Under the pieces are notes generated by a model, which was not told the DNA's origin, did not search any database, and saw only the letters and a list, made by a program, of their open reading frames with translations. Source: Candidatus Heimdallarchaeum aukensis (lineage in GTDB: Archaea > Asgardarchaeota > Heimdallarchaeia > Heimdallarchaeales > Heimdallarchaeaceae). Taken from it: a stretch of DNA of 64,000 nucleotides. Below, one piece after another: positions 1 through 64,000 of the stretch. The stretch is taken from assembly GCA_021513695.1 (NCBI GenBank), contig CP084166.1, positions 1,856,001 through 1,920,000 of the forward strand. The letters run 5' to 3'. Position numbers and translations under genes: made by a program. How positions within the stretch are numbered: the first letter of the stretch is position 1; every line of letters starts with the position of its first letter.

Positions 1-258
1 AGCCCACGGGCAATTGCAGTTCTTACGGCTTCTGCTTGTCCCATATATCCACCTCCATGGACATTGACTCTTATGTCTATTTTATCACGAATATCCTGCC
101 CAGCGAGCATAAAAATTTCTTCGATTTTTATTCTTTGAAGTTCATTGGGCAATATTTCAAGAGGAATACCATTAATCCTTACTCTACCTTTTCCTTCTTT
201 TATTGTTGCACGAGCAATTGCGGTTTTTCTTTTTCCTGACATTACTACGACTTTAACC
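1..258 (-). CDS. rps9: 30S ribosomal protein S9 (uS9), partial (C-terminus lies outside the window)
   Basis: Reverse-strand translation from the ATG at 258 gives [35 protein letters not shown]..., a typical uS9 N-terminus. It sits directly downstream of L13, as in the conserved L18e-L13-S9 order. Confidence 0.8.
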
Positions 259-273
259 ATAATTATCACCAGC

Positions 274-750
274 TTATTTTCCCCACCCAAACTCTTTACA
301 CAGTTCACCCACAGTAATATACTGACAGGTTAGTTTACTTCCATCTGCATATTTTGGTCTAATAATATCTTCCGCCTTAACATTTTCTGGGATTCCAATA
401 TGTGCCAGTAAGCGATGATAGGCAGATCTACCCTTGGGTTTCTTCATAGGTAACATTCCCCTTACTGTACGTCTAACGATTCTATCAGGTCTCTTTGGAT
501 GAAAAGGACCTCTACGTGGATTTGATAATGTGTGCTTTTTGTGCATGTCTAATGTTTCCTTTAATATAGAAGCTTTCTTTCCAGAAATAATAGCTTTTTC
601 GCAGTTGATGATATCAACTTTATTTCCTTCTAACAGTAATTTAGCAACTTCAGAACTTAGCCTACCAAGAATAGCATTCTCAGCATCTATTATTACTTTT
701 TTCTGTATAATTTTCCTTATTTTTTCCTTCTGTTTCTGCATTTTGCACAC
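274..750 (-). CDS. rpl13: 50S ribosomal protein L13 (uL13)
   Basis: 158-aa ORF with an ...[24 protein letters not shown]... signature of archaeal uL13. Located between L18e and S9. Confidence 0.85.
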
Positions 751-751
751 C

Positions 752-1117
752 TTATACGATTATTTTCACCTTTTTTGGTTCAGGTGGATTCTTTATTAGT
801 TCAGTTAGCGTCATCATTTTACTATTGGAATCAGCGATTTTAGCTTTTGCATTCTCTGAAAAGCGTAGTGCAGCAATAGTAACAGGATGGTCTAACACCC
901 CAGATGATAATACAGAACCAGGAACAACTGCGATTTCGTCTTTACTAACATAACGATTTATTTTACTTAAGTTCACAGCAGCCCTTTGTCTTCTGGGTTT
1001 CTCTAATTTTTCAGCAACTGTCTTCCAAATTTGAACTTTATGTTCAGAAGATAGTTTTTTTAACAAGTTGATTACTTCAATCAGATTTGTATCTGTTGGA
1101 CCAGTTCTTTTTGGCAT
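752..1117 (-). CDS. rpl18e: 50S ribosomal protein L18e
   Basis: 121-aa ORF starting MPKRTGPTDTNLIEVINLLKK, a typical L18e N-terminus. Conserved position downstream of rpoD. Confidence 0.8.
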   Translation of the reverse strand: MPKRTGPTDTNLIEVINLLKKLSSEHKVQIWKTVAEKLEKPRRQRAAVNLSKINRYVSKDEIAVVPGSVLSSGVLDHPVTIAALRFSENAKAKIADSNSKMMTLTELIKNPPEPKKVKIIV

Positions 1118-1135
1118 GATTATCTCACTTTATTC

Positions 1136-1960
1136 TTATTCTTCTTCGCTTGTAGTGATTACTTCTAATTTGTTTTTTAATTCGTCGATTCTAGAGAGAA
1201 GTATCTCTCCAGCTTTTTCCATTAACTTAGATGGTGGCATACCATTGTTAATTTCGAAAGAAAAGATAATTTTAGAAGAATCATGTTTTATTTGAACCGC
1301 ACCAGGTTCGGCAAAATCTGTACAGTAACCACATAAGTTACAGTTAAGTAGATTTTCAACAGTCAATTTCCCGTTTTTTATAGAAAATACATTACGATAG
1401 CATGCATCAGCAACTTTCTTGGGATCTTTAATTTTCTCATGATCAATCTCAATTACGGGGTAAAACTGATATCCCATCGCAGAGACAGGTTGCCATTTAG
1501 CATGGTTTTTTCCCGTACCAAGTTGAGCCATACATTCAAGCTCTAAAGCTTGATTAGGGCCTAACTTTACTATAGGAATTTTACTACTAATGGGTTCTAC
1601 TCCTTCCTGAGAAGAAATAAGATCACCACTGTAAACAATAGCAGGTTCTTGGCTTGTTTCTTTTGAAATTGTTAAAGTTACAGTACAAAGATTGCAACCT
1701 ATTCCATTGCAGTCACACTCATCTCTAAAGTTCAGCTCTAGAGTGTCAGCATCATATTTCAAAGGGATTAAGCCTAATCGTTGAGCTATAAATTCATCGA
1801 AAAGTGGAGAAGTGTTCTTTAACACATATACATCCTCAATAACAAGTGTTGGAACTTCAGCTATTGCTATTCTACGAATAGCATTGGCAAAAGCGATGCT
1901 AGTATCTTCTAATATAAATTTCACAGAATTCGGGAGTAATTCAATTATATCAATGTCCAT
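1136..1960 (-). CDS. rpoD: DNA-directed RNA polymerase subunit D (Rpo3)
   Basis: 274 aa with an ANAIRRI motif and two Cys clusters (CDCNGIGCNLC, CNLCGYC) of the archaeal Rpo3 4Fe-4S domain. It lies upstream of the L18e-L13-S9 genes, as in the conserved order. Confidence 0.85.
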   Translation of the reverse strand: MDIDIIELLPNSVKFILEDTSIAFANAIRRIAIAEVPTLVIEDVYVLKNTSPLFDEFIAQRLGLIPLKYDADTLELNFRDECDCNGIGCNLCTVTLTISKETSQEPAIVYSGDLISSQEGVEPISSKIPIVKLGPNQALELECMAQLGTGKNHAKWQPVSAMGYQFYPVIEIDHEKIKDPKKVADACYRNVFSIKNGKLTVENLLNCNLCGYCTDFAEPGAVQIKHDSSKIIFSFEINNGMPPSKLMEKAGEILLSRIDELKNKLEVITTSEEE

Positions 1961-2287
1961 ATAGTGCCACCTAGTAAAGGTTCATCTATACGAACCCAAT
2001 TATAATTATAAAAAAGGTTTTCCATGATATACTTTTTTACGTAAAGTTTTTCGCACTCTGTCTTACAAGAGAGAAAACTAACTGAAGGGGTTTAATCTCT
2101 TGAAATCAACCCAAGCATACAATACTATAAAGAGGGTTGAGACAGACATCATACACGAATCGTGGGAATCATAAAGAAGAAAAGAACTAAAAACTCTTTT
2201 CTTCACTCCACGAGAGACAAAAAAGAAAGAATGAAGAAACTAACTCTAACACAAAAGGAGAGAATTAGTCCTTTCTTTTTTTGTCTA

Positions 2288-3742
2288 CTAGAACTGCAAC
2301 CAATGGCTGAGTCCTCGGCAAACAGTGAAATGAGTAGAACTGTATTTTTGACCAGTGAGGTAATCAGTAATAGTGTTTCCTCGGGGACGGAAAAGCGTCC
2401 CAAGGAACTTCCGAGCGATATTCATTGCTCCTGTGAGGTCAGAGTGGAAAGTATAACCGCAAGAGGAGCAATGTACTAACCCTCTAACGGGACGGACAAC
2501 TTTCCTTCCACAACGAGCACAGTAAGAAGATGTCCCTTTTTCTCCTATTATTAATATACGGTGAGGTTCAAAACCTCGGAGTATCAATGCTCGACGGAGA
2601 AGAGCAAGAACAAGGTAAAAATTCCACTGGTGAAGTTTTCTACGAAACTTACGAGTACTTTTACCTTTCCCTTTTTCTTTCTCCTCTCGAATGTGTTTAG
2701 GGTAACCTACAACAACGAAAAGGTCATACTTTCGAGCATAGGTCTCTATCGTCTGGACGATGTCGCTTATAAATTGGTGAGTATAAGCTCGTTTAACGTT
2801 TCTATATCTTCTTCGAAGAAGACCGAGAAAACGATAGATTTGATGTTTCTTACCCGACTGGTCGTTTAGAGCCGCTTTCCTCTGAAGACGGGAAAGTTTG
2901 AGTTTATATCGATGATTAACTCTATTCCACTGTTTGGTATGCCATAATTTTATCTCTTTACTTGTTAATTTCTTTTTAGGCGTCAGTAACACTCCTGCAG
3001 CAGGAATGTTTATCCCTATATCTATTCCCAGCACAGCTGGAGGAAGAGAAGAAGAATTTTCTTCTTCAGGAGGATAAAAAGAGGAAGAAAGAACTTTTAA
3101 TTGGAAATATACCCACCACTCACGTGTAGAACGTTTATATCTTAACTCTAGACTTTTTATTCTTCCTTTCTTTAACTCTTTCTGGTGGAAAGTGCTCATC
3201 TCTAAAGGTAACCACAATCTCTGGTGGTAAGGTGTTCCTCTTCTCCATGTATCTAACGAGTCTCTTACCCCCACCCACCAACGAGTGAGAGTATTATCCT
3301 TCTCTTTAGGTAGATGAACTAGAATGAACCTCTTTTTGTTAATTAATTGTCTTCTTGCTCTCTTTATCGGAGGACGAGTAGGACTGGGTCTATACCCTTG
3401 TTCGTATAGTTGCACAGCTATATCTCTACACTCTTGAAACTCATCGTGAGAACAATAAGGGAACATTTTCTTGAAATCGTGAGGAACAGTTTCTCTCCTT
3501 TCCTCTTCTTTAACTTTTGAAGTCGTTAGCGTCAGTTCATCTAGTTTTCCTTTATGTACCCTTATTTCCCCTTTTTTTGTTCTTCTACATACCTTTCTTC
3601 TGTTGTGATGTATTATTCTCACATACTTCTCTATTATTCTTGTGTCTCTTCCTGTTATTCTCCTTAACCTTTCCTTTTTCCTTGTCGTCAATACCTTATT
3701 CTTTACTCTCACTTTCAAGGTTTTGACGACGTCCTCCATCAT
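2288..3742 (-). CDS. tnpB: TnpB-like RNA-guided endonuclease (IS200/IS605 family OrfB); no TnpA partner in the window
   Basis: 484 aa. Basic N-terminus, RuvC-I motif LGIDIGINIPAAGV, CxxC...CxxC zinc finger (CARCGRK...CSSCG) and RuvC-III motif HSDLTGAMNIARK. Local GC (~40-45%) is clearly above the ~30% flanks. Confidence 0.8.
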   Translation of the reverse strand: MMEDVVKTLKVRVKNKVLTTRKKERLRRITGRDTRIIEKYVRIIHHNRRKVCRRTKKGEIRVHKGKLDELTLTTSKVKEEERRETVPHDFKKMFPYCSHDEFQECRDIAVQLYEQGYRPSPTRPPIKRARRQLINKKRFILVHLPKEKDNTLTRWWVGVRDSLDTWRRGTPYHQRLWLPLEMSTFHQKELKKGRIKSLELRYKRSTREWWVYFQLKVLSSSFYPPEEENSSSLPPAVLGIDIGINIPAAGVLLTPKKKLTSKEIKLWHTKQWNRVNHRYKLKLSRLQRKAALNDQSGKKHQIYRFLGLLRRRYRNVKRAYTHQFISDIVQTIETYARKYDLFVVVGYPKHIREEKEKGKGKSTRKFRRKLHQWNFYLVLALLRRALILRGFEPHRILIIGEKGTSSYCARCGRKVVRPVRGLVHCSSCGYTFHSDLTGAMNIARKFLGTLFRPRGNTITDYLTGQKYSSTHFTVCRGLSHWLQF

Positions 3743-3870
3743 TCTTTTTTCCTTCCTTTCCTTTGTTTTCTTTTTTTTCTTCTCCTCTTTTTTCTTCTAT
3801 TTTTTTCACTATAAAAACCCCTCTCCTTCCTCTCCGCTCTTCTCTTTTTTCCTCACTTTGCCGCCAACAA
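3722..3870. repeat. Homopyrimidine (CT-rich) / homopurine low-complexity tract of about 150 bp
   Basis: The + strand is an almost uninterrupted run of T and C (tttttccttcctttcctttgttttctttttttt...) between the tnpB start and the tRNA-Leu gene. Confidence 0.7.
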
Positions 3871-3918
3871 CTGTAAATTAAGTAAAAAAATAGACGCATG
3901 GTTGTTTTTTTCTATAAA

Positions 3919-4022
3919 TGGTGAGGGGAGGGCGATTCGAACGCCCGAACCACTAAGGAACGGATGGCCCATCTTCTTTAAGATCTTGAGTCCGTCGCCG
4001 TTGACCTCTTGGCTATCCCCCC
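3919..4022 (-). tRNA. tRNA-Leu (anticodon CAA) with an anticodon-loop intron of about 19 nt; CCA encoded
   Basis: The reverse complement folds as GGGGGGA acceptor, 3-bp D stem, anticodon stem ACGGA/TCCGT with loop CUCAAGA, an insert TCTTAAAGAAGATGGGCC, a long variable arm, and T arm GGGCG-TTCGAAT-CGCCC. 3' strand TCCCCTC-A-CCA. Confidence 0.75.
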
Positions 4023-4170
4023 ATGTTAGATGAAGGATAAGCTCAAACGAACCTATTTTTCACATATTTTAAATTTTTTTGTAAGATATATTTCAGAATT
4101 TAATTTAAAATTAAATAAAAACATAAAAAAATTTGTTCCTCTAACAAAAGTAAAAAAATATGTTGTTATT

Positions 4171-4614
4171 CTAACGTTGTGGCTTTTGCTTTCTTCCTTC
4201 TACAAGCATTTTAATAGCCGCACCATTCACATGGGTTACTTGCCATTTTACTCCAGGAATATCTCCTTTTGCTCCCTTTTGTGCCCCACCTATAGAACAA
4301 ACAAGAACTTCATCATGTTCCTCAATATAGAGTAATCCTCCGTCGTGAGGAACAAAAGCTCCTATCTGTTTTCCATTCTTTGTTAATCTTACCCTTACAC
4401 ATTTTCTTAAAGCAGAGTTAGGTTGCTTACTTTCTACACCATATTTTTCAACCACAATTCCTCTTGCAGCTGGAGCACCTTCTAATGGATCTGCTTTTTT
4501 ATCTAATCTTAACATTTTTCGTTTATAATAGCTATCTTTCCAACGAAACTTTTTCCTCTTCTGAACTAATTTACGTGCTGCGTATTCTCCTTTTGGACTT
4601 TTCGAACCAGTCAT
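4171..4614 (-). CDS. rps12: 30S ribosomal protein S12 (uS12)
   Basis: ORF with [16 protein letters not shown]... and ...[31 protein letters not shown]..., the hallmark uS12 sequence. The start is placed at the internal Met matching archaeal S12 N-termini. Confidence 0.85.
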
Positions 4615-4796
4615 TTTATACACCATAGTTTTAATAAGTTTGACTCTACTACGTCTTCCTCTTATGTTTCTTCCTTTTACCTTTCATTAAAAAACTTTTG
4701 ATTTTATACATATTCTTTTTCTTATTGAGAGAAAAAAATATTTCAAAAGTTTATTTCCTCATAATTAATAAATAAAAGAAGGTTAAAAGAAAATTA

Positions 4797-6164
4797 TTAA
4801 TAGGAAGTTATTGAGACATCCTTTTTTGCTTTTTCATAATTTGGTTGAATTTTGTCCCATATTCCTTTTATTTTCTGAACATCATCAGGATGAGCATAAA
4901 CTCGGACTAATGTATACCTTGAATTTCCACTTGCTATGGTGTATATATATTTAGTTGCTATCAACGCTTCGCTAAGTGTAAAAGATTTTCTTCCTGGATG
5001 TATACGGTTGTGTGGATCATAAATGAAAACATTTGAAGCTTGAAACTCATCAGCGCTAATTGTAGAAAGTTTATATGTTGAATCAATTATCATTTTATGT
5101 TTTATTTTGATATTATTTGCTTTGGCATATTCTTTAACTTTTTTAATGAATGATTCGTTTGCAGTCATTTCACATAGTTCTTCTACAGAAACACCTAGAT
5201 TTTCAGAAGTTGTCTCGTCTATTATCTTTTCCCAGACAGCTTTGTGTAGGCGTCGGTTTAGAAAGTCTTTTACATACGCCTTGGCTTTCTTTAGCTCCGG
5301 AGCCTCGCTAGAAAATATTTCCCCTATTAATGTATATTCGTTCAAGTAGGTAAATAACTCAAAATCTTTTGTTCGTTCAATTAAATTAAGAGGTTCTAAT
5401 GACTCTCTTAAAAACGATTGAATTAGAATATCAGCAGCTCTTGCAGCTTTATGGAAATATACACTCTTATATTCAAAAAATCTACCAATTAAAGATGAGT
5501 AGATATCATCTAGAACTTTCCAATTATAATGTATGGCTTCTTCTCCGTCATGTTCATGAATTATGGTATTATTTATTATTCTATTAACATCAATTTCACC
5601 AAAGTGAGTAGTTCCAGCAAATAGAGAATCACGTAACATAAAGTCTAGTCTATCAGCGCCTAAAGCGCCTTGGATCAGAGGATGTAATAAATGACTACGT
5701 CCATCCCAAACTTTAATCAATTCCTCAGGGTCACAAAATTCCTCAATTATAGGCTTGAGTAAATCAGATTTTATCAATTTATTACGATGGACATCATGAC
5801 CATGGGGATGATCAGGATATACTTGTTTATAAACAACGTCATCATATTGATGACTAAATGGTCCATGTCCAATATCGTGGAGTAACCCTGCTAACCTAGC
5901 AAGTTGCACTTTATAGGTCACATCATCATAATCCTTGAACACTTCAGCAGTATATTGACCAGCTAAATGCATAACACCAACACAGTGAGCGAAGCGTGTA
6001 TGAACTGCAGAAGGGTAAACATGACGAACCCCAGATAATTGACTTATCCAGCGCAATCGCTGAAAAACAGGAGTGTCAATTATTTTATTTTCTATCTCGG
6101 TTATTCTTATTTCATCATGAATAGCATCTTTAATTGTACGAGTATATTTTAAATTAGACTGCAT
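4797..6164 (-). CDS. HD-domain dNTP triphosphohydrolase-like protein (dGTPase/SAMHD1 family)
   Basis: 455 aa with TPVFQRLRWISQLSG..HTRFAHCVGV...LLHDIGHGPFSH, the metal-binding motifs of HD-domain dNTPases. Confidence 0.7.
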   Translation of the reverse strand: MQSNLKYTRTIKDAIHDEIRITEIENKIIDTPVFQRLRWISQLSGVRHVYPSAVHTRFAHCVGVMHLAGQYTAEVFKDYDDVTYKVQLARLAGLLHDIGHGPFSHQYDDVVYKQVYPDHPHGHDVHRNKLIKSDLLKPIIEEFCDPEELIKVWDGRSHLLHPLIQGALGADRLDFMLRDSLFAGTTHFGEIDVNRIINNTIIHEHDGEEAIHYNWKVLDDIYSSLIGRFFEYKSVYFHKAARAADILIQSFLRESLEPLNLIERTKDFELFTYLNEYTLIGEIFSSEAPELKKAKAYVKDFLNRRLHKAVWEKIIDETTSENLGVSVEELCEMTANESFIKKVKEYAKANNIKIKHKMIIDSTYKLSTISADEFQASNVFIYDPHNRIHPGRKSFTLSEALIATKYIYTIASGNSRYTLVRVYAHPDDVQKIKGIWDKIQPNYEKAKKDVSITSY

Positions 6165-6256
6165 ATCGATTCCTCTATACTTTACAATAACTTTTTAATA
6201 TTAAATCCTTTTAATCTTTTTGATTTTGGATGATATTTCGACAAAAAAAGAATAAC

Positions 6257-6363
6257 TGGTGGACTGGGCGAGAATTTCGGTCTAGACACCCACAGCGCCA
6301 TATCTCTCGAACTCGCGGCCTCTTCACTGCGAATGAAGCGTTCTTCCTCTGAACTACCAGCCC
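6257..6363 (-). tRNA. tRNA-Ala (anticodon CGC) with a ~32-nt insertion in the T-loop (non-canonical intron); CCA encoded
   Basis: Reverse complement: acceptor GGGCTGG/CCAGTCC with G3:U70, D arm GTTC-AGAGGAA-GAAC, anticodon stem CTTCA/TGAAG with loop TTCGCAG. T stem GCGAG/CTCGC encloses a 39-nt loop (TTCGA...GACCGAAATT), then ACCA. Confidence 0.6.
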
Positions 6364-6556
6364 ACTCTTTCTAAATTTTTCAAGAATAAATTATTTTAAC
6401 ATTTATAACTGCAACTTTTAAGTTTCCACTTATTTTTGTATCTTTTGACATCTACTATTTTTCTTACTTTTTTTGATATTCTTAGTAATAATAATGTATC
6501 ATAATGAATTTTTCATAGCTCTGTCTTAGTTTTAGTAATAAAAATAAAAGTATAGA

Positions 6557-6961
6557 TTATTTAACTCTCATAATTCTCATTTTGCCTAATGCTTTCCAGT
6601 ACTCTACTTCACACCCTTCCGTTATTTCTCCGTCTATTTCTCCTTCTGGGGGTAAACTTGCTTCAAATGTTTCGTATGTTTCCATGTCCATCAATTGTAC
6701 ACTGTCTTCGCTTATTGCTAATACTTGAGCAGTTCTTTTGTCTATTATAGGCGATTGTAATTTTTGGTCTCCAGGTATCGTTATTTCTGTTTTATTTCCA
6801 GTAAAAATGTTTTCTATTTTCATTCTACATTTTGCATGTCCATGTTTTCCTGATTTTGACTTTTCTATATCTCGTACTAGATATACATCTCCATCTTTAA
6901 CTATATAATTTCCTGCTTTTACTTGTCCAGCTTTTATCGGTTGAACATCATATTCACTCAT
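6557..6961 (-). CDS. eif5a: Translation initiation factor 5A (aIF-5A)
   Basis: 134 aa with the hypusine-site motif SKSGKHGHAKCRMKIENIFTGNK. Size and motif are typical of aIF5A. Confidence 0.85.
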   Translation of the reverse strand: MSEYDVQPIKAGQVKAGNYIVKDGDVYLVRDIEKSKSGKHGHAKCRMKIENIFTGNKTEITIPGDQKLQSPIIDKRTAQVLAISEDSVQLMDMETYETFEASLPPEGEIDGEITEGCEVEYWKALGKMRIMRVK

Positions 6962-7100
6962 ACATACTCACATCTTATTTTTGTGTTATTATTAATTGAC
7001 AGTTTAAAAAGATTTACTCGTTATAGAGAATTAGGTATTAAATCACGAGTACTTTGTTCAGCGTAATTCTTTTTTCAGATAAAGTAGGAAAAAAAAGATA

Positions 7101-8564
7101 TTAGAAATTTATAATATTAATAATTTCTTTTCCTTCTTCCAACATCTGTTTGCATTTGTCCACAAGTAAAAATACTTCCTCTTTAAATGAATTTGAGATT
7201 ATTCCTTTTTCAGCTAAATCATTTATAATTTCTGTGTCTTGAACCTCAATTTTATCTGCTTTCTTTATTAAAGAAACACCTAGATCAATATAACGGATAT
7301 ATCCTTCATTATATAGCTCTACTGGAGTTACAATTTTTATGTATTCACCCATTAATTTTTCTTTTCTGTAAACTTTAGTGTGAACAGTCCAACACCCTTC
7401 TTTGATATATGTAACCACATTGTCTCCACTATTAATTGGTTCGTCGATTGCGAAGTGAGACCCTCTTGAAGCTCGGAAACTCCGTTTTATAACCATTGTA
7501 TCATCGTCCCAGTTTAACTGTCCTAGTATTCTATCTAACGGAGATGCAATCAAGCTATATGATTGCTCTTTGATTAATGCATTTTCAGAGAAATCTTTCT
7601 CTAAAATAACCTCCTTAAGTATTCTAGATAATTTATCAGGATCAATATCCTGGGATATTCTTTCTGCGAAAGTAGTTGCTATCTTCAAATTTTCAGAATA
7701 TGACATAAACCAATGATATAAAGGAAATGTTGGAGCAATTATACTTCTTATCTCATCTAGCTTTTGCTTTGCGCCTTGAACAAATAATATGTGAGCCACA
7801 GTTTGACCTGGTTGTAATATTCCAGGTCCATAGGAGGAACCAGAAATTAACAGGTCTAACTCTTCAGATTTCTGGATTAACTTCTGTATCTCAGAGGTCA
7901 AATCCTTATCGCTAATTGATGCTGCACTAGTTCGCATAATTAGCCCATGGCCATGAGGTCTAAGTTTTTTTCCACGCTCAAACAGATTGTCTCTATCATC
8001 TTTTGATAATTTTCTCGAAACTCTAACAAAGCGTGCATCTCGCTCTAGAATAACATGCTGTCCTGGAAAATGAATAATATCTGAACATAAAGGCAGCTGA
8101 TCCCCTAGAACATTCAATTCATTTACTTGAACAACAACTTTTTGCCCTTTTTTATAATTTGCATTAAATAAAATTGCATTTATTTTTTCTCCGATGTCTA
8201 CAATTGAAAGATTTTTCTCGAAATTCACATGTACTATCTCTCCATTGTATATAGCATGTAGTTGTACTGGATGAAGTAAAACGATGGAATTAGGTATTTT
8301 ATCAAAAATGTTTGAAATAATTTCTTCAACATACTCTTCATCACCTTCAATTTTTATCCCGTAACCGCCTAGAATATCAGTTATATCTATGTCGTGGGCA
8401 TTTAGATTCTCACTTATTCCAAAAATTTTACTTTGTTCAGTACTCGGTTGTACCAATTTATATCCTAAATCATCTGATAATAATTTTATAATTGGAACAT
8501 CATAAATACTTCTAACACGAAAAGTTGGTACCATTAAATCACCACTTAAATTTTCTAACGACAC
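7101..8564 (-). CDS. RNase E/G-like RNA-binding protein (FAU-1 family), putative
   Basis: 487 aa. An internal GLIMRTSAASISDKDL resembles the RNase E/G catalytic-domain motif G(L/I)IxRTxA. The size matches archaeal FAU-1. Confidence 0.45.
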   Translation of the reverse strand: MSLENLSGDLMVPTFRVRSIYDVPIIKLLSDDLGYKLVQPSTEQSKIFGISENLNAHDIDITDILGGYGIKIEGDEEYVEEIISNIFDKIPNSIVLLHPVQLHAIYNGEIVHVNFEKNLSIVDIGEKINAILFNANYKKGQKVVVQVNELNVLGDQLPLCSDIIHFPGQHVILERDARFVRVSRKLSKDDRDNLFERGKKLRPHGHGLIMRTSAASISDKDLTSEIQKLIQKSEELDLLISGSSYGPGILQPGQTVAHILFVQGAKQKLDEIRSIIAPTFPLYHWFMSYSENLKIATTFAERISQDIDPDKLSRILKEVILEKDFSENALIKEQSYSLIASPLDRILGQLNWDDDTMVIKRSFRASRGSHFAIDEPINSGDNVVTYIKEGCWTVHTKVYRKEKLMGEYIKIVTPVELYNEGYIRYIDLGVSLIKKADKIEVQDTEIINDLAEKGIISNSFKEEVFLLVDKCKQMLEEGKEIINIINF

Positions 8565-8656
8565 AAACGATTAAGCATGTCCGAATAAAAGTTTATGCTT
8601 TTGAAACGAGTAGAAAACATTTGAGTCTTCTTGAAAGAAATAGAGGATTAAAGAGA

Positions 8657-8762
8657 AAGCCAAATAGTGGAGCCAGGACGGGGATTTGAACCCCGGAGGC
8701 ATAAGCCAGCGGTTATCTCTCTGATGTTTCGAGACCGCCTCCGTACCACTAGGATATCCTGG
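8657..8762 (-). tRNA. tRNA-Ser (anticodon CGA) with an anticodon-loop intron of about 13 nt
   Basis: Reverse complement: GCCAGGA acceptor, 3-bp D stem, anticodon stem GCGGT/ACCGC with loop CTCGAAA plus a CATCAGAGAGATA insert, a long variable arm, and T arm CGGGG-TTCAAAT-CCCCG. 3' strand TCCTGGC-T-CCA. Confidence 0.65.
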
Positions 8763-8903
8763 CAAAGGAAAAGTTCATTGTCTTGATTTTCATTGAAGTC
8801 AATATTTTAAGATTTCTACCTTGTTCACTTTTTAATTGATATAAGTACATTTGTGTTTCTTGATATTTTCGAACAAACAAAGATATGGTTAAAAAAAGAA
8901 AAG

Positions 8904-9518
8904 TTACAATCTAACGAAAGTTCTACTCTTGCATTCCGGACAACCATTTATTGTACATTTATCACAAAGAAAAATCCCACACTTGGAACATTTTTTTATT
9001 GCTTTATTTTTTCTACACTTGAAACATTTTTTAATCAGAAACCTTTTCCATAATTTATATATTAAATAAAGCAACACAAATGCTAATCCAAGTCCTAAAA
9101 TAACTTTAAGTATAATTAATAACACATTTCCAGCACTAGGTCCAGTATGATCAGGAGTCGCATCTAGTGTTATTCTTAAGATTTTTACATTTTTGTATTC
9201 AAAGTAGCTCACAGAGCCATTTGTTTGAGTTACATACCAAGAAATAGAGGATTTTGTTTCTCCTACCTTCATCCCTACTAGTTCACTAACAAAATTATAA
9301 TTTGTAATATCCTCGTCAATTGCTACTTCTAAAGGGTAGTCTTCACTATATACGGTTTTTAATTTGCCATCTATATATCGTTCACAAGCAACCTCTACAC
9401 GGTCGCCCCATTCTATCCCTAGTTTTTTGTCATAAGCATCTACAGGTATAGTTAAAGAAAGGAATAAACTAATAACAATAAGAAAAAATGCTAAGTTTTT
9501 AGCTCTAGCTCTACTCAT
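8904..9518 (-). CDS. Membrane-anchored FKBP-type peptidyl-prolyl isomerase domain protein with a C-terminal cytoplasmic zinc ribbon (paralog 2)
   Basis: N-terminal signal/anchor, then an FKBP-like segment GDRVEVACERYIDGK...ELVGMKVGETK, a TM helix, a basic stretch and the cysteine cluster CFKCRKNKAIKKCSKCGIFLCDKCTINGCPECK. Confidence 0.55.
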   Translation of the reverse strand: MSRARAKNLAFFLIVISLFLSLTIPVDAYDKKLGIEWGDRVEVACERYIDGKLKTVYSEDYPLEVAIDEDITNYNFVSELVGMKVGETKSSISWYVTQTNGSVSYFEYKNVKILRITLDATPDHTGPSAGNVLLIILKVILGLGLAFVLLYLIYKLWKRFLIKKCFKCRKNKAIKKCSKCGIFLCDKCTINGCPECKSRTFVRL

Positions 9519-9562
9519 CGGTTTTCTGTTAGTGGTTTAGTTTAAAAGAATTTCTAAGAAGT

Positions 9563-10192
9563 CTATTTTTTAAATCGAACTAAGGTTCTTCCATTGCAAC
9601 TTGGACAACCATTTCGGAAACAGTGAATGCAATAACTTTGTCCACACTTACTACATTTGCCTATAGCCTTCTTATTACAAATAGAACATTTTTTGAAAAA
9701 CAATTTAGGATAAACTTTAAAGCCGCAATAAATTAAGACCAAAGACCCCCCGATACCAGATAAGACTATTATAAACTTAAGGAAGTTAAAGTTTCCAGAT
9801 GGAGAAGAAGTTGTTGAAGAAACACCTTCAACACCATAGATTTCAACATTCTGATAATGTAACAATTTACCAGCTAAATAACCATAGTCTGGGTCTGAAG
9901 CATCGAAACCTTCTTCTGGAGGAACATCAAAATTTCGTTTTTCACCAATTTTCATTCCAAGCATTCTGGTGTACAATCCAATAGGCTTAATGTTATTTTC
10001 ATTAAACAATATCTTTTTTGGTATAGAACTATCATAATATTCAATAGTCTTCCCATCAACAAGTAAGTGGTAACCAAATGATACTAAATCGTTATCCTGA
10101 ATTCCATTATCATAACTGTGTATTGGTGTAACAAAAATAACAGGTAAGAATAGAATAGTAAATATCAAGAGCTTATTCAGACATCTCATCAT
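9563..10192 (-). CDS. Membrane-anchored FKBP-type PPIase domain protein with a C-terminal zinc ribbon (paralog 1)
   Basis: Same architecture as the 8904..9518 gene. FKBP-like motif LVDGKTIEYYDSS...MLGMKIGEKRNFDVPPEEGF, a TM helix, then CSICNKKAIGKCSKCGQSYCIHCFRNGCPSCNG. Confidence 0.55.
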   Translation of the reverse strand: MMRCLNKLLIFTILFLPVIFVTPIHSYDNGIQDNDLVSFGYHLLVDGKTIEYYDSSIPKKILFNENNIKPIGLYTRMLGMKIGEKRNFDVPPEEGFDASDPDYGYLAGKLLHYQNVEIYGVEGVSSTTSSPSGNFNFLKFIIVLSGIGGSLVLIYCGFKVYPKLFFKKCSICNKKAIGKCSKCGQSYCIHCFRNGCPSCNGRTLVRFKK

Positions 10193-10411
10193 TTTTCCAA
10201 AAATAAAATTAAATTAAAAAGATATCGAAAATAGTTCCCTACTAATAAAATTGTAACAATCAAATGGATTCAAATATTTCTTCTAAAAAGACACGATGCT
10301 TTAAGGAGACCTAAACAACAAGGTTTTTCAGTCAACAGAATACCCATCTAAAAAGGTCCTTATTGCTCTGACATAGATAATAACTTTTAAACATAAAAAA
10401 AGAAAAAGGAT

Positions 10412-12322
10412 TTATTTTTTAGAGAATAGGAAGGTTACAGCTCCGATTACGGACATAAGTATTAACCCACCACCAACCCAGACCCAAACAGGGATTGGAG
10501 GTTTGTATTCTATATTATTTTGGACTCTATTTCCACTAAAATTAGAAGTTTCGGCATCAAATGAAAGTGAATATAACCCCCCTTTCACTCCTTTCAATAG
10601 AATTTCACCGCCCCATCCAGCATATTTCTCTTCATTGAAAGTAAGATTATAGTAGTATGTTCCTTTCTCCCCACTCAATGTTACTGTTACAAAATCAGCT
10701 CCATTAGCATCATTAATCTCAGTTTGATTATAAAATATAATATCTAAGTCACTTATAAGAAGCGTTCTTCCGTCAAATGAAATTATTGGTTTATCCAATC
10801 TTAATTTGAAATGTTCTAAGGTTTCAACTAACACACTAGCTTGAGGACCCAAACCAAATGGATCACCATAAACAGTTGGATAATCCTCGTCAACATAAGC
10901 CAAGCAGAACAATATTTTCCTTACTTCTTTTTCTGGTTCAACATAAAATTGTTCTTTTGTTGTCTCATAAATTTCATAATCAATTAGTGTGTCATCTTTA
11001 GAAAAATACAAAGTTACAATGCCTAATCTTTTTTTATCTTTATTATTTATTCTAACATCCATAAACCGGTTAAGCAGATTTATTTCAAATGTGTAAAAAC
11101 CATAATATGGTACATCTATTGTAGAGGATATCTCTGTATAAGTTATTGTTACTGGTTCGATAGTGAATGTAATATCTGTAAATCCAAATGTTCCATTAGC
11201 AAGGTCGGGTCTATCTATTAATAAAGCTACATGCCAGTTGTAGAAAAAGTCGTTAAATGTTTCGCCTTTATCTTTTAATTCATCATTTATGGATTCTTGG
11301 ACAGGTCTAGTGTCATTAACAAATTTTCTGATTATATCAGGACCAAATTGCTCGTAAACATAAAAAACAAAAAGATAGGCTCCACCATAATCAATTCGTA
11401 CATCACGGTTTCCCTCAGAATAATAATTCCAATAAATTAAAGAATCATCTGAATGTTCTTTAAAGTAATTTTCACTCCAATAAGAAACTCCTTCATAACC
11501 ACCAGGCATTCTTCCAGTTATATACTCTGAAAATACTGCACATCCTTCATCGAACCAGCGCATTTCATCCTGATCATGGTTGTAATGAATTAAGTGTTGA
11601 AACTCATGTGCCAAGGTATCAGTGTAATCTGCGATACCACCAATAAATATCATTTCCCATTCATTAGATTTCAAATAGGAGTATCCTTGTGCATCTAGTT
11701 CCTCTTGTGTATGCTCATTAATTCCCCAGAAATACCCAGCATAATTTGAGGGAAGGTAAGTATGAAGAATGATTAATCTTCCATCACCTATGTTCCCCAA
11801 ATTACCCTCCATATCTCCAAAAAAATCATATTCTATAGGGTAGATTTTACTTTCGAATATACTTTTTTCGCTTGTTATTAGATTATTTACAGCATTTACC
11901 CCATATTCATTAATCATATCAATTTCTACAAAATAGTATGCATGCTCTGAAATGGCAACAACTTTGGCTTCTGCAATTCTAAAACTAATTGTATTTCCGC
12001 CTTCTTCTACGTAAAAACTTTTAGTATCTCCTACATTGAAAGATAGACTATAACTCGTAGTCTTTTTTACTTCTGAACGTGATATATGCTTAGTATTTTC
12101 AATGATTTCTTTTGGAACACTATGAGTAAGCACAATTTCATTTTGAGGAGAATCTTGAAAATAGTTTACTGTTTCAGCTTTAATTTTTGTATTCATTTCT
12201 TTTTCTGTATTAGAAGTATAACTAGAATCCGCAAACAACGAATTTGGTATAAAAAATTGTGATAGAATAATAATAACAAATATTTTAGTCAATAGTTTAT
12301 ATTTTTTAAAAACAGATGTCAT
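10412..12322 (-). CDS. Secreted zinc metallopeptidase (HExxH gluzincin-like) with a C-terminal transmembrane anchor
   Basis: 636 aa. N-terminal signal peptide, HEFQHLIHYNHDQDE...E zinc-binding motif, and a C-terminal hydrophobic helix followed by KK. Confidence 0.5.
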   Translation of the reverse strand: MTSVFKKYKLLTKIFVIIILSQFFIPNSLFADSSYTSNTEKEMNTKIKAETVNYFQDSPQNEIVLTHSVPKEIIENTKHISRSEVKKTTSYSLSFNVGDTKSFYVEEGGNTISFRIAEAKVVAISEHAYYFVEIDMINEYGVNAVNNLITSEKSIFESKIYPIEYDFFGDMEGNLGNIGDGRLIILHTYLPSNYAGYFWGINEHTQEELDAQGYSYLKSNEWEMIFIGGIADYTDTLAHEFQHLIHYNHDQDEMRWFDEGCAVFSEYITGRMPGGYEGVSYWSENYFKEHSDDSLIYWNYYSEGNRDVRIDYGGAYLFVFYVYEQFGPDIIRKFVNDTRPVQESINDELKDKGETFNDFFYNWHVALLIDRPDLANGTFGFTDITFTIEPVTITYTEISSTIDVPYYGFYTFEINLLNRFMDVRINNKDKKRLGIVTLYFSKDDTLIDYEIYETTKEQFYVEPEKEVRKILFCLAYVDEDYPTVYGDPFGLGPQASVLVETLEHFKLRLDKPIISFDGRTLLISDLDIIFYNQTEINDANGADFVTVTLSGEKGTYYYNLTFNEEKYAGWGGEILLKGVKGGLYSLSFDAETSNFSGNRVQNNIEYKPPIPVWVWVGGGLILMSVIGAVTFLFSKK

Positions 12323-12513
12323 TAAACTCTTTGCGCTATTATTATATATAAATTGTTACATATTTTAAGATTATTAGCGTGCAGATAATATTTTAGAGGA
12401 TAAATGGATATTTTTATTGGTTAAAAATCAAAAGCTTTTTATCAATTAGCAAATCAAGATAATTAAGGTTATTACACTAGTGTAAAGATTCAAAGTTTTT
12501 TTGGAGAATAGAA

Positions 12514-15204
12514 ATGTCGTCGGAAGGATATAAAATTATATCTGGTGTCCAATTTGGACTTTTAGATCCAGATACAATTCGCAAGTTGTCTGCAGAACGT
12601 ATTATTACCCCCGATACATATGACGCTGATGGTAGTCCTATTGATTCTGGATTGATGGATGGAAAATTAGGAACTATTGACCCAGGACAAAGATGTAAAA
12701 CATGTGGAGCTAGAATCGGAAGTTGTCCTGGTCACTTTGGCCACATTGAGTTATCTAGACCAGTAATACACGTAGGATTTAATAAATTAATATACAAAAT
12801 TTTACGAGCGTCTTGCCGTAATCCAGAGTGTCATAGAATTTTATTGGATCCAAGTGAAATCGCAGAAGCGAGAGAGAAACTTGCAGAATATAGAGAGCAA
12901 TGGGGAGAAGAAGATTACGAATTAATTGAGGAATTAATGAAACGTGCTGCTAAAAAAAATGTTTGCCCATATTGTGGAGAAAAACAGCATAAAATAAGAT
13001 TAGAAAAACCAACTACTTATTTTGAAGAAGTAGAGATAGAAAACGGGCAAAAGCAATTAAATAAATTAAGCCCTACAGATATTCATTCATGGTTTAAAGG
13101 TCTTAGTGATGAAGATTGTGAATTATTTGGAATAAATCCAAAATATGCGAGACCTGAATGGATGATTCTCGAAGTATTACCTGTTCCTCCTGTCAGCGTT
13201 AGACCTAGTATTACATTAGAAAATGGTATTCGTTCAGAGGATGACTTGACACACAAACTCGTTGATATAATTAGAATTAATCAAAGGCTCTTAGAGAATA
13301 GAGAAGCTGGTGCACCACAACTTATAGTTGAAGATTTATGGGAACTTCTACAATACCATGTTAGTACATACTTTGATAACGAAATTAGCGGTATTCCCCC
13401 TGCAAGACATAGAAGTGGGAGAGCACTAAGAACACTCACACAAAGATTAAAAGGAAAAGAAGGTAGATTTCGTTCAAATTTGAGTGGAAAACGTGTAGAT
13501 TTTTCCGCAAGAACCGTAATTAGTCCTGACCCATTATTATCAATAAATGAGGTTGGTGTTCCAAAAGATATAGCAGAAATACTTACAGTACCTCAAAGGG
13601 TAACAGAGTGGAACATCGAAGAAATGAAAGAACTAGTCCTTAAGGGGCCAAAATCATTTCCAGGAGCAAATTACATAATCCGCCCTGATGGTCGAAGAGT
13701 TGACCTTAGATACGCACGAAATTTACAAGCAGCAGCAGATAGTATAAAACCAGAGTTTATTATTGAACGCCACTTAAGAGACGGAGATATTGTCCTCTTT
13801 AATCGACAACCAAGCTTACACAGAATGAGTATTATGGCCCATGAAGTAAAAGTAGTTCCATATAAAACATTTAGATTAACTCTTCCAGTTTGTAGGCCTT
13901 ATAATGCTGATTTTGACGGAGACGAGATGAATCTTCACGTCCCTCAAAGTGAAGAAGCACAAGCAGAAGCGAGAATTTTAATGCGTGTTCAAGAACAAAT
14001 AAGTACTCCACGATATGGAGGACCAATCATTGGAGCAATCCAGGATTTCATTACAAGCGCATATTTCCTTACAAGAAAAGACGCGAAATACACCAGAAGT
14101 GAAGTATCACAACTTATAACGGCAGCAGGTTTAGAAAAACTTCCAAAACCAGATCTGAAAAGCGAAGACGGAAAAGATCTTTGGAGTGGAAAAGCATTAT
14201 TCAGTGCACTATTACCTGAAGATTTCAACTTCACAATGAAAAACAAACTTTGTGAGGAACACGAGACTTGTATGAAACAAAAATGTCCTAATGAAGCATA
14301 TATATTTATTAAAAATGGCCAGCTCAAATCAGGAATTATTGACAAAAAAGCTTTTGGTGCAGAAGTTCCAGATAGCGTCCTACACAGAATTCTGAAAGAA
14401 TATGGAGCAGATATTACTAGAAAGTTCTTAGATAATGTTACGAGGTTATTGATCACAAATATTACATTACGTGGATTTAGTATGAGTGCAAGCAATGTTG
14501 ACATTCCAGCAAAAGCAGAAAAACAAATAGAAAAAATACTAAAGAAAGCAAAGGAAGAAGTAAATAAACTAATAGAACAATACAAAAATGGAACCTTAGA
14601 AAGACAACCAGGACGTACTGAAGAAGAAACATTGGAAGCAAAAATAATGGAAACACTATCAAAGGCAAGAGATGATAGTTCAAAGGTCAGTTCACAATAT
14701 TTAGATCCAGATAATGAAGCTCTAATTATGGCTAAAACGGGTGCAAGAGGAAATATGCTAAACTTGGGACAAATGAGTGCATGTGTCGGACAGCAAGCAG
14801 TAAGAGGACAACGAATAGTAAGAGGGTACAGAAACAGAGTTTTACCTTTTTTCAAGAAGGATGATTTATCTGCTGAAGCTCATGGATTCGTTGATAGTAG
14901 CTTTAGAAAAGGATTAAACCCAATTGAATTCTTTATGCACGCCTGTGGAGGAAGAGAAGGTTTAGTAGATACTGCAGTAAGAACATCACAAAGTGGGTAC
15001 ATGCAAAGAAGGTTGGTAAACGCACTACAAGATATTTCATCTTGCTATGATAATACTGTCCGAAATGCTACCGGGGAAATTGTCCAATTTACCTATGGAG
15101 AAGATAATGTAGACCCTGCAAAAAGTGATCATGGAAAAGCTGTAAACGTTAAGTTGATTGTAAACAAAATTTTAGAGACTTTCAGCGAGGAAGGAGAAGA
15201 ATAA
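12514..15204 (+). CDS. rpoA1: DNA-directed RNA polymerase subunit A' (Rpo1N)
   Basis: 896 aa with zinc-binding Cys motifs, the NADFDGDEMN catalytic motif and an Rpo1N-typical N-terminus. Confidence 0.95.
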   Translation: MSSEGYKIISGVQFGLLDPDTIRKLSAERIITPDTYDADGSPIDSGLMDGKLGTIDPGQRCKTCGARIGSCPGHFGHIELSRPVIHVGFNKLIYKILRASCRNPECHRILLDPSEIAEAREKLAEYREQWGEEDYELIEELMKRAAKKNVCPYCGEKQHKIRLEKPTTYFEEVEIENGQKQLNKLSPTDIHSWFKGLSDEDCELFGINPKYARPEWMILEVLPVPPVSVRPSITLENGIRSEDDLTHKLVDIIRINQRLLENREAGAPQLIVEDLWELLQYHVSTYFDNEISGIPPARHRSGRALRTLTQRLKGKEGRFRSNLSGKRVDFSARTVISPDPLLSINEVGVPKDIAEILTVPQRVTEWNIEEMKELVLKGPKSFPGANYIIRPDGRRVDLRYARNLQAAADSIKPEFIIERHLRDGDIVLFNRQPSLHRMSIMAHEVKVVPYKTFRLTLPVCRPYNADFDGDEMNLHVPQSEEAQAEARILMRVQEQISTPRYGGPIIGAIQDFITSAYFLTRKDAKYTRSEVSQLITAAGLEKLPKPDLKSEDGKDLWSGKALFSALLPEDFNFTMKNKLCEEHETCMKQKCPNEAYIFIKNGQLKSGIIDKKAFGAEVPDSVLHRILKEYGADITRKFLDNVTRLLITNITLRGFSMSASNVDIPAKAEKQIEKILKKAKEEVNKLIEQYKNGTLERQPGRTEEETLEAKIMETLSKARDDSSKVSSQYLDPDNEALIMAKTGARGNMLNLGQMSACVGQQAVRGQRIVRGYRNRVLPFFKKDDLSAEAHGFVDSSFRKGLNPIEFFMHACGGREGLVDTAVRTSQSGYMQRRLVNALQDISSCYDNTVRNATGEIVQFTYGEDNVDPAKSDHGKAVNVKLIVNKILETFSEEGEE

Positions 15205-15208
15205 CGAG

Positions 15209-17983
15209 GTGAAAAAAGTGGCTAACTATCTTACAACAAGACAAATTAGTAATAAATTAAGAAAGTTGAAAGAAGAAGGAATTCCTCAGACAATTGTTGA
15301 TGAATTAAAAGAAGAATTGAAAGGAAAAAACGTAACTCAAAAACAGATGGATCTTATAATAAAAGAGATAGTTAAGAGTTATGAATTTGCGCAAATTGAC
15401 CCAGGTAGCGCAGTAGGAACAGTAGCAGCACAATCTATAGGCGAACCAGGAACACAAATGAGTATTCCAGGTAATGAGAAAGTAGTTGTAAAAATTGGAA
15501 GTAAAACAGAAATTATAGAAATCGGAGAGTTTATTGACAATTTATTAGAAAAAAATGAAGGTTATTTAATAGAAAATGAAACAGAGACAGTTGTTTATGA
15601 TCTACCAAATAATAGTGATATCTATGTTTTAGGGATAAACAATAAAGAAAAAATAGTATGGCAAAGAATTCTACAAATAAGTAGGCATTTGCCTAATGGG
15701 AGCCTATTAAGAATAAAAACAAAATCAGGTAGAACAATTACCGCTACATTTTCTCATTCGTTTGTTATACGAAAAGATAATGAGATTGTGCCAGTAAAAG
15801 GAAAAGAATTGCAGTTAGGAGACAGATTACCTATCGTCTTATCTATTCCATCTATGACGCCAATAACAGAGTTATCAGTAAGTGAATATTTACCAAAAGA
15901 GGAAATATGGCATAACCCAGATTTAGCTATAACAATACCAATCAGAGAAGAATATGGAGGAAATCGTTACAACGAACATACAACATCAATAAAACAAGAT
16001 GATTCGTATGAAATCATTAAAATAGAGAAAATTGAAGAGGAAGATTCTTTTTATCCTAGAATTTATCAAAATAATAAAGCACTCATTCCTGAGAAAATTC
16101 CTCTCACAGATGATTTTGCATGGTTTATTGGTGCATATCTAGCAGAAGGGAGTAACACTGGTACAAGAATTTCCATTTCAAATATCAACTATGATTACCT
16201 TAAAAAAGTTGGAAAGTTTGCGGAGTGGCTAAATATTTCAACAGCAACAACAAGCAAAAATGAAGAATTTGGATCTAGTTTAAGTATCCATCTTAACTCA
16301 ATGCTTCTCGCAAAGTTGATGAAAAGAATGTGTGGAAAAGGCCCAGAAACTAAATTTGTTCCAGGATGGACAATCAATACAAAAACGGAATTTATTGGAC
16401 ACTTGCTTCGAGGATTTTTCGATGGAAATGCAACTATTAGTACAGAAAAAGGTGTAATCATAGCTCGTTCTAAATCCAAAGAATTACGCGATGGAATATG
16501 TCTTTTACTATCAAGGTTAGGAATTTTTGCTAAAAAAAGTAACCAAGGAAATAGTTACATATTAACCATTCCTGGAAAATATGCGGAGATATTCCATTCA
16601 AAAATTGGTTCTGACATTGATTATAAAGAAAAATCACTGCTTCAACTTATAGAAATTGAAAAATCAAAACAAAAGACAGATGACTCTGTGGATATAATAC
16701 CAGGATTAGGAACCATCTTTGAGGATATAAAAGAAAAACTAGACTTAAGCCCACAAGTAATTTCTATTGCAAGCAACAAACAAGCCATTGGAAGACAAGC
16801 ATGTGCTCAATATATCAAAATGTTTTCTGAAATTGCTGTGAAGAAAGGAATTAATATAGATAATGAGCTTATGACCTTAAATCAAGCATATAATAGTGAC
16901 GTATTATGGGATGAAATTATAAGTTTAGAGAAAATCGATTCTCCTACACCTTATGTCTATGATTTTGGGGTTTCAGAACTTGAAACATTTATGACTGCAG
17001 AAGGAATAATAACTCATAACACCTTACAGACTTTCCATTACTCTGGTGTTGCAGAGATGTCTGTTCTTCGAGGTTTACCAAGATTAATAGAAATCGTTGA
17101 CGCTAGAAAAAATCCTAGTACTCCAACTATGAGAATTCATTTAGATAAAATAGGAGAAAAGGATGAACAAATAGCTAAACAAGTCGCTAGAAGAATTGAG
17201 TTAACTACTGTTAGCAATGTAGCAACTAGTATTAAGCACAGTTTTGCAGAAGGATGCATAAAGATCAAATTGGAACCAGTTTTACTAGAAGATAAAGGTA
17301 TTGAGCCTGAGACCATCGTCAAAAAGATCCAGAAGAAAAGAAGGCGTATTAAAGTAGAAATAGACCCCAACGATGAATATACTATTATTGTAACCCCAAC
17401 AAAAGAACTTAAGTTCAATGAATTACCAAAACTTGCAGAAAAGGTAAAGGACATACCTATTAAAGGATTAAAAAATATTACTAGAGTAGTAGTTCTTAAA
17501 AACAAACAAGGAGAGTATTATCTTCAAAGTGAAGGGAGTAATTTCAGTGAATTACTGCGAATACCGGGAGTCGATCCAACTAGATGCTATAGCAGTGACA
17601 TAAATCAAATTGCAGAAACCCTAGGGATTGAAGCAGCAAGAAATGCGCTCATACAAGAATCTTTAGCAGTTATGAAAGAACAGGGATTAGACGTAGATAA
17701 AAGACATGTTATGCTTGTTGCAGATCTTATGACATTGGTTGGAGAAGTACAGCAAATTGGACGACATGGTGTTTCAGGAAAGAAAAGCTCTGTTTTTGCT
17801 AGAGCAGCTTTTGAAGTAACCGTGAAACATTTGTTAGAAGCCGCAATCCATGGGGAACATGAACCTTTAGAAGGAATTACAGAAAATGTTATAATTGGAC
17901 AAACAATTGCATTAGGAACAGGAATTGTGGATCTTACTATGAGTCCAAATTATAGAGAGTTTGCCAAAGAAGAAGAAAACTAA
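15209..17983 (+). CDS. rpoA2: DNA-directed RNA polymerase subunit A'' (Rpo1C), intein-containing precursor
   Basis: 924 aa. The extein AAQSIGEPGTQM | TLQTFHYSGVAEMSVLRGLPRLIEI is interrupted by a 520-aa insert. The conserved C-terminal A'' sequence is present. Confidence 0.9.
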   Translation: MKKVANYLTTRQISNKLRKLKEEGIPQTIVDELKEELKGKNVTQKQMDLIIKEIVKSYEFAQIDPGSAVGTVAAQSIGEPGTQMSIPGNEKVVVKIGSKTEIIEIGEFIDNLLEKNEGYLIENETETVVYDLPNNSDIYVLGINNKEKIVWQRILQISRHLPNGSLLRIKTKSGRTITATFSHSFVIRKDNEIVPVKGKELQLGDRLPIVLSIPSMTPITELSVSEYLPKEEIWHNPDLAITIPIREEYGGNRYNEHTTSIKQDDSYEIIKIEKIEEEDSFYPRIYQNNKALIPEKIPLTDDFAWFIGAYLAEGSNTGTRISISNINYDYLKKVGKFAEWLNISTATTSKNEEFGSSLSIHLNSMLLAKLMKRMCGKGPETKFVPGWTINTKTEFIGHLLRGFFDGNATISTEKGVIIARSKSKELRDGICLLLSRLGIFAKKSNQGNSYILTIPGKYAEIFHSKIGSDIDYKEKSLLQLIEIEKSKQKTDDSVDIIPGLGTIFEDIKEKLDLSPQVISIASNKQAIGRQACAQYIKMFSEIAVKKGINIDNELMTLNQAYNSDVLWDEIISLEKIDSPTPYVYDFGVSELETFMTAEGIITHNTLQTFHYSGVAEMSVLRGLPRLIEIVDARKNPSTPTMRIHLDKIGEKDEQIAKQVARRIELTTVSNVATSIKHSFAEGCIKIKLEPVLLEDKGIEPETIVKKIQKKRRRIKVEIDPNDEYTIIVTPTKELKFNELPKLAEKVKDIPIKGLKNITRVVVLKNKQGEYYLQSEGSNFSELLRIPGVDPTRCYSSDINQIAETLGIEAARNALIQESLAVMKEQGLDVDKRHVMLVADLMTLVGEVQQIGRHGVSGKKSSVFARAAFEVTVKHLLEAAIHGEHEPLEGITENVIIGQTIALGTGIVDLTMSPNYREFAKEEEN
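15461..17020 (+). mobile_element. Intein with a LAGLIDADG homing-endonuclease domain inside rpoA''
   Basis: The insert begins with Ser right after GEPGTQM and ends ...GIITHN followed by extein Thr. It contains the LAGLIDADG-like blocks WFIGAYLAEGS and LRGFFDGNAT. Confidence 0.8.
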
Positions 17984-18711
17984 TCCTCTCTCTTTTTTAA
18001 ATTTTTAAAGTGAACATGTGTTGGAACATGAACAAAGATATAGTCTTTGGCTAATTCACTCAATTTTTTCGCTTCAAACAGAGTTAAGTGGTAATCTTCT
18101 TTTTTTTCAATGAATGTTGTTTCTATCAAAGCAAGGTCAATATCCTTGACAAGTTTTTCTAGTTGATCAAAATATCCAGTATCTCCTGTATATAAGATCG
18201 TTTCTTTGTTTTTTGATATTTTATATCCAACAGCACTCATTTTTTTTCCAGCTGGACTTAAAGAGCTTCTATGCTGCACTAAAAAAGGAGTTATAACAAA
18301 AGGTCCGAATTTAAGAGAAATGTCCTTTGCTTCGACAAAATTTATTTCAAAAGTTTGATGTTGCTTATGGTATTCTGTAAACACATTAATCATATTTTTA
18401 AGATTGGAGTTATCAGGAGGTGAAATGATATTGAGAGTTTTATTTCGTTTCACTAATCTAAAAATAGAGAGTAATGAAAATATACCTCCAACATGATCAA
18501 AATGGCCGTGGGTTATTGCAATAGTACTTATTTTCTCAAAAATTTGTCCTGGTAACTCTAATAGGTCTCTAACTATTCCATCTCCAGCATCAACTAAAAG
18601 AAAACTGTCTTCACCTCTACTCTGTATAAGTATTTGTGATGCAACTCCAGCAACAGAAAAAAGAACTTTTACATTGAATTCTTTTCCAACCCAATCCCAA
18701 TTAACACTCAT
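17980..18711 (-). CDS. Metallo-beta-lactamase fold hydrolase
   Basis: 243 aa with the AITHGHFDHVGG motif (HxHxDH) and downstream His/Asp ligands. Confidence 0.65.
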   Translation of the reverse strand: MSVNWDWVGKEFNVKVLFSVAGVASQILIQSRGEDSFLLVDAGDGIVRDLLELPGQIFEKISTIAITHGHFDHVGGIFSLLSIFRLVKRNKTLNIISPPDNSNLKNMINVFTEYHKQHQTFEINFVEAKDISLKFGPFVITPFLVQHRSSLSPAGKKMSAVGYKISKNKETILYTGDTGYFDQLEKLVKDIDLALIETTFIEKKEDYHLTLFEAKKLSELAKDYIFVHVPTHVHFKNLKKRED

Positions 18712-18900
18712 AAAAAAAGTGAATATATTAATTCATATATACTTTTTTAATTATTGATTTTTGTCAAAGCAAGTCTGACAGCGATTTTTATTGCTTCAAT
18801 AGATTTTACATTGAAACTCAGTTATAATATTCATCCTTCTATATTTATCTCAACAGTTTTCCTAACAATATGTTTTTAATAAATATGAAATTAGTTTCTT

Positions 18901-19230
18901 GTGTCAATCTCTAGTTTTCAAAAAAGATTTACGTATGTTGAAAAACAAATAAATGAAATTTCTACTATAGGAAACTACTGTATTGTAGGAGAGATATCAA
19001 AAATTGAAGACAATGGATTCCAATTATCCGATGAGACTGGAGAAATTTCAGTAAAATACCCTGAAGGATTTGTCCATGAGAATTTAAAAGAGGGAAATTT
19101 TGTCCGTATCTTCGGAAAAATAGAAGGAGAGCTAAACATTATTAAAAGTGATATAATACAAGAACTTCATGAGCTTGATTTAAATTTATACAGGAAAATG
19201 AGAATTATTGAAAAATCATTAGTCGAGTAA
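18901..19230 (+). CDS. Hypothetical small protein (possible OB-fold)
   Basis: 109-aa ORF with a probable GTG start. No recognisable motif; low confidence that it is a gene. Confidence 0.25.
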   Translation: MSISSFQKRFTYVEKQINEISTIGNYCIVGEISKIEDNGFQLSDETGEISVKYPEGFVHENLKEGNFVRIFGKIEGELNIIKSDIIQELHELDLNLYRKMRIIEKSLVE

Positions 19231-19274
19231 AAAAAAGAAGTATATCGAACTATATGTTTGTGATAAACTTAAAT

Positions 19275-20432
19275 TTAGAGATTATAGTCAATATCTTCAT
19301 ATTCGAGATCTTCATCTTCTATTTGGTCTATATATTCTTCAGAAATTTCAATTTTTGATTGCTCTTTAAATTTATCATGTGTTTTCCATATATGAATGAT
19401 AAGTTCATCCAAGTTTTTTGTAAGTAGGTCAATGTTTATATTTTCCTTTGTAGAAATCTCAAAGTCTGTATTAAATTTAGATTTAGCTTTTTCAATTTCT
19501 TCATCAGATAATAAATCAATTTTATTTAATACACGAATAATTGGAACTTGAGGAAAGTTCGTTTTAATATCATTCAATAGATTAAGTTGTTCATCTAGTT
19601 TAAGACTAGCATTATATGATGTATCGAAGAGAATTATGATAATATCCGATATATATCGAATTGTGGAAATACTCTGAAGCTCAATTATGTTTCTTTCACC
19701 AAATGGTCTATCTAATATTCCTGGAGTATCAACAACTTGTGCCATCGTAAAAAAAAGATTACGATGGCCAAAAATGATTTTTTTTGTTGTAAAAGGATAT
19801 TCACCGATTTCTGGTTTACCTGTTGAAATAGATCTCACTAGTGAGGACTTACCAACATTTGGAGCGCCAGCAACTACTACTGATGGAATAGTCATATCAA
19901 AATCGGGAATTGTTTTAGCCTTTTTAGTCACACGAATTAAATATTTGATATCACCTTTAGCTTTTTTTACTAAAGATGCAAATCTCCCATAAGCAGATTG
20001 CCTAATTTTAGCTGTTTGTTGGGGGTGTGTTGTCTCTTTTAATTTTTTCAATTCTTCCTTTTCTATTTTCTTTATTTGTTCAGAAATTCCTTTTAATCTC
20101 CCCAAAATTTGTTTTATCTTGGCAATATCTCCAAATACTGCACAAAGAGAGATATAAAAAGGATGCATATCTTCAATCCAAGGAAATTGTGAAATAATTT
20201 TTTCTAGTTGTGTGCAAATATATGAAGATAAAGCAGAAATGCGTTTTGCCTCTAAAGCAGCTATTTTTTCCTCTCTAGATTTTCTTCTACTTCTCTTCTG
20301 CTTAAATTGAACAGCAGCTGCTTTATTAAAGCCCATTTTTAGTATTTCGTTAACTGGGGGGATATAACCTACACGTCGAAAGGGATTTCCTTGATAACGA
20401 TCATGTTGCTTTTTTCTTGACACTAAGTACAC
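19275..20432 (-). CDS. NOG1-family GTP-binding protein
   Basis: 385 aa with G1 motif GAPNVGKSS, FTTK and NKIDL motifs, and a long N-terminal helical domain typical of Nog1 GTPases. Confidence 0.7.
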   Translation of the reverse strand: MYLVSRKKQHDRYQGNPFRRVGYIPPVNEILKMGFNKAAAVQFKQKRSRRKSREEKIAALEAKRISALSSYICTQLEKIISQFPWIEDMHPFYISLCAVFGDIAKIKQILGRLKGISEQIKKIEKEELKKLKETTHPQQTAKIRQSAYGRFASLVKKAKGDIKYLIRVTKKAKTIPDFDMTIPSVVVAGAPNVGKSSLVRSISTGKPEIGEYPFTTKKIIFGHRNLFFTMAQVVDTPGILDRPFGERNIIELQSISTIRYISDIIIILFDTSYNASLKLDEQLNLLNDIKTNFPQVPIIRVLNKIDLLSDEEIEKAKSKFNTDFEISTKENINIDLLTKNLDELIIHIWKTHDKFKEQSKIEISEEYIDQIEDEDLEYEDIDYNL

Positions 20433-21559
20433 CTTATTTGTTCTAAAATTTCTGGTTTGATAGGATGATCAAAGTATTTTTCCAGATTTTCAATAACCTC
20501 TTTTCTTTTCAAAGTAAATTTATCTTGATATTCACAAACTAAATTGTAAAGTTTTGGTTTACAGTCTTTTCCACATATTAGCTTTCCATTTTTACATTGG
20601 TCTCTTATTTGCTCTAGTTCTTTATCATCCCTAATAAAGAAAGTTTCAAACCAATTAAATACGGTACATTTTTCAGGAACTCCACCCAGTTCTCTCTGTT
20701 CTTTTAATGTATCTCTTCCACCAGTCAATGCACTCATAATTTTCTTTTTTATCGTTTTTTTATCGTCTCTTATGTATACACAAGTTTCTGGAACTGATGA
20801 TGACATTGGACCCCCTGTGAGTCCTTTCAAGTATTTCACATAAATGGAGGCGGGAGCTGTAATTTTCCTTCTCCCAGCGATATCTCTAGTTAGTCTCATA
20901 TATACATCTTGATCTAAACCTATAGGTACAACTACAGGAAGATTGTAGTCAACACTAGGTTGAAGGATATGAGCTGCTTGCACACAAGAATAGAAAACAG
21001 TTCCTGCATTTTCTTCACCAGAAAAACCTAATGCAGCTTTAATTGAATTATAAGTAAGGTTAACTGAAAAATCAAGTGCTAATCGGTATATTCTGGGTGT
21101 TTCACTTGATAAATAACAATGAACATTATCTGGTTTGAAGCCTAACGCAAAAATATCTATTGCATTCTCGATTGCTAATTTATATGTTTCATCATCCAAT
21201 GTTTTTAACTTTCTAAAAACGTATTTTTCATCATCTGATAAAGGCATAAAAAACTTACATCCGAACTTTTTCTGTAGTTCTAATATCAATTCAAAAACAA
21301 TCAAATGACCAATGTGCAGATCATTTGAAGGTCCTCGACCACTTATTATTGCCCAATCAAGACCATTTTTTGCTCGTTCAAGAATTTTATTAAAGTCTCG
21401 ATGTGCAATAACAATTTTCCTTCTGAAAAAGAAAATATCTTGTTCTATCTCCGATTGAAGTTTGTCTATATCTTCAATCCCAAATTCTCGCATAATGTTT
21501 TCGTAATCAGTTCTTTTTTTAATATCATAGTTACTATTCTGTTTCACATCTATCACCAA
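20423..21559 (-). CDS. trpS: Tryptophan--tRNA ligase (class I aaRS)
   Basis: 378 aa with GRGPSNDLHIGH (HIGH motif in the TrpRS-type context) and GGPMSSS (KMSKS-like). Confidence 0.65.
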   Translation of the reverse strand: MVIDVKQNSNYDIKKRTDYENIMREFGIEDIDKLQSEIEQDIFFFRRKIVIAHRDFNKILERAKNGLDWAIISGRGPSNDLHIGHLIVFELILELQKKFGCKFFMPLSDDEKYVFRKLKTLDDETYKLAIENAIDIFALGFKPDNVHCYLSSETPRIYRLALDFSVNLTYNSIKAALGFSGEENAGTVFYSCVQAAHILQPSVDYNLPVVVPIGLDQDVYMRLTRDIAGRRKITAPASIYVKYLKGLTGGPMSSSVPETCVYIRDDKKTIKKKIMSALTGGRDTLKEQRELGGVPEKCTVFNWFETFFIRDDKELEQIRDQCKNGKLICGKDCKPKLYNLVCEYQDKFTLKRKEVIENLEKYFDHPIKPEILEQIRCT

Positions 21560-21707
21560 AAAACGTCACTAAAAAACTTTGTTTTTCCATATAACGAGAT
21601 GGATCACTATTCACTGCAAAAGTAAGAAAAACTATCTTTAAAGTAATTGCCAACCCAAGTGACCACTCTCATCGTTAGGTGGTTATAATTATTTAAAAAG
21701 TTTATCC

Positions 21708-21722
21708 AAAATTTTCCAATTT
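21708..21722. repeat. 15-bp direct repeat AAAATTTTCCAATTT (left flank of the IS481-like element)
   Basis: Identical 15-mer at 21708-21722 and 22744-22758, bracketing a 1021-bp segment that starts TGT... and ends ...ACA. Confidence 0.6.
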
Positions 21723-22743
21723 TGTATACTCTACCTACGTTGGTAACAAATAAATAGAAAGTGGGTTACGAGGGTAAATGATGAATTATGAACAAACCCG
21801 AACGTAACCTAGAGAGACTAAGAAAGATTGTGGTTAAAAAAGCTTTGGAAGGAGAAAAGAGAAGATAAAAAAGGTAGCTCACGACTATATGGTGAGTAGG
21901 AAGTTTGTGTATAAATGGTTAAAGAGGTTCAGAGAGAACCCTGAAGGAGAATGGTGGAAGGATAGATCTTCCAGACCAAAAACTATACACAGGAAAGTAG
22001 ATGAGGAGTTAAAAGAGAGGATAAGGGAGTTAAGAATAAAACAAGGAATGAATGTGGAGAAGATAGCTTATCTGTTGAAGAAAGAAGGAAGAGGATTATC
22101 GCGAAATACAGTAATTAAAGTAATAGGAGAGCTTGGTCTTCCTCTGTGGAGTAATAGGAAAAAGAGGAAGAGACCTCGATACAAGAGATTTGAGCGAGAA
22201 AAACCTAACGAACTCTGGCAGATAGATGTGAAAGGACCATTCTGGGTAGAAGAACAAGGATAGACAACATCTCCACCTCATAACTCTCATAGATGATCAC
22301 TCACGATTCTGTCTAGGAGCTAAACTTCACCCTTTTGCACCGAAAAAAGAGCAGATAATAAGTTTGCTAGAAGAAGCAATAGAAAAATATGGTCGCCCCG
22401 AGTCTATACTCACGGACAATGGAGCCCTCTTCTCTTCTGTTAGAGGAGGAACAAGTACCTTCTCCCGTTGGTGTCAAACAGAGGGAATAAAACACATCAG
22501 AGCTAGAGTTTTTCACCCTGAAACATGCGGAAAAGTAGAAAGACTACATGGAACCATCATCCGTGAGATGGAAAGATTAGGTCTAAAATACTGCAACTCC
22601 GACCTCTCTTACTATCGCTCGTACTACAATTTTAGTCGTCCTCACCAGTCTCTTAACCTCCTTACTCCTGGAGAAAGATTTATGAATCACCCTTACGTTT
22701 CTCTAGTGCCCAAAAGTGTAACCCATGTCTATTGAGTGAACAC
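21723..22743 (+). mobile_element. Degenerate IS481-family insertion element (~1.0 kb)
   Basis: Begins TGTATACTC and ends GAGTGAACACA, i.e. imperfect TGT...ACA termini. It contains a frame-disrupted DDE integrase/transposase and is flanked by 15-bp direct repeats. GC is higher than the surroundings. Confidence 0.55.
21889..22735 (+). pseudogene. IS481-family DDE transposase, disrupted by frameshifts and stops
   Basis: HTH part ...KVAHDYMVSRKFVYKWLKRF..., first Asp WQIDVKGPF, then a frame change to LIDDHSRFCLGAKLHPF..ILTDNGALFSS..CGKVERLHGTIIREM (DDE core). Upstream N-terminal codons are also interrupted. Confidence 0.65.
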
Positions 22744-22758
22744 AAAATTTTCCAATTT
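22744..22758. repeat. 15-bp direct repeat AAAATTTTCCAATTT (right flank of the IS481-like element)
   Basis: Exact copy of 21708-21722. Confidence 0.6.
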
Positions 22759-22824
22759 AATAAAAGAAGTATTTTAGTACAGAATTAAAAAGAATATTTT
22801 TGAATATAAAAAAAATGTAAACAT

Positions 22825-24237
22825 ATGAATAATTGGATTGAGTTTTATCTTTCATCACTCAGAGAACTTAAGCCTAGAAATCCCAATCAAAGCCATATTT
22901 TAATCGGTTTTAATGTTAATTTAGATAAAATAATAAAAATCACTCCAATTAATTTTTCCAACTATTTTTCTAAATTTCAAGATTTTGAAAATAACAATAG
23001 TTTTTCCCTAAAAGAAAAAATAATAGAAACAGAGGAGAATTTCTTTAAATTTCTTATCGATGCCATTAAAAGAGGAAAGGCTGAAGAATACCTCATAAAC
23101 GAAAAAATTCAGGAATGGATTGAATCAAATTTCTCTCTTGAGAAAACATGTATTGGAGGACAAGCTGCAATCATCGCAAATATATTAAGTGACTTTGGTT
23201 ACACCAACATAATTTTAAGTTTACCAGTAAAAGATAAACGCTTTAAACATCTACTTAATGAAGAAATAAGAATTCCAATCAAAAAGAATAATGAAGTAGA
23301 ATTATTACCAATAAAAAAAATACCCTTCAAAAGAAAATACAACATAGAGCACTATATCTTTGAATTCAATTCAGGGAAGTACTCTATAGGAAATAAGCGT
23401 ATAGTTTGCACTAGAAACAACAGATTTATAGCTTCTGCAGACACGATAAATTCAAAAATGATAATAGATGATGCTTTTGTAGAATGGAGCAGAAAAAATG
23501 CAAGATCAATTACAGTTGCAATATTATCTGGTTTTCATTTACTACGAAGTGAGATCTTAAAAGAAAAAGAGAAAAATAACTTAAACAGTACAATTGAACT
23601 AATAGAACAATTGAAGAAAAACAATAAACAGATAAAAATTCACATAGAGCTAGCTTCATTTAATAATATAGAAAGTTTAAGTTTTGTAATCGAAAAACTA
23701 TTTCCAACTATTGACTCCATTGGGTTAAATGAACAAGAACTAATCATGGTTGCAAGAATTTTTGACACTGAACTTTCTTCAAAAATGCGAAACGGAACAA
23801 TAATTGACTATTGTAATGGTTTATTTGAGATATTTAGAAGATTTTCAAACTTAAGGATTCATTTTCATTTCTTAGGTTACTATCTCATCCTCTCAAAACC
23901 AATTTCAGAAGAAAAAATTATGACTAGGCGTTCTTCTCTAATTAAAGCAGCAATTAAAGCCTATCAAAAAGTATCACTATCTTCAAATATATTATATATC
24001 AAAGAAAATATAAAAAATCTTATCTCACGTAAAGGAATAGATGAAATAAGAACATTAGAAGAGTACTTGGTTAAGAAGTATAAGGTTGAAGGATCACTTT
24101 CTTTTGATGGGTATTTAAGATCCGAAAAATTTACTATTGTTGCTATACCAACTTTAATAGAAAAAAAACCTACACATCTTGTAGGATTGGGGGACACTAT
24201 TTCTTCTGTGTCATTTATTGAAGATTATATTGACTAA
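22825..24237 (+). CDS. ADP-dependent sugar kinase family protein (ADP-dependent glucokinase/phosphofructokinase-like)
   Basis: 470 aa. N-terminal GFNVNLD motif (the NxNxD motif of the ADP-PFK/GK family), C-terminal VGLGDTISS motif, and the size typical of that family. Confidence 0.55.
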   Translation: MNNWIEFYLSSLRELKPRNPNQSHILIGFNVNLDKIIKITPINFSNYFSKFQDFENNNSFSLKEKIIETEENFFKFLIDAIKRGKAEEYLINEKIQEWIESNFSLEKTCIGGQAAIIANILSDFGYTNIILSLPVKDKRFKHLLNEEIRIPIKKNNEVELLPIKKIPFKRKYNIEHYIFEFNSGKYSIGNKRIVCTRNNRFIASADTINSKMIIDDAFVEWSRKNARSITVAILSGFHLLRSEILKEKEKNNLNSTIELIEQLKKNNKQIKIHIELASFNNIESLSFVIEKLFPTIDSIGLNEQELIMVARIFDTELSSKMRNGTIIDYCNGLFEIFRRFSNLRIHFHFLGYYLILSKPISEEKIMTRRSSLIKAAIKAYQKVSLSSNILYIKENIKNLISRKGIDEIRTLEEYLVKKYKVEGSLSFDGYLRSEKFTIVAIPTLIEKKPTHLVGLGDTISSVSFIEDYID

Positions 24238-24318
24238 CTTAGTAATAACATTTAAGCTTGAATAAAAATTTAGAAAAATTTTTGCTCTTATATATGCTAT
24301 GAAGGTAGTATTAATGAT

Positions 24319-25689
24319 ATGAGTTCCAGAATAAGTACTCATGATAATGTAATTGAATTATATCATAAAAAAAATTTGCAATTACGAGTTGAAATTTTTA
24401 AAATTAAAAATTTTAATGCAGAAAACAAGCACTTGATAAACGAGTTGACATCTAGAAAACAAACTTACAGTCTTTATATCTCAAAACAAGAAATTCTTTT
24501 GTTTATATATTATTTCAAAGATGAATTGGTAAGAATTGATTCTAAAGACGTATCTAATAACAGTTTTTTAGTTAGCTATGTAGATATAATAAATGAAACC
24601 AATAGTTATTTTCCAGTACAAAAAATTAGAAAAATAAAAGAAAAGAACGATATAATACAAATTACTTACGATAATAAAGAAAAAGAATTCTATAGAATAT
24701 ATGTATGCCAATTAAGAAAAGGAGAACAACTTCTAGAAAAAGATATTGCTAAGTATTTCAGTGATATAGCAAAGTTAGGTTTTTTTGACATTGTAATATC
24801 ACAAAAATTTGATAACAAGGAAGGAAAGAATAGTGAAAATTGGGGAATATTTCTAATTACAAAAAATAAAAATGAAAAAGAACTTGAAATAAAGCATAAG
24901 CATTTTATGAATTTAATTAATCGCAAAATAAAATTATTTAATATAAATTTTGTAAAGGCAACAAAAAAAGATATTGAGTGGAATAGAACTAAATTCCAGT
25001 TTTTATTACCATGGATAAGACACTCTGGGAATCTGGCATTTACATTAGATTTTAATTTATTTTTTAATAACTTCAACACTACAGCTAGACTAAACTTAAA
25101 AGAAAAACATGAAAACTTAAAAGGAAAAAAAGAGAAAATTAATTCAACTTATAATCCTGACAAAAAGCCATTACCTTCAGTAAAAGAAATAAACTACAAC
25201 ATAGGTAGATCAAATAAAGATTTTAAACTAAAAAAAGATGAAATTATGTCTCAAATTGAAGAACCGATGATTATTCAAACAATTCCAAAGACAACTGAAG
25301 TCTCAAAAAAATCAAATAAGGTTCAAATAAGAAAAACAGTTTCTGGAATTTTCAAAACAATTGGTTTCAAAGAAAGTTTAATTTTTAATAATAAGTTTGA
25401 TATCGTACTAAGACGAGGGACATCTTACATTTTTGTTATTATCTCTACAGATACATTTCTATCTCACAACGCTTATGAACTTATTGAAGAATTATCAAGC
25501 ATTGCTGGTTTAAGGAACAACTTTTTAGCGTTGGTTATTGCACCAGTTTTTGAACGACAAGCGGAGAAAATATTACGAGATTATAATATTATAATGGTCA
25601 ATAAGTTAGAAAGTATGGATGAAGAAACGTTAAAGAAAGTATTACACGAAAGATCTAGTGAATTATACTCATTTCTACCTGTTGCATAA
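24319..25689 (+). CDS. Hypothetical protein (Lys/Asn-rich)
   Basis: 456-aa ORF with no recognisable motif. Confidence 0.3.
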   Translation: MSSRISTHDNVIELYHKKNLQLRVEIFKIKNFNAENKHLINELTSRKQTYSLYISKQEILLFIYYFKDELVRIDSKDVSNNSFLVSYVDIINETNSYFPVQKIRKIKEKNDIIQITYDNKEKEFYRIYVCQLRKGEQLLEKDIAKYFSDIAKLGFFDIVISQKFDNKEGKNSENWGIFLITKNKNEKELEIKHKHFMNLINRKIKLFNINFVKATKKDIEWNRTKFQFLLPWIRHSGNLAFTLDFNLFFNNFNTTARLNLKEKHENLKGKKEKINSTYNPDKKPLPSVKEINYNIGRSNKDFKLKKDEIMSQIEEPMIIQTIPKTTEVSKKSNKVQIRKTVSGIFKTIGFKESLIFNNKFDIVLRRGTSYIFVIISTDTFLSHNAYELIEELSSIAGLRNNFLALVIAPVFERQAEKILRDYNIIMVNKLESMDEETLKKVLHERSSELYSFLPVA

Positions 25690-25753
25690 GAGTATTAAAA
25701 TCACATCTATTGAAAACTAGATTTCAAATATTTTTCTTAAAAAAACTTATTTT

Positions 25754-25828
25754 GGCGGGCCAGGCAGGATTTGAACCTACGATAGCCTGCTCCGGAGGCA
25801 GGTGCCTTATCCACTAGACTACTGGCCC
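25754..25828 (-). tRNA. tRNA-Arg (anticodon CCG); CCA encoded
   Basis: Reverse complement: GGGCCAG acceptor, D arm GTCT-AGTGGATA-AGGC, anticodon stem CCTGC/GCAGG with loop CTCCGGA, T loop TTCAAAT, 3' strand CTGGCCC-G-CCA. Confidence 0.8.
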
Positions 25829-25934
25829 AAGATTAATTAAAGTAGAATTGAAAAAGTTGTCATTTTCGGACAAATAACTCGTTTTTATAAAGTAAATTCG
25901 GTTCTTGGAAAAGAATAAAGGTTAAAATTTCTAA

Positions 25935-26279
25935 CTAATCATATTCTCTCCAAGTGTGACCACATTCCACGCACCGGAAAAACCGAGTTGGAGATTCATC
26001 TGCACTTCTAGTCTGTCGTTGCCAATAGGTAACCCTCTGCTTCTTTTCACATTTTGGACAGTATAATTCTCTTGTAGGCAAGGTTTCATCAATCGCAGAC
26101 TCGTCAATAACCTCCGACTTTAATAACTCTCTTTCTATATCATGGTTAATTTCCTCTGTAAATGAATTATCTTGGGCATCACTAATTTCCTTTGTATAAC
26201 CGCATTTTGTACAAATTAATTTACTACTTTCTGGTATCAATAATTTTCCACACTTAGGACAAAATTCCAATAGTATCAC
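25935..26279 (-). CDS. tfs: Transcription factor S (TFS / RpoM-like)
   Basis: 114 aa with an N-terminal zinc ribbon (CPKCG...CTKCG) and the C-terminal TFIIS-type ribbon CPKCEKKQRVTYWQRQTRSADESPTRFFRCVECGHTW carrying the RSADE acidic loop. Confidence 0.9.
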   Translation of the reverse strand: MILLEFCPKCGKLLIPESSKLICTKCGYTKEISDAQDNSFTEEINHDIERELLKSEVIDESAIDETLPTRELYCPKCEKKQRVTYWQRQTRSADESPTRFFRCVECGHTWREYD

Positions 26280-26359
26280 CTATACGCCTTGAATGATACT
26301 AAAATTATTGTTTCAAAAATATTTCTTTTAAAGTAAAAAATTGGAAAAAAATTATGATT

Positions 26360-27100
26360 TCAGACAAACATTCCTTTATCTGAATCATCCTTTTCAGCCT
26401 GAGGTTTGTTAGCTTTCAGCAGACTCTGAATTTCTTTTTCAATTTTTTCAGCTTGCTCAATTAGTGCAGAAATATCTACAGTAATACCAACCATCTTTTC
26501 TATCTCTTTAATTGCAATACTTGCTGCAATTGGGTCGGGCCTTGATCTTTCTGCGTAAGGTAATAAAGCCATAGCTGGAAAATCATGTAATTCAGAAAAG
26601 AGCATTACATAGGCTAAAGGCCCAGTTACATAGAGACCCTCATCTAAAGTTGGAATTGAAATAGACTTCTCAAGTTTAATAAAAGCTTGAGTATATATCG
26701 CTTTTAGCTGGTTATCATCTTTAAGTCTGTTGTCTAAGCCACCAACCAATATTGCTTGTTTAAAACCAGTATCAATACACCATTTTACTAATGTTTTTGT
26801 AAATTTTAAGTGCTCACTTTTTATTGGTTCAAAAATAGGTAATACAATGACTAGATTATCCTTTCGGTATATTTCAAAGGGAAAAGTAATGCGTTCATTT
26901 TTTATAGTTATAAATTGAGGTATATTTTCTGTAATTATAAAACCTATTCTCTTAGCTTCTATCTTTTCAACAATGTGACTAACAGATATATAACCACACT
27001 CACCAATCCCATGCCAACCATTCAATAATGTACAACCTTTAAAATCCTCTTTTTCTTTAAATACAAAACTAATTTCTCCGTAGTTTTTTGTAAAAACCAT
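26360..27100 (-). CDS. PAC2-family protein (proteasome assembly chaperone-like), putative
   Basis: 246 aa. LLNGWHGIGECGYIS resembles the PAC2 GFPGVGLVG region. Weak assignment. Confidence 0.4.
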   Translation of the reverse strand: MVFTKNYGEISFVFKEKEDFKGCTLLNGWHGIGECGYISVSHIVEKIEAKRIGFIITENIPQFITIKNERITFPFEIYRKDNLVIVLPIFEPIKSEHLKFTKTLVKWCIDTGFKQAILVGGLDNRLKDDNQLKAIYTQAFIKLEKSISIPTLDEGLYVTGPLAYVMLFSELHDFPAMALLPYAERSRPDPIAASIAIKEIEKMVGITVDISALIEQAEKIEKEIQSLLKANKPQAEKDDSDKGMFV

Positions 27101-27145
27101 ATTTTTCCACCAATAAGATTAAATAGAAAAGAAAAATGAAGAAGG

Positions 27146-27880
27146 TTATTTCCTTCCTTTCTTTCGACCACTTCGTTTAGCAGCTATCAAACCAACTTTC
27201 TTTCCTGGTTGAGAATGTCTAGATACTGTTGTAGATCTTGGTGGACCTTGATGTGAGCCACCACCATGTGGATGACTGACAGCATTCATGGCAACACCTC
27301 GAACACGTGGGTAATAATGGCCTTTTGCTTTCATTGCATGATATTTATTTCCTGCTTTAACAAAAGGTTTCTCTGTTCGACCTCCACCAGCAACAATACC
27401 AATAGTTGCTCTACATTTTTGTGGAATCTCTTTTATTTCACCGCTAGGTAACTGAACTTTGACTTTGCCTTTATCTCTGCCAAGGATTAAAGCATAGCCA
27501 CCACTTGAACGAATAATTCGACCACCATCACCTGGAGTAAGTTCGATATTAAATACAGGAGTTCCATCGGGTATAAATTGTAAAGGAAGGGTATTGTTAA
27601 TTTGTATAGAAGCTGCTGCCCCATACTCTATCTGTTGACCTACTCTAACACCTTCAGAAACTAAACTAACCTTTTTGAGTTCATCCTCAAAAAGAATTCT
27701 TGCGATAGGAGCTCCTCTTCCAGGATCATGGATAATATCTTTAACTACACCAGTAATTTTCCCGGAGTATTCTATTTTAGAGAGTTTTCTATATTTTACA
27801 CTCCCTTTTCTTTTATGAGAAGCGGCACGAAATTGTGATGTTCCTCTTCCGCGTCTTTGGACTAAAATTTTCTTACCCAT
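27146..27880 (-). CDS. rpl2: 50S ribosomal protein L2 (uL2)
   Basis: 244 aa ending ...VAMNAVSHPHGGGSHQGPPRSTTVSRHSQPGKKVG..., the canonical uL2 C-terminus. Confidence 0.9.
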   Translation of the reverse strand: MGKKILVQRRGRGTSQFRAASHKRKGSVKYRKLSKIEYSGKITGVVKDIIHDPGRGAPIARILFEDELKKVSLVSEGVRVGQQIEYGAAASIQINNTLPLQFIPDGTPVFNIELTPGDGGRIIRSSGGYALILGRDKGKVKVQLPSGEIKEIPQKCRATIGIVAGGGRTEKPFVKAGNKYHAMKAKGHYYPRVRGVAMNAVSHPHGGGSHQGPPRSTTVSRHSQPGKKVGLIAAKRSGRKKGRK

Positions 27881-27892
27881 TTTTTCACCACC

Positions 27893-28162
27893 TTAGAATA
27901 GACCCATCTTCGAAGCAATATCAGCAGCATCATCAAATTCACTCAATTTTACATAGGCTTTTTTCGTACCTCGTGGGGTAATTAAAGTATTAACTTTTTC
28001 TACTTTAACATTATACAATTTTTCTATTGCTTCCTTGATTTGATGCTTTGTTGCTCTACGATCAACTAGGACGACGAGTTTATTTTCTCTTTCAATTAAC
28101 TCGAAATCTTTCTCGCTAATTAAAGGTTTTTTAATTATATTGTACAAATCCATTATCCTCAC
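27893..28162 (-). CDS. rpl23: 50S ribosomal protein L23 (uL23)
   Basis: 89-aa ORF in the L4-L23-L2 order; ...[42 protein letters not shown].... Confidence 0.85.
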
Positions 28163-28944
28163 CTGTATTTTTCATTCAAATATGCAACAGCTTTTTCAGT
28201 CCATATTGTTAGTCGACCTGGATCAGCTCCTGGAGCAAGTAACTCTGTTCGTAATTTATCAACTGGTTGCACATCAACTCCTAAAACATTTCTAGCAGCT
28301 TTTAGTATGGGACTATCGTCATTACCTACAACAATTAATGGGCCAACAGGCGTTTTATATCTTCGTCCACGCATTTTTCCTTTTCCAGGGCGGATACGAC
28401 GACCATTTTTAACTCGTTCTAGATCTGCCCCAACGCCTAAATTTTTCAACAATTTAATTGCATCCTTTGTTTTTGATATGTCTTCTGCTTTTGACTCTAC
28501 GATTATTGGAAACTCAACAGAATCATTGAAGCGATGTCCTCTTTCTCGTACTGCATCTTTTAATGCTGTAAAAGCAATCGACGATTTCAAAGCAAGAAGA
28601 TGCTCTTTTTTGTTGATTTTCTCAATAATGTTTTTAGCACTTTTTGGAGGATGCGCTTTGTGTCCACCTCTTGCTTGTGGTACAAAAGCTCCACGTTGGG
28701 CACTATGGGTTCTCGTTCCTTTTGTTCGAGGTACCCTTGCTGCTCCTCTTCCAGGACCCCAGTTTTCTACAGAAACTAGTCTACCAGCTAAGGGACTAAC
28801 TCCTTTTGGTTGCCTGTTCCAACTTTGTTCTGCAAGGACAGCACGTTTAATTACATCTTTCCTTAATGGAGTTTTAAAAACAACAGGTAGTTCCATTTCG
28901 ACATTTGTCTTTGTACCATTTACTGACATAATAATAGCTTTCAT
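28159..28944 (-). CDS. rpl4: 50S ribosomal protein L4 (uL4)
   Basis: 261 aa with ...[16 protein letters not shown]...[36 protein letters not shown]. Confidence 0.85.
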
Positions 28945-28949
28945 TCATT

Positions 28950-29951
28950 TCACCCTTGTTGACTTTTCCTTGATATATAAGTTATCTGTGGCTCTTTTTC
29001 TTGCTGCGGAGTTTTTCTCATGGGTTTTCTCAAAAATACTGTACGCTTTTTGCTTCCAGGAATTGAACCTTTAACTAAAACGTAGTTATTTTTTACCAGC
29101 CCATAATTTACAAATCCGCCATCAGGAATAATTTCTTTACCATCAGAACCTATTTGCATAATTCTTTTGTTGTATTCTGTACGAGTATGAAAACCCATTT
29201 GACCATGTCGGGGAACAGTCCACATTGTTCGTGCTGGGTGCCAGGGGCCTATTGAACCAACACCACGTTTTGTTCCTTTAGATTTGTGTTGTAGTATTTT
29301 GATTCCATGTCTTTTAACAGGTCCTTGGAAACCTTTTCCTTTTGTAACAGCAATTACATCGGCAAACTCTCCAGCTTTGAACACATCACGTATCATTACT
29401 TCCTTGCCTAATAGAGATAATCCATATTCGAATCCTTCAGAGGGACTATTACAACCGATTTTTATTTCGGCAATAGAGGGGGTTTTTGTACCTATCCCAG
29501 TCAAGTATGGTTGTGTATGTACAATGGCTCTGATCTCCACCATTTCGGGGAGCTTTTCTTCAAAGTTCTTTTTTGCTTTCTCAAAATCGTATTTTTTAGG
29601 GGTTTTAACACGCCGACGTAATTCTTCCTTATATTCAGAAGAGAAGAGATCAGCTGAAATACTAAGACCATATGGAGTCTTAGCGTAGCCGCGGAGACCA
29701 TAAACAACAATTGGTGGGGTCTCAATAACAGTGCAAGCTACTGTTACCTCGCGGTTCGCCAGATGACTTTGCCGGCGATCCTCTATATACGATAGTTGGC
29801 TCATTCCCGCTTTGATACCTAAGAAACCAAGCAACTTTGGCTGCCCGTTATATTCTGGCCAAGCTCTTGGTTTAGGAGTAAGCCTTGCGGCCCTATTCCT
29901 TCTGTATCCAAGCGATGAGCGACGAGGTGCATGGCTTGTTCTACTTCCCAT
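28950..29951 (-). CDS. rpl3: 50S ribosomal protein L3 (uL3)
   Basis: 333 aa starting MGSRTSHAPRRSSLGYRRNRAARL, the archaeal uL3 N-terminus. The 5' two-thirds (29288-29951) lies inside tandem-duplication copy 1. Confidence 0.9.
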   Translation of the reverse strand: MGSRTSHAPRRSSLGYRRNRAARLTPKPRAWPEYNGQPKLLGFLGIKAGMSQLSYIEDRRQSHLANREVTVACTVIETPPIVVYGLRGYAKTPYGLSISADLFSSEYKEELRRRVKTPKKYDFEKAKKNFEEKLPEMVEIRAIVHTQPYLTGIGTKTPSIAEIKIGCNSPSEGFEYGLSLLGKEVMIRDVFKAGEFADVIAVTKGKGFQGPVKRHGIKILQHKSKGTKRGVGSIGPWHPARTMWTVPRHGQMGFHTRTEYNKRIMQIGSDGKEIIPDGGFVNYGLVKNNYVLVKGSIPGSKKRTVFLRKPMRKTPQQEKEPQITYISRKSQQG

Positions 29952-31473
29952 GTTATCTCACATCTTTATTTTTATTTTTTATACCATAAAACCAGTTTGT
30001 TATTTTTAATGTACAAACTGGTATCTTATGCTTGTATTCCGAAAATCATTTTGCTCATATAAAGATGTTGTTTTGCGTTTTTTATAATACAGCTAGAAAA
30101 CTAGACTTTACTAAAATAACGTTTTAAAGGACTTCCACAATCTGGACAATGAACCAGTTTTTTTGTGAATTTAGCTCCACACACAGTACATTTCCAGAAA
30201 TACTTTTTCTTTTTTGTAATTTTAAAGAAAGAAGATTCTACTCTAATATTAAATATCTTACATAAATTTTGAATAGCATTATCATCTGAAATGATAGTGA
30301 ACTCTGGGTTTTCTATTGCAAGAGCTATAATAGTAAGATCATAACTCGATAATCGTCCATATTCACCAGCTTGCTTAGCTAGATTAACTGCTTTAGAAAA
30401 GGAAGAAGATGAAGGGATGAGAAAAAGAATGTTTTGTTTATTCTCAAGAAGACTTAAAACTAAATTGCTTTCAAATGATTTTAATTCCTCAGTGATATTA
30501 GCGGGAATTATAACAACACAATCGTCTGTTAAGAACCAATCTTTTGCCAAGATTTGGATTACAACCGTAGAGTCTAGTATTAATTTTTTTGGAAAATTTT
30601 TAGGTAAATGTCGCTCTTGAACCAATTAATTCACCGAATACGTTCCAACAACTTATTTCGAACACGTTTTATATAATTATCAGAGAATCTAATAAATCTA
30701 ATTTTTTCTCCAGATTTGTAAATCTTTACATGTTCATTGTATCCTAACGTGTAGTGAGCCTGTCCATCAACAACAACGATGCCTGTTCTGAATTTAGCCT
30801 CGTTAGTAACTGTTACTACCGTATCAGTTGAAAAAACAATAGGAGAAACATTTACAATAAAGGGACAGATTGGAACAAGGCAAAAAGCTTCTACATTAGG
30901 CATAATCAAAGGTCCTCCAGCTGACCTTGCATATGCGCTAGAACCTGCACTTGTAGAAACGATTACACCATCACCTTCAATAACATAAAATAATTTGTCA
31001 TTAATTTCAACCTTTAACCTCATAATGTTTCCATGATTCTTTGGAACAATAGTTATATCATTAACTGCTGAAATAGGGGGATAAGACTCTGATGAGACAG
31101 CTACTGTTGAAAACTCTTCTATTATAAATTCATCATTCAATATTTTATTGATTGCCCAATCTAACTTTTGTGGAATTATCTCAGTAAGAAAACCTACACG
31201 ACCACAATTAACTCCCAAAATAGGAGATTCTTTCCATTGAGTAAAAGTTTTCAGGATTGTCCCATCTCCTCCAAAAACAATGACTAGATCGGGTTGTTGT
31301 CCTTGTATAATGAAATCAGATTTCCGTAAATTTTTAGCTAAAACTTGACTTAGAGCAACCTTATAACCCTTTTCTAATAACATAGAAAGCGCTTCTGATG
31401 CAGAAATCAAAGCACTTTCTTTTTCTGATGAAACTAGAAGTATTAAAGAATCTTTTGTCAGCAATGCCCTTCT
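29288..31473. repeat. Tandem duplication, copy 1 (2186 bp)
   Basis: The sequence 29288-31473 recurs at 31474-33658 with near-perfect identity. One 1-bp indel was seen (tcgctcttg at ~30611 versus tcctcttg at ~32797). Confidence 0.9.
30101..30625 (-). CDS. nob1: Nob1-like PIN-domain endonuclease with a C-terminal zinc ribbon (rRNA maturation), copy 1
   Basis: 174 aa. PIN-like N-terminus (KLILDSTVVIQ...DD...) and terminal CTVCGAKFTKKLVHCPDCGS zinc ribbon. Size and architecture match archaeal Nob1. Confidence 0.55.
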   Translation of the reverse strand: MVQERHLPKNFPKKLILDSTVVIQILAKDWFLTDDCVVIIPANITEELKSFESNLVLSLLENKQNILFLIPSSSSFSKAVNLAKQAGEYGRLSSYDLTIIALAIENPEFTIISDDNAIQNLCKIFNIRVESSFFKITKKKKYFWKCTVCGAKFTKKLVHCPDCGSPLKRYFSKV

Positions 31474-31539
31474 GTTGTAGTATTTTGATTCCATGTCTTT
31501 TAACAGGTCCTTGGAAACCTTTTCCTTTTGTAACAGCAA
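30631..31539 (-). CDS. nadK: NAD kinase (NadK/PpnK), copy 1; the N-terminal 25 codons extend into duplicated rpl3-antisense sequence
   Basis: 302-aa ORF with the GGDGT motif (VIVFGGDGTILKT). By alignment with copy 2, the ancestral start is probably the TTG at 31464. Confidence 0.7.
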   Translation of the reverse strand: MLLQKEKVSKDLLKDMESKYYNRRALLTKDSLILLVSSEKESALISASEALSMLLEKGYKVALSQVLAKNLRKSDFIIQGQQPDLVIVFGGDGTILKTFTQWKESPILGVNCGRVGFLTEIIPQKLDWAINKILNDEFIIEEFSTVAVSSESYPPISAVNDITIVPKNHGNIMRLKVEINDKLFYVIEGDGVIVSTSAGSSAYARSAGGPLIMPNVEAFCLVPICPFIVNVSPIVFSTDTVVTVTNEAKFRTGIVVVDGQAHYTLGYNEHVKIYKSGEKIRFIRFSDNYIKRVRNKLLERIR

Positions 31540-32137
31540 TTACATCGGCAAACTCTCCAGCTTTGAACACATCACGTATCATTACTTCCTTGCCTAATAG
31601 AGATAATCCATATTCGAATCCTTCAGAGGGACTATTACAACCGATTTTTATTTCGGCAATAGAGGGGGTTTTTGTACCTATCCCAGTCAAGTATGGTTGT
31701 GTATGTACAATGGCTCTGATCTCCACCATTTCGGGGAGCTTTTCTTCAAAGTTCTTTTTTGCTTTCTCAAAATCGTATTTTTTAGGGGTTTTAACACGCC
31801 GACGTAATTCTTCCTTATATTCAGAAGAGAAGAGATCAGCTGAAATACTAAGACCATATGGAGTCTTAGCGTAGCCGCGGAGACCATAAACAACAATTGG
31901 TGGGGTCTCAATAACAGTGCAAGCTACTGTTACCTCGCGGTTCGCCAGATGACTTTGCCGGCGATCCTCTATATACGATAGTTGGCTCATTCCCGCTTTG
32001 ATACCTAAGAAACCAAGCAACTTTGGCTGCCCGTTATATTCTGGCCAAGCTCTTGGTTTAGGAGTAAGCCTTGCGGCCCTATTCCTTCTGTATCCAAGCG
32101 ATGAGCGACGAGGTGCATGGCTTGTTCTACTTCCCAT
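31474..32137 (-). pseudogene. Truncated duplicate of rpl3 (5' 664 bp only)
   Basis: Identical to rpl3 codons 1-221 (MGSRTSHAPRR...HGIKILQ). It then runs into unrelated sequence at the duplication junction 31473/31474. The track ORF 31361..32137 is this chimera. Confidence 0.8.
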
Positions 32138-32286
32138 GTTATCTCACATCTTTATTTTTATTTTTTATACCATAAAACCAGTTTGTTATTTTTAATGTAC
32201 AAACTGGTATCTTATGCTTGTATTCCGAAAATCATTTTGCTCATATAAAGATGTTGTTTTGCGTTTTTTATAATACAGCTAGAAAA

Positions 32287-32850
32287 CTAGACTTTACTAA
32301 AATAACGTTTTAAAGGACTTCCACAATCTGGACAATGAACCAGTTTTTTTGTGAATTTAGCTCCACACACAGTACATTTCCAGAAATACTTTTTCTTTTT
32401 TGTAATTTTAAAGAAAGAAGATTCTACTCTAATATTAAATATCTTACATAAATTTTGAATAGCATTATCATCTGAAATGATAGTGAACTCTGGGTTTTCT
32501 ATTGCAAGAGCTATAATAGTAAGATCATAACTCGATAATCGTCCATATTCACCAGCTTGCTTAGCTAGATTAACTGCTTTAGAAAAGGAAGAAGATGAAG
32601 GGATGAGAAAAAGAATGTTTTGTTTATTCTCAAGAAGACTTAAAACTAAATTGCTTTCAAATGATTTTAATTCCTCAGTGATATTAGCGGGAATTATAAC
32701 AACACAATCGTCTGTTAAGAACCAATCTTTTGCCAAGATTTGGATTACAACCGTAGAGTCTAGTATTAATTTTTTTGGAAAATTTTTAGGTAAATGTCCT
32801 CTTGAACCAATTAATTCACCGAATACGTTCCAACAACTTATTTCGAACAC
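32287..32850 (-). CDS. nob1: Nob1-like PIN/zinc-ribbon endonuclease, copy 2 (N-terminus altered by a 1-bp indel)
   Basis: 187-aa ORF identical to copy 1 from HLPKNFPKK onward. The upstream frame differs because of the single-base difference between the repeat copies. Confidence 0.5.
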   Translation of the reverse strand: MFEISCWNVFGELIGSRGHLPKNFPKKLILDSTVVIQILAKDWFLTDDCVVIIPANITEELKSFESNLVLSLLENKQNILFLIPSSSSFSKAVNLAKQAGEYGRLSSYDLTIIALAIENPEFTIISDDNAIQNLCKIFNIRVESSFFKITKKKKYFWKCTVCGAKFTKKLVHCPDCGSPLKRYFSKV

Positions 32851-33649
32851 GTTTTATATAATTATCAGAGAATCTAATAAATCTAATTTTTTCTCCAGAT
32901 TTGTAAATCTTTACATGTTCATTGTATCCTAACGTGTAGTGAGCCTGTCCATCAACAACAACGATGCCTGTTCTGAATTTAGCCTCGTTAGTAACTGTTA
33001 CTACCGTATCAGTTGAAAAAACAATAGGAGAAACATTTACAATAAAGGGACAGATTGGAACAAGGCAAAAAGCTTCTACATTAGGCATAATCAAAGGTCC
33101 TCCAGCTGACCTTGCATATGCGCTAGAACCTGCACTTGTAGAAACGATTACACCATCACCTTCAATAACATAAAATAATTTGTCATTAATTTCAACCTTT
33201 AACCTCATAATGTTTCCATGATTCTTTGGAACAATAGTTATATCATTAACTGCTGAAATAGGGGGATAAGACTCTGATGAGACAGCTACTGTTGAAAACT
33301 CTTCTATTATAAATTCATCATTCAATATTTTATTGATTGCCCAATCTAACTTTTGTGGAATTATCTCAGTAAGAAAACCTACACGACCACAATTAACTCC
33401 CAAAATAGGAGATTCTTTCCATTGAGTAAAAGTTTTCAGGATTGTCCCATCTCCTCCAAAAACAATGACTAGATCGGGTTGTTGTCCTTGTATAATGAAA
33501 TCAGATTTCCGTAAATTTTTAGCTAAAACTTGACTTAGAGCAACCTTATAACCCTTTTCTAATAACATAGAAAGCGCTTCTGATGCAGAAATCAAAGCAC
33601 TTTCTTTTTCTGATGAAACTAGAAGTATTAAAGAATCTTTTGTCAGCAA
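32816..33649 (-). CDS. nadK: NAD kinase (NadK/PpnK), copy 2; no in-frame ATG, candidate TTG start
   Basis: 277-aa ORF identical to copy 1 from LTKDSLILLV onward. An upstream in-frame stop at 33677-33679 leaves only the TTG at 33649 as a start. Confidence 0.65.
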   Translation of the reverse strand: MLTKDSLILLVSSEKESALISASEALSMLLEKGYKVALSQVLAKNLRKSDFIIQGQQPDLVIVFGGDGTILKTFTQWKESPILGVNCGRVGFLTEIIPQKLDWAINKILNDEFIIEEFSTVAVSSESYPPISAVNDITIVPKNHGNIMRLKVEINDKLFYVIEGDGVIVSTSAGSSAYARSAGGPLIMPNVEAFCLVPICPFIVNVSPIVFSTDTVVTVTNEAKFRTGIVVVDGQAHYTLGYNEHVKIYKSGEKIRFIRFSDNYIKRVRNKLLERIR

Positions 33650-33876
33650 TGCCCTTCTAAAGAAAATAAGAATTATCTAATAAAAATATTGGGTTGGAAA
33701 TAAATTATTATAATTAAGTATTAATAAAGCACCTAATCTCAGAAAATTCAAATAAAGTATCCTTTAATTTTTATTGAGTACTATAACAAACTCTTACTAT
33801 TTATTCAAGACACATAATAATTTTCTTCAACAAGATATAGTTTTAAAAAGTATTAGTACTAAAAAGAATTGATAGA

Positions 33877-34716
33877 ATGCGATATGCAGTAAAAGTTTTT
33901 TATTTGGGTGATTATTATTATGGTTACCAAAGACAACCTGATGTACCTACTGTAGAAGGTACAATTATCAATGCACTAAAGAAGGCAGGATACATTACTG
34001 ATGTAAAAACAAGTAATTTTGCAAGTGCAACACGGACTGACCGTTATGTAAGTGCATTAGGAAATTGTTTCGCTTTTAATACAAAAAAGGATCTAATAAT
34101 TACCCAATTAAATCATTTTTTACCTCACAATAACAGTATTATTTGTTGGGCAAAAAGCACCGTAGACGAAGATTTTTCTCCAAGGTTTGCAAAACTAAAA
34201 AAATATTGGTATTTTCTCTCAAGAGACTACATAAATGAAAAACAGTTATCAATTAATGATATAAAGAAAGTAAGTAAAAAATTCGAGGGAACCCACGATT
34301 TTAGATTATTTTCAAAGTTTAATGAAAAAGATACTATACGATCAATTGACAAAATTAATTTAATTGAAAATCAAGATAGTTTAATTTTAGAATTCATCGG
34401 TCAATCATTTCTTTGGCAGCAAATTAGAAGAATTGTATCCTACATTTTATCATTTCCTTTTCTACCAGAACAGTTTCAAGACACAGAGGAATTATTAGGG
34501 GAAAATAGCATAAATCACCTTCCCCTTAAACCAGCAAGTCCACACCACCTTTTATTTGTTGAGCATTATTATGAAAATCTTAATTGGAAAGTAAACCAAA
34601 CCACATTAAAGAAAATTTTATCATATTCAATGTTTCAATCTTTTGAACTCGATTCAAAACATGCTAGATTCAAAAAGCAATGGTCCTTTTTTAAAGATAG
34701 GATCGAAGAAAATTAA
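33877..34716 (+). CDS. truA: tRNA pseudouridine synthase A (TruA/Pus1-like)
   Basis: 279 aa with ASATRTDRYVSALGN (compare the RTDAGVHA catalytic-Asp motif) and GTHDFRLFSK (compare GTHDFxxF). Confidence 0.65.
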   Translation: MRYAVKVFYLGDYYYGYQRQPDVPTVEGTIINALKKAGYITDVKTSNFASATRTDRYVSALGNCFAFNTKKDLIITQLNHFLPHNNSIICWAKSTVDEDFSPRFAKLKKYWYFLSRDYINEKQLSINDIKKVSKKFEGTHDFRLFSKFNEKDTIRSIDKINLIENQDSLILEFIGQSFLWQQIRRIVSYILSFPFLPEQFQDTEELLGENSINHLPLKPASPHHLLFVEHYYENLNWKVNQTTLKKILSYSMFQSFELDSKHARFKKQWSFFKDRIEEN

Positions 34717-35065
34717 AAAAGCAGTTGGCTCATTTTAGCATTTTTTTCACTACTTGAGCGAATAGAGGTTATAGATGAAAAAAGGCAGTTCTCTTTTTAG
34801 GTATCTATCGCATTATAACACACATTACTTGAAAGGAAAAATCTTCGTCTACAGCTTCGGTTGAAAAACATTCAAAAACATTCAATCATCTTTTCTGACT
34901 CGTTAAATAACTCTATTCATCTGAATGACAAAAACAAGATTAGAAAAATGTATGAACTCAAGCTGATTATTTAACTCAAGCAGTCTTAAGAAAACGACAG
35001 AAAAGCAATATTTAAAAAATAAAAAAGAACAAAAATCAAAAACAGAAATAAGAATAAAAAAAAGT

Positions 35066-35205
35066 GCCCTGATGGTGTAGCGCGGCCAATCATAATGGAC
35101 TCTCACATGTTGAGGTCCGTGGGCCAAAACAGAAGAATCCATTGACCCGGGTTCAAAAAGATAAATGTTGAGGCATTTATTTTGTAACTCCCGGTCAGGG
35201 CACCA
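35066..35205 (+). tRNA. tRNA-Glu (anticodon CUC) with two ~31-nt insertions, one in the anticodon loop and one in the T-loop; CCA encoded
   Basis: Acceptor GCCCTGA/TCAGGGC. D arm GGTGTAGCGCGGCCAATCAT closely matches archaeal tRNA-Glu. Anticodon stem ATGGA (35095-99)/TCCAT (35138-42) encloses 38 nt beginning CUCUCA. T stem CCGGG (35147-51)/CCCGG (35190-94) encloses 38 nt, TTCAAA...T. Both inserts contain ATGTTGAGG. Confidence 0.6.
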
Positions 35206-35281
35206 ATTTCTTTTATATTATAAATTTCATATTATGAATCACATAGTTGTAAATACTGTAGTAAAAAATTAGTCTTTTTTA

Positions 35282-35944
35282 TTAACTGAAAAAATTGTCT
35301 AATCTACTCTGCTTTACATTAGTAGAAGATAATACTTTATCAATTGGAGGTTTTTTGAGAACATTATTGCTTTTTATATAAAAATAAATTTGTTTAAAGT
35401 GATTTCTATATGTTTCTCGCATAAATGCACTGTTATTTCTTAATATATAAGCTGGATGGAACGTTGAAAAAACAGTAAAACCCTCATTTGTTGTTTTAAA
35501 TAGCCCAACTTCTTTTGTAACTTTTGCTTTAGGAAAAAAATATTTTAATGCTACGGAGCCAAGCGTCACAATTAGTTTAGGTTGTAAGTATTCTAACTGA
35601 TGTTTTAGCCATGTACTTGAACAAATATTTATTTCAGTTTGAGATGGGATTCTATTCTTTCCATTTTCTGTAACTGGCCTACACTTTACCACATTTAGAA
35701 TACTAACTTCTTTTCTTTCTAATCCAATCTCACTTAGCATCGCATCAAGAAGTTTTCCTGATTTTCCAACAAAAGGGTATCCCTCCTTATCCTCATTATA
35801 TCCAGGAGCTTCACCGATAAAACACAGTTCATTATTAGAGCCATAAATTCCTGGAACGACGTTTTTTCTTGTTTTATAGAGAGAACATAATTTACAAATT
35901 TTTATCTTATTTGTAAGGTCTTCGAGATCATTTGAGATTTTCAT
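35282..35944 (-). CDS. udg: Uracil-DNA glycosylase, family 4
   Basis: GEAPGYNEDKEGYPFVGKSGKLL and HPAYILRN motifs, with N-terminal Cys residues (CKLCSL...C) of the 4Fe-4S UDG4 family. The start is set at the internal Met (the ORF extends to 36007). Confidence 0.8.
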   Translation of the reverse strand: MKISNDLEDLTNKIKICKLCSLYKTRKNVVPGIYGSNNELCFIGEAPGYNEDKEGYPFVGKSGKLLDAMLSEIGLERKEVSILNVVKCRPVTENGKNRIPSQTEINICSSTWLKHQLEYLQPKLIVTLGSVALKYFFPKAKVTKEVGLFKTTNEGFTVFSTFHPAYILRNNSAFMRETYRNHFKQIYFYIKSNNVLKKPPIDKVLSSTNVKQSRLDNFFS

Positions 35945-36007
35945 TAAGTTTAAGAGAAAAAAAGGATTTATTAATATATTTACAGTCATTAAAGAGAGGT
36001 CTCTCAA

Positions 36008-37330
36008 TTGAAAGGAATAATAATAGAAGCTGATTACGTTGTAACATGCAATTCAACAGACGAAGTAGTTAAGGATGGTGCTGTATATGTTGAAGGAAAT
36101 AAAATAAAAGCTGTTGGTAAAAGAGATACAATTGCTAACTATTACCCCTCATCAAGGATAATTTCAGGAAAGAATAAAATACTGCTTCCAGGATTAGTAA
36201 ATACACATTCCCATTCGGTACAAACGTTGTTAAGAGGTAAAGCTGAAGATCTAAGTTTAATTGATTGGCTCCAAAAAGTAATTTTACCAGGTGAAAGAAG
36301 TTTTAGTGCAGATAATGTTTATACATCATGTGCTTTGGGTTTTGCAGAGATGATACGAACAGGTACAACTACATGCAACGATATGCTGACGGCACATCAT
36401 TCCGAGGAAGGAATAAGGGCAGCGATTGATATTGGAATTAGGGCAAGAATAGGAAAAATGCTTATGGATGTTGACATCAACAATAAAAAAGAAAAACTTG
36501 AAAAAACATATGACATAATTGCAGAAGTCACAGACCACATTAAAAAATACCACAATAGTCAAAATGGTAGGATAAAATATTCCTTAAATTTAAGATTTCT
36601 TTTGAACAACAGTACTGAATTAATAGCAGAAGTTGTGAAATTACAACAAGAATATAACGACATTCTAATCCATACTCACGCTTCCGAAAATAAAAATGAG
36701 AGCAAACTTGTTACACAACAATTTGGAAAATCATACATCCGTGCTCTAAATGAGTTAAATGTTTTAGGAGAAAACACAATTCTAGCTCATGCAATATGGT
36801 TAGATGAAGAAGAGTACAAACTGATTAAAGAATCTGGAACAAAAATAAGTCATAACCCAAGTAGTAATAGCAAGTTAGCTTCTGGTATTGCAGATATTTC
36901 AAAATTTCAAGAACTTGGCATCATTGTTGGATTAGCTACAGACGGTGCTCCTTGTAACAACAACTTAGATATGTTTAGGGAGATACGTTTGGCATCATTT
37001 CTCCAGCGACTAAAATATCTAAATGAAAAAAAATTACCAGCTAAAAGTGTTTTGAAAATGGCAACGATTGAGGGAGCTAAAGCTCTTCATATGGATAAAG
37101 AAATTGGTTCAATTGAAATAGGTAAGAAAGCAGATTTAATTCTATTAGATATAAGCGATGTAAATGCAATTCCATTATATGACCCAATAACACATATTGT
37201 TTATTCTGCTAGTGGTAAAGATATTGTATTGACTATGATAGACGGAAGAATTGTTTATGAGAATGGTGTTTTTCACACAATAGATATTGAAAAGTTAAAA
37301 GATAAGACAGAACAGTACTTAAAAAGTTAA
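36008..37330 (+). CDS. Amidohydrolase-family deaminase (MtaD/SAH-MTA deaminase-like)
   Basis: 440 aa with LLPGLVNTHSHSVQTLLRG (the HxH metal site) and the conserved His/Asp ligands typical of MtaD/chlorohydrolase-type amidohydrolases. Apparent TTG start. Confidence 0.7.
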   Translation: MKGIIIEADYVVTCNSTDEVVKDGAVYVEGNKIKAVGKRDTIANYYPSSRIISGKNKILLPGLVNTHSHSVQTLLRGKAEDLSLIDWLQKVILPGERSFSADNVYTSCALGFAEMIRTGTTTCNDMLTAHHSEEGIRAAIDIGIRARIGKMLMDVDINNKKEKLEKTYDIIAEVTDHIKKYHNSQNGRIKYSLNLRFLLNNSTELIAEVVKLQQEYNDILIHTHASENKNESKLVTQQFGKSYIRALNELNVLGENTILAHAIWLDEEEYKLIKESGTKISHNPSSNSKLASGIADISKFQELGIIVGLATDGAPCNNNLDMFREIRLASFLQRLKYLNEKKLPAKSVLKMATIEGAKALHMDKEIGSIEIGKKADLILLDISDVNAIPLYDPITHIVYSASGKDIVLTMIDGRIVYENGVFHTIDIEKLKDKTEQYLKS

Positions 37331-37341
37331 ATAGAAAAACA

Positions 37342-38316
37342 CTATTCATGTTTTATTCTTGACAGTTTAGCTAAGAATGCCCCAATTTGTATATTACTTG
37401 ATGCCCCTTCAGATATTCTGAAATCAACTTCTGCCAGATATTGAGTAATCTCAAGTTTTGATACTTCTGGAATATCAAGTTTTGGTATCTCTTTATATAT
37501 TTGATAGGTTACATCTGTTCCTGATAAACCATATTCTAACATCAACTCATGTAACTGACTTCTTGCTTGTTGGAACTCTCCGTTTAATGCAAGCAATACC
37601 ATATTTTTTATCTGATCAGGATCAGCTTGACCAATAGTTTTTCTTACAGTCAACGCTTCAATAGAATGCCCCGATGCTGCTGTAGACTGGAGAATGTTTA
37701 TTGCTTTCCTTAAGTCTCCTTCTGCTATGTATAGAATAGTCTCGATTCCTTCTTTGTCATAAACAAGATTTTCTTTTTCAGATATGTAAATCAAATATTT
37801 TCTTATTTCCTCATCTGATAAGGGTTTAAATCTAAAGATAGCACAACGTGATTGTATTGGTTCAATTATTTTACTGGAGTAGTTGCAAATTAGAGCAAAT
37901 CTACTAGTCCTAACATATTTTTCCATTGTTCTTCGTAGTGCATGTTGTGCTGCACTTGTTAAATTATCAGCCTCATCTAAGCAAATAATTTTGAATGGTG
38001 CATTATATGGTGCAGTTCTTGCAAATTCTTTTATTTGTGTTCTAACAATATCAATTCCTCTATCATCTGATGCATTTAATTCTAGAATATTATGATGATA
38101 AGTATCGGGACCAAATAAATCATGTGCCAAAGCTAAAACTGCTGTTGTTTTTCCTGTTCCAGGTGGTCCAGCAAATAAGAGGTGTGGCAGATTACCTTTT
38201 TCTACAAATCCTTTTAATCTTACAACTATATCTTGATGTCCCCTAAGATCGTTTAATGATCTTGGTCGATATTTTTCTGTCCACATAATATTGTAATTTA
38301 CTTTCATTATCTCCAT
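37342..38316 (-). CDS. rfcS: Replication factor C small subunit
   Basis: 324 aa with the RFC box and Walker A LLFAGPPGTGKTT, DEAD-like Walker B LDEADNLT, and the SRC motif SRCAIFRFKPL. No intein. Confidence 0.9.
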   Translation of the reverse strand: MEIMKVNYNIMWTEKYRPRSLNDLRGHQDIVVRLKGFVEKGNLPHLLFAGPPGTGKTTAVLALAHDLFGPDTYHHNILELNASDDRGIDIVRTQIKEFARTAPYNAPFKIICLDEADNLTSAAQHALRRTMEKYVRTSRFALICNYSSKIIEPIQSRCAIFRFKPLSDEEIRKYLIYISEKENLVYDKEGIETILYIAEGDLRKAINILQSTAASGHSIEALTVRKTIGQADPDQIKNMVLLALNGEFQQARSQLHELMLEYGLSGTDVTYQIYKEIPKLDIPEVSKLEITQYLAEVDFRISEGASSNIQIGAFLAKLSRIKHE

Positions 38317-38481
38317 TAAGAAAATAAGATTTGGTTATTTAAATTTAGAGATTAATAAATGAATAATACTAAATGAATGATACGTGGTTATTGGTAGAAG
38401 TTCTATTCTATTAAAGATAAATTTTTATTTGTTGGTTTCGATTTTTTCCTTAACTTTATTTATTGTAAATTAGAAAAATAA

Positions 38482-39387
38482 TTATATCTCAATTGCACCA
38501 GATATTAATAAATCCCATGCTATTGACCAACGAATAGGATGAGCAACATCAATCCAATGAATATTTTGTTTGCAAGGATAAAGTTGTAACTTGTTCTCTT
38601 TTATTAATTGAGGAAATATATCTTTCGATAACGATTTACCCTCAGATTCATGTAAATAATCGATAATTTCTGGCTCGAATATGTATATTCCTGCATCAAT
38701 ATAACCGTTTTGCATGCCTTTGGTAGGTCTCTCTTCATACCTAAGAATTTTAGTTTGCTTACTGTTACTTATCTGAAAAACTCCAAAATCATTAAAAACA
38801 GCTTTATCTTTAGTTTTACTATTCATCTTTTGCTGATAATCTAGTAAATTTATCCCAGCGACTGTACCAACGAAATCTTTCTTATTTTGTTTATGAAAGT
38901 CAATTAATTCACTAATCCTGATATTAGTTAAGATGTCAGCATTCATAACTAAAAATGTTTCATTAATTAGATTTCGTGCATTATATAAAGCCCCAGCAGT
39001 ATCTAACATTGATTTTTCAACAACATAATTGAGTGTTATATCTTTCCATTTTTGTCCAAAATACTGCATTATACGATCCCCAAGTTTACCAACAAGAAGG
39101 TTAACATCTGTAATTCCATTTTTCATTAATAAATGTAAATTGTACTCTAGAAGTGGCTTATATCCCACTGGAATCATAGCTTTAGGGATTGATTCAGTTA
39201 GAGGTTTTAATCTAGCTCCTTCTCCACCAGCAAGAATAAAAGCTTTCACTTTTCTTAACGAAAACTCCTTTTCAATAAGATAGACTAGAAAGTCCTTTAT
39301 TGAACCGCTTCCTCTTTTTTCTTGCAGGATTTTCCAGACATCAATGGGAAATTCTACTGTGTATTTATGTAATCTTTTTTCTTCCAT
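38482..39387 (-). CDS. Sugar-phosphate nucleotidyltransferase (NDP-sugar pyrophosphorylase)
   Basis: 301 aa. After a ~46-aa N-terminal extension comes KAFILAGGEGARLKPLTESIPKAMIPV, the G-rich NTP-binding signature. Confidence 0.7.
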   Translation of the reverse strand: MEEKRLHKYTVEFPIDVWKILQEKRGSGSIKDFLVYLIEKEFSLRKVKAFILAGGEGARLKPLTESIPKAMIPVGYKPLLEYNLHLLMKNGITDVNLLVGKLGDRIMQYFGQKWKDITLNYVVEKSMLDTAGALYNARNLINETFLVMNADILTNIRISELIDFHKQNKKDFVGTVAGINLLDYQQKMNSKTKDKAVFNDFGVFQISNSKQTKILRYEERPTKGMQNGYIDAGIYIFEPEIIDYLHESEGKSLSKDIFPQLIKENKLQLYPCKQNIHWIDVAHPIRWSIAWDLLISGAIEI

Positions 39388-39682
39388 TCGTACACCTTTA
39401 ATTCGTTCTAACTAGAGCAACAACATTTATGTGTCTTTTCATAAAAAAGGTATTATTATTTATTACTATCTTCAAGAAACAATAGATTAGCAGTGACTAC
39501 TCATTCAGTAATAATAATGAATAGCAACTTGATTTTTATACAGAACAGTTGCACACAAATTTTACTTTTAAAAGGCAAAAAACAACATCTGATTATGGAT
39601 CCAGAGGATGTAAGCTTATCTCAACCACGAATAAATTTGAAAAAGTAGACCAGAGAACATGTTAGAAAAAAACGCGAAAAAA

Positions 39683-40798
39683 TCAAGTTGATGATAGCGA
39701 AATAGCTTCTAATACTTCTACTAAATTTATAATAAATTTGTCATTTATGGTATTTGTCCCCAATGTTACTAAAAGAGATTTCTCCTTATTTTTAAAAGCA
39801 TGCAATTTATCAAAGTTTTGTACTAATATTCCTTTACTGCATAAATATTCAAAAATTGGTTGTGTGTTATGCTCAAATTGCATGAAAATAAAATTAGAAT
39901 CAGTTCGAAAAGCTTTTACTCCGTTAAGTAGTTTTAGATATTCATAAACTCGTTTTCTTTCTTGCAAAAAAAGCTGGATGAGTTCAACAAATTTATAGGG
40001 ATTACGCAAGATATTTATGGCCACTAGAATATGAATAGGAGGAATCTCTTCAACCATATATAATTGCTTCATTTTTGTTATTATATTATCGTTTGCTACT
40101 AAATAGGCTAAAGAAAAAGCACCAATTCCCCAAGCTTTAGAAAAGTTACGGATGATGTGTAAATTATTGTAGTTATTTACTATGTTTATGAGCGAATATT
40201 TACCAAACTCAACATAAGATTCATCAACAATAATAGGAATATCAAGTTCATTAATCATGGATAACATACGAACTTCAGAAAATTGGTTTCCTGTTGGATA
40301 ATGTGGAGACGAAATTAAAATTGCTTTAACCTCTTCTGAAGAAGCTATTTCTATAATAGCATCAGTATTTAATTTATAATCATCCGACAAATCTACAGAA
40401 ATTTGTTTTAACATGAGTTTTTTTATTATCCTTGAAAAAATATCTTTTTCTGGATTAAGAATTATTACTTTATCATTTTTTTTAGTATAAAAACGCAGTA
40501 ATTTTTCAATTAGTGTGATATGTGAAATACCAGGATAAATGCATTTTTTAGCTACATTTGTAAAGCGACTTATTTCCTCAATGAAAGAAGAATAATCTAT
40601 AGGATACCTATCACGAGGATCAATTCTTTTTATTTCATTTATTGCTAGATTCCGAATGAGTTTGGGAGGTATAAATAAATTATCACCAGCACTAAGATCA
40701 ATGATTTGATCTATAGGGATATTATATTTTGATGCAATTTGTTTCTTTTTCATCAATCGATTGATACCATATAAAGTTGAAGAAACGTTATTCTTCAT
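39683..40798 (-). CDS. Class I/II PLP-dependent aminotransferase (HisC-like)
   Basis: 371 aa with the IIRNFSKAWGIGAFSLAYLVAN lysine motif (compare SFSKxxGxAGxRxGY). Confidence 0.6.
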   Translation of the reverse strand: MKNNVSSTLYGINRLMKKKQIASKYNIPIDQIIDLSAGDNLFIPPKLIRNLAINEIKRIDPRDRYPIDYSSFIEEISRFTNVAKKCIYPGISHITLIEKLLRFYTKKNDKVIILNPEKDIFSRIIKKLMLKQISVDLSDDYKLNTDAIIEIASSEEVKAILISSPHYPTGNQFSEVRMLSMINELDIPIIVDESYVEFGKYSLINIVNNYNNLHIIRNFSKAWGIGAFSLAYLVANDNIITKMKQLYMVEEIPPIHILVAINILRNPYKFVELIQLFLQERKRVYEYLKLLNGVKAFRTDSNFIFMQFEHNTQPIFEYLCSKGILVQNFDKLHAFKNKEKSLLVTLGTNTINDKFIINLVEVLEAISLSST

Positions 40799-41139
40799 GA
40801 TTGAATTTTTTGCCCAAATTTTATAAAGTTTAAGGAAGAGAGGAAATGTTTAGGTTTAAGCAGAAAAAAGAACAGCTTAAATGAGGAAATAGAAAAAAAC
40901 AAAGAATAGACATAAAAACAATAAGACTAGCTTTACTCTCCATTATAAAAAACAAAAATATTCCAAGTGAAAAAAAGCAACCTTTGTTTCTGGTTTTCGT
41001 AACCAAGGAGAGCTCAACCGTCTCCTCTGGCAACGTGAATGACAGTGCTTCTTATCTGAACTCACCCAAGAGTAAAATTGGTTGTGCAACTGTTTTGTAC
41101 AAAAATTAAGTTGATTGGAAATCTTTTAAAAATGAAATT

Positions 41140-41442
41140 ATGAAAGAAAAATTAATGCTAGAAATTAATGAATTTCAACAACTTATGAAAGACGTTTACT
41201 TAAAAAGAGATCAACAACAAGGGCTTGAAAGAACATTTATTCATCTAATTGAAGAAATAGGAGAACTAGCTGAATGCCTTAACTCAAGGGACAAAAAAAT
41301 AATTCAAAGCGAAATTGCAGATATTATTGCTTGGATATTTAGCATTGCAAACCTATTAGAAATAGATGTGGAATCATCCTTATTAAATAAATATCCTAAT
41401 CAATGTCCAAGATGTAAAAGCAATCCTTGTATATGCAAGTGA
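41140..41442 (+). CDS. MazG-like nucleotide pyrophosphohydrolase domain protein, putative
   Basis: 100 aa with an EExGEL...E..D pattern (LIEEIGELAECL...SEIADIIAWIF) and a C-terminal Cys cluster. Confidence 0.45.
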   Translation: MKEKLMLEINEFQQLMKDVYLKRDQQQGLERTFIHLIEEIGELAECLNSRDKKIIQSEIADIIAWIFSIANLLEIDVESSLLNKYPNQCPRCKSNPCICK

Positions 41443-41459
41443 GTGAATTAATTTTTTTA

Positions 41460-42023
41460 TTATCGCACTTCAATACGTTTCTTTTCAACTGCCTTTATTA
41501 ATTCACGAGCAAAAGTTTGAAATGCCTCTTCTACCTTTTCTCCAGTTTTAGCACTAGTTATGAAGAATGAATCTGTAGGTAAATCAAGTTCTTTTACTAT
41601 ATTAAGTGCTTCCTCTTCATCAACAGCAATTTGATCTTTTAGATCGGCTTTATTACCAATAACAAAAAATATTACGTCATCCTCTACCCCATTTAATCCA
41701 CGTTTCCATTCACGTATAGATTCTAACGTGTTAGGCCTTGTCAGATCAAAAACAAGAAAGCACCCTTTTGACCCACGATAAAACTTCTCTCTAACAGAAG
41801 AAAACCTTTCTTGACCCCCAATATCTGAAATCAAAAATAATACCTCGTCCTCCCCCACAAATAATTGTTTACTTAAAATGTCTACCCCAATAGTGATCAT
41901 ATACGATGATTCAAATCGATTATGGACATATCTTGAAATTAATGAACTTTTGCCTACTCCGGGATCTCCAAGTAAGACAATTTTAAATATGTATTTTTTT
42001 CCCTGAGATTTATTTAGAGTCAT
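41460..42023 (-). CDS. Ras-superfamily small GTPase, Rab-like
   Basis: 187 aa with G1 GDPGVGKSS, switch I YMITIGVD (Rab-like TIGVD), G3 DIGGQERF, G4 GNKADL and G5 TSAK. Confidence 0.75.
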   Translation of the reverse strand: MTLNKSQGKKYIFKIVLLGDPGVGKSSLISRYVHNRFESSYMITIGVDILSKQLFVGEDEVLFLISDIGGQERFSSVREKFYRGSKGCFLVFDLTRPNTLESIREWKRGLNGVEDDVIFFVIGNKADLKDQIAVDEEEALNIVKELDLPTDSFFITSAKTGEKVEEAFQTFARELIKAVEKKRIEVR

Positions 42024-42154
42024 TTTTGAACCCTTTATTGCACCTTATCTTCTTTAATATTTACAGCTTTTTATGTTTTTTTACTCATTCAATTAATTTT
42101 TTTCAATGTGTTAAAATTTTATAGAAGTAAAATTAAGGAATAATAATTAAATTA

Positions 42155-42463
42155 TTAAACAGTATTATCCCAAATGTTGAATAATTGTTTTAATGAGTGA
42201 GCTCTAATATTTTGATCTTGATATTGAAATATTCGAATTCTACCAAAAGTTTTTTCTTTTACTAAACCAATTCTTACCAGATATTCTAAATGATTAACTA
42301 CAACTCCATGATTTAACTTCACTTGTTTAGATATTGCAGATATGTTAATTTCTCCTTTCTCAGCCAAAAGTTTCAAGATTTTTACTCTCCCACGAGAAGA
42401 TAAGACCTCATCTATTGGTGGAGAACTCGTAGATTTAATACTCTGATTATTTATTTTAGCCAA
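42155..42463 (-). CDS. Winged-helix transcriptional regulator, putative
   Basis: 102 aa with a predicted HTH (RVKILKLLAEKGEINISAISKQVKLNHGVVVNHLEYLVRIGLV). Confidence 0.4.
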   Translation of the reverse strand: MAKINNQSIKSTSSPPIDEVLSSRGRVKILKLLAEKGEINISAISKQVKLNHGVVVNHLEYLVRIGLVKEKTFGRIRIFQYQDQNIRAHSLKQLFNIWDNTV

Positions 42464-43682
42464 CCTCCTTTTTTTGACTTACTTCACCTTTGCTCTTTGT
42501 TAAAGATTTCAATATAACATCTTCAATAAATGCCAAAGGAGCATCAGGAACACTGATAAGTGTTGTTTTTCCTTTCATTCCTTTTCCTGAAAGTTTGCAG
42601 TTAATAATATCTTGTTTTGAAAGTTCATTCAAATAAGACCAAAACTGAGTATGCTTTCTGGGGTGTTCGCCATACTCTTCGCAGAGCAAGCGATATGTAC
42701 TTATAGCATCGCTTGTTGAAATATATGCATTTTTTGTATGTTTAAGTTTTCGCAAGATAGACAACAATGTCAGTTTCTCGTGAATGGAAAGAACTAACAC
42801 AACCTCCTTACGTAACTCTGGATGAATTAACGACTTTGCTTTTCTTACATGATCAGGATAAACAACAGGAGAGTTGTCGTTATCACAACAATGTCCAGCA
42901 CCCCAAAGTAGTTCAATGGCATATCGAGCATCACCAGTTTTACTTGCAATATCAGCAATAAGCCTTATTGCATCATCTGTAACTGTTTCTTTATAAAAAG
43001 CCAGTTCAGCTCTTGATCTAACAATATCAATTAAATCAGATTCAGAATATCTGTCCAACGATATGTGATTAGAGTGAAAACTACTTTGTGTACTTGTGTC
43101 AAGTAGTTTCAAGAAATTAGTATTTTTTGCGATAAAAATGTAGGAAACATATTGATCTTGTGATATTTCTCCAATTCTTAATAGAGAATATAAGATATCA
43201 GTTCCAGTACGTGTGACTAAGTAATCAATTTCATCAAGAACTATCAGCAGCTTATATTTATTCTGCTGTAAATGCTTCACAAAAAAATGCTGTAATTCTT
43301 CAACAGAATAACCTCTTTGCGGGATATTTTTGTTCAGTTTTTGTAGAAGGACATTAAATATCAAATAAGGACTTTTATAAATACGGCAATTTATATATAT
43401 AAAGTGAAAATTTTTAATTTTAACTACATTTTCTAAAATTTGACCAAATCTTTTCGCAAGTGTGGTTTTGCCAGAACCTGTTGGGCCAGTAATAGTTGCA
43501 TAACGGCTAAAATTAAGATAATTATTTGTTAAATGTTTATATTGCTTTGCCAAGAGTCTTAGCTCTTCTTCACGATGGGGGAGTAAAGGTGGAATAAAGG
43601 AAATTGATAAATAACCTTCATTTTTAATCACGGAAGGTTTTTCAGCTAATAATTTAAAATAATCTTCATCAGATGAATACAT
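42456..43682 (-). CDS. orc1: Orc1/Cdc6 replication initiation protein
   Basis: AAA+ Walker A TGPTGSGKTT, Walker B LIVLDEIDYL, LPHREEEL motif and C-terminal winged helix. The start is set at Met29 (MYSSDEDYF), which is preceded by TTTATATTTATAG. The ORF extends to 43766. Confidence 0.8.
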   Translation of the reverse strand: MYSSDEDYFKLLAEKPSVIKNEGYLSISFIPPLLPHREEELRLLAKQYKHLTNNYLNFSRYATITGPTGSGKTTLAKRFGQILENVVKIKNFHFIYINCRIYKSPYLIFNVLLQKLNKNIPQRGYSVEELQHFFVKHLQQNKYKLLIVLDEIDYLVTRTGTDILYSLLRIGEISQDQYVSYIFIAKNTNFLKLLDTSTQSSFHSNHISLDRYSESDLIDIVRSRAELAFYKETVTDDAIRLIADIASKTGDARYAIELLWGAGHCCDNDNSPVVYPDHVRKAKSLIHPELRKEVVLVLSIHEKLTLLSILRKLKHTKNAYISTSDAISTYRLLCEEYGEHPRKHTQFWSYLNELSKQDIINCKLSGKGMKGKTTLISVPDAPLAFIEDVILKSLTKSKGEVSQKKEVG

Positions 43683-43891
43683 TTTGCTTTCTATAAATAT
43701 AAATATGAACATAGTATTTATAGTTGATACAGACACCTTATTGAAAGTGAAAAAATCAATTTTCAATAGAGTAAAAAAATACCGTTTATAAGAATGGAAG
43801 ACATAAAATGTAATTTCCTAAAATAAAAAGATGGCAAAAATGATAAGAGAGAAAATATTTGAAGCTAAAAAGATATAACAATTTGATTAAT

Positions 43892-44305
43892 ATGAGTCAA
43901 GATTGTATTTTCTGTAAAATAGTTAGTGGTCAAATACCTACTTATACATTATTTGAAGACGAAAAAGTAATTGTAGTTTTAGATGCATATCCAGTTTCTT
44001 TTGGGCATGCTCTATTTATACCAAAAAAGCATTACAAAACAATTGATGATGTCCCAGAAGAAGAGATTGATTTTCTTAAGAAATTACCTAATATAGTCAA
44101 ACGAATAAGAGAAATAACAAATGCAACAGGAATAAACATATGGCAAAACAACGGAAAAGATGCAGGACAAACTATTCCACACGTCCATTTCCATATTGTA
44201 CCAAGGTACACAAATGACAACCTATTTGAGTTCCCAGCACAGAAACAACTAGAAGAAAATGAAGCGCGTGATATAGTTGAGAAATTTAAGCAAAGTGATG
44301 TATAA
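43892..44305 (+). CDS. HIT-family hydrolase
   Basis: CIFCKI N-terminus and histidine-triad HVHFHIVPR. The start is set at the internal Met (the ORF begins at 43859). Confidence 0.8.
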   Translation: MSQDCIFCKIVSGQIPTYTLFEDEKVIVVLDAYPVSFGHALFIPKKHYKTIDDVPEEEIDFLKKLPNIVKRIREITNATGINIWQNNGKDAGQTIPHVHFHIVPRYTNDNLFEFPAQKQLEENEARDIVEKFKQSDV

Positions 44306-44421
44306 AAAATAGAAAAAACTGTATTTAAAAACTAAAAAAATAGTTTAAACATCAGTAAGTTTTGTACATTTTTGTGATAAGCGTTGAACTTGCCAGTATT
44401 TTATTCCTTAAAGAAACAATA

Positions 44422-47340
44422 TCATAGTTCAATGCTTAAACTTTTTCTCTTCTTATAAAATTTGATACCAATAAAACTAATAGCTGAAATAGTAAGAGAT
44501 CCTATAGCAAGAGGAATAAAGATAACTGTATTGTTAAAACTATTATTAATACCAATCAGATTAAGCAACAAATAGGTTCCCTCAGCAAGTTCAAGTCCAC
44601 TAATTTTTACATAGGAGTAAGAGATAACTATTTTGTATGTGTCGGTAATTTCCAGCCCATTTGAATTAGTGATCTTCCAATCGTAGGAACTAAGAGATGT
44701 ATTAATATTTGAATATAAGAGTATAGATGCATTTTTGTACAAATAGGAAGCATAGATTTTTAGTTGAAATTGGATTTCATTATTAGTGACATAAGACTTA
44801 ACATTCAATTGTGGACCCTTACAAATAATAACAAATTTATGTGAATATGTAGAACTATTAGCTTTAACTTGCCAATAAAAAGATGTATTATCCCATGTCA
44901 CTGGAATCATAAATAACCCCGTATCAATATAGGCATTTAGAACAGGAGGAATGCCGTCAACCATAGGTAAAAACCATCTATCATTTTGAGCGCTATATTT
45001 GATCCAATAAGAAAATGTTACATTATTACCGAGTAACAACTCATCATCAGTTTTATCAACATCGACTTTCAGAATTTGGTTAATTATTGTAAATGTTTTT
45101 ATCTTAATAATGGAAGAATATCGCATAATATGCAAAGTTACATTGATAGACAAAATATTAAGAGGAACTAAAATCTTATTTTGGAAGTATCCCATTTCAT
45201 CAGTGATACCAGATAAAGCACCACCGGAGCCAGATATATTTCCTATATAAAATTTTAAAGGAGCAAAAGCAACAGGAAAACCATCACAAGACACATTCAG
45301 ATTAATTGAATAATACTTATCATTCAAGGAAAAATAGTCTAGTACGACGTTAAGAGGGCTTTCATATGAAATGAGAGAAATAATCTTAACAACTGATGCA
45401 TGAAATGTAGAGAAAGCCATTATCTTAACAGTATGATTTCCTAAGCTTAAGTAATACATTGAAACAATAAAATCTACTTCTGTTATATTTGTGAAAGAAT
45501 ATACTTTTGTATCATCGAGAAATACATAAATTGAAGAATTTTCGATTGAAATATTATTTCCCAAGCTATGATAAGAAAGGTTGACAGATGTACTTCCATA
45601 TTGTGGCAGGGTTAAACTGTCTACAATGGCAATATCTGCCGCGTAGCGCGTTAAACTGATATTACAAGAATAATAAAAAATTGTCGAGTTAAGATTCAGA
45701 AAAATTATTGAGTACTCTCCTCTTGGAATAATAGAAGGAAAACGATATTCAAGCATGTTGTTTTGAATATCTAAAATCACCCCCCCACTTACAGGTCCAA
45801 TCCAAAAAAAGTTTGTTTTAATTGAAAGACTATTGAAAGTGAGATTAAATTCTACATTGAGGGTTTCAAATAGGATAGACGATGTGAGAACAATGCTTTT
45901 CACATTGTTTTGGATAGCAAATATTGTTACTAAGCTACTTGTATTACAAATTAACAGTTCATACTGATCAAAGTCTTCAAACTCATTGACAGAGATAAGT
46001 GTAACATATTGAGAATTATATTCAACTAGAGACCAATTTAATGGAATACCGATAACAACACCAAAAACTCCAGTGACAATATTATCAATTGAAACATTGA
46101 ATAAAATTTCATCGGGTGGGACAAGCAATAACTGTCTCTTAGAGAATAGTGATATGTTTCCAATAGCTTGTAAACTAAATTGCCCTTCAACAGTATAAGA
46201 AGAATTTAATGAAAAAATAAGATTAACATCTGTTTTTTCTTCAACATGCACTTGAATTGAAAACGAACCCTTTAGATCATCAATGCTATTAACTAAAGAT
46301 CCATTTAATTTAAGTTCAATTTCTTCAGGAATAGGTTGAGACTCTATTTTAAGATTATCAAAGAAAAATGAACTTTCAGATTGTTCTGGTGATATCACAA
46401 AGATACTAAATCCTTCTAGCTGAGAAGGAATATTTGAGGAAAATTCTGATAATATTGCTGATAAATTTAATGACAAACTATTCCAATTATCATCCCACGT
46501 TGTATTTCTTACAAATTTAAAAGTATCATAATCACCAGAAGTATCATTTTGACCTACTTGTTCCAATCCGACATTACTGTAAACCCAGTTATATATCGCT
46601 ACTCTACACGTATCAAAAGTAAAATCGAAAATTACACTGGAGTTTATAACATTTTGAATTGAAGAATTACTATCAAACTTGTAGTCATAAGAGAGAATAA
46701 TATTTCGACTAAATAATGATAAATCTTTCATATAGGTTGAATATTTTAAAGAAGTAGTATTATTTGCATAAATCTTCCACGAGTAATTACCAGACAATCC
46801 ATTACTTGTAAGATAGCGTTGTAATTCGATTCCTGTATGAACTGAATCATTAGCGTAAAAACTCTCTGCTGTTTCTGCTCCTGAATTCTGAATTATGTTA
46901 GCTTTCAAATCTGAAACATTACCCACAAGAAAAAAATCTCCTTTTTCTGGAAGTGTTATCCCTATTTCTTTATCTGAGAGGTTTAAATAATTTAGATCAC
47001 TTTTATATCGCCCATTTAATTCGATTTTCGGAGCAAAATTGGATATCGTTTTATTATAATCAACGTTAATATTTTCATCGACAGTTATCGAATTTTTCAA
47101 GTAAGTTATTGAAGAGTTAGATGACGATGTTTGTATTAATGGCTCATTTGTCTCAGAGTATACAATTTGTGCTTTAGGAAGAGATGTTTTTGTAAAAACA
47201 GAAGAAATAGAATCAGATTCTGTAAGCGCATTTAATAAAGTTGAATTCTGTATATCCAAGAAAGAAAATTGCCCTATTATAATAGTAATCATCAGCACAA
47301 TTAATAATTGCTTATTAATCGGATTAGATTTTAATTTCAT
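44422..47340 (-). CDS. Large surface/extracellular protein with N-terminal signal-anchor and C-terminal TM helix
   Basis: 972 aa. Rich in Ser/Asn/Thr, with many N-x-S/T sequons. Hydrophobic N-terminus and a C-terminal hydrophobic helix followed by a KKRK stop-transfer. Confidence 0.4.
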   Translation of the reverse strand: MKLKSNPINKQLLIVLMITIIIGQFSFLDIQNSTLLNALTESDSISSVFTKTSLPKAQIVYSETNEPLIQTSSSNSSITYLKNSITVDENINVDYNKTISNFAPKIELNGRYKSDLNYLNLSDKEIGITLPEKGDFFLVGNVSDLKANIIQNSGAETAESFYANDSVHTGIELQRYLTSNGLSGNYSWKIYANNTTSLKYSTYMKDLSLFSRNIILSYDYKFDSNSSIQNVINSSVIFDFTFDTCRVAIYNWVYSNVGLEQVGQNDTSGDYDTFKFVRNTTWDDNWNSLSLNLSAILSEFSSNIPSQLEGFSIFVISPEQSESSFFFDNLKIESQPIPEEIELKLNGSLVNSIDDLKGSFSIQVHVEEKTDVNLIFSLNSSYTVEGQFSLQAIGNISLFSKRQLLLVPPDEILFNVSIDNIVTGVFGVVIGIPLNWSLVEYNSQYVTLISVNEFEDFDQYELLICNTSSLVTIFAIQNNVKSIVLTSSILFETLNVEFNLTFNSLSIKTNFFWIGPVSGGVILDIQNNMLEYRFPSIIPRGEYSIIFLNLNSTIFYYSCNISLTRYAADIAIVDSLTLPQYGSTSVNLSYHSLGNNISIENSSIYVFLDDTKVYSFTNITEVDFIVSMYYLSLGNHTVKIMAFSTFHASVVKIISLISYESPLNVVLDYFSLNDKYYSINLNVSCDGFPVAFAPLKFYIGNISGSGGALSGITDEMGYFQNKILVPLNILSINVTLHIMRYSSIIKIKTFTIINQILKVDVDKTDDELLLGNNVTFSYWIKYSAQNDRWFLPMVDGIPPVLNAYIDTGLFMIPVTWDNTSFYWQVKANSSTYSHKFVIICKGPQLNVKSYVTNNEIQFQLKIYASYLYKNASILLYSNINTSLSSYDWKITNSNGLEITDTYKIVISYSYVKISGLELAEGTYLLLNLIGINNSFNNTVIFIPLAIGSLTISAISFIGIKFYKKRKSLSIEL

Positions 47341-47439
47341 TAATTTTCTAACAAAATGAACATTTATAAACTACGCAATTTTTAGTATAAAAAGCAATAT
47401 ATTAATAAAAAAACTTACTCAGATAAGTAGTCGAATAAA

Positions 47440-47859
47440 ATGAATACAATAAGAAAAGAAGAATATATCGAGATTATTTATGATATCTGTCTAGAAAAAG
47501 GTATAGCTAAAGTAAGTGAAATTAAAAAAAGACTCAAGCTGCAAAGTTTGTCATCAGTTACAGAAATGGTCCAAAAATTGCATGAAGAGGGATTAATTAA
47601 ATACGAGAAATATAAAGGAGTCACTATTACAGAAAAAGGTTTATCTGTTGCCAAACAACTCTTACAAAGACATCAAGCAATAGAAGATTTTTTGCTGTTC
47701 TTACAAATAGACAAAAAAATAGCTTTACAAGATGCATGTGCAATTGAGCATGTTATTTCAGAACAATCGATTGAAGCAATTATAAAGTTTGTTTGCTTTC
47801 TAAATAAAAAAGAAAATAAAGACATAGAACAAAGAGTTAAACAATTTTTGCTATTATAA
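47440..47859 (+). CDS. DtxR/MntR-family metal-dependent transcriptional regulator
   Basis: 139 aa with EEYIEIIYDI..GIAKVSEIKKRL....VTEMVQKL.EEGLIKYEKYKGVTITEKG..VAKQLLQRHQAIEDFL, the DtxR N-terminal HTH and dimerisation pattern. Confidence 0.6.
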   Translation: MNTIRKEEYIEIIYDICLEKGIAKVSEIKKRLKLQSLSSVTEMVQKLHEEGLIKYEKYKGVTITEKGLSVAKQLLQRHQAIEDFLLFLQIDKKIALQDACAIEHVISEQSIEAIIKFVCFLNKKENKDIEQRVKQFLLL

Positions 47860-48218
47860 ACACCATTCACTTTTGAGCAATACAAAAACTAAAGAAAAAT
47901 TAGAAGAAATAAAATAGAGCAAAAAAATTAGTGATGATTTCTAATGTTTTAACATTTTCCAATCTAATATTACTTTAATGATATAATCTTTTTGCAGGAA
48001 TAATTAGAGGGTAAGAGTTACAGTTCAGAAAATGTATAAAAAACGTAATATTTTAAGTAGGATATTTAGTCAGACAAATAATAATTTCAGTCACCTCCCC
48101 CATATAGACTAAATCATCAATTATAGGAACAAAAACGCTAATTTGAATCAGTTAAACGTAATAAAGATCTTCTAGAATAATAAAAAATAGCTTAATTAAT
48201 TTTGTTTCGTTACTTCAC

Positions 48219-49259
48219 TTGGGAAAAATGGCAGAACTGTATTGTGATGAATGTAATTCAAGGATTATAGAAGAAACAGGAAGATATGTATGCCCTAATT
48301 GTGGCCTAGAATTAGGCGCTGTGTATGAAAGCAGTAACTATCAACTAGGAATGGTGGAAGAACCTTTGAAAAGGAGAAAAACACAATATGCGGCAATAGA
48401 CAATCAACTTGCAACTGTAAGTTCACTTGGGTCTTCAATAGGTACAATCAAAGAATATTACTTTAAAGACACATATGGGACCGCTTTATCACCATTAAGA
48501 CAAGAGCAATTTAGGAAATTCAAAAATCTATATCATGTTGCTAGTGCAGTAAAAGGAAAGGAAACTATCCACCGATCTCTTACAATAGTGAATAAAGTCT
48601 GTAAGATATTAGATATTCCAGAACAAGTAAATAATAGAGCCATATTTTTATTTAAAAAATACAAAAGAGAATTCACAGAGGAAATTAATAATCACGTTGT
48701 TTTATCTGCTATATCACTGTTATTGGCAGTAAGAGAATCAAAAAATACATGCCCAGTACAGTTTAAAGAAATAGTTGAGACATATAGTGAATTGGGACAT
48801 CGTGTTTCAGGAAAAAAGATCATAAGTTTAATGCAAACACTAAACATAAAGTTACCATCTTCAAGAATTAGAAGAAGTGAAGAGTATATTTCACGAGTTA
48901 GTTACTTAATTTGCTCATATCCTGAAATCAAAGAAAGAGTTGAATCAAAGTATAAAATTGAATCATTTGTGTATGAAAAAATATTACAATTAGCTTGTTT
49001 TAAGATTCTTGCTGAAATCCCAAATAAGGACAGAGGAAGTAGGAGACCCTACCCTTTTGCTGCAGCAACAGCATATACCGCAGACAAATTATTTGCACGT
49101 GAGATGAATACATCATCAGCGTTTACACAGAAACTAGTAGCAAAAGCTACAAATGTAGCAGAGTTCACTGTAAGAGAACATTCAGAGTTAATTTTCAAAT
49201 ATGATTATAAAAACATATTTGAAGAGATATCAAGAAACTTAAGTTCGAATTTTTCTTAA
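48219..49259 (+). CDS. tfb: Transcription initiation factor IIB (TFB)
   Basis: 346 aa with an N-terminal zinc ribbon (CDECNS...CPNCG) followed by cyclin-like repeats. The size is consistent with TFB. Confidence 0.65.
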   Translation: MGKMAELYCDECNSRIIEETGRYVCPNCGLELGAVYESSNYQLGMVEEPLKRRKTQYAAIDNQLATVSSLGSSIGTIKEYYFKDTYGTALSPLRQEQFRKFKNLYHVASAVKGKETIHRSLTIVNKVCKILDIPEQVNNRAIFLFKKYKREFTEEINNHVVLSAISLLLAVRESKNTCPVQFKEIVETYSELGHRVSGKKIISLMQTLNIKLPSSRIRRSEEYISRVSYLICSYPEIKERVESKYKIESFVYEKILQLACFKILAEIPNKDRGSRRPYPFAAATAYTADKLFAREMNTSSAFTQKLVAKATNVAEFTVREHSELIFKYDYKNIFEEISRNLSSNFS

Positions 49260-49368
49260 CATAGTTTATTTTTTTACTAAATATCTTTCTGAAATTACAC
49301 ACTGAAAACGCATAAATAAAAGAAAAGAAAAATTGTGGTGTTGATAAATAATAATCTAATACTAACTA

Positions 49369-50739
49369 ATGAATATGAAGCAACTGATTGAGTTAGAAGA
49401 AGATAAGAATTATGAGAAAGAAATTACGGAAAATTATAAAATAAGAGGCTTTAACGTAAAAATAATAAAATCAAATGATAGACTCTATTATATACCAGAA
49501 CCAATTTTTGATTTTGACGAATATACCTATTTATTTTCAGAACTAGTAGATATGTTATATAATATGAAAGATCGCTTAAGTGATAGAATCTTAAAGTTAG
49601 ATGAATTAATAAAAACAGTATCATCTATTATTTTTAGTAGATTAGAAAAAGAAAAATCTATTGTAGAAGATAAAAACATTATAGTGGAACTATTTACATA
49701 TAAATTAATTAAATTGGATAAATTAATGCCACTTTTCTATGATAACAGAATTAATGAGATATATATAGATAATGCAAAAACAGCAATATATATTGATCAT
49801 CAACTTTTTGGACGTTGTGAAACTACAATAGTTCTGTCAGAAGAAGAAATGCAAGCTTTAATTGCAAGACTAAAGCTAGAACACCCAATTTCGGTTTCAT
49901 ATAAAAATCCTTCATTAAAAGTAGAACTAGTATCACAATATTTTCATTTAAGAGTAGCAATTGATTTCCCACCATTATCACCAAATGGGCCAACTGTTAA
50001 TATAAGAAAAATAAAGGCAAATCCACTCACAATTTATGATTTAATCACTCTAGACTCATTTCCCCCAATAATTGGAGCTTACTTCATCGAAGCTGTTAAT
50101 CAAAGAAAAAATATAACCATAATAGGAGAGCCAAATGCAGGAAAAACAACGCTAGCAAATGCAATTGATTTATACACCCCAAAATTTTGGAGAAAAATTG
50201 TAATTGAAGATGCAATAGAATCTATAAATCAAAATAGATTAGGTTATAAACAAACAGTGATACAAGTAGATTCTTTTGATTCAAATAAATCAGATTACAA
50301 TAAAACGTCAGAGATTTTGAAATTGTTACACAGATCTCCTGACTGGATTTATTTAGGAGAGATACAAACAAAGGAACACACGAAGGCAATGTTTGAAGCT
50401 CTAAATGCAGGGCTAAAAGGAATCCAAACAGCACATTCTGATTCATTCGAGAAGTTGATTCGAAGATGGTCAAATTATGGTGTCTCAATGGACGATTTTC
50501 TCTCATTAGAAGTTGTAATAGTAATGGAGAGAAAAATAACTAATAATGGAAAAATATTACGAGTAGTTAAAGAGATATTTGAGATAAATGATAAAAACAA
50601 AAGCAAAAATCTTACTTTTTATCAAAAAGTATATGAAAAAACGTGGAATATGTCCAAAATTTGCGAAAGTTTACAAAACAATTCAATATTATCAGAAAGA
50701 TATGAACATATTTTATCGATAGAAAAAGAATTGCAATAA
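49369..50739 (+). CDS. Type IV pilus/secretion ATPase of the TadA/FlaI/VirB11 superfamily
   Basis: 456 aa with Walker A GEPNAGKTTLANA, an Asp box (VIEDAIE), Walker B/His box (WIYLGEIQTKEH...AHSDSF), and an N-terminal NEIYID region. Confidence 0.7.
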   Translation: MNMKQLIELEEDKNYEKEITENYKIRGFNVKIIKSNDRLYYIPEPIFDFDEYTYLFSELVDMLYNMKDRLSDRILKLDELIKTVSSIIFSRLEKEKSIVEDKNIIVELFTYKLIKLDKLMPLFYDNRINEIYIDNAKTAIYIDHQLFGRCETTIVLSEEEMQALIARLKLEHPISVSYKNPSLKVELVSQYFHLRVAIDFPPLSPNGPTVNIRKIKANPLTIYDLITLDSFPPIIGAYFIEAVNQRKNITIIGEPNAGKTTLANAIDLYTPKFWRKIVIEDAIESINQNRLGYKQTVIQVDSFDSNKSDYNKTSEILKLLHRSPDWIYLGEIQTKEHTKAMFEALNAGLKGIQTAHSDSFEKLIRRWSNYGVSMDDFLSLEVVIVMERKITNNGKILRVVKEIFEINDKNKSKNLTFYQKVYEKTWNMSKICESLQNNSILSERYEHILSIEKELQ

Positions 50740-50756
50740 TTGAAAATGGGGTATAA

Positions 50757-51569
50757 TTGTTGAATGAATATGTTACTAAAAAATTTGAAAATGAAAAATT
50801 ATATAATGTTATATCAAGATTTATCGTTGAAACATTATTGGTTAAAATTCAATTCAAAAAAGTAGAAACATCAATTTTTCCTGAGCATGTTAAGAAGTTA
50901 GTAACAAGAAGCAATATTGCATTTCTTCTCTCAATATTCATATTAGTAATTCAGCTAGTATTTATTAAATTAAATCTTCTATTGACAATATTTGTTTCAA
51001 TAATCACATATATTACAATTTTAGAAATATCAGCATTATCAACAGTATCAGCAATTTTAAGGCAAAAAAGTAAATTTGATGAACAGACATTCTTATTTAT
51101 TAATTCGCTTTCTATGAGTATGACAACGGTTCAATCACTACCTTTTGCTCTTGAAATGACAAATAAATTTGATATTCAAAATTCGAAATTAAGAAATTTT
51201 CAGAAGAAATTGATGTTCCAATTAAATTTAAATACAAATGAATCGCAAGTTTTGGAGAATGAAAAAAACTTTTTTGAGCATGAGGGATATCAACAAGCAT
51301 TTTCAAGAATAGCGAGAAAGGAATCTTTTATTGAATCAGACCCTTATTTTTTAAACAAAATAAAAAGAGAAATGACCGCTATTGAAGATAATATTTCCAT
51401 ATTCATAACTTTTTCTTCATTACTACCGCTAATTTTAAGCCTTATTGTGTCAATTATTCTTCCTAGTAATTCTTTTCTTATTTTCTTATTTCCATTATTG
51501 TATTCCCTAATTGGATCTTTTATTTTGCAATTCATACAATTTAGTAATGTTGGTGAAAAAAATGATTAA
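50757..51569 (+). CDS. TadB/TadC/FlaJ-like polytopic membrane protein (T2SS-F domain), first of two
   Basis: 270 aa with hydrophobic helices flanking a central soluble segment. Position immediately downstream of the ATPase. Confidence 0.45.
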   Translation: MLNEYVTKKFENEKLYNVISRFIVETLLVKIQFKKVETSIFPEHVKKLVTRSNIAFLLSIFILVIQLVFIKLNLLLTIFVSIITYITILEISALSTVSAILRQKSKFDEQTFLFINSLSMSMTTVQSLPFALEMTNKFDIQNSKLRNFQKKLMFQLNLNTNESQVLENEKNFFEHEGYQQAFSRIARKESFIESDPYFLNKIKREMTAIEDNISIFITFSSLLPLILSLIVSIILPSNSFLIFLFPLLYSLIGSFILQFIQFSNVGEKND

Positions 51570-52179
51570 ATTAAATGTTTCAGATAATACATTTTTAAAT
51601 GATATGGCAACATTATTAGAGGAAGGACATAATATTGAACAAGCAATATTCAACATACCATATATGGCAAGAGATGTATTATTAGAAATACAGCTTGGTT
51701 CTAATCCGATAAAGGCTCTATCACTTATAGAATTTCAATATCCAGTTATTATTAACTTGCTTGGTTCATTATCAAATGCCAATCACAAGGAAAACATAAC
51801 CAGAATAAAAGTAGTAGCAGCTCTTATAAAAAAGCGAAATGAAGCAATAAAAGAAAAAGAAAATTTAGTAAACATATTAAATCGAAGATTGAAGATAATT
51901 AGGATCATTACATTAGTAACTATTGCTATTATTGGAGGTATAGCTCCATTTTTCTCAGGTATATACTCTTTTTTAATAGACGGTCATATAAAATATTCAT
52001 TTGATTTATTTTCACCTATGTCAATTTCTTTTCTATTAATTAACTTACTGAATAATTATTTTCTGTTATCAATTAGCAAGGAGAGCAAAATTGGGTTAAA
52101 ACTAATTATAGCAGCTATAGTTCATATTGCAATCGTCTTAAGTGTAAAGATACTCTTTGGAGGAGTTGTTACTTTCTAA
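51511..52179 (+). CDS. TadB/TadC/FlaJ-like polytopic membrane protein, second of two
   Basis: 222 aa. N-terminal soluble helical segment (LLEEGHNIEQAI...) then two or three TM helices. Overlaps the preceding ORF, so the start is probably the internal Met. Confidence 0.45.
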   Translation: MDLLFCNSYNLVMLVKKMIKLNVSDNTFLNDMATLLEEGHNIEQAIFNIPYMARDVLLEIQLGSNPIKALSLIEFQYPVIINLLGSLSNANHKENITRIKVVAALIKKRNEAIKEKENLVNILNRRLKIIRIITLVTIAIIGGIAPFFSGIYSFLIDGHIKYSFDLFSPMSISFLLINLLNNYFLLSISKESKIGLKLIIAAIVHIAIVLSVKILFGGVVTF

Positions 52180-52294
52180 AAAAATTAACTATAAAATTCT
52201 ATCCAATCAAGTTAGAAACTTGAACAAAATTAAATCAACTTAATTAAGTACCGACAAACTTAAAAATCTCATATTGGCTCATAATACAAGAGAA

Positions 52295-52379
52295 GAGGAG
52301 ATTGCCGAGCGGTCAAAGGCGCTGGGATGAGGACCCAGTCCTTAGTGGTTCGGGAGTTCGAATCTCCCTCTCCTCACCA
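52295..52379 (+). tRNA. tRNA-Leu (anticodon GAG); CCA encoded
   Basis: Acceptor GAGGAGA/TCTCCTC, anticodon stem CTGGG/CCCAG with loop ATGAGGA, long variable arm, T arm GGGAG-TTCGAAT-CTCCC, then A-CCA. Confidence 0.8.
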
Positions 52380-52434
52380 CTTTTACAATTTTAAAAAATG
52401 TGGTGCTTATATAATTCTATAAGGATAATAAATA

Positions 52435-52617
52435 GTGGAAATGAAGAATATAATAAAAAATTTTAAACTTATACTAAAAAACAAAAAAGGTTCACCAATT
52501 CTAGAAGAAATTTTACTTATAGGAGTAGCCATTTTTATTTTTGTTATAGTTTTTACTGTTGTGTCAAGCATGTTAGATTGGGCCGAAGAAAATATAAAAG
52601 ACTTCTTTTTCTCATAA
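52435..52617 (+). CDS. Flp/Fap-like prepilin (class III signal peptide), putative
   Basis: 60 aa. A basic N-terminus ...KNKKG|SPILEEILLIGVAIFIFVIVF places Gly at -1 and Glu at +5 from the predicted cleavage site (the G/xxxxE pattern), followed by one hydrophobic helix. Confidence 0.4.
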   Translation: MEMKNIIKNFKLILKNKKGSPILEEILLIGVAIFIFVIVFTVVSSMLDWAEENIKDFFFS

Positions 52618-52655
52618 ACTCTTCTAAAAAAAGCAGTAAAATTATAGAAAAGAGT

Positions 52656-52733
52656 GGCGAGGCAGCCGGGATTTGAACCCGGGTCCATGGAGTGACAGTC
52701 CACGATCATCGACCGAGCTAAACTACTGCCCCG
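52656..52733 (-). tRNA. tRNA-Asp (anticodon GUC); CCA encoded
   Basis: Reverse complement: GGGGCAG acceptor, D arm GTTTAGCTCGGTCGATGATC (homologous to the canonical tRNA-Asp/Glu D arm), anticodon stem GTGGA/TCCAT with loop CTGTCAC, T arm CCGGG-TTCAAAT-CCCGG. Confidence 0.7.
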
Positions 52734-52980
52734 TTATTTTAACTCTACACCCCTTTAGATTCATATTTCATTTAAACTTATCGTTTTTTTACTTTTTGAA
52801 AGTATGGAAAAGATGGGTGAATATGAAGTTTAAAGAAATAAGTCTTCTAATGGCTTAAAGCAAACTATTTTTAAACAAACATACGGTGACATAGTGATCT
52901 TTCAATTGTTATGTAAGGATATTTGCTAAGGAAATATCTTAGTTGAGTTTAAATAGTGTTTTCTAATATTTAATAGTAGA

Positions 52981-53922
52981 ATGTCTCGCAATCTTATTCT
53001 TCTTACGCTACTTAAACACGCAGGATATATTCATGGAAGAATACAGTTCCAAAAATACGTTTTTCTTTTAGAACACAATTATCACCTAAATACTGGCTAT
53101 TCTTTTATTCCATTTAAATACGGACCGTACTGTCAAGCGTTACAAGAAGATTTGGAAGATTTAATAGAATATGGTTACATTTTCCACATTGAGGAAGATC
53201 GAGGAGACGGAGAAGTGATTCATAGATATCAACTAACAGAGTATGGTGAAGAATATTTACTAGAACACGACATTCCAGAAATTTACGAGCAAGTTATACA
53301 AGATCTATGCTACGATTTCAAAAACTATAGCATTAGACAGCTAATAGAGTATGTTTATGAAAATTATCCAGAATTTATAATAAATTCCGAAATAAAAACG
53401 GAATATTACAAGAAATATCCTCCGCTAAAAGATTTTATTCCTGCTAGTTCTCTTCAAAAATCAAACCCAATAATAACTCCCTCATTTACAAATTGGTTAG
53501 ATGAAGAATTAAACCTCATAAAAAAACAACTTAACGTAAAAGATTCAAACGATGAACTTGAATTTGAAATTGATGAACTAGTACTATCAATGTTTGAAAT
53601 AGCTTATGAAGACATCTACTCCGTTGTCGAGGAAATTTCATTTAATCTAATAATGGAAGACTTTGATGAATCAGGATCTATTAACACCCTACTTTATTAT
53701 ATTCTTGACATTTTAGAATCGCTGCTAAATGCACTCCGAGAAAATGATTTAATAACAGTTTATACGGAAATTACCAACATTAAAACTAATCTCTTAATGT
53801 TGAAAGAAAAAGTAGCTTTGAATAAAATATCACTAAAGTCGGAAATAACTAGAAAATTAGGTGAATTCATAGATGACACCAGATATTTAATAGATAGTAT
53901 TGATAAGGTAATTCTTCTCTAA
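52981..53922 (+). CDS. Hypothetical acidic protein with an N-terminal Panacea (DUF4065/SocA)-like segment
   Basis: 313 aa. The N-terminus RIQFQKYVFLLEHNY....GYSFIPFKYGPYCQALQEDLEDLIEYGY fits the Panacea pattern LQKLLY....G.P.F...F.A..YGPV....Y. The remainder is acidic and low complexity. Confidence 0.35.
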   Translation: MSRNLILLTLLKHAGYIHGRIQFQKYVFLLEHNYHLNTGYSFIPFKYGPYCQALQEDLEDLIEYGYIFHIEEDRGDGEVIHRYQLTEYGEEYLLEHDIPEIYEQVIQDLCYDFKNYSIRQLIEYVYENYPEFIINSEIKTEYYKKYPPLKDFIPASSLQKSNPIITPSFTNWLDEELNLIKKQLNVKDSNDELEFEIDELVLSMFEIAYEDIYSVVEEISFNLIMEDFDESGSINTLLYYILDILESLLNALRENDLITVYTEITNIKTNLLMLKEKVALNKISLKSEITRKLGEFIDDTRYLIDSIDKVILL

Positions 53923-54006
53923 GCAAAGAATTTCCATTAAGGCATATAAATAAGTTTTTTCTGTTATAAGTTCAGACAAATTATAAATATCTTGAAGATC
54001 TAGACA

Positions 54007-54483
54007 CTATAATAATTTCTGAAATTCATAGTTTTTTATTATATCTGATTCCTCAACAATAGAAACTTCTAGCATCGTATCGCCTTGAACTATTGCCTTT
54101 ACTACATCCATTCCTTTGACTACTTTTCCAAAAACAGTATGTTTACCATCTAGATGTTTACAGTTTTTTGGATTCAAAACAATAAAAAATTGTGAACCAT
54201 TTGTATCAGGACCAGAATTTGCCATAGAAACAGCTCCTAGCTCATGGTGTTGAACATCATTATCCAGCTCATCAGCAAACTCATATCCAGGTCCTCCGCG
54301 ACCTGTTCCAGTGGGGTCTCCACCTTGTACAACAAAGTCTGGTATCACCCTGTGAAATTTGACTCCATTATAGAATCCTTTCTTTGCTAGCATTACAAAA
54401 TTTTTTGTTGTATTTGGAGTCTGTTTATCATAAAATTCAATTTCAAATGTTCCTCTATTAGTTTTTACAATTGCCTTTGTCAT
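54007..54483 (-). CDS. ppiA: Cyclophilin-type peptidyl-prolyl cis-trans isomerase
   Basis: 158 aa with FHRVIPDFVVQGGDPTGTGRGGPGY and MANSGPDTNGSQFFI, the canonical cyclophilin motifs. Confidence 0.85.
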   Translation of the reverse strand: MTKAIVKTNRGTFEIEFYDKQTPNTTKNFVMLAKKGFYNGVKFHRVIPDFVVQGGDPTGTGRGGPGYEFADELDNDVQHHELGAVSMANSGPDTNGSQFFIVLNPKNCKHLDGKHTVFGKVVKGMDVVKAIVQGDTMLEVSIVEESDIIKNYEFQKLL

Positions 54484-54661
54484 TTTGATTAAAATCTATT
54501 CTCCTTTTACACTTTTTAACTTATTGATAGAAAAATCATTTTCTATTGTTTTCATAAGAATTTTTTTACCAACAAATATTGAAAATGACCAAGAGTGAAA
54601 ATAGCAGATTAAACATTTTTCTGCTTTGCAGATTTAAAAAAGAAAAGGTAATTTCTTAATT

Positions 54662-54862
54662 CTAACTTAAATTTGGACTGAATATATTACCTACAAAAAC
54701 AGCTACAATTAATATTAACGCAAAAGCGATTACATACCATGGACCAACTTTAACACCAGGTAAGTCTTCATCATAATAGCGCATTAATCCTGCCCCTGTT
54801 GCAGGCATTGGACTAGTATCACGACTTTTTCTTTTGGTTTGTCTTCGACTCATTGCTTTCAA
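54662..54862 (-). CDS. secG: Protein translocase subunit Sec61-beta (archaeal SecG)
   Basis: 66 aa with MPATGAGLMRYYDED...GVKVGP followed by a single C-terminal TM helix. Confidence 0.6.
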   Translation of the reverse strand: MKAMSRRQTKRKSRDTSPMPATGAGLMRYYDEDLPGVKVGPWYVIAFALILIVAVFVGNIFSPNLS

Positions 54863-55035
54863 AGTGGATTAAAAAATATGCTTTATATTATTTTTTATTT
54901 GTGGCACATATTAATAAAAGTCCAAAGTATTTTAAAAACTATTAGATGTCACTTTTTTCTAAAAATCCAACATAACAAAAGAAATAAATATGCAATAATA
55001 TGAAAAATTACAAAAAGGAAAAATCAAAACTTCTA

Positions 55036-55151
55036 GGCTCGGTAGCTCAGCAGGCTAGAGCGCAAGACTCATAATCTTGTGTTAAAGGGCTAGATATGGC
55101 TTGCGAGGAGAAATCTTGAGGTCGGGGGATCGAAACCCCCCCGAGCCACCA
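55036..55151 (+). tRNA. tRNA-Met/Ile2 (anticodon CAU) with a 39-nt anticodon-loop intron; T-loop AUCGAAA; CCA encoded
   Basis: Acceptor GGCTCGG/CCGAGCC, D arm GCTC-AGCAGGCT-AGAGC, anticodon stem CAAGA/TCTTG with loop CTCATAA. The insert is ATCTTGTGTTAAAGGGCTAGATATGGCTTGCGAGGAGAA, and TCTTG is repeated at both junctions. T arm GGGGG-ATCGAAA-CCCCC. Confidence 0.75.
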
Positions 55152-55330
55152 AAAGAAGAATAATTTTTTATTAAAGGCCGTTTTATCTTTGTTTTTAATG
55201 TAATATAAAATACTATTAATTTAATTTTAGTCCGCTATTTTGTGATAATACAATCCGTAAAAACAGAATTATTTATAACATCAGAATTATAAAAACTTAA
55301 CTTTTTCTATGTAAGATTAGAAGTCTATTA

Positions 55331-55744
55331 TTATTTATTGTAAAGATTATTAATAATTTTATTATATTTTACTTCATCTATTTTTTGTTCTCGATACAAG
55401 CCTAATTTTTCTCCTATTATCTTTGATAACAGGTGATAACAAGGTTCATTGCTATTCCTGTTAATTATACGAATATAGAAATCTCTACAATCACAATAGA
55501 GATTATCAATAATTACATAATTATTATTTGTTCCCTTTACAAGCCAAAAACTAAGGTTATTATTTAGATTCAGTTTTATTAAGTTTTGATTTTGTAGAAC
55601 TTTTATTGCTTTTTCTCCTCGATTTCCAAATAAGTTAATAACCTCATTTTCAAATGATTCAGAAAAAATCTTTTCCTCTTTGATTATTTTAAACAAAGTT
55701 TTTATTTTTTCATTTCTCATTATAAAATCTGATATCATTTTCAA
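55331..55744 (-). CDS. SWIM-type zinc-finger protein, hypothetical
   Basis: 137 aa with CDCRDFYIRIINRNSNEPCYH (CxCxnCxH). Confidence 0.4.
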   Translation of the reverse strand: MKMISDFIMRNEKIKTLFKIIKEEKIFSESFENEVINLFGNRGEKAIKVLQNQNLIKLNLNNNLSFWLVKGTNNNYVIIDNLYCDCRDFYIRIINRNSNEPCYHLLSKIIGEKLGLYREQKIDEVKYNKIINNLYNK

Positions 55745-55759
55745 ACTCAGTCATTAATA

Positions 55760-56203
55760 TTATTTTATTACTACATCAACTATATCAAATTGTCTTGTAA
55801 CCAATTGTTTAACTTTTTTTATTGTACGACCATCACGCCCAATTGCAAGTCCTATATCTTTCTGATCTACAGTTACAACAGCTACGCGACCATTTTTTCT
55901 GTTTTGAATAGAGACATCTTTAGGTATTATAGGAAGAAAGCAGTTTTTTATGAAAATTGATGGTTTACTTGAATATTCAATAATTTCCACGTCACGAGCA
56001 ATTAATTCTTTTAATTTGTTTATGTTTGTTCCTCTTTTTCCTATGGCTAATCCAGCTTGTCCTTCTTCAACCACAAATAAAACTTTATTTTCATTTTCGT
56101 CTATTATGCAATCCCTTATCCTTATATTTACAATGCCTTGATAAATTGTAATAAATTGCATTTCATCAATAGAAAGTTTAACTCCATTACCAGTCATTTT
56201 CAC
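55760..56203 (-). CDS. nusA: Archaeal NusA-like transcription factor (two KH domains)
   Basis: 147 aa with two KH GxxG loops (LAIGKRGTNINKL and LAIGRDGRTIKKV). Size typical of archaeal NusA. Confidence 0.75.
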   Translation of the reverse strand: MKMTGNGVKLSIDEMQFITIYQGIVNIRIRDCIIDENENKVLFVVEEGQAGLAIGKRGTNINKLKELIARDVEIIEYSSKPSIFIKNCFLPIIPKDVSIQNRKNGRVAVVTVDQKDIGLAIGRDGRTIKKVKQLVTRQFDIVDVVIK

Positions 56204-56397
56204 TCACAGATTTGTTATCAAAGTAACTCAATTAGTGCAATATGCTTTATATTTATGAATATTTTTCAATAGCTTTTTAATTCTTTGTATTCAAATATTT
56301 TTTACAAAACATGTCAAAAAACAACAGCTTTTTATTACAACACAGAATTCACAAACAAGAGAAATAATTTTTATGAATTCATAAAATAGGTGTTTTA

Positions 56398-59300
56398 ATG
56401 TCCAAAACTAAATTGAATAGCAGCTCACAAAAAAACAATAATGATAGGTGGGTTTACATAAATCGAATGTTTGACGAACTTGGATTAGTAAGACAACATC
56501 TCGACAGTTTTAATTCCTTTATTGAGCACGGTTTACAATCAGTTCTTGAGGAAATAAAAATCATTGAACCTGAAGATAGTGACTATTATATTCGATTAGA
56601 CAAAATAGAAGTAGAAGAACCAACTGTTCGTGAAGCAGACGGGTCTCAAAGTACAATTTATCCAATGGAAGCAAGAATTAGAAATTTAACTTATGCATCC
56701 CGAATGTTTTTGTATATGACTCCAATCAAGAGGGAAGCAGAGGGAGAAATAGACACTCCAAAAGAACAAGCTAGAGTATTTATTGGTTATTTACCTATTA
56801 TGCTAAAATCAAAAAAGTGTTCGTTATATAACCTATCGAAAGAGAGTTTAATTAGAAATGGTGAAGATCCAAGCGATCCAGGCGGATATTTTATAATTAA
56901 TGGAAGCGAAAGAGTAATTGTAACACAAGAAGATTTAGCACCCAATCGCATTTTAATAGAAGATGTATCAAGTAAAGGAAATATCACTTCTGAAGCCAAG
57001 GTATTCAGCGTAATTCATGGATTTAGAGCGCCAGTAACAGCTGAGCATACAGCTGATGGACAATTAAGAGTAAGCTTTCCTAGTATGCCAAGAAAAATAT
57101 CTTTGATTCTTTTAATGAGGGCGCTTGGAATAGAAAGAGATGATATGATTGCTATGGCAATAAGCCCTACGCCAAAACTTAGATCTCGCGTAATGTCAAT
57201 CCTCATGAGAGAAGATTCAGATATTGATTCAACAGAGAGTGCTCTTGACTATATTGGAAAGAGAGTAGCTGTTGGTCAGACAAAAGAATATAGAATAAAT
57301 AGAGCCCAACAAGTATTAGACAAGTATTTATTGCCACATTTAGGTAGTGACGAAAAATCTAGAATAAGGAAAGCATTCTTTTTGGCAAGGATGGCACAAA
57401 GATTACTAGAACTAGAAGCTGGAATTCGTCCAAAAGATGATAAAGATCATTACGCAAATAAAAGGTTGAAACTTGCAGGAGATCTTTTGTTAATGCTGTA
57501 CAGAGTAGCATTTCATGCTCTCTGTAGAGATATAAAATATCAATTGGAAAGAGTTACAGTAAGAGGAAAGAAACCAAACTTAAAAACCGCAGTGAGGGCA
57601 GATTTAATTACAGAAAGATTAAGACACGCTCTCGCCACAGGGAACTGGACCGGAGGAAAATCCGGAGTTAGTCAATTATTAGATAGAACAAACTACATGT
57701 CTGCATTAAGTCATTTAAGAAGAGTAGTAAGTCCATTAAGTAGAAGCCAACCTCATTTTGAAGCAAGAGATTTACACCCTACGCATTATGGAAAAATATG
57801 CCCAAATGAAACTCCTGAAGGGCCAAATTGTGGTTTAGTAAAAAATCTAGCTTTGCAAGCTTATATAAGCGTTGGAATTGATGAAAAAGTAGTTGAACAG
57901 AAACTCATCAAACTATTAAATTTGATTCCTATTAACTACGAAGAAATGACAACACCAGATTCTCCAGGAATGGATCTGTTAAAAGATCCTCAAAATACAA
58001 AAATATTTCTTAATGGAAGGTTCATTGGAATAGCAAAAGATGGTTGGGAATTCAGAAATAAGCTTATAGAAAAACGACGAAAAGGAGAATTTCATCATGA
58101 AGTTAACGTTTCATTCTATGAAGAAACTAATGAATTAATTATCAACTGTGACGCGGGAAGAGTAAGAAGGCCATTAATTGTTGTTGAAAATGGTGTTCCT
58201 TTAACATCTAAGATACCAGAATCCAAAGTTGCAAAAATAACTTGGTCAGAATTAATTCAAATGGGTGTCATCGAATACGTAGATGCAGAAGAAGAAGAGA
58301 ATTTACTTATTGCGCTAGATGAAAAGGGCATTACTAAAGAAACAACTCACATGGAAATTACTACAAGTACAATATTGGGAATATGTGCATCCTTAATTCC
58401 ATACCCAGAACACAATCGTTCAGATCGTAATGTATATGAAGCGGGTATGGCCAAACAAGCTTTAGGAGTATACGCAGCTAATTTCAAGTATAGAGTAGAC
58501 ACAAGAGCGCACATTCTTCATTATGCACAAAAACCTCTAGTAAAGACTCATGGAATGGATGCAATAAACTTCGATAACAGACCAGCAGGACAAAATTTCG
58601 TAGTAGCTGTACTTTCTTATGAAGGGTACAATATGGAAGATGCTCTTCTAATAAACAAAGCATCAATTGAAAGAGGATTAGGGAGAAGCACATTCTATAG
58701 AACATATGAAGCTGAAGAGCGAAAATATCCTAATGGACAGGAGGATACATTTGAAGTCCCAGACGACACAGTAAGAGGATATAAAGATGTGTCTCAGTAT
58801 GTTCACCTTGGAGAAGATGGCATAATCGAACCAGAAATAGAAGTAGATGGTAATCGAGGAGAAGTCTTAATTGGAAGAACTAGCCCCCCAAGATTTTTGG
58901 AAGAATATACTGAATTTGATGTACCACCACAAAACAGGAGAGAGACAAGTAAAGCAATGAGGCATGGAGAAAAAGGAATAAGCGATATGGTTATTTTAAC
59001 AGATACAAATGAAGGTAATAAGTTAGTAAAGGTTAGAGTTCGTTCAGATAGGATCCCTGAAATTGGCGATAAGTTTGCTTCAAGACATGGTCAAAAAGGA
59101 GTAATTGGATTAATAATACCACAAGAAGACATGCCCTTTACTGAGAACGGAATTGTTCCAGATATTATAATTAATCCTCATGCAGTGCCTAGCAGAATGA
59201 CAGTGGGAATGCTTATGGAACTCTTAGCTGGAAAAGCCGCAGCACAAAGAGGAAAAGAGATTTATGCTACAGCTTTTAGTGAAGTTTCAATTAAGGATTT

Positions 59301-59802
59301 AGAAGATCTTTTAGAGACAATGGGATTGCATCCACTAGGCAGAGAAGTAATGTATGATGGAAAAAGCGGTAAAAAACTTGAAGGGACAATATTCTTTGGT
59401 TCCGTATTTTATCAGAAACTACATCACTTAGTTCAAGATAAAATACATGCTAGAGCGAGAGGACCAATACAAATGCTGACACGACAGCCTACAGAAGGTA
59501 GAGCAAGAGAGGGTGGATTGCGATTTGGAGAAATGGAACGAGATTGTTTAATTGGACATGGAACATCAATACTACTGAAAGAAAGATTACTAGATGAATC
59601 TGACAAAACTGAAGCTTTTATCTGCTCAAAGTGTGGATTTTTAGCAATGCATGATAAAAATAAAGACAGGTATCATTGTCCAGTGTGCAAAGAAGAAACA
59701 ACTGTGTCAAGAGTAATAATAAGCTATGCTTTCAAACTATTACTACAAGAATTAATGTCACTAGGTATTGCACCACATATTGAACTCGAAGACATAGCTT
59801 AA
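56398..59802 (+). CDS. rpoB: DNA-directed RNA polymerase subunit B (unsplit Rpo2)
   Basis: 1134 aa with the NADFDGD-partner region, Rpb2 fork/hybrid-binding domains, and a C-terminal zinc ribbon CSKCG...CPVC. No intein and no B'/B'' split. Confidence 0.95.
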   Translation: MSKTKLNSSSQKNNNDRWVYINRMFDELGLVRQHLDSFNSFIEHGLQSVLEEIKIIEPEDSDYYIRLDKIEVEEPTVREADGSQSTIYPMEARIRNLTYASRMFLYMTPIKREAEGEIDTPKEQARVFIGYLPIMLKSKKCSLYNLSKESLIRNGEDPSDPGGYFIINGSERVIVTQEDLAPNRILIEDVSSKGNITSEAKVFSVIHGFRAPVTAEHTADGQLRVSFPSMPRKISLILLMRALGIERDDMIAMAISPTPKLRSRVMSILMREDSDIDSTESALDYIGKRVAVGQTKEYRINRAQQVLDKYLLPHLGSDEKSRIRKAFFLARMAQRLLELEAGIRPKDDKDHYANKRLKLAGDLLLMLYRVAFHALCRDIKYQLERVTVRGKKPNLKTAVRADLITERLRHALATGNWTGGKSGVSQLLDRTNYMSALSHLRRVVSPLSRSQPHFEARDLHPTHYGKICPNETPEGPNCGLVKNLALQAYISVGIDEKVVEQKLIKLLNLIPINYEEMTTPDSPGMDLLKDPQNTKIFLNGRFIGIAKDGWEFRNKLIEKRRKGEFHHEVNVSFYEETNELIINCDAGRVRRPLIVVENGVPLTSKIPESKVAKITWSELIQMGVIEYVDAEEEENLLIALDEKGITKETTHMEITTSTILGICASLIPYPEHNRSDRNVYEAGMAKQALGVYAANFKYRVDTRAHILHYAQKPLVKTHGMDAINFDNRPAGQNFVVAVLSYEGYNMEDALLINKASIERGLGRSTFYRTYEAEERKYPNGQEDTFEVPDDTVRGYKDVSQYVHLGEDGIIEPEIEVDGNRGEVLIGRTSPPRFLEEYTEFDVPPQNRRETSKAMRHGEKGISDMVILTDTNEGNKLVKVRVRSDRIPEIGDKFASRHGQKGVIGLIIPQEDMPFTENGIVPDIIINPHAVPSRMTVGMLMELLAGKAAAQRGKEIYATAFSEVSIKDLEDLLETMGLHPLGREVMYDGKSGKKLEGTIFFGSVFYQKLHHLVQDKIHARARGPIQMLTRQPTEGRAREGGLRFGEMERDCLIGHGTSILLKERLLDESDKTEAFICSKCGFLAMHDKNKDRYHCPVCKEETTVSRVIISYAFKLLLQELMSLGIAPHIELEDIA

Positions 59803-59945
59803 TATTCAAAAAACTATCATTTCTTTTTTTATTTTTACAATTTTTATATATGAAGAGTGAATATCAAAGGTAAAAAATCGAGAATCATTTATCCAATAGA
59901 ATAACATTTAAAATCGAAATAAAAGAAGTAATGATGTTTATTCAA

Positions 59946-60030
59946 GCGGGGATAGCCAAGCGGTCAAAGGCGTATGGTTCAGGCCCATATTCTTAGTGAT
60001 TCGGGAGTTCGAATCTCCCTCCCCGCACCA
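59946..60030 (+). tRNA. tRNA-Leu (anticodon CAG); CCA encoded
   Basis: Acceptor GCGGGGA/TCCCCGC, anticodon stem TATGG/CCATA with loop TTCAGGC, long variable arm, T arm GGGAG-TTCGAAT-CTCCC, then A-CCA. Confidence 0.85.
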
Positions 60031-60047
60031 ATATAAAAAAAAGAATT

Positions 60048-60557
60048 TTGAGTGATACAATGAAAATTGGAATAATGAGTGATTCGCACGATAAAAGAGA
60101 AAACATAAGAAAAGCGCTAAAAATTTTTGAAAAAAATGAAGTAGAAACCGTTATTCATGCAGGAGATCTTATTTCTCCTTTTTGTATCGAATTGTTCAAC
60201 AATTATACAGGAAAATTTTATTTGTGTGAAGGAAATAATAAAGGAGATATAGTACTAATTAATGAAAAAATAGAAGGAAGAGGATATTTCTTCGAAGATA
60301 TTGGCAAATTTATTTTAGATAATAAGAAATTTGCATTATACCATGGTACAAAAACAGAGGTGTTAAATAGTTTAATTTATGGCAAAGAAAGATTTGATTA
60401 CGTAATTTATGGACATTCACATAAAAAAGTACTAAAAAAAATAGAAAATACATTAGTTATAAATCCTGGAGAAGTTTATGATTTGTACGGAGATCCATCT
60501 GTTGCAATTTTAGACACAAAAACAAATTCAGTAAAGTTCTTTCATTTATATAGATAG
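60048..60557 (+). CDS. Metallophosphoesterase (YfcE/MJ0936-like)
   Basis: 169 aa with MKIGIMSDSHD, HAGD, GN and GHSH motifs. Confidence 0.7.
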   Translation: MSDTMKIGIMSDSHDKRENIRKALKIFEKNEVETVIHAGDLISPFCIELFNNYTGKFYLCEGNNKGDIVLINEKIEGRGYFFEDIGKFILDNKKFALYHGTKTEVLNSLIYGKERFDYVIYGHSHKKVLKKIENTLVINPGEVYDLYGDPSVAILDTKTNSVKFFHLYR

Positions 60558-60565
60558 TTAAAAAG

Positions 60566-61753
60566 TTGAAATCTATGCAAAAAACATATAATCTAAAGCT
60601 ACCTATTATTTCAGACGAATTATTTAACTATTTAAATAATCTACTGGGAAAAAAAGTATCCAAAAAATATCTTAAATCAATAATTACACCAATGGAAAAA
60701 TATACTCTGCATATTTTCAAAAACTATGAAGAAGTAGATGTAATATTAAAGAAATTACATGAGCATGAATATAAGGCACATGTAAACAAAAGATTCCAAA
60801 ATCTAATCGAAGTAAAACCAAAAGGACCTTTCAAGCTAATTATTGAAGAAGAATTAAAAGAAATAGTGGTAGACAATATAGCTTCTGAAATGATTTATCA
60901 AGGCGCTGATGTTTTTATACCAGGAATAAAAAGAGCAAATAAAGTGAAAAAAAAAGACCAAGTGAAGATTGTTAGTCAAGAACAAATTTTGGTCGCTAAA
61001 GCAAAAGCTCTAATGAGTCATAATGAAATTTTATCCAAAAAAAGAGGGATAGCAGCAAAAAATACTCTTTCTCCATATAGAGTGCCTTCATTACTTGAAT
61101 TGCAGATGGAAAATGAGCCCCTTTTCTTTCAAAGCTTCCCAGCATACTTAGCAGCATTAAACATAGACCCGGGGTCTGAAGACAAGATTTTAGATTGTTG
61201 CTCAGCTCCAGGAAACAAAACTATTCATTTACATGAGCTCTCTGGCGGGAAAAGTAAAATTGTTGCAGTAGACCGATCAAATAATAGATTACAGAAATTA
61301 AATGAACGAATTAAAAAGTTCAAATTACACAATATTAATACTTTTAAGGGCGATATTATTGAAATGAGTAAAAATTGGCAAGTAAAATTTGATAAAGTTC
61401 TTGTAGACCCTCCTTGTACAGCACTAGGACTACGACCTAGACTTCATTTGAAAATATCACATAAAATCATAAAAGAAAGTGCAAAATACCAAAAAAAGAT
61501 TTTAAAGGCTTGTAGCAAAATGCTAAAAAATAAAGGAATTTTAGTCTATTCTACATGTACAATAACAAAAGAGGAAAATGAAGATGTTATAGAGCATATA
61601 ATTAGCAACTCTGATTTGAAATTAGTAGAACAAGAATTTCAATATGGAAATACATACTTAAACCAAAGTCAAATTCAAAAAGGTATTCAGAGATTTATTC
61701 CTGGAATTGATAAAACTGTTGGATTCTTCATCGCAAAATTGCAGAAAAAATAG
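60566..61753 (+). CDS. NOL1/NOP2/Sun-family RNA cytosine-C5 methyltransferase with an N-terminal PUA-like domain
   Basis: 395 aa with LDCCSAPGNKT (SAM-binding motif I), VLVDPPCTALG (motif IV Pro-Cys) and YSTCT (motif VI Thr-Cys). Confidence 0.7.
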   Translation: MKSMQKTYNLKLPIISDELFNYLNNLLGKKVSKKYLKSIITPMEKYTLHIFKNYEEVDVILKKLHEHEYKAHVNKRFQNLIEVKPKGPFKLIIEEELKEIVVDNIASEMIYQGADVFIPGIKRANKVKKKDQVKIVSQEQILVAKAKALMSHNEILSKKRGIAAKNTLSPYRVPSLLELQMENEPLFFQSFPAYLAALNIDPGSEDKILDCCSAPGNKTIHLHELSGGKSKIVAVDRSNNRLQKLNERIKKFKLHNINTFKGDIIEMSKNWQVKFDKVLVDPPCTALGLRPRLHLKISHKIIKESAKYQKKILKACSKMLKNKGILVYSTCTITKEENEDVIEHIISNSDLKLVEQEFQYGNTYLNQSQIQKGIQRFIPGIDKTVGFFIAKLQKK

Positions 61754-61790
61754 TTGTTGTGTTTAAATACTGAGAAGTGGTATAATAAGC

Positions 61791-61985
61791 ATGTCTATCC
61801 AAAAGATAATACCAAAAGAAGATTTGAAAATTGAAGACATCAGGGCTACACAGAAAAGAGGAGAGGTTTTACAAGTAGCTCCAAGAATATACCAAGTTAT
61901 TATTTATAAACAGCCAGATAGAAAAATTTTCACGACATCAATTGACAGAGCAATAAATATTTTACTTCTAGAGGATTTAGAATAA
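61791..61985 (+). CDS. Hypothetical small protein
   Basis: 64-aa ORF in a tight gene array. No recognisable motif. Confidence 0.25.
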   Translation: MSIQKIIPKEDLKIEDIRATQKRGEVLQVAPRIYQVIIYKQPDRKIFTTSIDRAINILLLEDLE

Positions 61986-62016
61986 AAAAAATTGTAAATA
62001 CTAGTTGAAAATATAT

Positions 62017-63042
62017 TTACACATTAAGTTTTTGCATTATCCAAGGAGAAAGAAGAATTAAAACGGGGCCTAATAGGGCATAACGAATAATATCTAGAGT
62101 AGGTTTAATCCCTACCCAAGCAACGGATTCTATGATTAGGTTAAATAATACCTTAAGCCCATAATAGAACAGAATAAGCATAACTACTCCAATTATAACG
62201 CGTATAATATATTTCCACCACTTATCAGGTTTAGAATTGAAGTTAACAAAGTCTTTTTCAACAGCGTAGGAGAGAGTTGCAGTAGAAAATAATGTTATAA
62301 GTTTTAACATATCAAGAAGGGGAGTAACTTGTGTTCCATTAACCACAAGGTTGGAAGGCAACACAACAATAACAGGAATAATAAGGAATATAAAAAGTAA
62401 AAAGCTCAATATTACCTTATACCTCGTTGCTAGTGAATTTACATAATTAGTTATTTTATCTTCAAATTCAATAAAAAAAGCTAGAATTAATAAGCCAAGG
62501 CCAAGGCCCATTAGTACATCAGTAAACCAGTGTACAGCTAGAATAATTCTGCTAAATCCAATTAACAGGACTAATAAAATAGATACAATATAAATCCACC
62601 ATTTTTTAATTAGTAAAGCAAAACTTCCCCAAAAGGATGTTGCTATTTGAGTATGACCACTCGGAAGGCCAGGTGAAGTTTCCTCTGAACCTTTATACCA
62701 TAACTCTTGATTAGGTCGCTCTAGTTTAAATGAATATTTAAAAAGCCCATTCACGACTGTAGAACTTAAAACAACTGCCATAATCTTATATGCTTTAGAC
62801 TTGTCCCACGTGTAATAGAGTATAGTAATTATACCTATGTATACAAGCTCTTCTCCTAAGTGAGTAATAATATAAAAAATAATGGAGATAACTTCATTTC
62901 TGCTTGAATAAAAATAATTAGTAATTGTTTGATCAATATTGTTTCTAACAGGATAAGTAGAATAGACAATTATAAGCGAAATAACAATTAAACAAGAGCC
63001 CAATAACACAAAAAGTAAAGAAATCCAATGTTTTAATTTCAT
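62017..63042 (-). CDS. PAP2-family membrane phosphatase
   Basis: 341-aa polytopic membrane protein with KLERP...PSGHT...SRIILAVHWFTDV (KxxxxxxRP / PSGH / SRxxxxxHxxxD acid-phosphatase motifs). Confidence 0.6.
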   Translation of the reverse strand: MKLKHWISLLFVLLGSCLIVISLIIVYSTYPVRNNIDQTITNYFYSSRNEVISIIFYIITHLGEELVYIGIITILYYTWDKSKAYKIMAVVLSSTVVNGLFKYSFKLERPNQELWYKGSEETSPGLPSGHTQIATSFWGSFALLIKKWWIYIVSILLVLLIGFSRIILAVHWFTDVLMGLGLGLLILAFFIEFEDKITNYVNSLATRYKVILSFLLFIFLIIPVIVVLPSNLVVNGTQVTPLLDMLKLITLFSTATLSYAVEKDFVNFNSKPDKWWKYIIRVIIGVVMLILFYYGLKVLFNLIIESVAWVGIKPTLDIIRYALLGPVLILLSPWIMQKLNV

Positions 63043-63286
63043 GGTAAACTTTTTTTTACAAGCTTTTTAAAGTTTAATAATAGAAGATAGAGAGAGGGAG
63101 AAAAAGCGCCATAGAATTTTCCGAGAGTAAGATTGGCGTACAATCATCTTGTATAAAAATCAAATTAATAGGTTAAGAAATGGAATGAAAGATTTATTTT
63201 TTTAGGAATTCAATTTACCCAGATAAAAGATATGACTAGAGAATCTTTGTCTTTGAACAGTATATTTTTAAGTAAATTATTGATGG

Positions 63287-63889
63287 GTGATGCTGAGAGT
63301 AATGAGTGCAGAATCTAATAGTGAAAGTAACATTCGCCTATTTAATAAATGGAGCTTTGATGAAGTAGAAGTTGCAGATTTAGGCTTACAAAGATATATC
63401 AGTTTACGTCCTGTAATAATTCCACATAGTGGAGGAAGATTTCAAGACCAGAGGTTTAAGAAATCAGAGATGAATATTGTAGAACGTTTTGTCAATAAAC
63501 TCATGAAAAAAGGGCGTAATGCAGGTAAGAAGCAAAGAATAATCAATATTGTAAAAACTGCTTTTGAAATAATTCACTTAAGAACAGGCAAAAATCCAAT
63601 TCAAGTATTAGTTGATGCGATAATATATTCTGCTCCAAGAGAAGAAACAACAAGAATCACCTGGGGAGGAGTTGCTCAACACTCAAGTGTTGACATTGCT
63701 CCACAAAGGAGAGTGGACTTGGCTTTAAGATATTTAGCAGAAGCAATTAAACAAAAGTCTTTTAATAACATTAAAAGTGTTGACGAAATCGTAGCAGAAG
63801 AGTTAATATTAGCATCAAACAATGACCTCAATTCTGCAGCAGTTAAGAAGAAAGCTGAAGTAGAAAGGATAGCTCTATCAGCAAGATAA
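63287..63889 (+). CDS. rps7: 30S ribosomal protein S7 (uS7)
   Basis: 200 aa ending ...KKAEVERIALSAR with the conserved central uS7 region. An internal Met may be the true start. Confidence 0.85.
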   Translation: MMLRVMSAESNSESNIRLFNKWSFDEVEVADLGLQRYISLRPVIIPHSGGRFQDQRFKKSEMNIVERFVNKLMKKGRNAGKKQRIINIVKTAFEIIHLRTGKNPIQVLVDAIIYSAPREETTRITWGGVAQHSSVDIAPQRRVDLALRYLAEAIKQKSFNNIKSVDEIVAEELILASNNDLNSAAVKKKAEVERIALSAR

Positions 63890-63900
63890 GGTGAAAAAAT

Positions 63901-64000
63901 ATGGGAAAGAGACCAGCAAGTTGTTATAGATATACACGCGGGCCAGCAAACACTCGTACAGACAAATTTGTTAGAGGTGTGCCAGACCCAAGAATAAGAG
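63901..64000 (+). CDS. rpl10e: 50S ribosomal protein L10e (uL16), partial N-terminus
   Basis: Translation MGKRPASCYRYTRGPANTRTDKFVRGVPDPRIR matches the L10e start (RPARCYR...RFCRGVPDPKIRI). The gene runs off the window end. Confidence 0.75.
   Translation, partial: MGKRPASCYRYTRGPANTRTDKFVRGVPDPRIR

Follow-up and report, generated by a model that had tools for sequence, protein, structure and literature searches.

Can a tRNA gene that is interrupted twice, once in the anticodon loop and once in the T-loop, still supply a working tRNA, and where might its two interruptions have come from? The question is raised by a 140-bp gene for tRNA-Glu(CUC) with an encoded CCA end, on the plus strand at 35066-35205 of the stretch of Heimdallarchaeum DNA analysed here (64 kb; hereafter the window). 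Read directly from the sequence, the acceptor stem pairs GCCCTGA (35066-35072) with TCAGGGC (35195-35201), followed by A73 and CCA (35202-35205), and the D arm is of the tRNA-Glu type. The anticodon stem ATGGA (35095-35099)/TCCAT (35138-35142) encloses 38 nt, and so does the T stem CCGGG (35147-35151)/CCCGG (35190-35194). An earlier note on this DNA had described a 140-bp tRNA-Glu(CUC) gene with canonical acceptor and D arms and with inserts of about 31 nt in the anticodon loop and T-loop, only seven of the 38 nt within ATGGA/TCCAT belonging to the mature loop. The sequence read bears out the length and both arms, and the spliced form, which ARAGORN accepts as a normal cloverleaf, bears out the inserts and the mature loop.

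We divide the gene into three exons and two 31-nt introns, all on the plus strand. Exon 1 (35066-35105; tRNA positions 1-37), delimited by the sequence read, BLAST of the spliced tRNA and orthologue alignment, contains the 5' strand of the acceptor stem, the D arm, the 5' strand of the anticodon stem (ATGGA) and the loop nucleotides CTCTCA, with the anticodon CTC at 35102-35104. Intron 1 lies in the anticodon loop and is drawn here at the canonical position 37/38 (35106-35136), with 38/39 (35107-35137) as the alternative. Exon 2 (35137-35157; positions 38-59), placed by the same three lines of evidence, provides the 3' strand of the anticodon stem (TCCAT), a 4-nt variable loop (TGAC), the 5' strand of the T stem (CCGGG) and TTCAAA of the T-loop. 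Intron 2 interrupts the T-loop at position 59/60 (35158-35188), as judged from a bulge-helix-bulge motif of the hBHBh' form and from the T-loops of orthologues. Exon 3 (35189-35205; positions 60-76), supported by the sequence read, ARAGORN on the spliced sequence and BLAST, comprises T60, the 3' strands of the T stem (CCCGG) and acceptor stem (TCAGGGC), A73 and CCA (35203-35205).

Left unspliced, the gene receives no ARAGORN call, with or without the intron option, and no Rfam tRNA match at gathering or E-value thresholds. Deleting both inserts (35106-35136 and 35158-35188) yields an ARAGORN call of a 78-nt tRNA-Glu(CTC) with a normal cloverleaf, and deleting the T-loop insert alone yields a tRNA-Glu(CTC) with a 31-nt intron in the anticodon loop. 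BLAST of the spliced sequence aligns three blocks (35066-35105, 35136-35157 and 35189-35205) and finds no further tRNA-Glu copy within the 64-kb window. The mature read expected from the gene is GCCCUGAUGG...CUCUCA(A or C)UCCAU...GGUUCAAAUCCCGG...CCA. Two nucleotides past the CCA begins a T-rich run, TTTCTTTT (35207-35214, plus strand), possibly an archaeal oligo-T terminator judging by its sequence; a promoter and terminator scan around the gene, of a bacterial type ill-suited to archaea, returned nothing. Because standard finders miss the gene, tRNA-Glu(CUC) may be absent from Heimdallarchaeum annotations and from counts of tRNA completeness.

The T-loop intron is well supported as a near-canonical BHB intron at 59/60. 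Our scan used, for each strand, a 4-nt central-helix strand and a 3-nt bulge cut after its second nucleotide, a geometry that gives a perfect hBHBh' when checked by eye on the tRNA-Leu(CAA) gene of the window. In intron 2 the hBHBh' motif sits exactly at 59/60, with the 5-bp T stem as its outer helix. The central helix joins 35152-35155 (UUCA) to 35183-35186 (UGUA) through three of four possible pairs and one U-U mismatch; it is flanked by the bulges AA/A (35156-35158) and AC/U (35187-35189), where the slash marks the cut, and by a 10-bp inner helix (35159-35168 with 35173-35182) capped by the loop UGAG. Shuffling the intron gave three of four central pairs plus a stacked inner helix of 4 bp or more in just 0.9% of cases. 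Removal of intron 2 leaves the 7-nt T-loop TTCAAAT on a 5-bp T stem, and because this loop is identical in all orthologues, the junction is fixed at 59/60; the earlier note had located the intron near this point, within the 38 nt enclosed by CCGGG/CCCGG. Junctions at 58/59 and 56/57 were rejected for their poor motifs or non-canonical loops. The BHB conformations of both introns lie about 6 kcal/mol above the minimum-free-energy folds.

The BHB prediction that the earlier note had called for gives a clear motif for the T-loop insert and a less clear one for the anticodon-loop insert, which fits only relaxed motifs and no strict BHB, and whose boundary is ambiguous between 37/38 and 38/39. At 37/38 the central helix CUCU:AGAA has three of four pairs and the 3' bulge GA/A is intact; a 5-nt bulge holds the 5' site, no inner helix is stacked on the motif, and 27% of shuffles score equally well, so that as a BHB the motif is no better than chance. 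At 38/39 the central helix UCUC:GAAG also has three of four pairs, and a clean 3-nt 5' bulge (AC/A) separates it from a stacked 4-bp inner helix (UGUU:AACA), a combination of bulge and helix matched by only 0.3% of shuffles; the 3' bulge is disrupted, since the cut on the 3' side is then at U39, normally the partner of A31. Either boundary keeps the anticodon CUC and leaves nucleotide 38 as A (37/38) or C (38/39). Other readings of the anticodon, such as CUG, gave poor motifs or non-canonical loops and were rejected.

We give about an even chance to the variant of our main explanation in which intron 1 lies at the non-canonical 38/39 (35107-35137) and the mature loop reads CUCUCAC. The orthologues described below favour it, since CUCUCAC is their anticodon loop: C38 occurs in four of four orthologous lineages, and no substitution need be supposed. 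The difference in shuffle frequency (0.3% against 27%) points the same way, as does the exact coincidence of the start of intron 1, under these bounds, with a tRNA-like stretch discussed below, while the two models differ little in energy (-8.5 or -6.5 kcal/mol for 38/39 against -8.1 kcal/mol for 37/38). Weighing against it, 37/38 is by far the commonest intron position; ARAGORN puts the introns of the tRNA-Leu(CAA), tRNA-Ser(CGA) and tRNA-Met genes of the window, and that of the orthologue in locus L026, at or beside 37/38; and L026, inspected by eye, carries the same C32-A mismatch within a good 37/38 motif.

To place the gene among its relatives, we reached orthologous loci in other Heimdallarchaeaceae through homologues of the neighbouring truA, the gene for tRNA pseudouridine 38-40 synthase. 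The order at these loci is tRNA-Leu(GAG), an HTH gene, tRNA-Glu(CUC), truA and the RFC small subunit. The truA-linked tRNA-Glu(CUC) is intron-less in three lineages (L023-25, L028-29 and L030-31) and has a single 33-nt anticodon-loop intron in L026, whereas a pattern scan of species-representative genomes found a 140-nt gene 100% identical to ours, with both introns, in Ca. Heimdallarchaeum endolithica PR6 (CP084167.1). The intron content of this tRNA is therefore variable between related lineages (zero, one or two), which is the comparison of intron positions that the earlier note had proposed. The exons of the genes from the four other lineages align with the window gene without gaps, at a mean column identity of 95%, and the intron-less orthologues align exactly across both junctions. 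In the four distinct sequences, each of the 20 stem pairs is a standard pair. Five of them have changed on both sides, three specifically in the window gene (5:68, 27:43 and 28:42 in tRNA numbering), and none of 500 shuffles matched the values for stem pairing and double changes; by eye, pair 26:44 has also switched, from U:A to A:U. Judged from these compensatory exon changes and intact stems, the gene appears to evolve as a working tRNA.

Comparison with PR6 extends this picture to the introns. The DNA flanking the gene is 89.7-92.8% identical between the window and PR6, and 12 substitutions and 5 indels separate the two versions of the 349-nt upstream spacer; within the 140-nt gene, 62 nt of which are intron, there is no difference. 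A divergence of 5-7% predicts 3-4.5 intron changes, and the probability of none is about 0.01-0.05, which suggests that the intron sequence is constrained too. The same 140 nt also occur in a JGI contig (L001, probably the window's own) and in a separate Logan assembly (L002; SRR15988954), and this recurrence, together with PR6, speaks against an assembly artefact. A metagenome scan with a 20-mer from the D arm returned chance coding matches and one unrelated tRNA-Glu(UUC), and it also missed the window's own contig.

One locus departs from the series. L027, which holds the closest truA relative, has no recognisable tRNA-Glu. Where relatives have tRNA-Glu(CUC), its AT-rich spacer between the HTH gene and truA contains a 115-nt GC-rich island (881-995), for which we found no ARAGORN or Rfam match and no significant fold z-score; the island may be a heavily disrupted tRNA or another RNA.

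We consider the locus very probably a functional tRNA-Glu(CUC) gene, expressed through a precursor of about 140 nt with two 31-nt BHB introns. Its anatomy, fold, exon conservation and pattern of intron presence and absence are observed, and from them we infer transcription, cleavage and ligation. In the model that we propose, intron 2 would present both splice sites in 3-nt bulges beside a 4-bp helix formed by T-loop nucleotides 54-57 and the 3' end of the intron, and intron 1 would present a relaxed motif, to be cut at 37/38 or 38/39. EndA, the splicing endonuclease of archaea, would cleave the precursor at its four sites, and an RtcB-type ligase would join the three exons, giving a tRNA of about 75-78 nt with a genomically encoded CCA; the protein-spliced introns would probably be released as small circles.

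The contrary reading, a tRNA-Glu gene disabled by two insertions that stay in the transcript, we regard as highly improbable. It would account for the failure of standard tRNA finders, and the gene does stand at a rearranged site, with an IS5-like ORF just downstream in PR6. Yet a pseudogene would not be expected to keep every stem pair intact with compensatory changes relative to its orthologues, to retain all conserved loop sequences once spliced, or to show no difference over 140 nt between genomes that are 5-10% apart around it; moreover, the T-loop insert forms its BHB in exactly the register that restores TTCAAAT, and the window offers no second tRNA-Glu. Group I introns and a retained, expanded T-loop were rejected on grounds of size, motif and conservation.

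The intron of Haloferax tRNA-Trp encodes a C/D box sRNA, and such a product was also considered here, by searching for box C (RUGAUGA), box D (CUGA), a guide region or a match to a curated model. By eye, AUGUUGA departs from box C at a core position, and neither intron contains CUGA. With the introns only 31 nt long and a single Rfam match, to a fungal snoRNA (E = 0.75; 16.5 bits against a threshold of 39), we rejected this candidate.

The surroundings of the gene are unsettled. In the window (tRNA-Glu/truA region, 33877-38316) the tRNA lies downstream of truA, and it is followed, before RFC is reached, by genes for a uracil-DNA glycosylase and an amidohydrolase; in relatives truA abuts the RFC small-subunit gene and has the tRNA upstream, encoded on the strand of truA in L026 and on the other strand in L023-25 and L028-31. 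The linkage of tRNA-Glu(CUC) to truA holds in every Heimdallarchaeaceae locus examined (L023-L026 and L028-L031) except L027. On the side of the uracil-DNA glycosylase, synteny is not conserved, relatives lacking a tRNA at that place. The window and PR6 cease to be homologous about 30 nt past the 3' end of the tRNA (about 35236-35245); the uracil-DNA glycosylase gene comes next in the window, and in PR6 an ORF (about 7510-8000 of locus L007) with a sub-threshold match to an IS5-family transposase (NCBIfam, E = 1.2e-6) and no Pfam match. Just upstream of truA, a 2186-bp direct tandem duplication (29284-31469 and 31470-33654; 99.9% identical, with one mismatch and one gap) contains a PIN-domain ORF, an NAD kinase gene and part of the gene for ribosomal protein L3; as the unit is single-copy in PR6, the duplication is either strain-specific or an assembly artefact. 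The gene thus lies in a region of frequent rearrangement, which fits ideas tying the disruption of tRNA genes to mobile elements (PMC3293823).

Introns are common among the other tRNA genes of the window as well: four of the eight carry one or more, and all eight encode CCA. The gene for tRNA-Leu(CAA) (3919-4022, minus strand) has a 19-nt intron in a perfect hBHBh' motif; that for tRNA-Ser(CGA) (8668-8763, minus strand), with a 13-nt intron, is called 'tRNA-???' by default ARAGORN and missed by Rfam at its gathering threshold; and that for tRNA-Met (55036-55151, plus strand) has a 39-nt intron at 55074-55112. The T-loop of this tRNA-Met, ATCGAAA by eye, is an initiator-like feature of an otherwise elongator-like tRNA. 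The anticodon and T arms of the window tRNA-Asp(GUC) (52655-52732, minus strand) match their counterparts in the spliced tRNA-Glu with 92% identity over 37 nt; both tRNAs have A37, and tRNA-Asp has C38.

The second part of our question, the origin of the introns, begins with a 9-mer, ATGTTGAGG, that occurs in both (35107-35115 in intron 1 and 35165-35173 in intron 2, plus strand). These are its only two exact copies in the window, one per insert, as the earlier note had seen. Among shuffled pairs of 31-mers, 0.12% share a word of at least 9 nt (p about 0.0012), and sharing by chance is therefore unlikely. The note had offered two accounts of the word, as part of the splicing helices or as a sign of common origin. 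In either intron the 9-mer lies outside the central 4-bp splicing helix, and it contributes the 5' strand of the inner helix, its distance to the splice site differing between the two. For intron 1, in the 38/39 model, this strand is UGUU; for intron 2, the word makes up the upper part of the inner hairpin, AUGU being paired and UGAG forming the loop. Common origin is the better supported of the two accounts, the 9-mer being embedded in the tRNA-like stretch, which matches nucleotides 38-61 of tRNA-Met.

This stretch, ATGTTGAGGTCCGTGGGCCAAAAC (35107-35130, plus strand), agrees without gaps at 18 of 24 positions with 55113-55136 of the tRNA-Met gene, that is, with the 3' strand of the anticodon stem, the variable loop, the 5' strand of the T stem and the T-loop. 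None of 5000 shuffles reached this identity, and 7 of about 126,000 genomic 24-mers outside tRNA genes did. By this resemblance intron 1 looks like a copied piece of another tRNA gene, and a tRNA whose nucleotides 38-61 read AUGUUGAGGUCCGUGG... would be its source. When intron 1, with its 38/39 bounds, is circularly rotated, it matches the tRNA-Met segment 55106-55136 (plus strand; the last 7 nt of the Met intron and nucleotides 38-61 of the 3' exon) at 24 of 31 positions, a value reached by none of 300 shuffles; the purine-rich 7-mer within this match may come from a shared need to pair with a CUC-containing loop. Intron 2, unrotated, matches the same segment at 18 of 31 positions.

Between the two introns themselves, rotation of intron 1 gives 17/31 identity (p about 0.009) and an exact 11-mer (p about 1.5e-4). 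Linear local alignment finds nothing past the 9-mer, and linear and circular alignments at +2/-3 add nothing more. Since the similarity does not cover most of their length, being confined to the 9-mer in linear form and to 17/31 after rotation, we rejected the view that the pair are transposed copies; no further copies of either intron were found in the window or the fetched loci. The tRNA-Leu(CAA) intron agrees with the first 19 nt of intron 1 at 12 of 19 positions (p about 0.015). In the tRNA-Met gene, the opening 24 nt of the intron and of the 3' exon agree at 15 positions (15/24; p = 2.4e-4), so that by sequence the start of this intron looks like a decayed copy of that exon, an internal duplication. 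As a general rule, the idea that an intron start copies the start of its own 3' exon was rejected, as it holds in one of 13 cases, the window tRNA-Met alone.

We read these sequence likenesses as moderate evidence for a shared origin of introns 1 and 2 in a tRNA-gene fragment, which may have spread by tandem duplication, by copying between tRNA genes or through a circular intermediate. That the shared 9-mer is a coincidence, or a by-product of similar pairing needs in introns of independent origin, we find somewhat unlikely. In linear alignment the introns are indeed unrelated outside it, and many 9-mers of each recur elsewhere in the window. Inspection by eye also shows possible pairing of UGAGG with U33-A37 and of UUGAG with U54-A58, loop segments that are themselves alike, so that selection for pairing could bring about similar words. 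Set against this are the rarity of common substrings of at least 9 nt in shuffled introns, the position of the 9-mer inside a stretch significantly similar to a tRNA 3' exon, the 11-mer and 17/31 identity that appear on rotation, and the location of the word outside the central splicing helix of both introns.

A more specific proposal takes a shared fragment origin further: both introns would descend from a tRNA-gene piece spanning a canonical 3' splice junction (an intron 3' end and Met-like nucleotides 38-61), with intron 1 circularly permuted and intron 2 linear. We put this forward as a speculative scheme that is, in such detail, improbable. It would fit the decayed 3'-exon copy in the tRNA-Met intron and the lineage-varying introns of tRNA-Glu. 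If it were true, BHB introns in this eukaryote-related archaeon would be born from, or travel as, fragments of tRNA genes, and would have entered two loops of one tRNA recently, possibly via a circular intron intermediate or tandem duplication.

Beyond any one scheme, the locus provides a clean series, zero, one and two introns in a single tRNA and its orthologues, from the Asgard family closest to eukaryotes, and so makes the timing and source of protein-spliced introns testable; for intron origin, the resemblance of intron 1 to the 3' exon of a tRNA offers a concrete lead. Mobile-element integrases favour two sublocations within tRNA genes, the anticodon loop and the T-loop, reportedly the topic of Williams 2002, which the Heimdallarchaeum genome paper cites. 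Both loops are interrupted here, and the published idea that introns shield tRNA genes from integration (PMC3293823) could be examined at this gene.

The same architecture recurs elsewhere among archaea. The pattern scan that identified the PR6 gene also brought up tRNA-Glu genes with two introns from Woesearchaeota, Baldrarchaeota and MAGs labelled Methanosarcinales. Four of these genes have a perfect central helix of four pairs at 59/60 (UUCA:UGAA), and in L011 the helix is UUCG:CGAA, both strands differing with pairing kept, which amounts to covariation. In the two tRNA-Glu genes of Baldrarchaeota MAG_95 (L004, 1012-1134; L009, 6676-6796), the anticodon intron fits best at 34/35, where it splits the anticodon and has a fully paired 4-bp central helix (GGCC:GGUC), and the T-loop intron fits best at 58/59, with a covarying central helix (GUUC:GAAC or GGAU). 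About 120 nt upstream of the two-intron tRNA-Glu on the minus strand of L005 (Woesearchaeota) stands a second tRNA-Glu-like D arm, TGGTGTAGTCCGGCCAATCAT, with unrelated sequence after it; this could be a further disrupted tRNA-Glu gene or a 5' piece of a tRNA.

In the literature on archaeal tRNA introns and on Heimdallarchaeum we found no description of this gene or of its occurrence in Heimdallarchaeum; tRNA introns are not a topic of the Heimdallarchaeum genome paper, whose tRNAs come from a generic pipeline and which describes many elements that integrate at tRNA genes. The kind of gene is known. Position 59/60 is a listed archaeal tRNA intron position, and several introns per tRNA are established (PMC4090602); ARMAN-2 pre-tRNA-Cys has a 59/60 intron whose motif is cleaved in vitro by an (alpha-beta)2 endonuclease (PMC5829648). 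Asgard archaea, including Heimdallarchaeota AB_125, have an (alpha-beta)2 EndA with an L1 loop that tolerates relaxed motifs (PMC5829648), and in three complete Asgard genomes of other classes 92-95% of tRNA genes bear introns, over half of them several, non-canonical positions included (PMC11291895). With 59/60 introns, multi-intron tRNAs and intron-rich Asgard sets thus all published, our gene belongs to a known kind. It shares with the multi-intron tRNAs of Thermoproteales, Caldiarchaeum, ARMAN-2, Atabeyarchaeia and Freyarchaeia the use of short introns at BHB or relaxed BHB motifs served by a protein endonuclease, and the combination of an intron in the canonical region with a second elsewhere in the same tRNA; it differs from them in that its sister lineages have intron-less orthologues.

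The pre-tRNA-Glu(UUC) of Methanopyrus kandleri, a tRNA-Glu as well but another isoacceptor, has two introns, at 20b/21 and 37/38 (PMC5829648). Like our gene it combines one canonical intron with one non-canonical intron in a relaxed motif, and its splicing has been shown in vitro and by RNA-seq (PMC5829648); its second intron, however, lies in the D-loop rather than the T-loop, and the M. kandleri enzyme lacks the L1 loop. The transposed introns of Thermoproteales (Fujishima et al. 2010, as summarised in PMC4090602) have sequence in common between introns at different positions or in different genes, suggesting copying within the genome. In that summary they are described as having 'very similar sequences', whereas our two introns share only a word of 9-11 nt, and the longer similarity here (18/24) is to a tRNA exon, unlike the likeness between introns that the summary gives for Thermoproteales. 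The model of intron gain through mobile elements proposed for Caldiarchaeum tRNA-Thr (PMC3293823) differs from our case in that we found no integrase, tRNA direct repeat or element border beside the gene in the window; it resembles our case in that intron number differs among close relatives, in the occurrence of tRNA-derived fragments, and in the position of the gene at a hot spot of rearrangement and insertion.

Follow-up and report, generated by a model that had tools for sequence, protein, structure and literature searches.

The small GTPases of the Rab/Ras/Rho/Ran type count among the eukaryotic signature proteins. Their presence in the Heimdall group is part of the case for a pre-eukaryotic machinery of membrane and cytoskeletal regulation. 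Klinger and colleagues are said to have described groups of Asgard Rab-like/RasL small GTPases in 2016. Archaeal Rab-like proteins have RabF motifs and no prenylation cysteines, and their phylogeny was inconclusive (Surkont & Pereira-Leal 2016, PMC4915359). The Thorarchaeota protein Thor-Rab has been crystallised (7EZB, 7EZD and 7EZE), and it was described as a 'primordial' Rab core without a C-terminal extension (Tran et al. 2024, PMC10933270). The same study reports GTPase activity for Thor-Rab and found no REP/RabGGTase homologues in Asgard databases. In the tree of Vargova et al., built from 996 sequences, the Asgard 'RasL' proteins fall into the same clade as Rab/Ras/Rho/Ran, and none of them is specifically sister to the Rabs. 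Published work gives the RasL proteins a basal position relative to Rab/Ras/Rho/Ran.

We analysed a 64-kb stretch of DNA (64,000 nucleotides, referred to here as the window) that carries one such gene. A preliminary description, made from the sequence alone, had likened it to the small GTPases that are expanded in Asgard lineages, and the genome is indeed that of Candidatus Heimdallarchaeum. With the Asgard Rab-like/RasL proteins it shares an Asgard host, a stand-alone G domain of ~180 aa with all G boxes, top similarity to Rabs, a short C-terminus without Cys and a G3 box of the DIGGQ type. Its orthogroup differs from them in the lost RabF2 Trp, in an invariant I/S/F where Rabs have their hydrophobic triad, and in a Pro where Ras has Gly12.

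The protein is already known. Its exact sequence is public and carries the annotation 'GTP-binding protein [Candidatus Heimdallarchaeum aukensis]', proteins of this class have been on record since 2015-2016, and both a crystal structure and an assay exist for a homologue. Finding the gene therefore does not bring in a new type of object. What is new lies only at the level of the orthogroup: the loss of the triad, the extreme constraint, and an adjacency to a HIT-family gene that is broken here by an Orc1/Cdc6-wHTH pair. These three features could help in picking tractable Asgard GTPases for biochemistry. The gene itself is a clean and strongly constrained example, but within its interesting family it is nothing out of the ordinary.

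Gene integrity and conservation

The open reading frame and its five G boxes are far beyond chance (Table 1). The preliminary description had stated that all five boxes are present, and GDPGVGKS, T44, DIGGQ, NKAD and SAK can each be read in the translation, in canonical order and spacing. Among 50 homologues the invariant positions are G19, V23, G24 and K25 of the P-loop, T44 and G46 of switch I, D67, G70 and F74 of switch II, N124 and K125 of G4, and the whole of G5 (S157, A158, K159). Q71 and D127 are nearly so. The G3 region reads D67-IGGQERF74 and is followed by Y82RG84. Pfam also bears out the flanks that had been named, a MazG-like gene on one side and a winged-helix/Orc1 pair on the other.

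Table 1. Positions of the GTPase gene, its sequence elements and its neighbours in the window
Feature	Position	Strand	Basis or remark
MazG	41140-41442	+	Pfam
Small GTPase CDS, 187 aa, stand-alone	41460..42023	-	ATG-to-stop ORF; stop codon 41460-41462
G5 SAK, residues 157-159	41547..41555	-	Motif conservation
G4 NKAD, residues 124-127, guanine specificity	41643..41654	-	Motif conservation
G3/switch II DIGGQERFSSVREKFYRG, residues 67-84	41772..41825	-	Catalytic Gln71; RabF3- and RabF4-like stretches
Switch I/G2 YMITIGVD, residues 41-48, RabF1-like element	41880..41903	-	T44 is the Mg2+/gamma-phosphate Thr
G1/P-loop GDPGVGKS, residues 19-26	41946..41969	-	Pro where Ras has Gly12; read from the translation
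Upstream spacer, 131 bp, AT-rich; putative promoter and ribosome-binding site of the GTPase gene	42024..42154	-	TATA-like AAATATTAAA ~30-40 nt before ATG; purine-rich AAAGGG just upstream
ArsR-type wHTH	42155-42463	-	Pfam
Orc1/Cdc6	42456-43766	-	Pfam
wHTH + Orc1/Cdc6 pair between GTPase and HIT	42155..43766	-	Context, outside the GTPase unit
HIT-family (Hint-like) gene	43859..44305	+	Pfam HIT, E=5.9e-22

Among the species-representative genomes that we scanned, the closed chromosome of Ca. Heimdallarchaeum endolithica PR6 holds a copy with 99% identity, and 17 further Heimdall-group genomes have orthologues with 73-79% identity, which makes 18 species-level genomes with PR6. There is one orthologue per genome locus in the Heimdall-group genomes sampled. 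The PR6 locus is collinear with 35.2-47.8 kb of the window at 82-93% nucleotide identity, which makes the two organisms congeners. The two copies of the gene are 99% identical as proteins at 93% nucleotide identity, and 39 of their 40 nucleotide differences are synonymous, the one exception being T150I. This gives a dS of 0.42, a dN of 0.0023 and a dN/dS of about 0.005, which means that the gene is functional. No other gene of the locus is as conserved relative to PR6: the RFC small subunit has 98% protein identity, Orc1/Cdc6 97%, MazG 84%, HIT 82% and a 972-aa surface-type protein 75%. The gene is real, intact, very strongly conserved and under purifying selection.

One might still propose that the gene stems from eukaryotic contamination, that it was recently transferred from a eukaryote, or that it is a pseudogene in decay. 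The sole point in favour of this is how similar the protein is to eukaryotic Rabs. Against it, local GC is about 30%, as in the rest of the window, and the best 120 database relatives are all Asgard or unclassified/unlabelled metagenomic sequences. The gene is syntenic in the closed Heimdallarchaeum chromosome and in the 17 other Heimdall genomes. This synteny and the selection on the gene refute the proposal, and we give it practically no credence.

Rab-like similarity and its limits

The Pfam Ras profile (PF00071) matches over positions 1-161 of 162 with E=8.6e-44 and 149.4 bits, where the curated cut-off is 21.6 bits. NCBIfam TIGR00231 (small_GTP) matches with E=1.7e-21 and 76.7 bits, where the cut-off is 42.5 bits. 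Roc at 92 bits and Arf (PF00025) at 47 bits are both well under Ras, Gtr1_RagA matches only at threshold, and the match to MMR_HSR1 is weak. When the PDB was searched with phmmer, the 60 best distinct sequences were all Rabs. Rab7 came first (2e-34, 41% identity across 175 residues) and was followed by Ypt7, Rab9, Rab11, Sec4, Rab35 and Rab8, and the crystallised Thorarchaeota Rab 7EZB is also among these 60 (2.9e-30). A phmmer reference panel, in which the Rab7A (121.6 bits) and Rab11A (111.8 bits) sequences are the ones confirmed by an exact match to the PDB scores, gave 94-122 bits for seven Rabs, 72-79 for RalA, HRas, Ran and Rap1A, 36-44 for Cdc42, Rheb, RhoA and Rac1, 22 for Arf1, 14 for Sar1 and 6.3 for M. 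xanthus MglA.

The fold agrees with this ranking. An AlphaFold2 model built with 50 homologues has a pLDDT of 87.4 and a pTM of 0.85, and is disordered only at the N-terminus and in switch I. At residues 36-43 the pLDDT is low, as would suit a flexible switch. The predicted model has the six-stranded beta-sheet and five helices of the G-domain fold. Foldseek returned 1929 PDB matches at E<=1e-3, and the best 50 are all Rabs with TM 0.77-0.84. Taken together, profile, sequence and model support placing the protein in the Ras superfamily, very probably in the eukaryote-like Rab/Ras/Rho/Ran branch as an Asgard 'Rab-like' or 'RasL' type. It matches this branch better than Arf/ArfR, Rag/Gtr or MglA, and with its short Cys-less C-terminus this is the pattern of the Asgard RasL proteins. 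The preliminary description was right to call the gene Rab-like and eukaryote-type, as long as this is read as similarity and not as membership of the Rab clade.

The consensus of the RabF motifs (the Pereira-Leal & Seabra motifs) is IGVDF, KLQIW, RFRSIT, YYRGA and LVYDIT. RabF1 reads IGVDI here and has 4/5 residues in common with the consensus; the preliminary description had matched switch I (YMITIGVD) to this element. RabF4 is FYRGS (3/5, or 4/5 relative to Rab7) and RabF5 is LVFDLT (4/6, or 5/6 relative to Rab7). These three motifs are near the Rab consensus and nearest to Rab7. RabF3 is RFSSVR (3/6). RabF2 is LFLIS, with 1/5 residues kept and the Trp lost: the Trp of 'IWDTAGQ' is Ser66 in ISDIGGQ. 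This Trp belongs to the Rab hydrophobic triad of switch I, interswitch and switch II residues, which serves effector recognition. The triad is F/W/Y(F) in the seven eukaryotic Rab references, but it is I49/S66/F81 in 19/19 orthologues. The Trp is kept in 23/27 of the more distant Asgard homologues, and is lost in this orthogroup and in near paralogues of 49-54% identity.

The C-terminus differs from that of Rabs as well. It ends in ...KAVEKKRIEVR, the sole Cys of the protein is the internal C88, and none of the 19 orthologues has a Cys among its last six residues. Without a C-terminal Cys, C-terminal geranylgeranylation should be impossible. We found no membrane-anchor features in the protein, and the end of the C-terminal helix is mildly basic. 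The eukaryotic Rab7/Ypt7 proteins (and Rab9 and Rab11) have the same fold (TM about 0.8), and the FYRG of RabF4 and LVFD.T of RabF5 are Rab7-like. However, these Rabs have a hypervariable C-terminal tail and a CxC/CC prenylation motif, and both are absent here. The protein lacks two of the features that define Rabs, the hydrophobic triad and the C-terminal prenylation cysteines.

Trees were built by neighbor joining from Kimura distances with 100-200 bootstraps. Besides Asgard homologues they cover Rab, Ran, Ras, Rho, Arf/Sar and MglA references. The protein and its Asgard homologues group with the eukaryotic Rabs. Ran is the sister of this group, and Ras/Rho, Arf/Sar and MglA stand outside it, but the split that unites Asgard sequences and Rabs has support of only 10/100. 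We also recorded which reference family the protein joined first in 200 replicates. Rabs alone came first in 91 and a mixture that includes Rabs in 100; the others went to Ran alone (6), Ras alone (2) and Arf (1), and none to MglA. The phylogeny that the preliminary description had called for keeps MglA apart, but it does not separate Rab from Ras, Ran and Rho and does not make the grouping with Rabs a robust clade. The weak support for Rab sisterhood agrees with the published basal placement of RasL.

How far should the likeness to Rabs be trusted? It could be argued that it is superficial and that the protein belongs to a typical prokaryotic family such as MglA, Rup, ArfR/ArfL, Rag/Gtr or an Era-like group. 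Its G3 core does resemble the DVGGQ of Arf. DIGGQ is common among Asgard homologues and is nearer to the Arf core than to the DTAGQ of Rabs, and the weak Pfam matches to Arf, Gtr1_RagA and MMR_HSR1 point the same way. The claim that switch II is Rab/Ras-like and not Arf-like must be split on this account: it stands for ERF..FYRGS and for the rest of the protein, but not for the core. The scores say otherwise about the family. MglA at 6 bits, Arf1 at 22 and Sar1 at 14 compare with 94-122 for Rabs, Pfam Arf at 47 bits compares with 149 for Ras, and NCBIfam Era, Der and Obg are far below their cut-offs. As first partners in the bootstraps, MglA and Arf account for 0/200 and 1/200 in a comparison whose references covered Rabs, Ras, Ran, Rho, Arf/Sar and MglA. 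Arf/ArfR proteins have an N-terminal amphipathic helix, an Arf-type interswitch and PF00025 as their best match. This protein has no such helix (the hydrophobic moment of its N-terminus is 0.18) and matches PF00071 best, and the DIGGQ core is the only likeness. MglA is also a small G-domain switch of prokaryotes, but its G3 is TVPGQ with no Asp, it is without SAK, and it is paired with the roadblock protein MglB, whereas the DxxGQ and SAK here are canonical. The robust MglA- or Era-like placement that would have told against the preliminary description is not what these comparisons give, and we consider a prokaryotic family very improbable. Ras/Ral/Rap and Ran are closer, since they belong to the same branch of the superfamily, and they have about 30% identity to the protein. 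Yet they score under every Rab tested, and both the Ras effector loop YDPTIED and the C-terminal DEDDDL tail of Ran are missing.

The opposite argument is that this is a true Rab, a direct orthologue or sister of the eukaryotic Rabs (for example a Rab7-like ancestor), and that it already specified membrane identity. The best match is Rab7 with 41% identity and 122 bits, the top structural matches are all Rabs, RabF1, RabF4 and RabF5 are mostly kept, and Rabs alone were joined first in 91 of the 200 replicates. The nearest NCBI cluster representative, at 93% identity, is even named 'Rab family GTPase [Candidatus Heimdallarchaeaceae archaeon]'. However, all 19 orthologues lack the C-terminal Cys and have Ser for the RabF2 Trp and I/S/F for the F/W/Y triad, and the clade of Asgard sequences and Rabs is the one with 10/100 support. 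The literature does not help this argument either. No Asgard sequence is specifically sister to the Rabs in the maximum likelihood tree of Vargova et al., the phylogeny of Surkont and Pereira-Leal (PMC4915359) was inconclusive, and Thor-Rab was not membrane-localised in HeLa cells (PMC10933270). We therefore regard a true Rab as unlikely. We argue that 'Rab-like' should be taken as a statement of similarity only, and that this similarity falls short of demonstrating membership of the Rab clade.

Proposed mode of action

Judged from its sequence, the protein is very probably a functional RasL/Rab-like GTP/GDP switch. Lys25 and Ser26 of the P-loop and Thr44 of switch I would hold Mg-GTP, guanine specificity would come from NKAD and SAK, and Gln71 would position the hydrolytic water. 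Both switch regions would change shape with the nucleotide state, and in this way bind and release partner proteins. Pro is the one non-activating substitution at the Gly12 position of Ras, so Pro21 should not inactivate the protein. Pro21 is atypical of Rabs, as is DIGGQ where they have DTAGQ, so the kinetics and the GAP mode may differ.

The most likely form of this switch is a soluble or partner-recruited one with an effector surface unlike that of Rabs. There is no prenylation site, N-terminal amphipathic helix or Rab triad, so anchoring and readout in the style of Rabs are not expected and localisation would have to come from protein partners. None of these appears to be encoded next to the gene within the window. 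The preliminary description had suggested a look for further small GTPases and for longin or roadblock proteins, and the window contains neither. With phmmer, the protein matched only itself among the six-frame ORFs of 60 aa or more in the 64 kb. Roadblock (Robl_LC7), longin, TRAPP or other partner genes were absent from the Pfam results for about 57 ORFs of the window. There are also no genes for REP, GDI or Rab geranylgeranyl transferase in the 64-kb window. The sole other GTPase in the window is a NOG1-type ribosome-biogenesis GTPase at 19275-20432. The 64-kb window also has no GEF, GAP, roadblock or longin gene near the GTPase gene to back a regulatory cycle, which counts against the proposed switch.

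The HIT gene and the rearranged neighbourhood

Outside the genus, each of the 25 orthologue loci has a HIT gene directly upstream of the GTPase gene, on the same strand and with a spacer of 18-72 bp. Ancestrally, HIT is the next gene upstream in this orthogroup. At most of these loci the pair is part of a longer common block, which runs amidohydrolase-(GHMP kinase)-HIT-GTPase-two paralogous ~200-aa genes-RNase E/G-like. The pair is kept even where the outer neighbours differ: a Fe-repressor is upstream in L002, L017 and L021, while ribosomal L3 is downstream in L001, THF dehydrogenase in L002, and the h209/h204 genes elsewhere. The orthologue spacers have a conserved TATA-like AAAACTTAATAA and a purine-rich AAGGGGAAAA, at distances from the start codon that are comparable to those in the window. 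These elements suggest that the GTPase gene has its own promoter.

It is worth considering whether the GTPase and the HIT (Hint-like) nucleotide hydrolase form a functional two-gene module. The same-strand order, the short spacer at 25/25 loci and the persistence of the pair among changing neighbours (GHMP kinase or Fe-repressor upstream; L3, THF dehydrogenase or h209/h204 downstream) all favor such a module. But most loci have the longer syntenic block, so the adjacency may be plain inheritance, and the TATA-like and RBS-like elements of the spacer suggest separate transcription. In Heimdallarchaeum the two genes are separated and divergent, and selection on the GTPase shows no sign of relaxation there. 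HIT is also far less conserved than the GTPase (82% versus 99%), and four paralogues that are more distant (P0034, P0036, P0041 and P0085) lack the linkage. Finally, Tyr77, the AMPylation site of Rab1, corresponds to Phe81 here. Inherited synteny is a simpler account of the adjacency than functional coupling, and we think the chance of a module is slim. One can go further and picture an ultra-conserved switch with an I/S/F effector face, present at a single locus across the Heimdallarchaeaceae, that acts with the Hint-type HIT hydrolase. We hold this to be a long shot. If it were true, the HIT-GTPase pairing would be previously undescribed, for instance as a nucleotide-linked modification or a nucleotide-sensing step.

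The Orc1/Cdc6 and wHTH genes stand between HIT and the GTPase gene only in the window and in PR6, and they are absent from this position at the other 25 orthologue loci. The cumulative GC skew of the window has its minimum at about 42-44 kb, beside Orc1/Cdc6. We rejected a replication origin there, since the skew largely tracks gene strand and 40.7-44.4 kb has no clustered ORB-like repeats. HIT is now displaced by 1.8 kb and inverted relative to the GTPase gene. The counterpart of the shared downstream block has moved farther, and now lies 31 kb off at 7.1-10.2 kb of the window.

Gene order around the GTPase

The GTPase gene is separated from its ancestral HIT-family neighbour by a pair of genes, Orc1/Cdc6 and an ArsR-type winged helix-turn-helix (wHTH) gene. 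This insertion is found only in Heimdallarchaeum, that is, in the window and in PR6, the congener Ca. Heimdallarchaeum endolithica. The cumulative GC-skew minimum of the window falls at ~42-44 kb. A cluster of ORB-like repeats was sought near the pair and none was found. The pair may mark a replication origin, or it may be a cassette that was captured. For Orc1, the annotated TTG codon seems to lie too far upstream to be the start; Met29 (about 43682) is more plausible.

The other side of the GTPase has changed too. In most Heimdall genomes it is directly followed downstream by two paralogous ~205-aa genes, with weak FKBP_C and B-box zinc-finger matches, and an RNase E/G-like gene. In the window this block lies 31 kb off. 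The NOG1-aaRS-PFK block is also inverted relative to the related locus L001. Taken together, the displaced block and the inverted block point to extensive local rearrangement in the genus Heimdallarchaeum.

More distant GTPase paralogues have different neighbours. A second small-GTPase gene often lies within 1-3 kb of them (L009 4532-5056, L028 5214-5708 and L033 7357-8522 in the compared loci), and in locus L032 a gene containing Robl_LC7 (roadblock) is 2 kb away. Unlike these paralogues, the orthogroup of the window GTPase has neither a second small-GTPase gene nor a Robl_LC7 gene nearby.

The fastest evolving protein at the locus has 972 aa and is 75% identical to its PR6 counterpart, versus 92-99% for its neighbours. 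It is without a Pfam match. It has a hydrophobic N-terminal segment, a transmembrane-like C-terminal segment and very many N-x-S/T sequons, and is probably a surface glycoprotein.

Features of the window discussed in the text
Feature	Position	Strand	Remarks
~205-aa gene pair, then RNase E/G-like gene	7101-10192	-	compared with loci L004-L027 of related genomes
Over-long tRNA prediction	8668-8763	-	96 nt
Perfect tandem duplication	29284-33655		2,186-bp unit; copies 29284-31469 and 31470-33655, 99.9% identical
Orc1/Cdc6 and wHTH pair	42155-43766		between GTPase and HIT (43859-44305)
972-aa protein gene	44422-47340	-	
Over-long tRNA prediction	55036-55148	+	113 nt

Duplication, mobile elements and tRNAs

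The repeated unit carries a PIN_6 ribonuclease gene, an NAD kinase gene and two-thirds of the gene for ribosomal protein L3, counted from its 5' end; the second L3 ORF that this leaves, at 31361-32137, is truncated. Either the unit was duplicated very recently or the repeat is an artefact of assembly.

Two short ORFs at 21889-22735 (+), HTH_32 and an rve_3 integrase core, resemble an IS transposase that has been split. They separate the gene for Tyr/Trp-tRNA synthetase from that for ADP-dependent kinase; in L001 these two are immediate neighbours. Within the gene for RNA polymerase subunit A'' (Rpb1 domain 5; 15209-17983, +) lies an intein (Intein_splicing match, residues 122-604) that carries a LAGLIDADG homing-endonuclease domain.

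Inside the ribosomal-protein/RNA-polymerase cluster is a TnpB/Cas12f-like gene (Cas12f1-like TNB domain; 2288-3742, -). It adjoins a 101-nt tRNA at 3922-4022 (-) that probably contains an intron. ARAGORN labels one of the 96- and 113-nt predictions 'tRNA-???' and gives it a 4-base anticodon; both predictions fit archaeal tRNAs that contain introns.

Follow-up and report, generated by a model that had tools for sequence, protein, structure and literature searches.

A probable archaeal type IV filament cassette of Tad/Epd-like architecture, with a candidate Flp-like prepilin and a linked TFB paralog, in Candidatus Heimdallarchaeum aukensis

At one locus of Ca. Heimdallarchaeum aukensis, a T2SSE-type secretion ATPase gene is followed by genes for two polytopic membrane proteins, a tRNA-Leu(GAG) and a small open reading frame (ORF) of 58-60 amino acids. 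What does this set of genes build, and is it bacterial or archaeal in origin? An earlier note on this DNA read it as a bacterial-type rather than archaeal Tad/Flp-like pilus locus. All the parts that it described are present (ORF calls, ARAGORN), including the Gly at -1 and Glu at +5 of the small ORF. Here we follow these parts through the window, that is, the whole 64,000-nucleotide stretch analysed (contig CP084166.1, positions 1,856,001 to 1,920,000), and through related archaeal loci.

The secretion ATPase (456 aa; 49369-50739, + strand) belongs to the T2SSE / FlaI-GspE-TadA superfamily (Pfam T2SSE, E 2e-16), in keeping with a Tad/Flp-like type IV filament locus, and its Walker A motif (GEPNAGKTT) is intact. 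The best NCBIfam matches are FlaI (117 bits, cut-off 550), BasE (77 bits) and the TadA family (59 bits, cut-off 373), and the protein reaches neither the TadA nor the FlaI cut-off. Against the PDB, an archaeal GspE (2OAP, afGspE) scores 104 bits, ahead of FlaI (78 bits) and bacterial CpaF (47 bits). By these scores the ATPase is nearest to archaeal GspE and FlaI, not CpaF; at 117 bits against a cut-off of 550, it is not an archaellum FlaI orthologue, the identity that the earlier note had set against its own reading. It is 99% identical to a protein of a Heimdallarchaeaceae MAG and 82% identical to the copy of H. endolithica, which PGAP labels ‘TadA’, while identity between phyla lies at 35-45%. 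The Heimdall ATPase is a short form (456 aa) without a Cys-rich domain; Thermoprotei-type relatives have an ATPase with a Cys-rich N-terminal domain.

Downstream lie the two membrane proteins, read earlier as a split, TadB/TadC-like platform. Platform protein 1 (270 aa; 50757-51569, + strand) has, by its transmembrane (TM) profile and family profiles, a divergent T2SSF domain, and a pair of TM segments at each end with ~110 aa of cytoplasmic helical domain between them (~4 TM in total). The gene for platform protein 2, which carries a second divergent T2SSF domain, has a longest ORF of 222 aa (51511-52179), and relatives and the public annotation start at 51562 (205 aa; 51562-52179, + strand), a form that exactly matches the public protein (P0128). 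This start overlaps the stop of platform gene 1 by 8 nt. Here the cytoplasmic helical domain is N-terminal and is followed by 2-3 TM segments.

The window copies of both membrane proteins match no Pfam or NCBIfam model, and their assignment goes through their families. PF00482 (T2SSF) is matched by 16/39 members of the platform 1 family and 7/40 members of the platform 2 family (best E 1.2e-6). For platform 1, the Heimdall-only profile (A7) aligns with the profile of other Asgard/TACK members (A8) at 98.4% in hhalign (E 4.6e-15, 228 columns), and 15/25 A8 members match PF00482, the best at 35.4 bits (cut-off 25.2) over profile positions 2-123 of 125. The platform 2 profiles (A9 and A10) align at 99.2% (E 1.5e-19). 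The two proteins are weakly alike in their cytoplasmic domain (38%, E 3e-4), their genes are adjacent in 61/64 loci and fused in one relative (L037), and the Thermoprotei membrane proteins are homologous to the window's pair (94% and 96%). Linked transitively through these family profiles, the window's proteins thus appear to form a platform of two single-T2SSF-domain proteins, as had been proposed.

The small ORF begins either at a GTG (52435; 60 aa) or, likelier, at an ATG, as in relatives (58 aa; 52441-52617, + strand), and was characterized by family alignments, profile search, AF2 and codon pattern. Its sequence, MKNIIKNFKLILKNKKG|SPILEE..., places Gly at -1 and Glu at +5, ahead of a hydrophobic stretch of ~22 residues. 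The basic 17-residue leader ends in KKG, and the predicted mature peptide has 41 aa (SPILEEILLIG...DFFFS). The Ser-Pro at +1/+2 presumably falls outside the FlaFind motif. Compared with the H. endolithica copy, 10 codon changes are synonymous and 3 non-synonymous, with the differences concentrated at third positions, a pattern that indicates purifying selection. Since homologues also occur in 55 of 81 related loci, we take this to be a real gene and not a chance ORF.

Is it a prepilin gene? The Glu at +5 is invariant in family alignments of 28, 50 and 84 sequences, within a class III-like leader motif, [KR][GA]|[SAGT][PQ][LI][ILV]EE. At E<=0.01 the family numbers 493 proteins, and many of them bear the JGI COG-based name ‘Flp pilus assembly pilin Flp’. 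An exhaustive profile search returned 151 clusters, all but one of them short (44-151 aa), and the lone long match, a 1,655-aa repeat protein, comes through a short LIEEGLLI repeat. Among the short ones, with E 4e-4 for a database of 1.84 billion proteins, is a bona fide Flp_Fap protein (40.8 bits, cut-off 32.2), the one match above the Pfam cut-off; the others score 14-26 bits. The profile also reaches intermediates that read GGS-L/M-I/V-E-Y/S-G-L. In the PDB, Geobacter PilA-N pilins rank first, though below significance, with the leader and Glu5 in register. AF2 models a single long helix (pLDDT 85), with no globular domain in the 41-aa mature part. Through its family profiles, the protein is therefore a candidate short, all-helical, Flp-like prepilin. 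The earlier assignment to the Flp type stands as regards the invariant Glu, the JGI names and the reach of the profile to Flp_Fap; the window ORF itself matches neither Pfam Flp_Fap nor any other Pfam/NCBIfam model.

That lack of a direct match would also suit an unrelated single-pass membrane peptide (e.g. a SecE-like or regulatory TM peptide) that lies nearby by chance and is not the machine's substrate, the real pilins being encoded elsewhere. A few family members give weak SecE matches (best 1.6e-3 and 5e-5), Foldseek returns nothing for the single-helix model, and in Heimdallarchaeaceae the small gene lies several kb from the ATPase gene. However, across phyla it stands directly 3' of platform gene 2 (19 loci) or is elsewhere kept within the locus, it has the same locus-specific promoter element as the ATPase operon (see below), its profile reaches Flp_Fap proteins, and an invariant Glu+5 after a [KR][GA] site is a signature of pilins and not a SecE feature. 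We consider a chance neighbour improbable. The same subunit bears on a further possibility, a degenerate archaellum (FlaI/FlaJ) locus, in favour of which FlaI is the best NCBIfam match of the ATPase. Yet that match falls far under the FlaI equivalog cut-off, two single-domain platform proteins take the place of one FlaJ, and the subunit is a 41-aa helix without a globular domain. A search of the window for archaellin-like class III candidates found the small ORF alone, and neither the locus nor the related loci contain a gene recognisable as FlaF/G/H-like. An archaellum remnant is, in our estimate, the least plausible reading.

Directly 5' of the ATPase gene lies a gene for a divergent TFB/TFIIB paralog (346 aa; 48219-49259, + strand). 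The protein is full-length, with a CxxC...CxxC zinc ribbon and two cyclin-like repeats. The public annotation gives it no Pfam domain, and its own Pfam matches are weak (Zn_Ribbon_TF 1e-3, TFIIB 7e-3); its family profile aligns with human TFIIB over nearly the full length (E 2.9e-18) and with the Pyrococcus TFB core (2e-12). A homologue lies within 7 kb in 70/81 loci. The paralog is thus a true TFIIB-family protein and part of a conserved cassette.

A promoter element accompanies this cassette. A GTGGWG hexamer beside a TATA-like box, TGTGGTGTTGATAAAT (49334-49349, + strand; PWM scan), stands 20 nt before the ATPase start codon, and a second copy in which the hexamer abuts the TATA box, TGTGGTGCTTATATAA (52399-52414, + strand), is an exact consensus match ~27 nt before the ATG at 52441. 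By PWM scan, the element occurs 19-56 nt 5' of the ATPase gene in ~32 Heimdallarchaeaceae loci. It precedes the small ORF in 29/55 loci, compared to 6/711 background ORFs, and in 2.19 Mb scanned ~60 of 79 matches stand 5' of pilin or ATPase genes; many of the motif-bearing loci are related, and these counts are not independent events. The motif is specific to the pilin and ATPase genes of the cassette.

The tRNA-Leu(GAG) (52295-52379, + strand; ARAGORN) separates the pilin gene from platform gene 2. Flanking the machine is a tRNA-Asp(GTC) (52655-52732, - strand; ARAGORN), which faces the pilin gene in convergent orientation, 38 nt away from the pilin stop codon; both tRNAs are placed alike in H. 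endolithica. Among the related loci, a pilin gene that stands apart from platform gene 2 always has a tRNA gene within 100 nt (29/58 loci). On the other side is a gene for a 972-aa surface protein (44422-47340, - strand) without a Pfam or NCBIfam match. Its TM profile shows a signal or anchor at the N-terminus and a TM anchor at the C-terminus, and it carries 38 sequons for N-glycosylation. A homologue adjoins the TFB-like gene in 31 loci, making it a conserved neighbour in Heimdall-group loci; speculatively, it might be an accessory surface or adhesin component. This protein, the second tRNA, the TFB paralog and the promoter element were all missed by the earlier note. A crude screen (polytopic ORFs plus a GxGD motif) found no prepilin peptidase in the window, in line with that note, nor in the flanks of any related locus. 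Minor pilins, adhesins and TadZ/FlaH-like partners are likewise absent from the locus.

Could the cassette have been acquired from Bacteria by horizontal transfer, as a Tad/Flp locus? Its tadA-tadB-tadC-like order, the ~40-aa mature pilin with Gly-1 and Glu+5, and the PGAP name ‘TadA’ would fit. The split platform and the Glu+5 pilin had been put forward as a non-archaeal signature; both are already known archaeal (Epd-like) traits, and published phylogenies derive bacterial Tad from such systems, not the reverse (PMC6668835). Moreover, the ATPase scores highest for archaeal GspE/FlaI and lowest for CpaF, the close homologues of the cassette are all archaeal, and HMM scans of the ORFs of the locus and immediate flanks recognised no TadZ-, secretin-, TadV- or TadE/F/G-like gene. 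Synteny holds across 81 loci, which cover all Asgard classes, Bathyarchaeia, Thermoprotei, Brockarchaeota and Nitrososphaerota; the genomes sampled have one of these loci each, or now and then two. In the window the cassette is embedded among housekeeping genes (Orc1/Cdc6, NusA-KH, Sec61beta, RNA polymerase B subunit) at uniform GC. Because the ATPase matches archaeal GspE/FlaI best and this synteny lies in housekeeping DNA, the bacterial-type label is unsupported, and a bacterial transfer, already contradicted, is very improbable. The distribution appears broad and largely vertical, and by homology the cassette is best taken as an archaeal system common to Asgard and TACK.

We favour, with moderate confidence, the reading that Heimdallarchaeum has here its own copy of an ancient archaeal type IV filament cassette, passed on by vertical descent, with Tad/Epd-like architecture, a pilin and TFB-promoter control. 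The gene content, homologies, conservation and promoter motif are direct observations. How the pilin is processed, how a filament is assembled and how the TFB paralog relates to the promoter we infer, with the general working of type IV filament machines as a guide. The 58-aa precursor would be cut after Gly17 by a class III (A24) prepilin peptidase encoded elsewhere, leaving the 41-residue all-helical subunit. A hexameric ATPase would dock on the two-protein platform and drive, by ATP, the lifting of this tiny pilin from the membrane into a stacked thin helical filament or a short pseudopilus, in which the invariant Glu+5 of one subunit would pair with the N-terminus of the next. Since the cassette carries a TFB paralog, and one element precedes both the ATPase operon and the pilin gene, which is transcribed separately, the paralog may read the GTGGWG abutting the TATA box as a non-canonical BRE and so switch the system on. 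Against a filament we count the lack of minor pilins, adhesins or TadZ/FlaH-like partners at the locus and of a peptidase in the crude screen, the lack of direct Pfam/NCBIfam matches for the window's small ORF and membrane proteins, the Ser-Pro at +1/+2, the single match above the Pfam cut-off in the Flp link, and traits that are unusual for adhesive pili (see below).

Alternatively, the machine may be derived from a type IV filament system and repurposed, with no surface pilus. The ATPase, platform and small Glu+5 protein would then make up a complex in the membrane, or a short pseudopilus, that serves secretion, membrane work or, in a transcription-related pathway, signalling to the TFB paralog beside it. 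Slow evolution, a broad distribution and a fixed transcription factor link are unusual traits for adhesive pili, and on these grounds a non-pilus role was suggested for the similar subclade 4D by Makarova et al. (PMC4858521), who proposed repurposing. Our cassette fits the 4D description, is conserved across Asgard and TACK (35-45% ATPase identity between phyla), unlike fast-evolving pili, lacks minor pilins, adhesins and a peptidase at the locus, and nearly always has its TFB paralog adjacent. The chief argument for repurposing, however, was the absence of a pilin, yet a conserved Glu+5 pilin-like gene with a strong promoter and Flp affinity is present, Thermoprotei-type loci included. A TFB paralog governing a normal pilus has a precedent in TFB3 and the ups genes. 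In addition, a cultured Heimdallarchaeia strain bears pili of one type, to which no gene has been assigned (bioRxiv 10.1101/2025.11.06.686947). We regard a repurposed machine as a serious but rather unlikely alternative to the filament cassette.

How does the cassette compare with known systems? The best solved-structure match to the ATPase is Archaeoglobus fulgidus GspE (PDB 2OAP), over residues 18-416 including the N-terminal domain (profile score 136 bits); the similarity is distant, and E 9e-29 signifies shared family membership, not orthology. For transcription, the Sulfolobus Ups pilus offers a parallel. Its regulator, TFB3, is a truncated TFB, and its gene does not lie beside the ups operon; the cassette paralog, in contrast, is full-length (zinc ribbon and two cyclin folds) and physically linked, with its role inferred. 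Ups is an archaeal type IV pilus whose genes are activated by, and whose transcription depends on, this non-canonical TFB paralog (PMC6101591, PMC6101594), which is UV-induced (PMC6101591).

In architecture, the cassette resembles the Epd (EppA-dependent) pilus of Methanococcus maripaludis, or archaeal ‘system 1’, considered the nearest relative of Tad among archaea (PMC6668835): both are archaeal, with two platform genes and a short major pilin that has no globular domain and a Glu-containing class III motif. The Epd cluster comprises 11 genes and includes a peptidase of its own (EpdA), several minor pilins and adhesin-like proteins (bioRxiv 10.64898/2026.04.22.720090), whereas the present cassette is minimal, shows no peptidase in the crude screen and carries a TFB paralog. 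The Epd peptidase is EpdA in that 2026 preprint and EppA in the name ‘EppA-dependent’. With the bacterial Tad/Flp pilus (type IVc; TadA/CpaF, TadB, TadC, Flp), the cassette shares the gene order (ATPase, platform 1, platform 2), the platform divided between two single-T2SSF-domain proteins, and an all-helical pilin of ~40 aa (mature) with Gly-1, Glu+5 and then a G-L-L/I core, whose family profile reaches true Flp_Fap members. It differs in an ATPase nearer archaeal ATPases than CpaF, in EE instead of EY at +5/+6 of a pilin without an Flp_Fap match in the window, in the absence of TadZ, TadV, secretin, TadD and TadE/F/G (scanned ORFs of the locus and immediate flanks), and in its TFB paralog and archaeal promoters.

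The cassette matches the published ‘subclade 4D’, an archaeal T4P-like subsystem of Makarova, Koonin & Albers 2016 (PMC4858521), restated by Sivabalasarma & Albers 2026 (bioRxiv 10.64898/2026.04.22.720090); the equivalence rests on the published description of 4D. In each, a single predicted operon encodes a TFIIB homologue, a secretion ATPase and one or more strongly diverged membrane proteins with 4-5 TM segments. The Cys-rich N-terminal ATPase domain of 4D, missing from the short Heimdall ATPase, is found in the Thermoprotei-type relatives, whose membrane proteins are homologues of those in the window. 4D had been described as a system confined to Pyrobaculum/Thermoproteus that has no pilin and whose membrane proteins resemble no others. 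New relative to that description are a far wider archaeal spread, over all Asgard classes and several TACK lineages, two membrane proteins traceable to T2SSF, and a conserved Flp-like pilin gene.

The cassette considered here comprises a TFB-like gene, a secretion ATPase, two platform proteins (1 and 2) and a small Flp-like pilin candidate, which we call the small protein. An earlier note on this DNA had listed the ATPase, two membrane proteins, a tRNA-Leu(GAG) gene and a small open reading frame (ORF), and each of these is where the note had placed it. The ATPase (456 aa; 49369-50739, +) is followed by platform protein 1, a membrane protein of 270 aa (50757-51569, +), and by platform protein 2 (+), whose longest ORF runs from 51511 and whose conserved and publicly annotated start at 51562 gives 205 aa and an 8-nt overlap with the preceding stop. 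Then come the tRNA-Leu(GAG) gene (52295-52379, +) and the small ORF of the pilin candidate (52435/52441-52617, +). The note was silent on the TFB-like gene (48219-49259, +; 346 aa), which lies directly upstream of the ATPase gene and ends 110 nt before its start, on a tRNA-Asp(GTC) gene (52655-52732) convergent with the small ORF, and on a gene for a glycoprotein-like surface protein of 972 aa (44422-47340, −). An antisense ORF of 100 aa that overlaps the small ORF was dismissed as spurious, since it merely runs across the tRNA-Asp gene.

The window is AT-rich (GC 27-39%) and shows no compositional break at the cassette. Because the flanks hold housekeeping genes (Orc1/Cdc6, a HIT protein, cyclophilin, Sec61beta, a NusA-like KH protein, an RNA polymerase B subunit and a Ras-family GTPase), the cassette lies outside any mobile island. 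The Orc1/Cdc6 gene (42456-43766, −) sits 650 nt past the large surface-protein gene, and other Heimdallarchaeaceae likewise have Orc1/Cdc6 in the vicinity of the cassette, which may point to a nearby replication origin; the Ras-family small GTPase and the RNA polymerase B subunit entry are at 41460-42023 (−) and 56398-59802 (+). Directly after the pilin/tRNA block, a 313-aa protein (52981-53922, +) carries a weak SocA/Panacea antitoxin-like N-terminal domain (E 2e-3; UniRef name, Panacea domain-containing protein), and among the sampled loci this gene occurs only in two Heimdallarchaeum species. Elsewhere in the window, ARAGORN called a 96-nt tRNA without an identity and with a four-base anticodon (cgaa) at 8668-8763 (−), probably an intron-containing archaeal tRNA that was mis-parsed.

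The earlier note had called the locus bacterial-type, and this part of its interpretation fails on the ATPase. The protein belongs to the TFF superfamily by its T2SSE domain (PF00437, E 2.1e-16; 60 bits against a cut-off of 24.9) and carries the Walker A motif GEPNAGKTT; it is 99% identical to a protein from a Heimdallarchaeaceae metagenome-assembled genome and 82% identical to that of Ca. H. endolithica. Subfamily affinity was judged from the ranking of bit scores against NCBIfam and PDB. None of the NCBIfam cut-offs is reached, whether for FlaI (NF058587, 117 bits against 550), BasE (77 against 1000) or the TadA family (TIGR03819, 58.9 against 373), the last being the TadA/CpaF check that the note had proposed. 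Among solved structures, Archaeoglobus GspE comes first (104 bits, residues 18-416), ahead of Sulfolobus FlaI (78) and bacterial CpaF (47), and the profile of the ATPase family keeps this order (136, 105 and 73 bits). On this ranking it appears to be an archaeal-type secretion ATPase, neither an archaellum motor nor a bacterial TadA. Acquisition of the locus from Bacteria by horizontal transfer is contradicted by these scores, by the spread of related loci through the Archaea and by the housekeeping flanks. Likewise, the proposal that this is an archaellum locus is contradicted by the score on the FlaI model, far below its cut-off, and by the PDB ranking.

The platform proteins are recognizable at the level of their families. 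The two window proteins match nothing in Pfam or NCBIfam, so that the T2SSF check suggested in the earlier note gives no direct match; the families, in turn, match T2SSF (PF00482) in 16 of 39 and 7 of 40 members, and the best member scores 35.4 bits (gathering score 25.2) over essentially the whole domain. Profiles built from Heimdallarchaeaceae alone align with those of the other members by hhalign at 98.4% (E 5e-15, 228 columns) and 99.2% (E 2e-19), and the two families are weakly alike in their cytoplasmic domain. Taken together, these comparisons point to a split platform with a single T2SSF domain per protein, as in TadB/TadC, and the note was right to see two adjacent genes of this kind. 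Profile searches of PDB with either family returned nothing significant (the PilC N-domain 2WHN reached only E 0.16), a word-indexed homologue search with platform protein 1 found close relatives only (80-100% identity), of which a Ca. H. aukensis protein matches it at 100%, and an AlphaFold2 model of the same protein from a five-sequence alignment was unusable (pLDDT 43, pTM 0.22).

The small protein, MKNIIKNFKLILKNKKG|SPILEEILLIGVAIFIFVIVFTVVSSMLDWAEENIKDFFFS, opens with a basic leader and continues, past a putative cleavage site (KKG|SPILEE) with Gly at −1 and Glu at +5, into a single hydrophobic helix. It was the sole element of the cassette for which chance was conceivable, and it is a true gene. 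H. endolithica carries it at the same place, with differences at codon positions 1, 2 and 3 numbering 4, 0 and 10 (10 synonymous and three non-synonymous codon changes), and more distant Heimdallarchaeaceae, whose ATPases are 55-60% identical, keep KKGSPILEEILLIGIAIF nearly unchanged. The gene is unannotated in the H. aukensis record and uncalled in another Heimdall-group locus (L005). Across the family, the basic leader is followed by the consensus [KR][GA]|[SAGT][PQ][LI][ILV]-E-E-[GI]-L-L, and the Glu at +5, which the earlier note had singled out together with the Gly at −1, is invariant in alignments of 28, 50 and 84 sequences.

How close this family is to bacterial Flp pilins can be seen from larger searches. 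A word-indexed profile search gave 493 proteins at E<=0.01, all of about 55-90 aa, which NCBI names 'hypothetical' and many of which JGI labels 'Flp pilus assembly pilin Flp'. When 1.84 billion representatives were searched exhaustively with the profile, 151 clusters appeared at E<=1e-3, all but one of them short (44-151 aa); the long exception, a repeat protein of 1,655 aa, is matched through LIEEGLLI, a short stretch that it repeats. At one end of this set stands the archaeal form (GSPLVEEGLLLG) and at the other a single classical Flp (EEGAALVEYGLLIALIAV), with a gradation of intermediates of the type GGSLIEYGLIIGF in between; the family profile finds this Flp at E 4e-4, and it scores 40.8 bits on Pfam Flp_Fap (cut-off 32.2). 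Flp_Fap (PF04964) matches 10 of 84 sampled members of the extended family, mostly below the cut-off, and the window protein itself has no match at E<=0.1 and reads EE rather than EY. Of the claim of a Flp-type prepilin, the distant relatedness to Flp therefore stands and membership of the Flp_Fap family does not.

Archaeal Pilin_N matches 5 of 28 members weakly (best 1e-3), the Class_IIIsignal model gives no match, and the Ser at +1 and Pro at +2 presumably fall outside the FlaFind motif. The best PDB matches of the family are short Geobacter PilA-N pilins (E 0.12-0.24, not significant), aligned on leader, cleavage site and Glu5. In the AlphaFold2 prediction, made from 50 aligned sequences, a short leader helix precedes a single long one over residues 15-57 (pLDDT 85); as in Flp and Epd pilins (the latter from the archaeal pilus of Methanococcus maripaludis), there is no globular domain in the model. 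A Foldseek search of PDB with this model returned nothing, as expected for a single helix, and weak matches to SecE, TRIQK and Deltameth_res were judged compositional. The small protein is best described, from its motif and profile matches, as a probable distant archaeal relative of Flp pilins.

Is the cassette peculiar to this genome? Related loci were sampled via two ATPase peptide patterns, 80 being retrieved with an ATPase alignment from a collection of one genome per species, and the cassette families were assembled by iterative HMM/jackhmmer searches over all their ORFs. Of 81 non-redundant loci, 66 encode platform protein 1, 65 platform protein 2 (immediately 3′ of platform protein 1 in 61 of 64), 55 the small protein and 70 the TFB-like protein, numbers that describe this sample rather than prevalence in Asgard archaea and that are lower bounds because contig ends cut many loci. 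The large surface protein is found in 31 of the 81, all from the Heimdall group. The loci come from every Asgard class (Heimdall-, Hod-, Hermod-, Odin-, Loki/Prometh-, Thor-, Baldr-, Borr-, Sif-, Wukong- and Atabey-archaea) and from Bathyarchaeia, Thermoprotei, Brockarchaeota and Nitrososphaerota. Outside Heimdallarchaeaceae, most loci have the order TFB-like gene, ATPase, platform 1, platform 2 and small protein, and in 19 loci the small gene starts less than 200 nt from the end of platform gene 2. The arrangement in the window can therefore be read as ancestral, save for a tRNA gene that has come in between platform gene 2 and the pilin gene.

The sample also holds variations on this layout. 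When detached from platform gene 2, the pilin gene always lies less than 100 nt from a tRNA gene (29 of 58 loci, all from the Heimdall group: window 52295-52732; L003, L005, L007, L009, L012, L016-L022, L029, L030, L032-L036, L043, L060, L072, L079 and L083). In Heimdallarchaeaceae this neighbour is tRNA-Leu(GAG), in varying orientation, and a second Heimdall-group clade has tRNA-Glu(CTC) there; the pilin gene of the window is bracketed by tRNA-Leu and the convergent tRNA-Asp. Rearrangement hot spots or shared terminators/promoters are possible reasons for this proximity. Platform proteins 1 and 2 are fused into a single 498-aa ORF in one locus (L037 8347-9843), and in another a 406-aa ORF, by eye of the TnpB transposon type, separates the two platform genes (L035 8107-9327). 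In 26 Asgard and TACK loci, the TFB-like gene has a divergently oriented upstream neighbour, which encodes about 140 aa with LSm and Lsm_C domains (Lsm_C E 3e-12 to 3e-21; L035, L037, L038, L041-L045, L049, L051, L054, L058, L059, L062, L064, L065, L071, L073, L074, L076-L078, L080-L082, L084 and L085; e.g. L044 1613-2059, −); no such gene lies beside the TFB-like gene of the window, and identification of the protein with the RPB8 subunit reported by Makarova et al. was rejected on account of these domains. A further family of about 131-146 aa is encoded on the opposite strand between the TFB-like gene and the ATPase in 15 non-Heimdall loci (L039, L041, L042, L044, L045, L049, L051, L053, L057, L058, L062, L065, L068, L069 and L084; e.g. 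L044 3620-4015, −), with an N-terminal L-x-LEK motif, one transmembrane (TM) helix and a beta-rich C-terminal part. No Pfam model matches this family, of which the window showed no copy; a role as an accessory protein, minor-pilin-like or FlaF/G-like, is conceivable.

The TFB-like gene has no domain in public annotation. Single members show only weak Pfam matches to the TFIIB zinc ribbon and cyclin repeat; the family profile aligns with human TFIIB over nearly its full length (E 2.9e-18) and with the Pyrococcus TFB core (2e-12), and all four zinc-ribbon cysteines are invariant. By its profile matches, the family thus appears to consist of TFB paralogs that are divergent yet full-length. Elsewhere in the window, an ORF of 114 aa with two zinc ribbons (25935-26279, −) matches the TFB-like profile weakly and presumably resembles transcription factor S/RpoM rather than TFB, as judged by eye.

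Upstream of the small gene lies the element (T/A)GTGG(A/T/G)G(C/T)TT(A/T)AATA, in which a G-rich hexamer abuts a canonical archaeal TATA box about 25-35 nt 5′ of the start codon. The window has one copy before the pilin gene (TGTGGTGCTTATATAA, 52399-52414) and one before the ATPase gene (TGTGGTGTTGATAAAT, 49334-49349, 20 nt before the ATG). Of 55 loci with the small gene, 29 have the element 5′ of it, Loki/Hermod/Thor-type loci and one from Bathyarchaeia among them, against 6 of 711 other ORFs, counts that are non-independent because the motif-bearing loci are related. A weight-matrix scan of all loci (2.19 Mb, both strands) gave 79 matches of at least 13 bits, of which about 60 lie 5′ of the small gene or the ATPase gene: about 29 precede the small gene, and about 32, of the form AGTGGTGTTGATATAC, precede the ATPase gene by 19-56 nt in loci of Heimdallarchaeaceae. 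That genomes with ATPases of only about 55% identity have kept an intergenic 16-mer speaks for selection. By its place 5′ of the pilin gene, the element makes the latter a transcription unit of its own, with a promoter signature that is specific to the locus and common to the ATPase operon. Canonical archaeal B recognition elements (BREs) are A-rich. Here the BRE position is taken by a G-rich hexamer, and a divergent TFB is encoded alongside; this suggests that the paralog may select these GTGGWG-TATA promoters and makes the element a candidate non-canonical BRE. There is a precedent in Sulfolobus, where induction of the ups pilus genes requires TFB3 (PMC6101591, PMC6101594). A sigma-70 promoter/terminator scan was set aside as irrelevant to an archaeon. 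Weaker copies of the element (14-15 bits) overlap or immediately precede the annotated starts of 308-314-aa proteins 3′ of the cassette in Loki/Hermod-type loci (L039 7718-8662, L041 12030-12974, L049 10369-11295), whose N-terminus looks Roadblock/LC7 (MglB)-like by eye.

From homology and gene context, we think that the cassette probably encodes a minimal Tad/Epd-like filament machine with a peptidase-processed pilin, expressed via the linked TFB paralog. That is, a prepilin peptidase encoded elsewhere would cut off the 17-residue leader, the ATPase and the two-protein platform would polymerise the remaining 41-residue helix by means of the invariant Glu at +5, and the TFB paralog would set expression through the shared promoter element. 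The note had seen no prepilin peptidase in the window, and a crude screen for polytopic proteins with a GxGD-type motif (at least four TM segments and GxG[DE]x[KR]) bears this out, finding no A24 peptidase in the window or in the 81 locus flanks; the window has two further polytopic ORFs, one encoding a PAP2 phosphatase and the other antisense. The main competing explanation, an idea of Makarova et al., is that such a machine has been repurposed and makes no surface pilus, which the strong conservation and the fixed link to a TFB gene would suit. It loses its main premise once a conserved pilin-like substrate is found, and we regard it as rather unlikely.

If the cassette is a filament machine, there is a bolder and quite tentative version of this view: a self-contained unit of transcription factor and filament machine, inherited from the common ancestor of Asgard and TACK archaea, in which the TFB paralog reads a G-rich BRE used by the machine only and the 41-residue pilin is the subunit of the pili of cultured Heimdallarchaeia. 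In its more radical form, the ATPase/platform complex would feed back on the TFB paralog, the machine doubling as a membrane-to-transcription signalling device.

Eukaryotes have no closer known relatives than the Asgard archaea, whose surface structures mediate contact with syntrophic partners. In current surveys, type IV filament systems are rare in Asgards, and one similar system, the archaeal T4P-like subclade 4D of Makarova et al., is pilin-less and perhaps a remnant. The minimal core described here, complete with ATPase, split platform and Flp-like pilin and conserved across Asgard and TACK lineages, provides concrete candidate genes for the pili imaged on cultured Heimdallarchaeia. One such strain bears 'occasional pili of one type', with no gene assignment (bioRxiv 10.1101/2025.11.06.686947); this shows that such filaments exist in the group without tying them to this locus. 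With its split platform and short E+5 pilin, the cassette further represents an archaeal lineage with Tad-like traits that lies outside the Epd clade, a point of relevance to the origin of bacterial Tad. Pairing of a TFB paralog with a BRE-like motif specific to its locus would offer a clean, testable example of how an alternative general transcription factor chooses promoters, and this on the line of descent to eukaryotes. Some of these features should interest specialists in the archaeal cell surface and in archaeal transcription.

Among known systems, the archaellum does not fit: the ATPase scores below the FlaI cut-off, the platform is split, and the window holds no class III candidate besides the small ORF, which agrees with the archaellin-free window of the earlier note. 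The bacterial type IVc pilus (Tad/Flp) has the same gene order, two adjacent platform genes of one T2SSF domain each and a short pilin with Gly at −1 and Glu at +5; on the other hand, the cassette ATPase has archaeal affinity, the pilin motif is EE instead of EY, and a TFB paralog is present. The Tad accessory genes TadZ/CpaE, TadV/CpaA, the RcpA/CpaC secretin and the TadE/F/G pseudopilins were not recognised among the conserved neighbour families of the 81 loci or in Pfam scans of the locus genes and part of the flanks. A split platform is also common to archaeal Epd-like systems, where it probably arose by fission of a two-domain archaeal platform gene (Denise et al., PMC6668835), so it does not discriminate between bacterial and archaeal types. 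The locus is, in short, Tad/Flp-like without being bacterial-type; what the earlier note observed holds, and its interpretation is partly right.

The cassette also matches 4D. As described in Pyrobaculum and Thermoproteus, an ATPase with a small Cys-rich N-domain, a 4-5 TM protein and a TFIIB homologue share one operon (arCOG05558, arCOG05557/13890 and arCOG05559, respectively); the membrane protein has 'no significant similarity to any other membrane protein' and might be a diverged TadC, and with 'no potential pilins' an exit from pilus biology to 'some transcription-related pathway' was suggested (PMC4858521). A 2026 Albers-laboratory preprint repeats this account and finds type IV filament systems widespread 'except [in] the Asgardarchaeota', a few Heimdallarchaeia having core components only (bioRxiv 10.64898/2026.04.22.720090). 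In our sample, Thermoprotei-type loci fit the published description, running from a TFB-like gene and a protein of about 125 aa to an ATPase of 570-580 aa with a Cys-rich start, two 2-3-TM proteins and a small Glu+5 protein. Their membrane proteins are homologous to the window platform families (hhalign 94% and 96%), and the window likewise has a TFIIB homologue in one locus with an ATPase and diverged membrane proteins. We therefore read the Heimdallarchaeum locus as the Asgard version of a 4D-like system, the two being equated by way of the published description. The point of difference is the pilin: 4D was described without one, whereas here the membrane-protein genes are followed by a conserved pilin-like ORF, and this is also so in the Thermoprotei-type loci L070, L074, L081, L082 and L085. 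This suggests that the published description missed a small gene, probably overlooked because it is tiny and often uncalled, and not that the systems differ. To the 4D picture, the present comparison adds a wide distribution in Asgard and TACK archaea, membrane proteins that are T2SSF derivatives, and a pilin-like gene.
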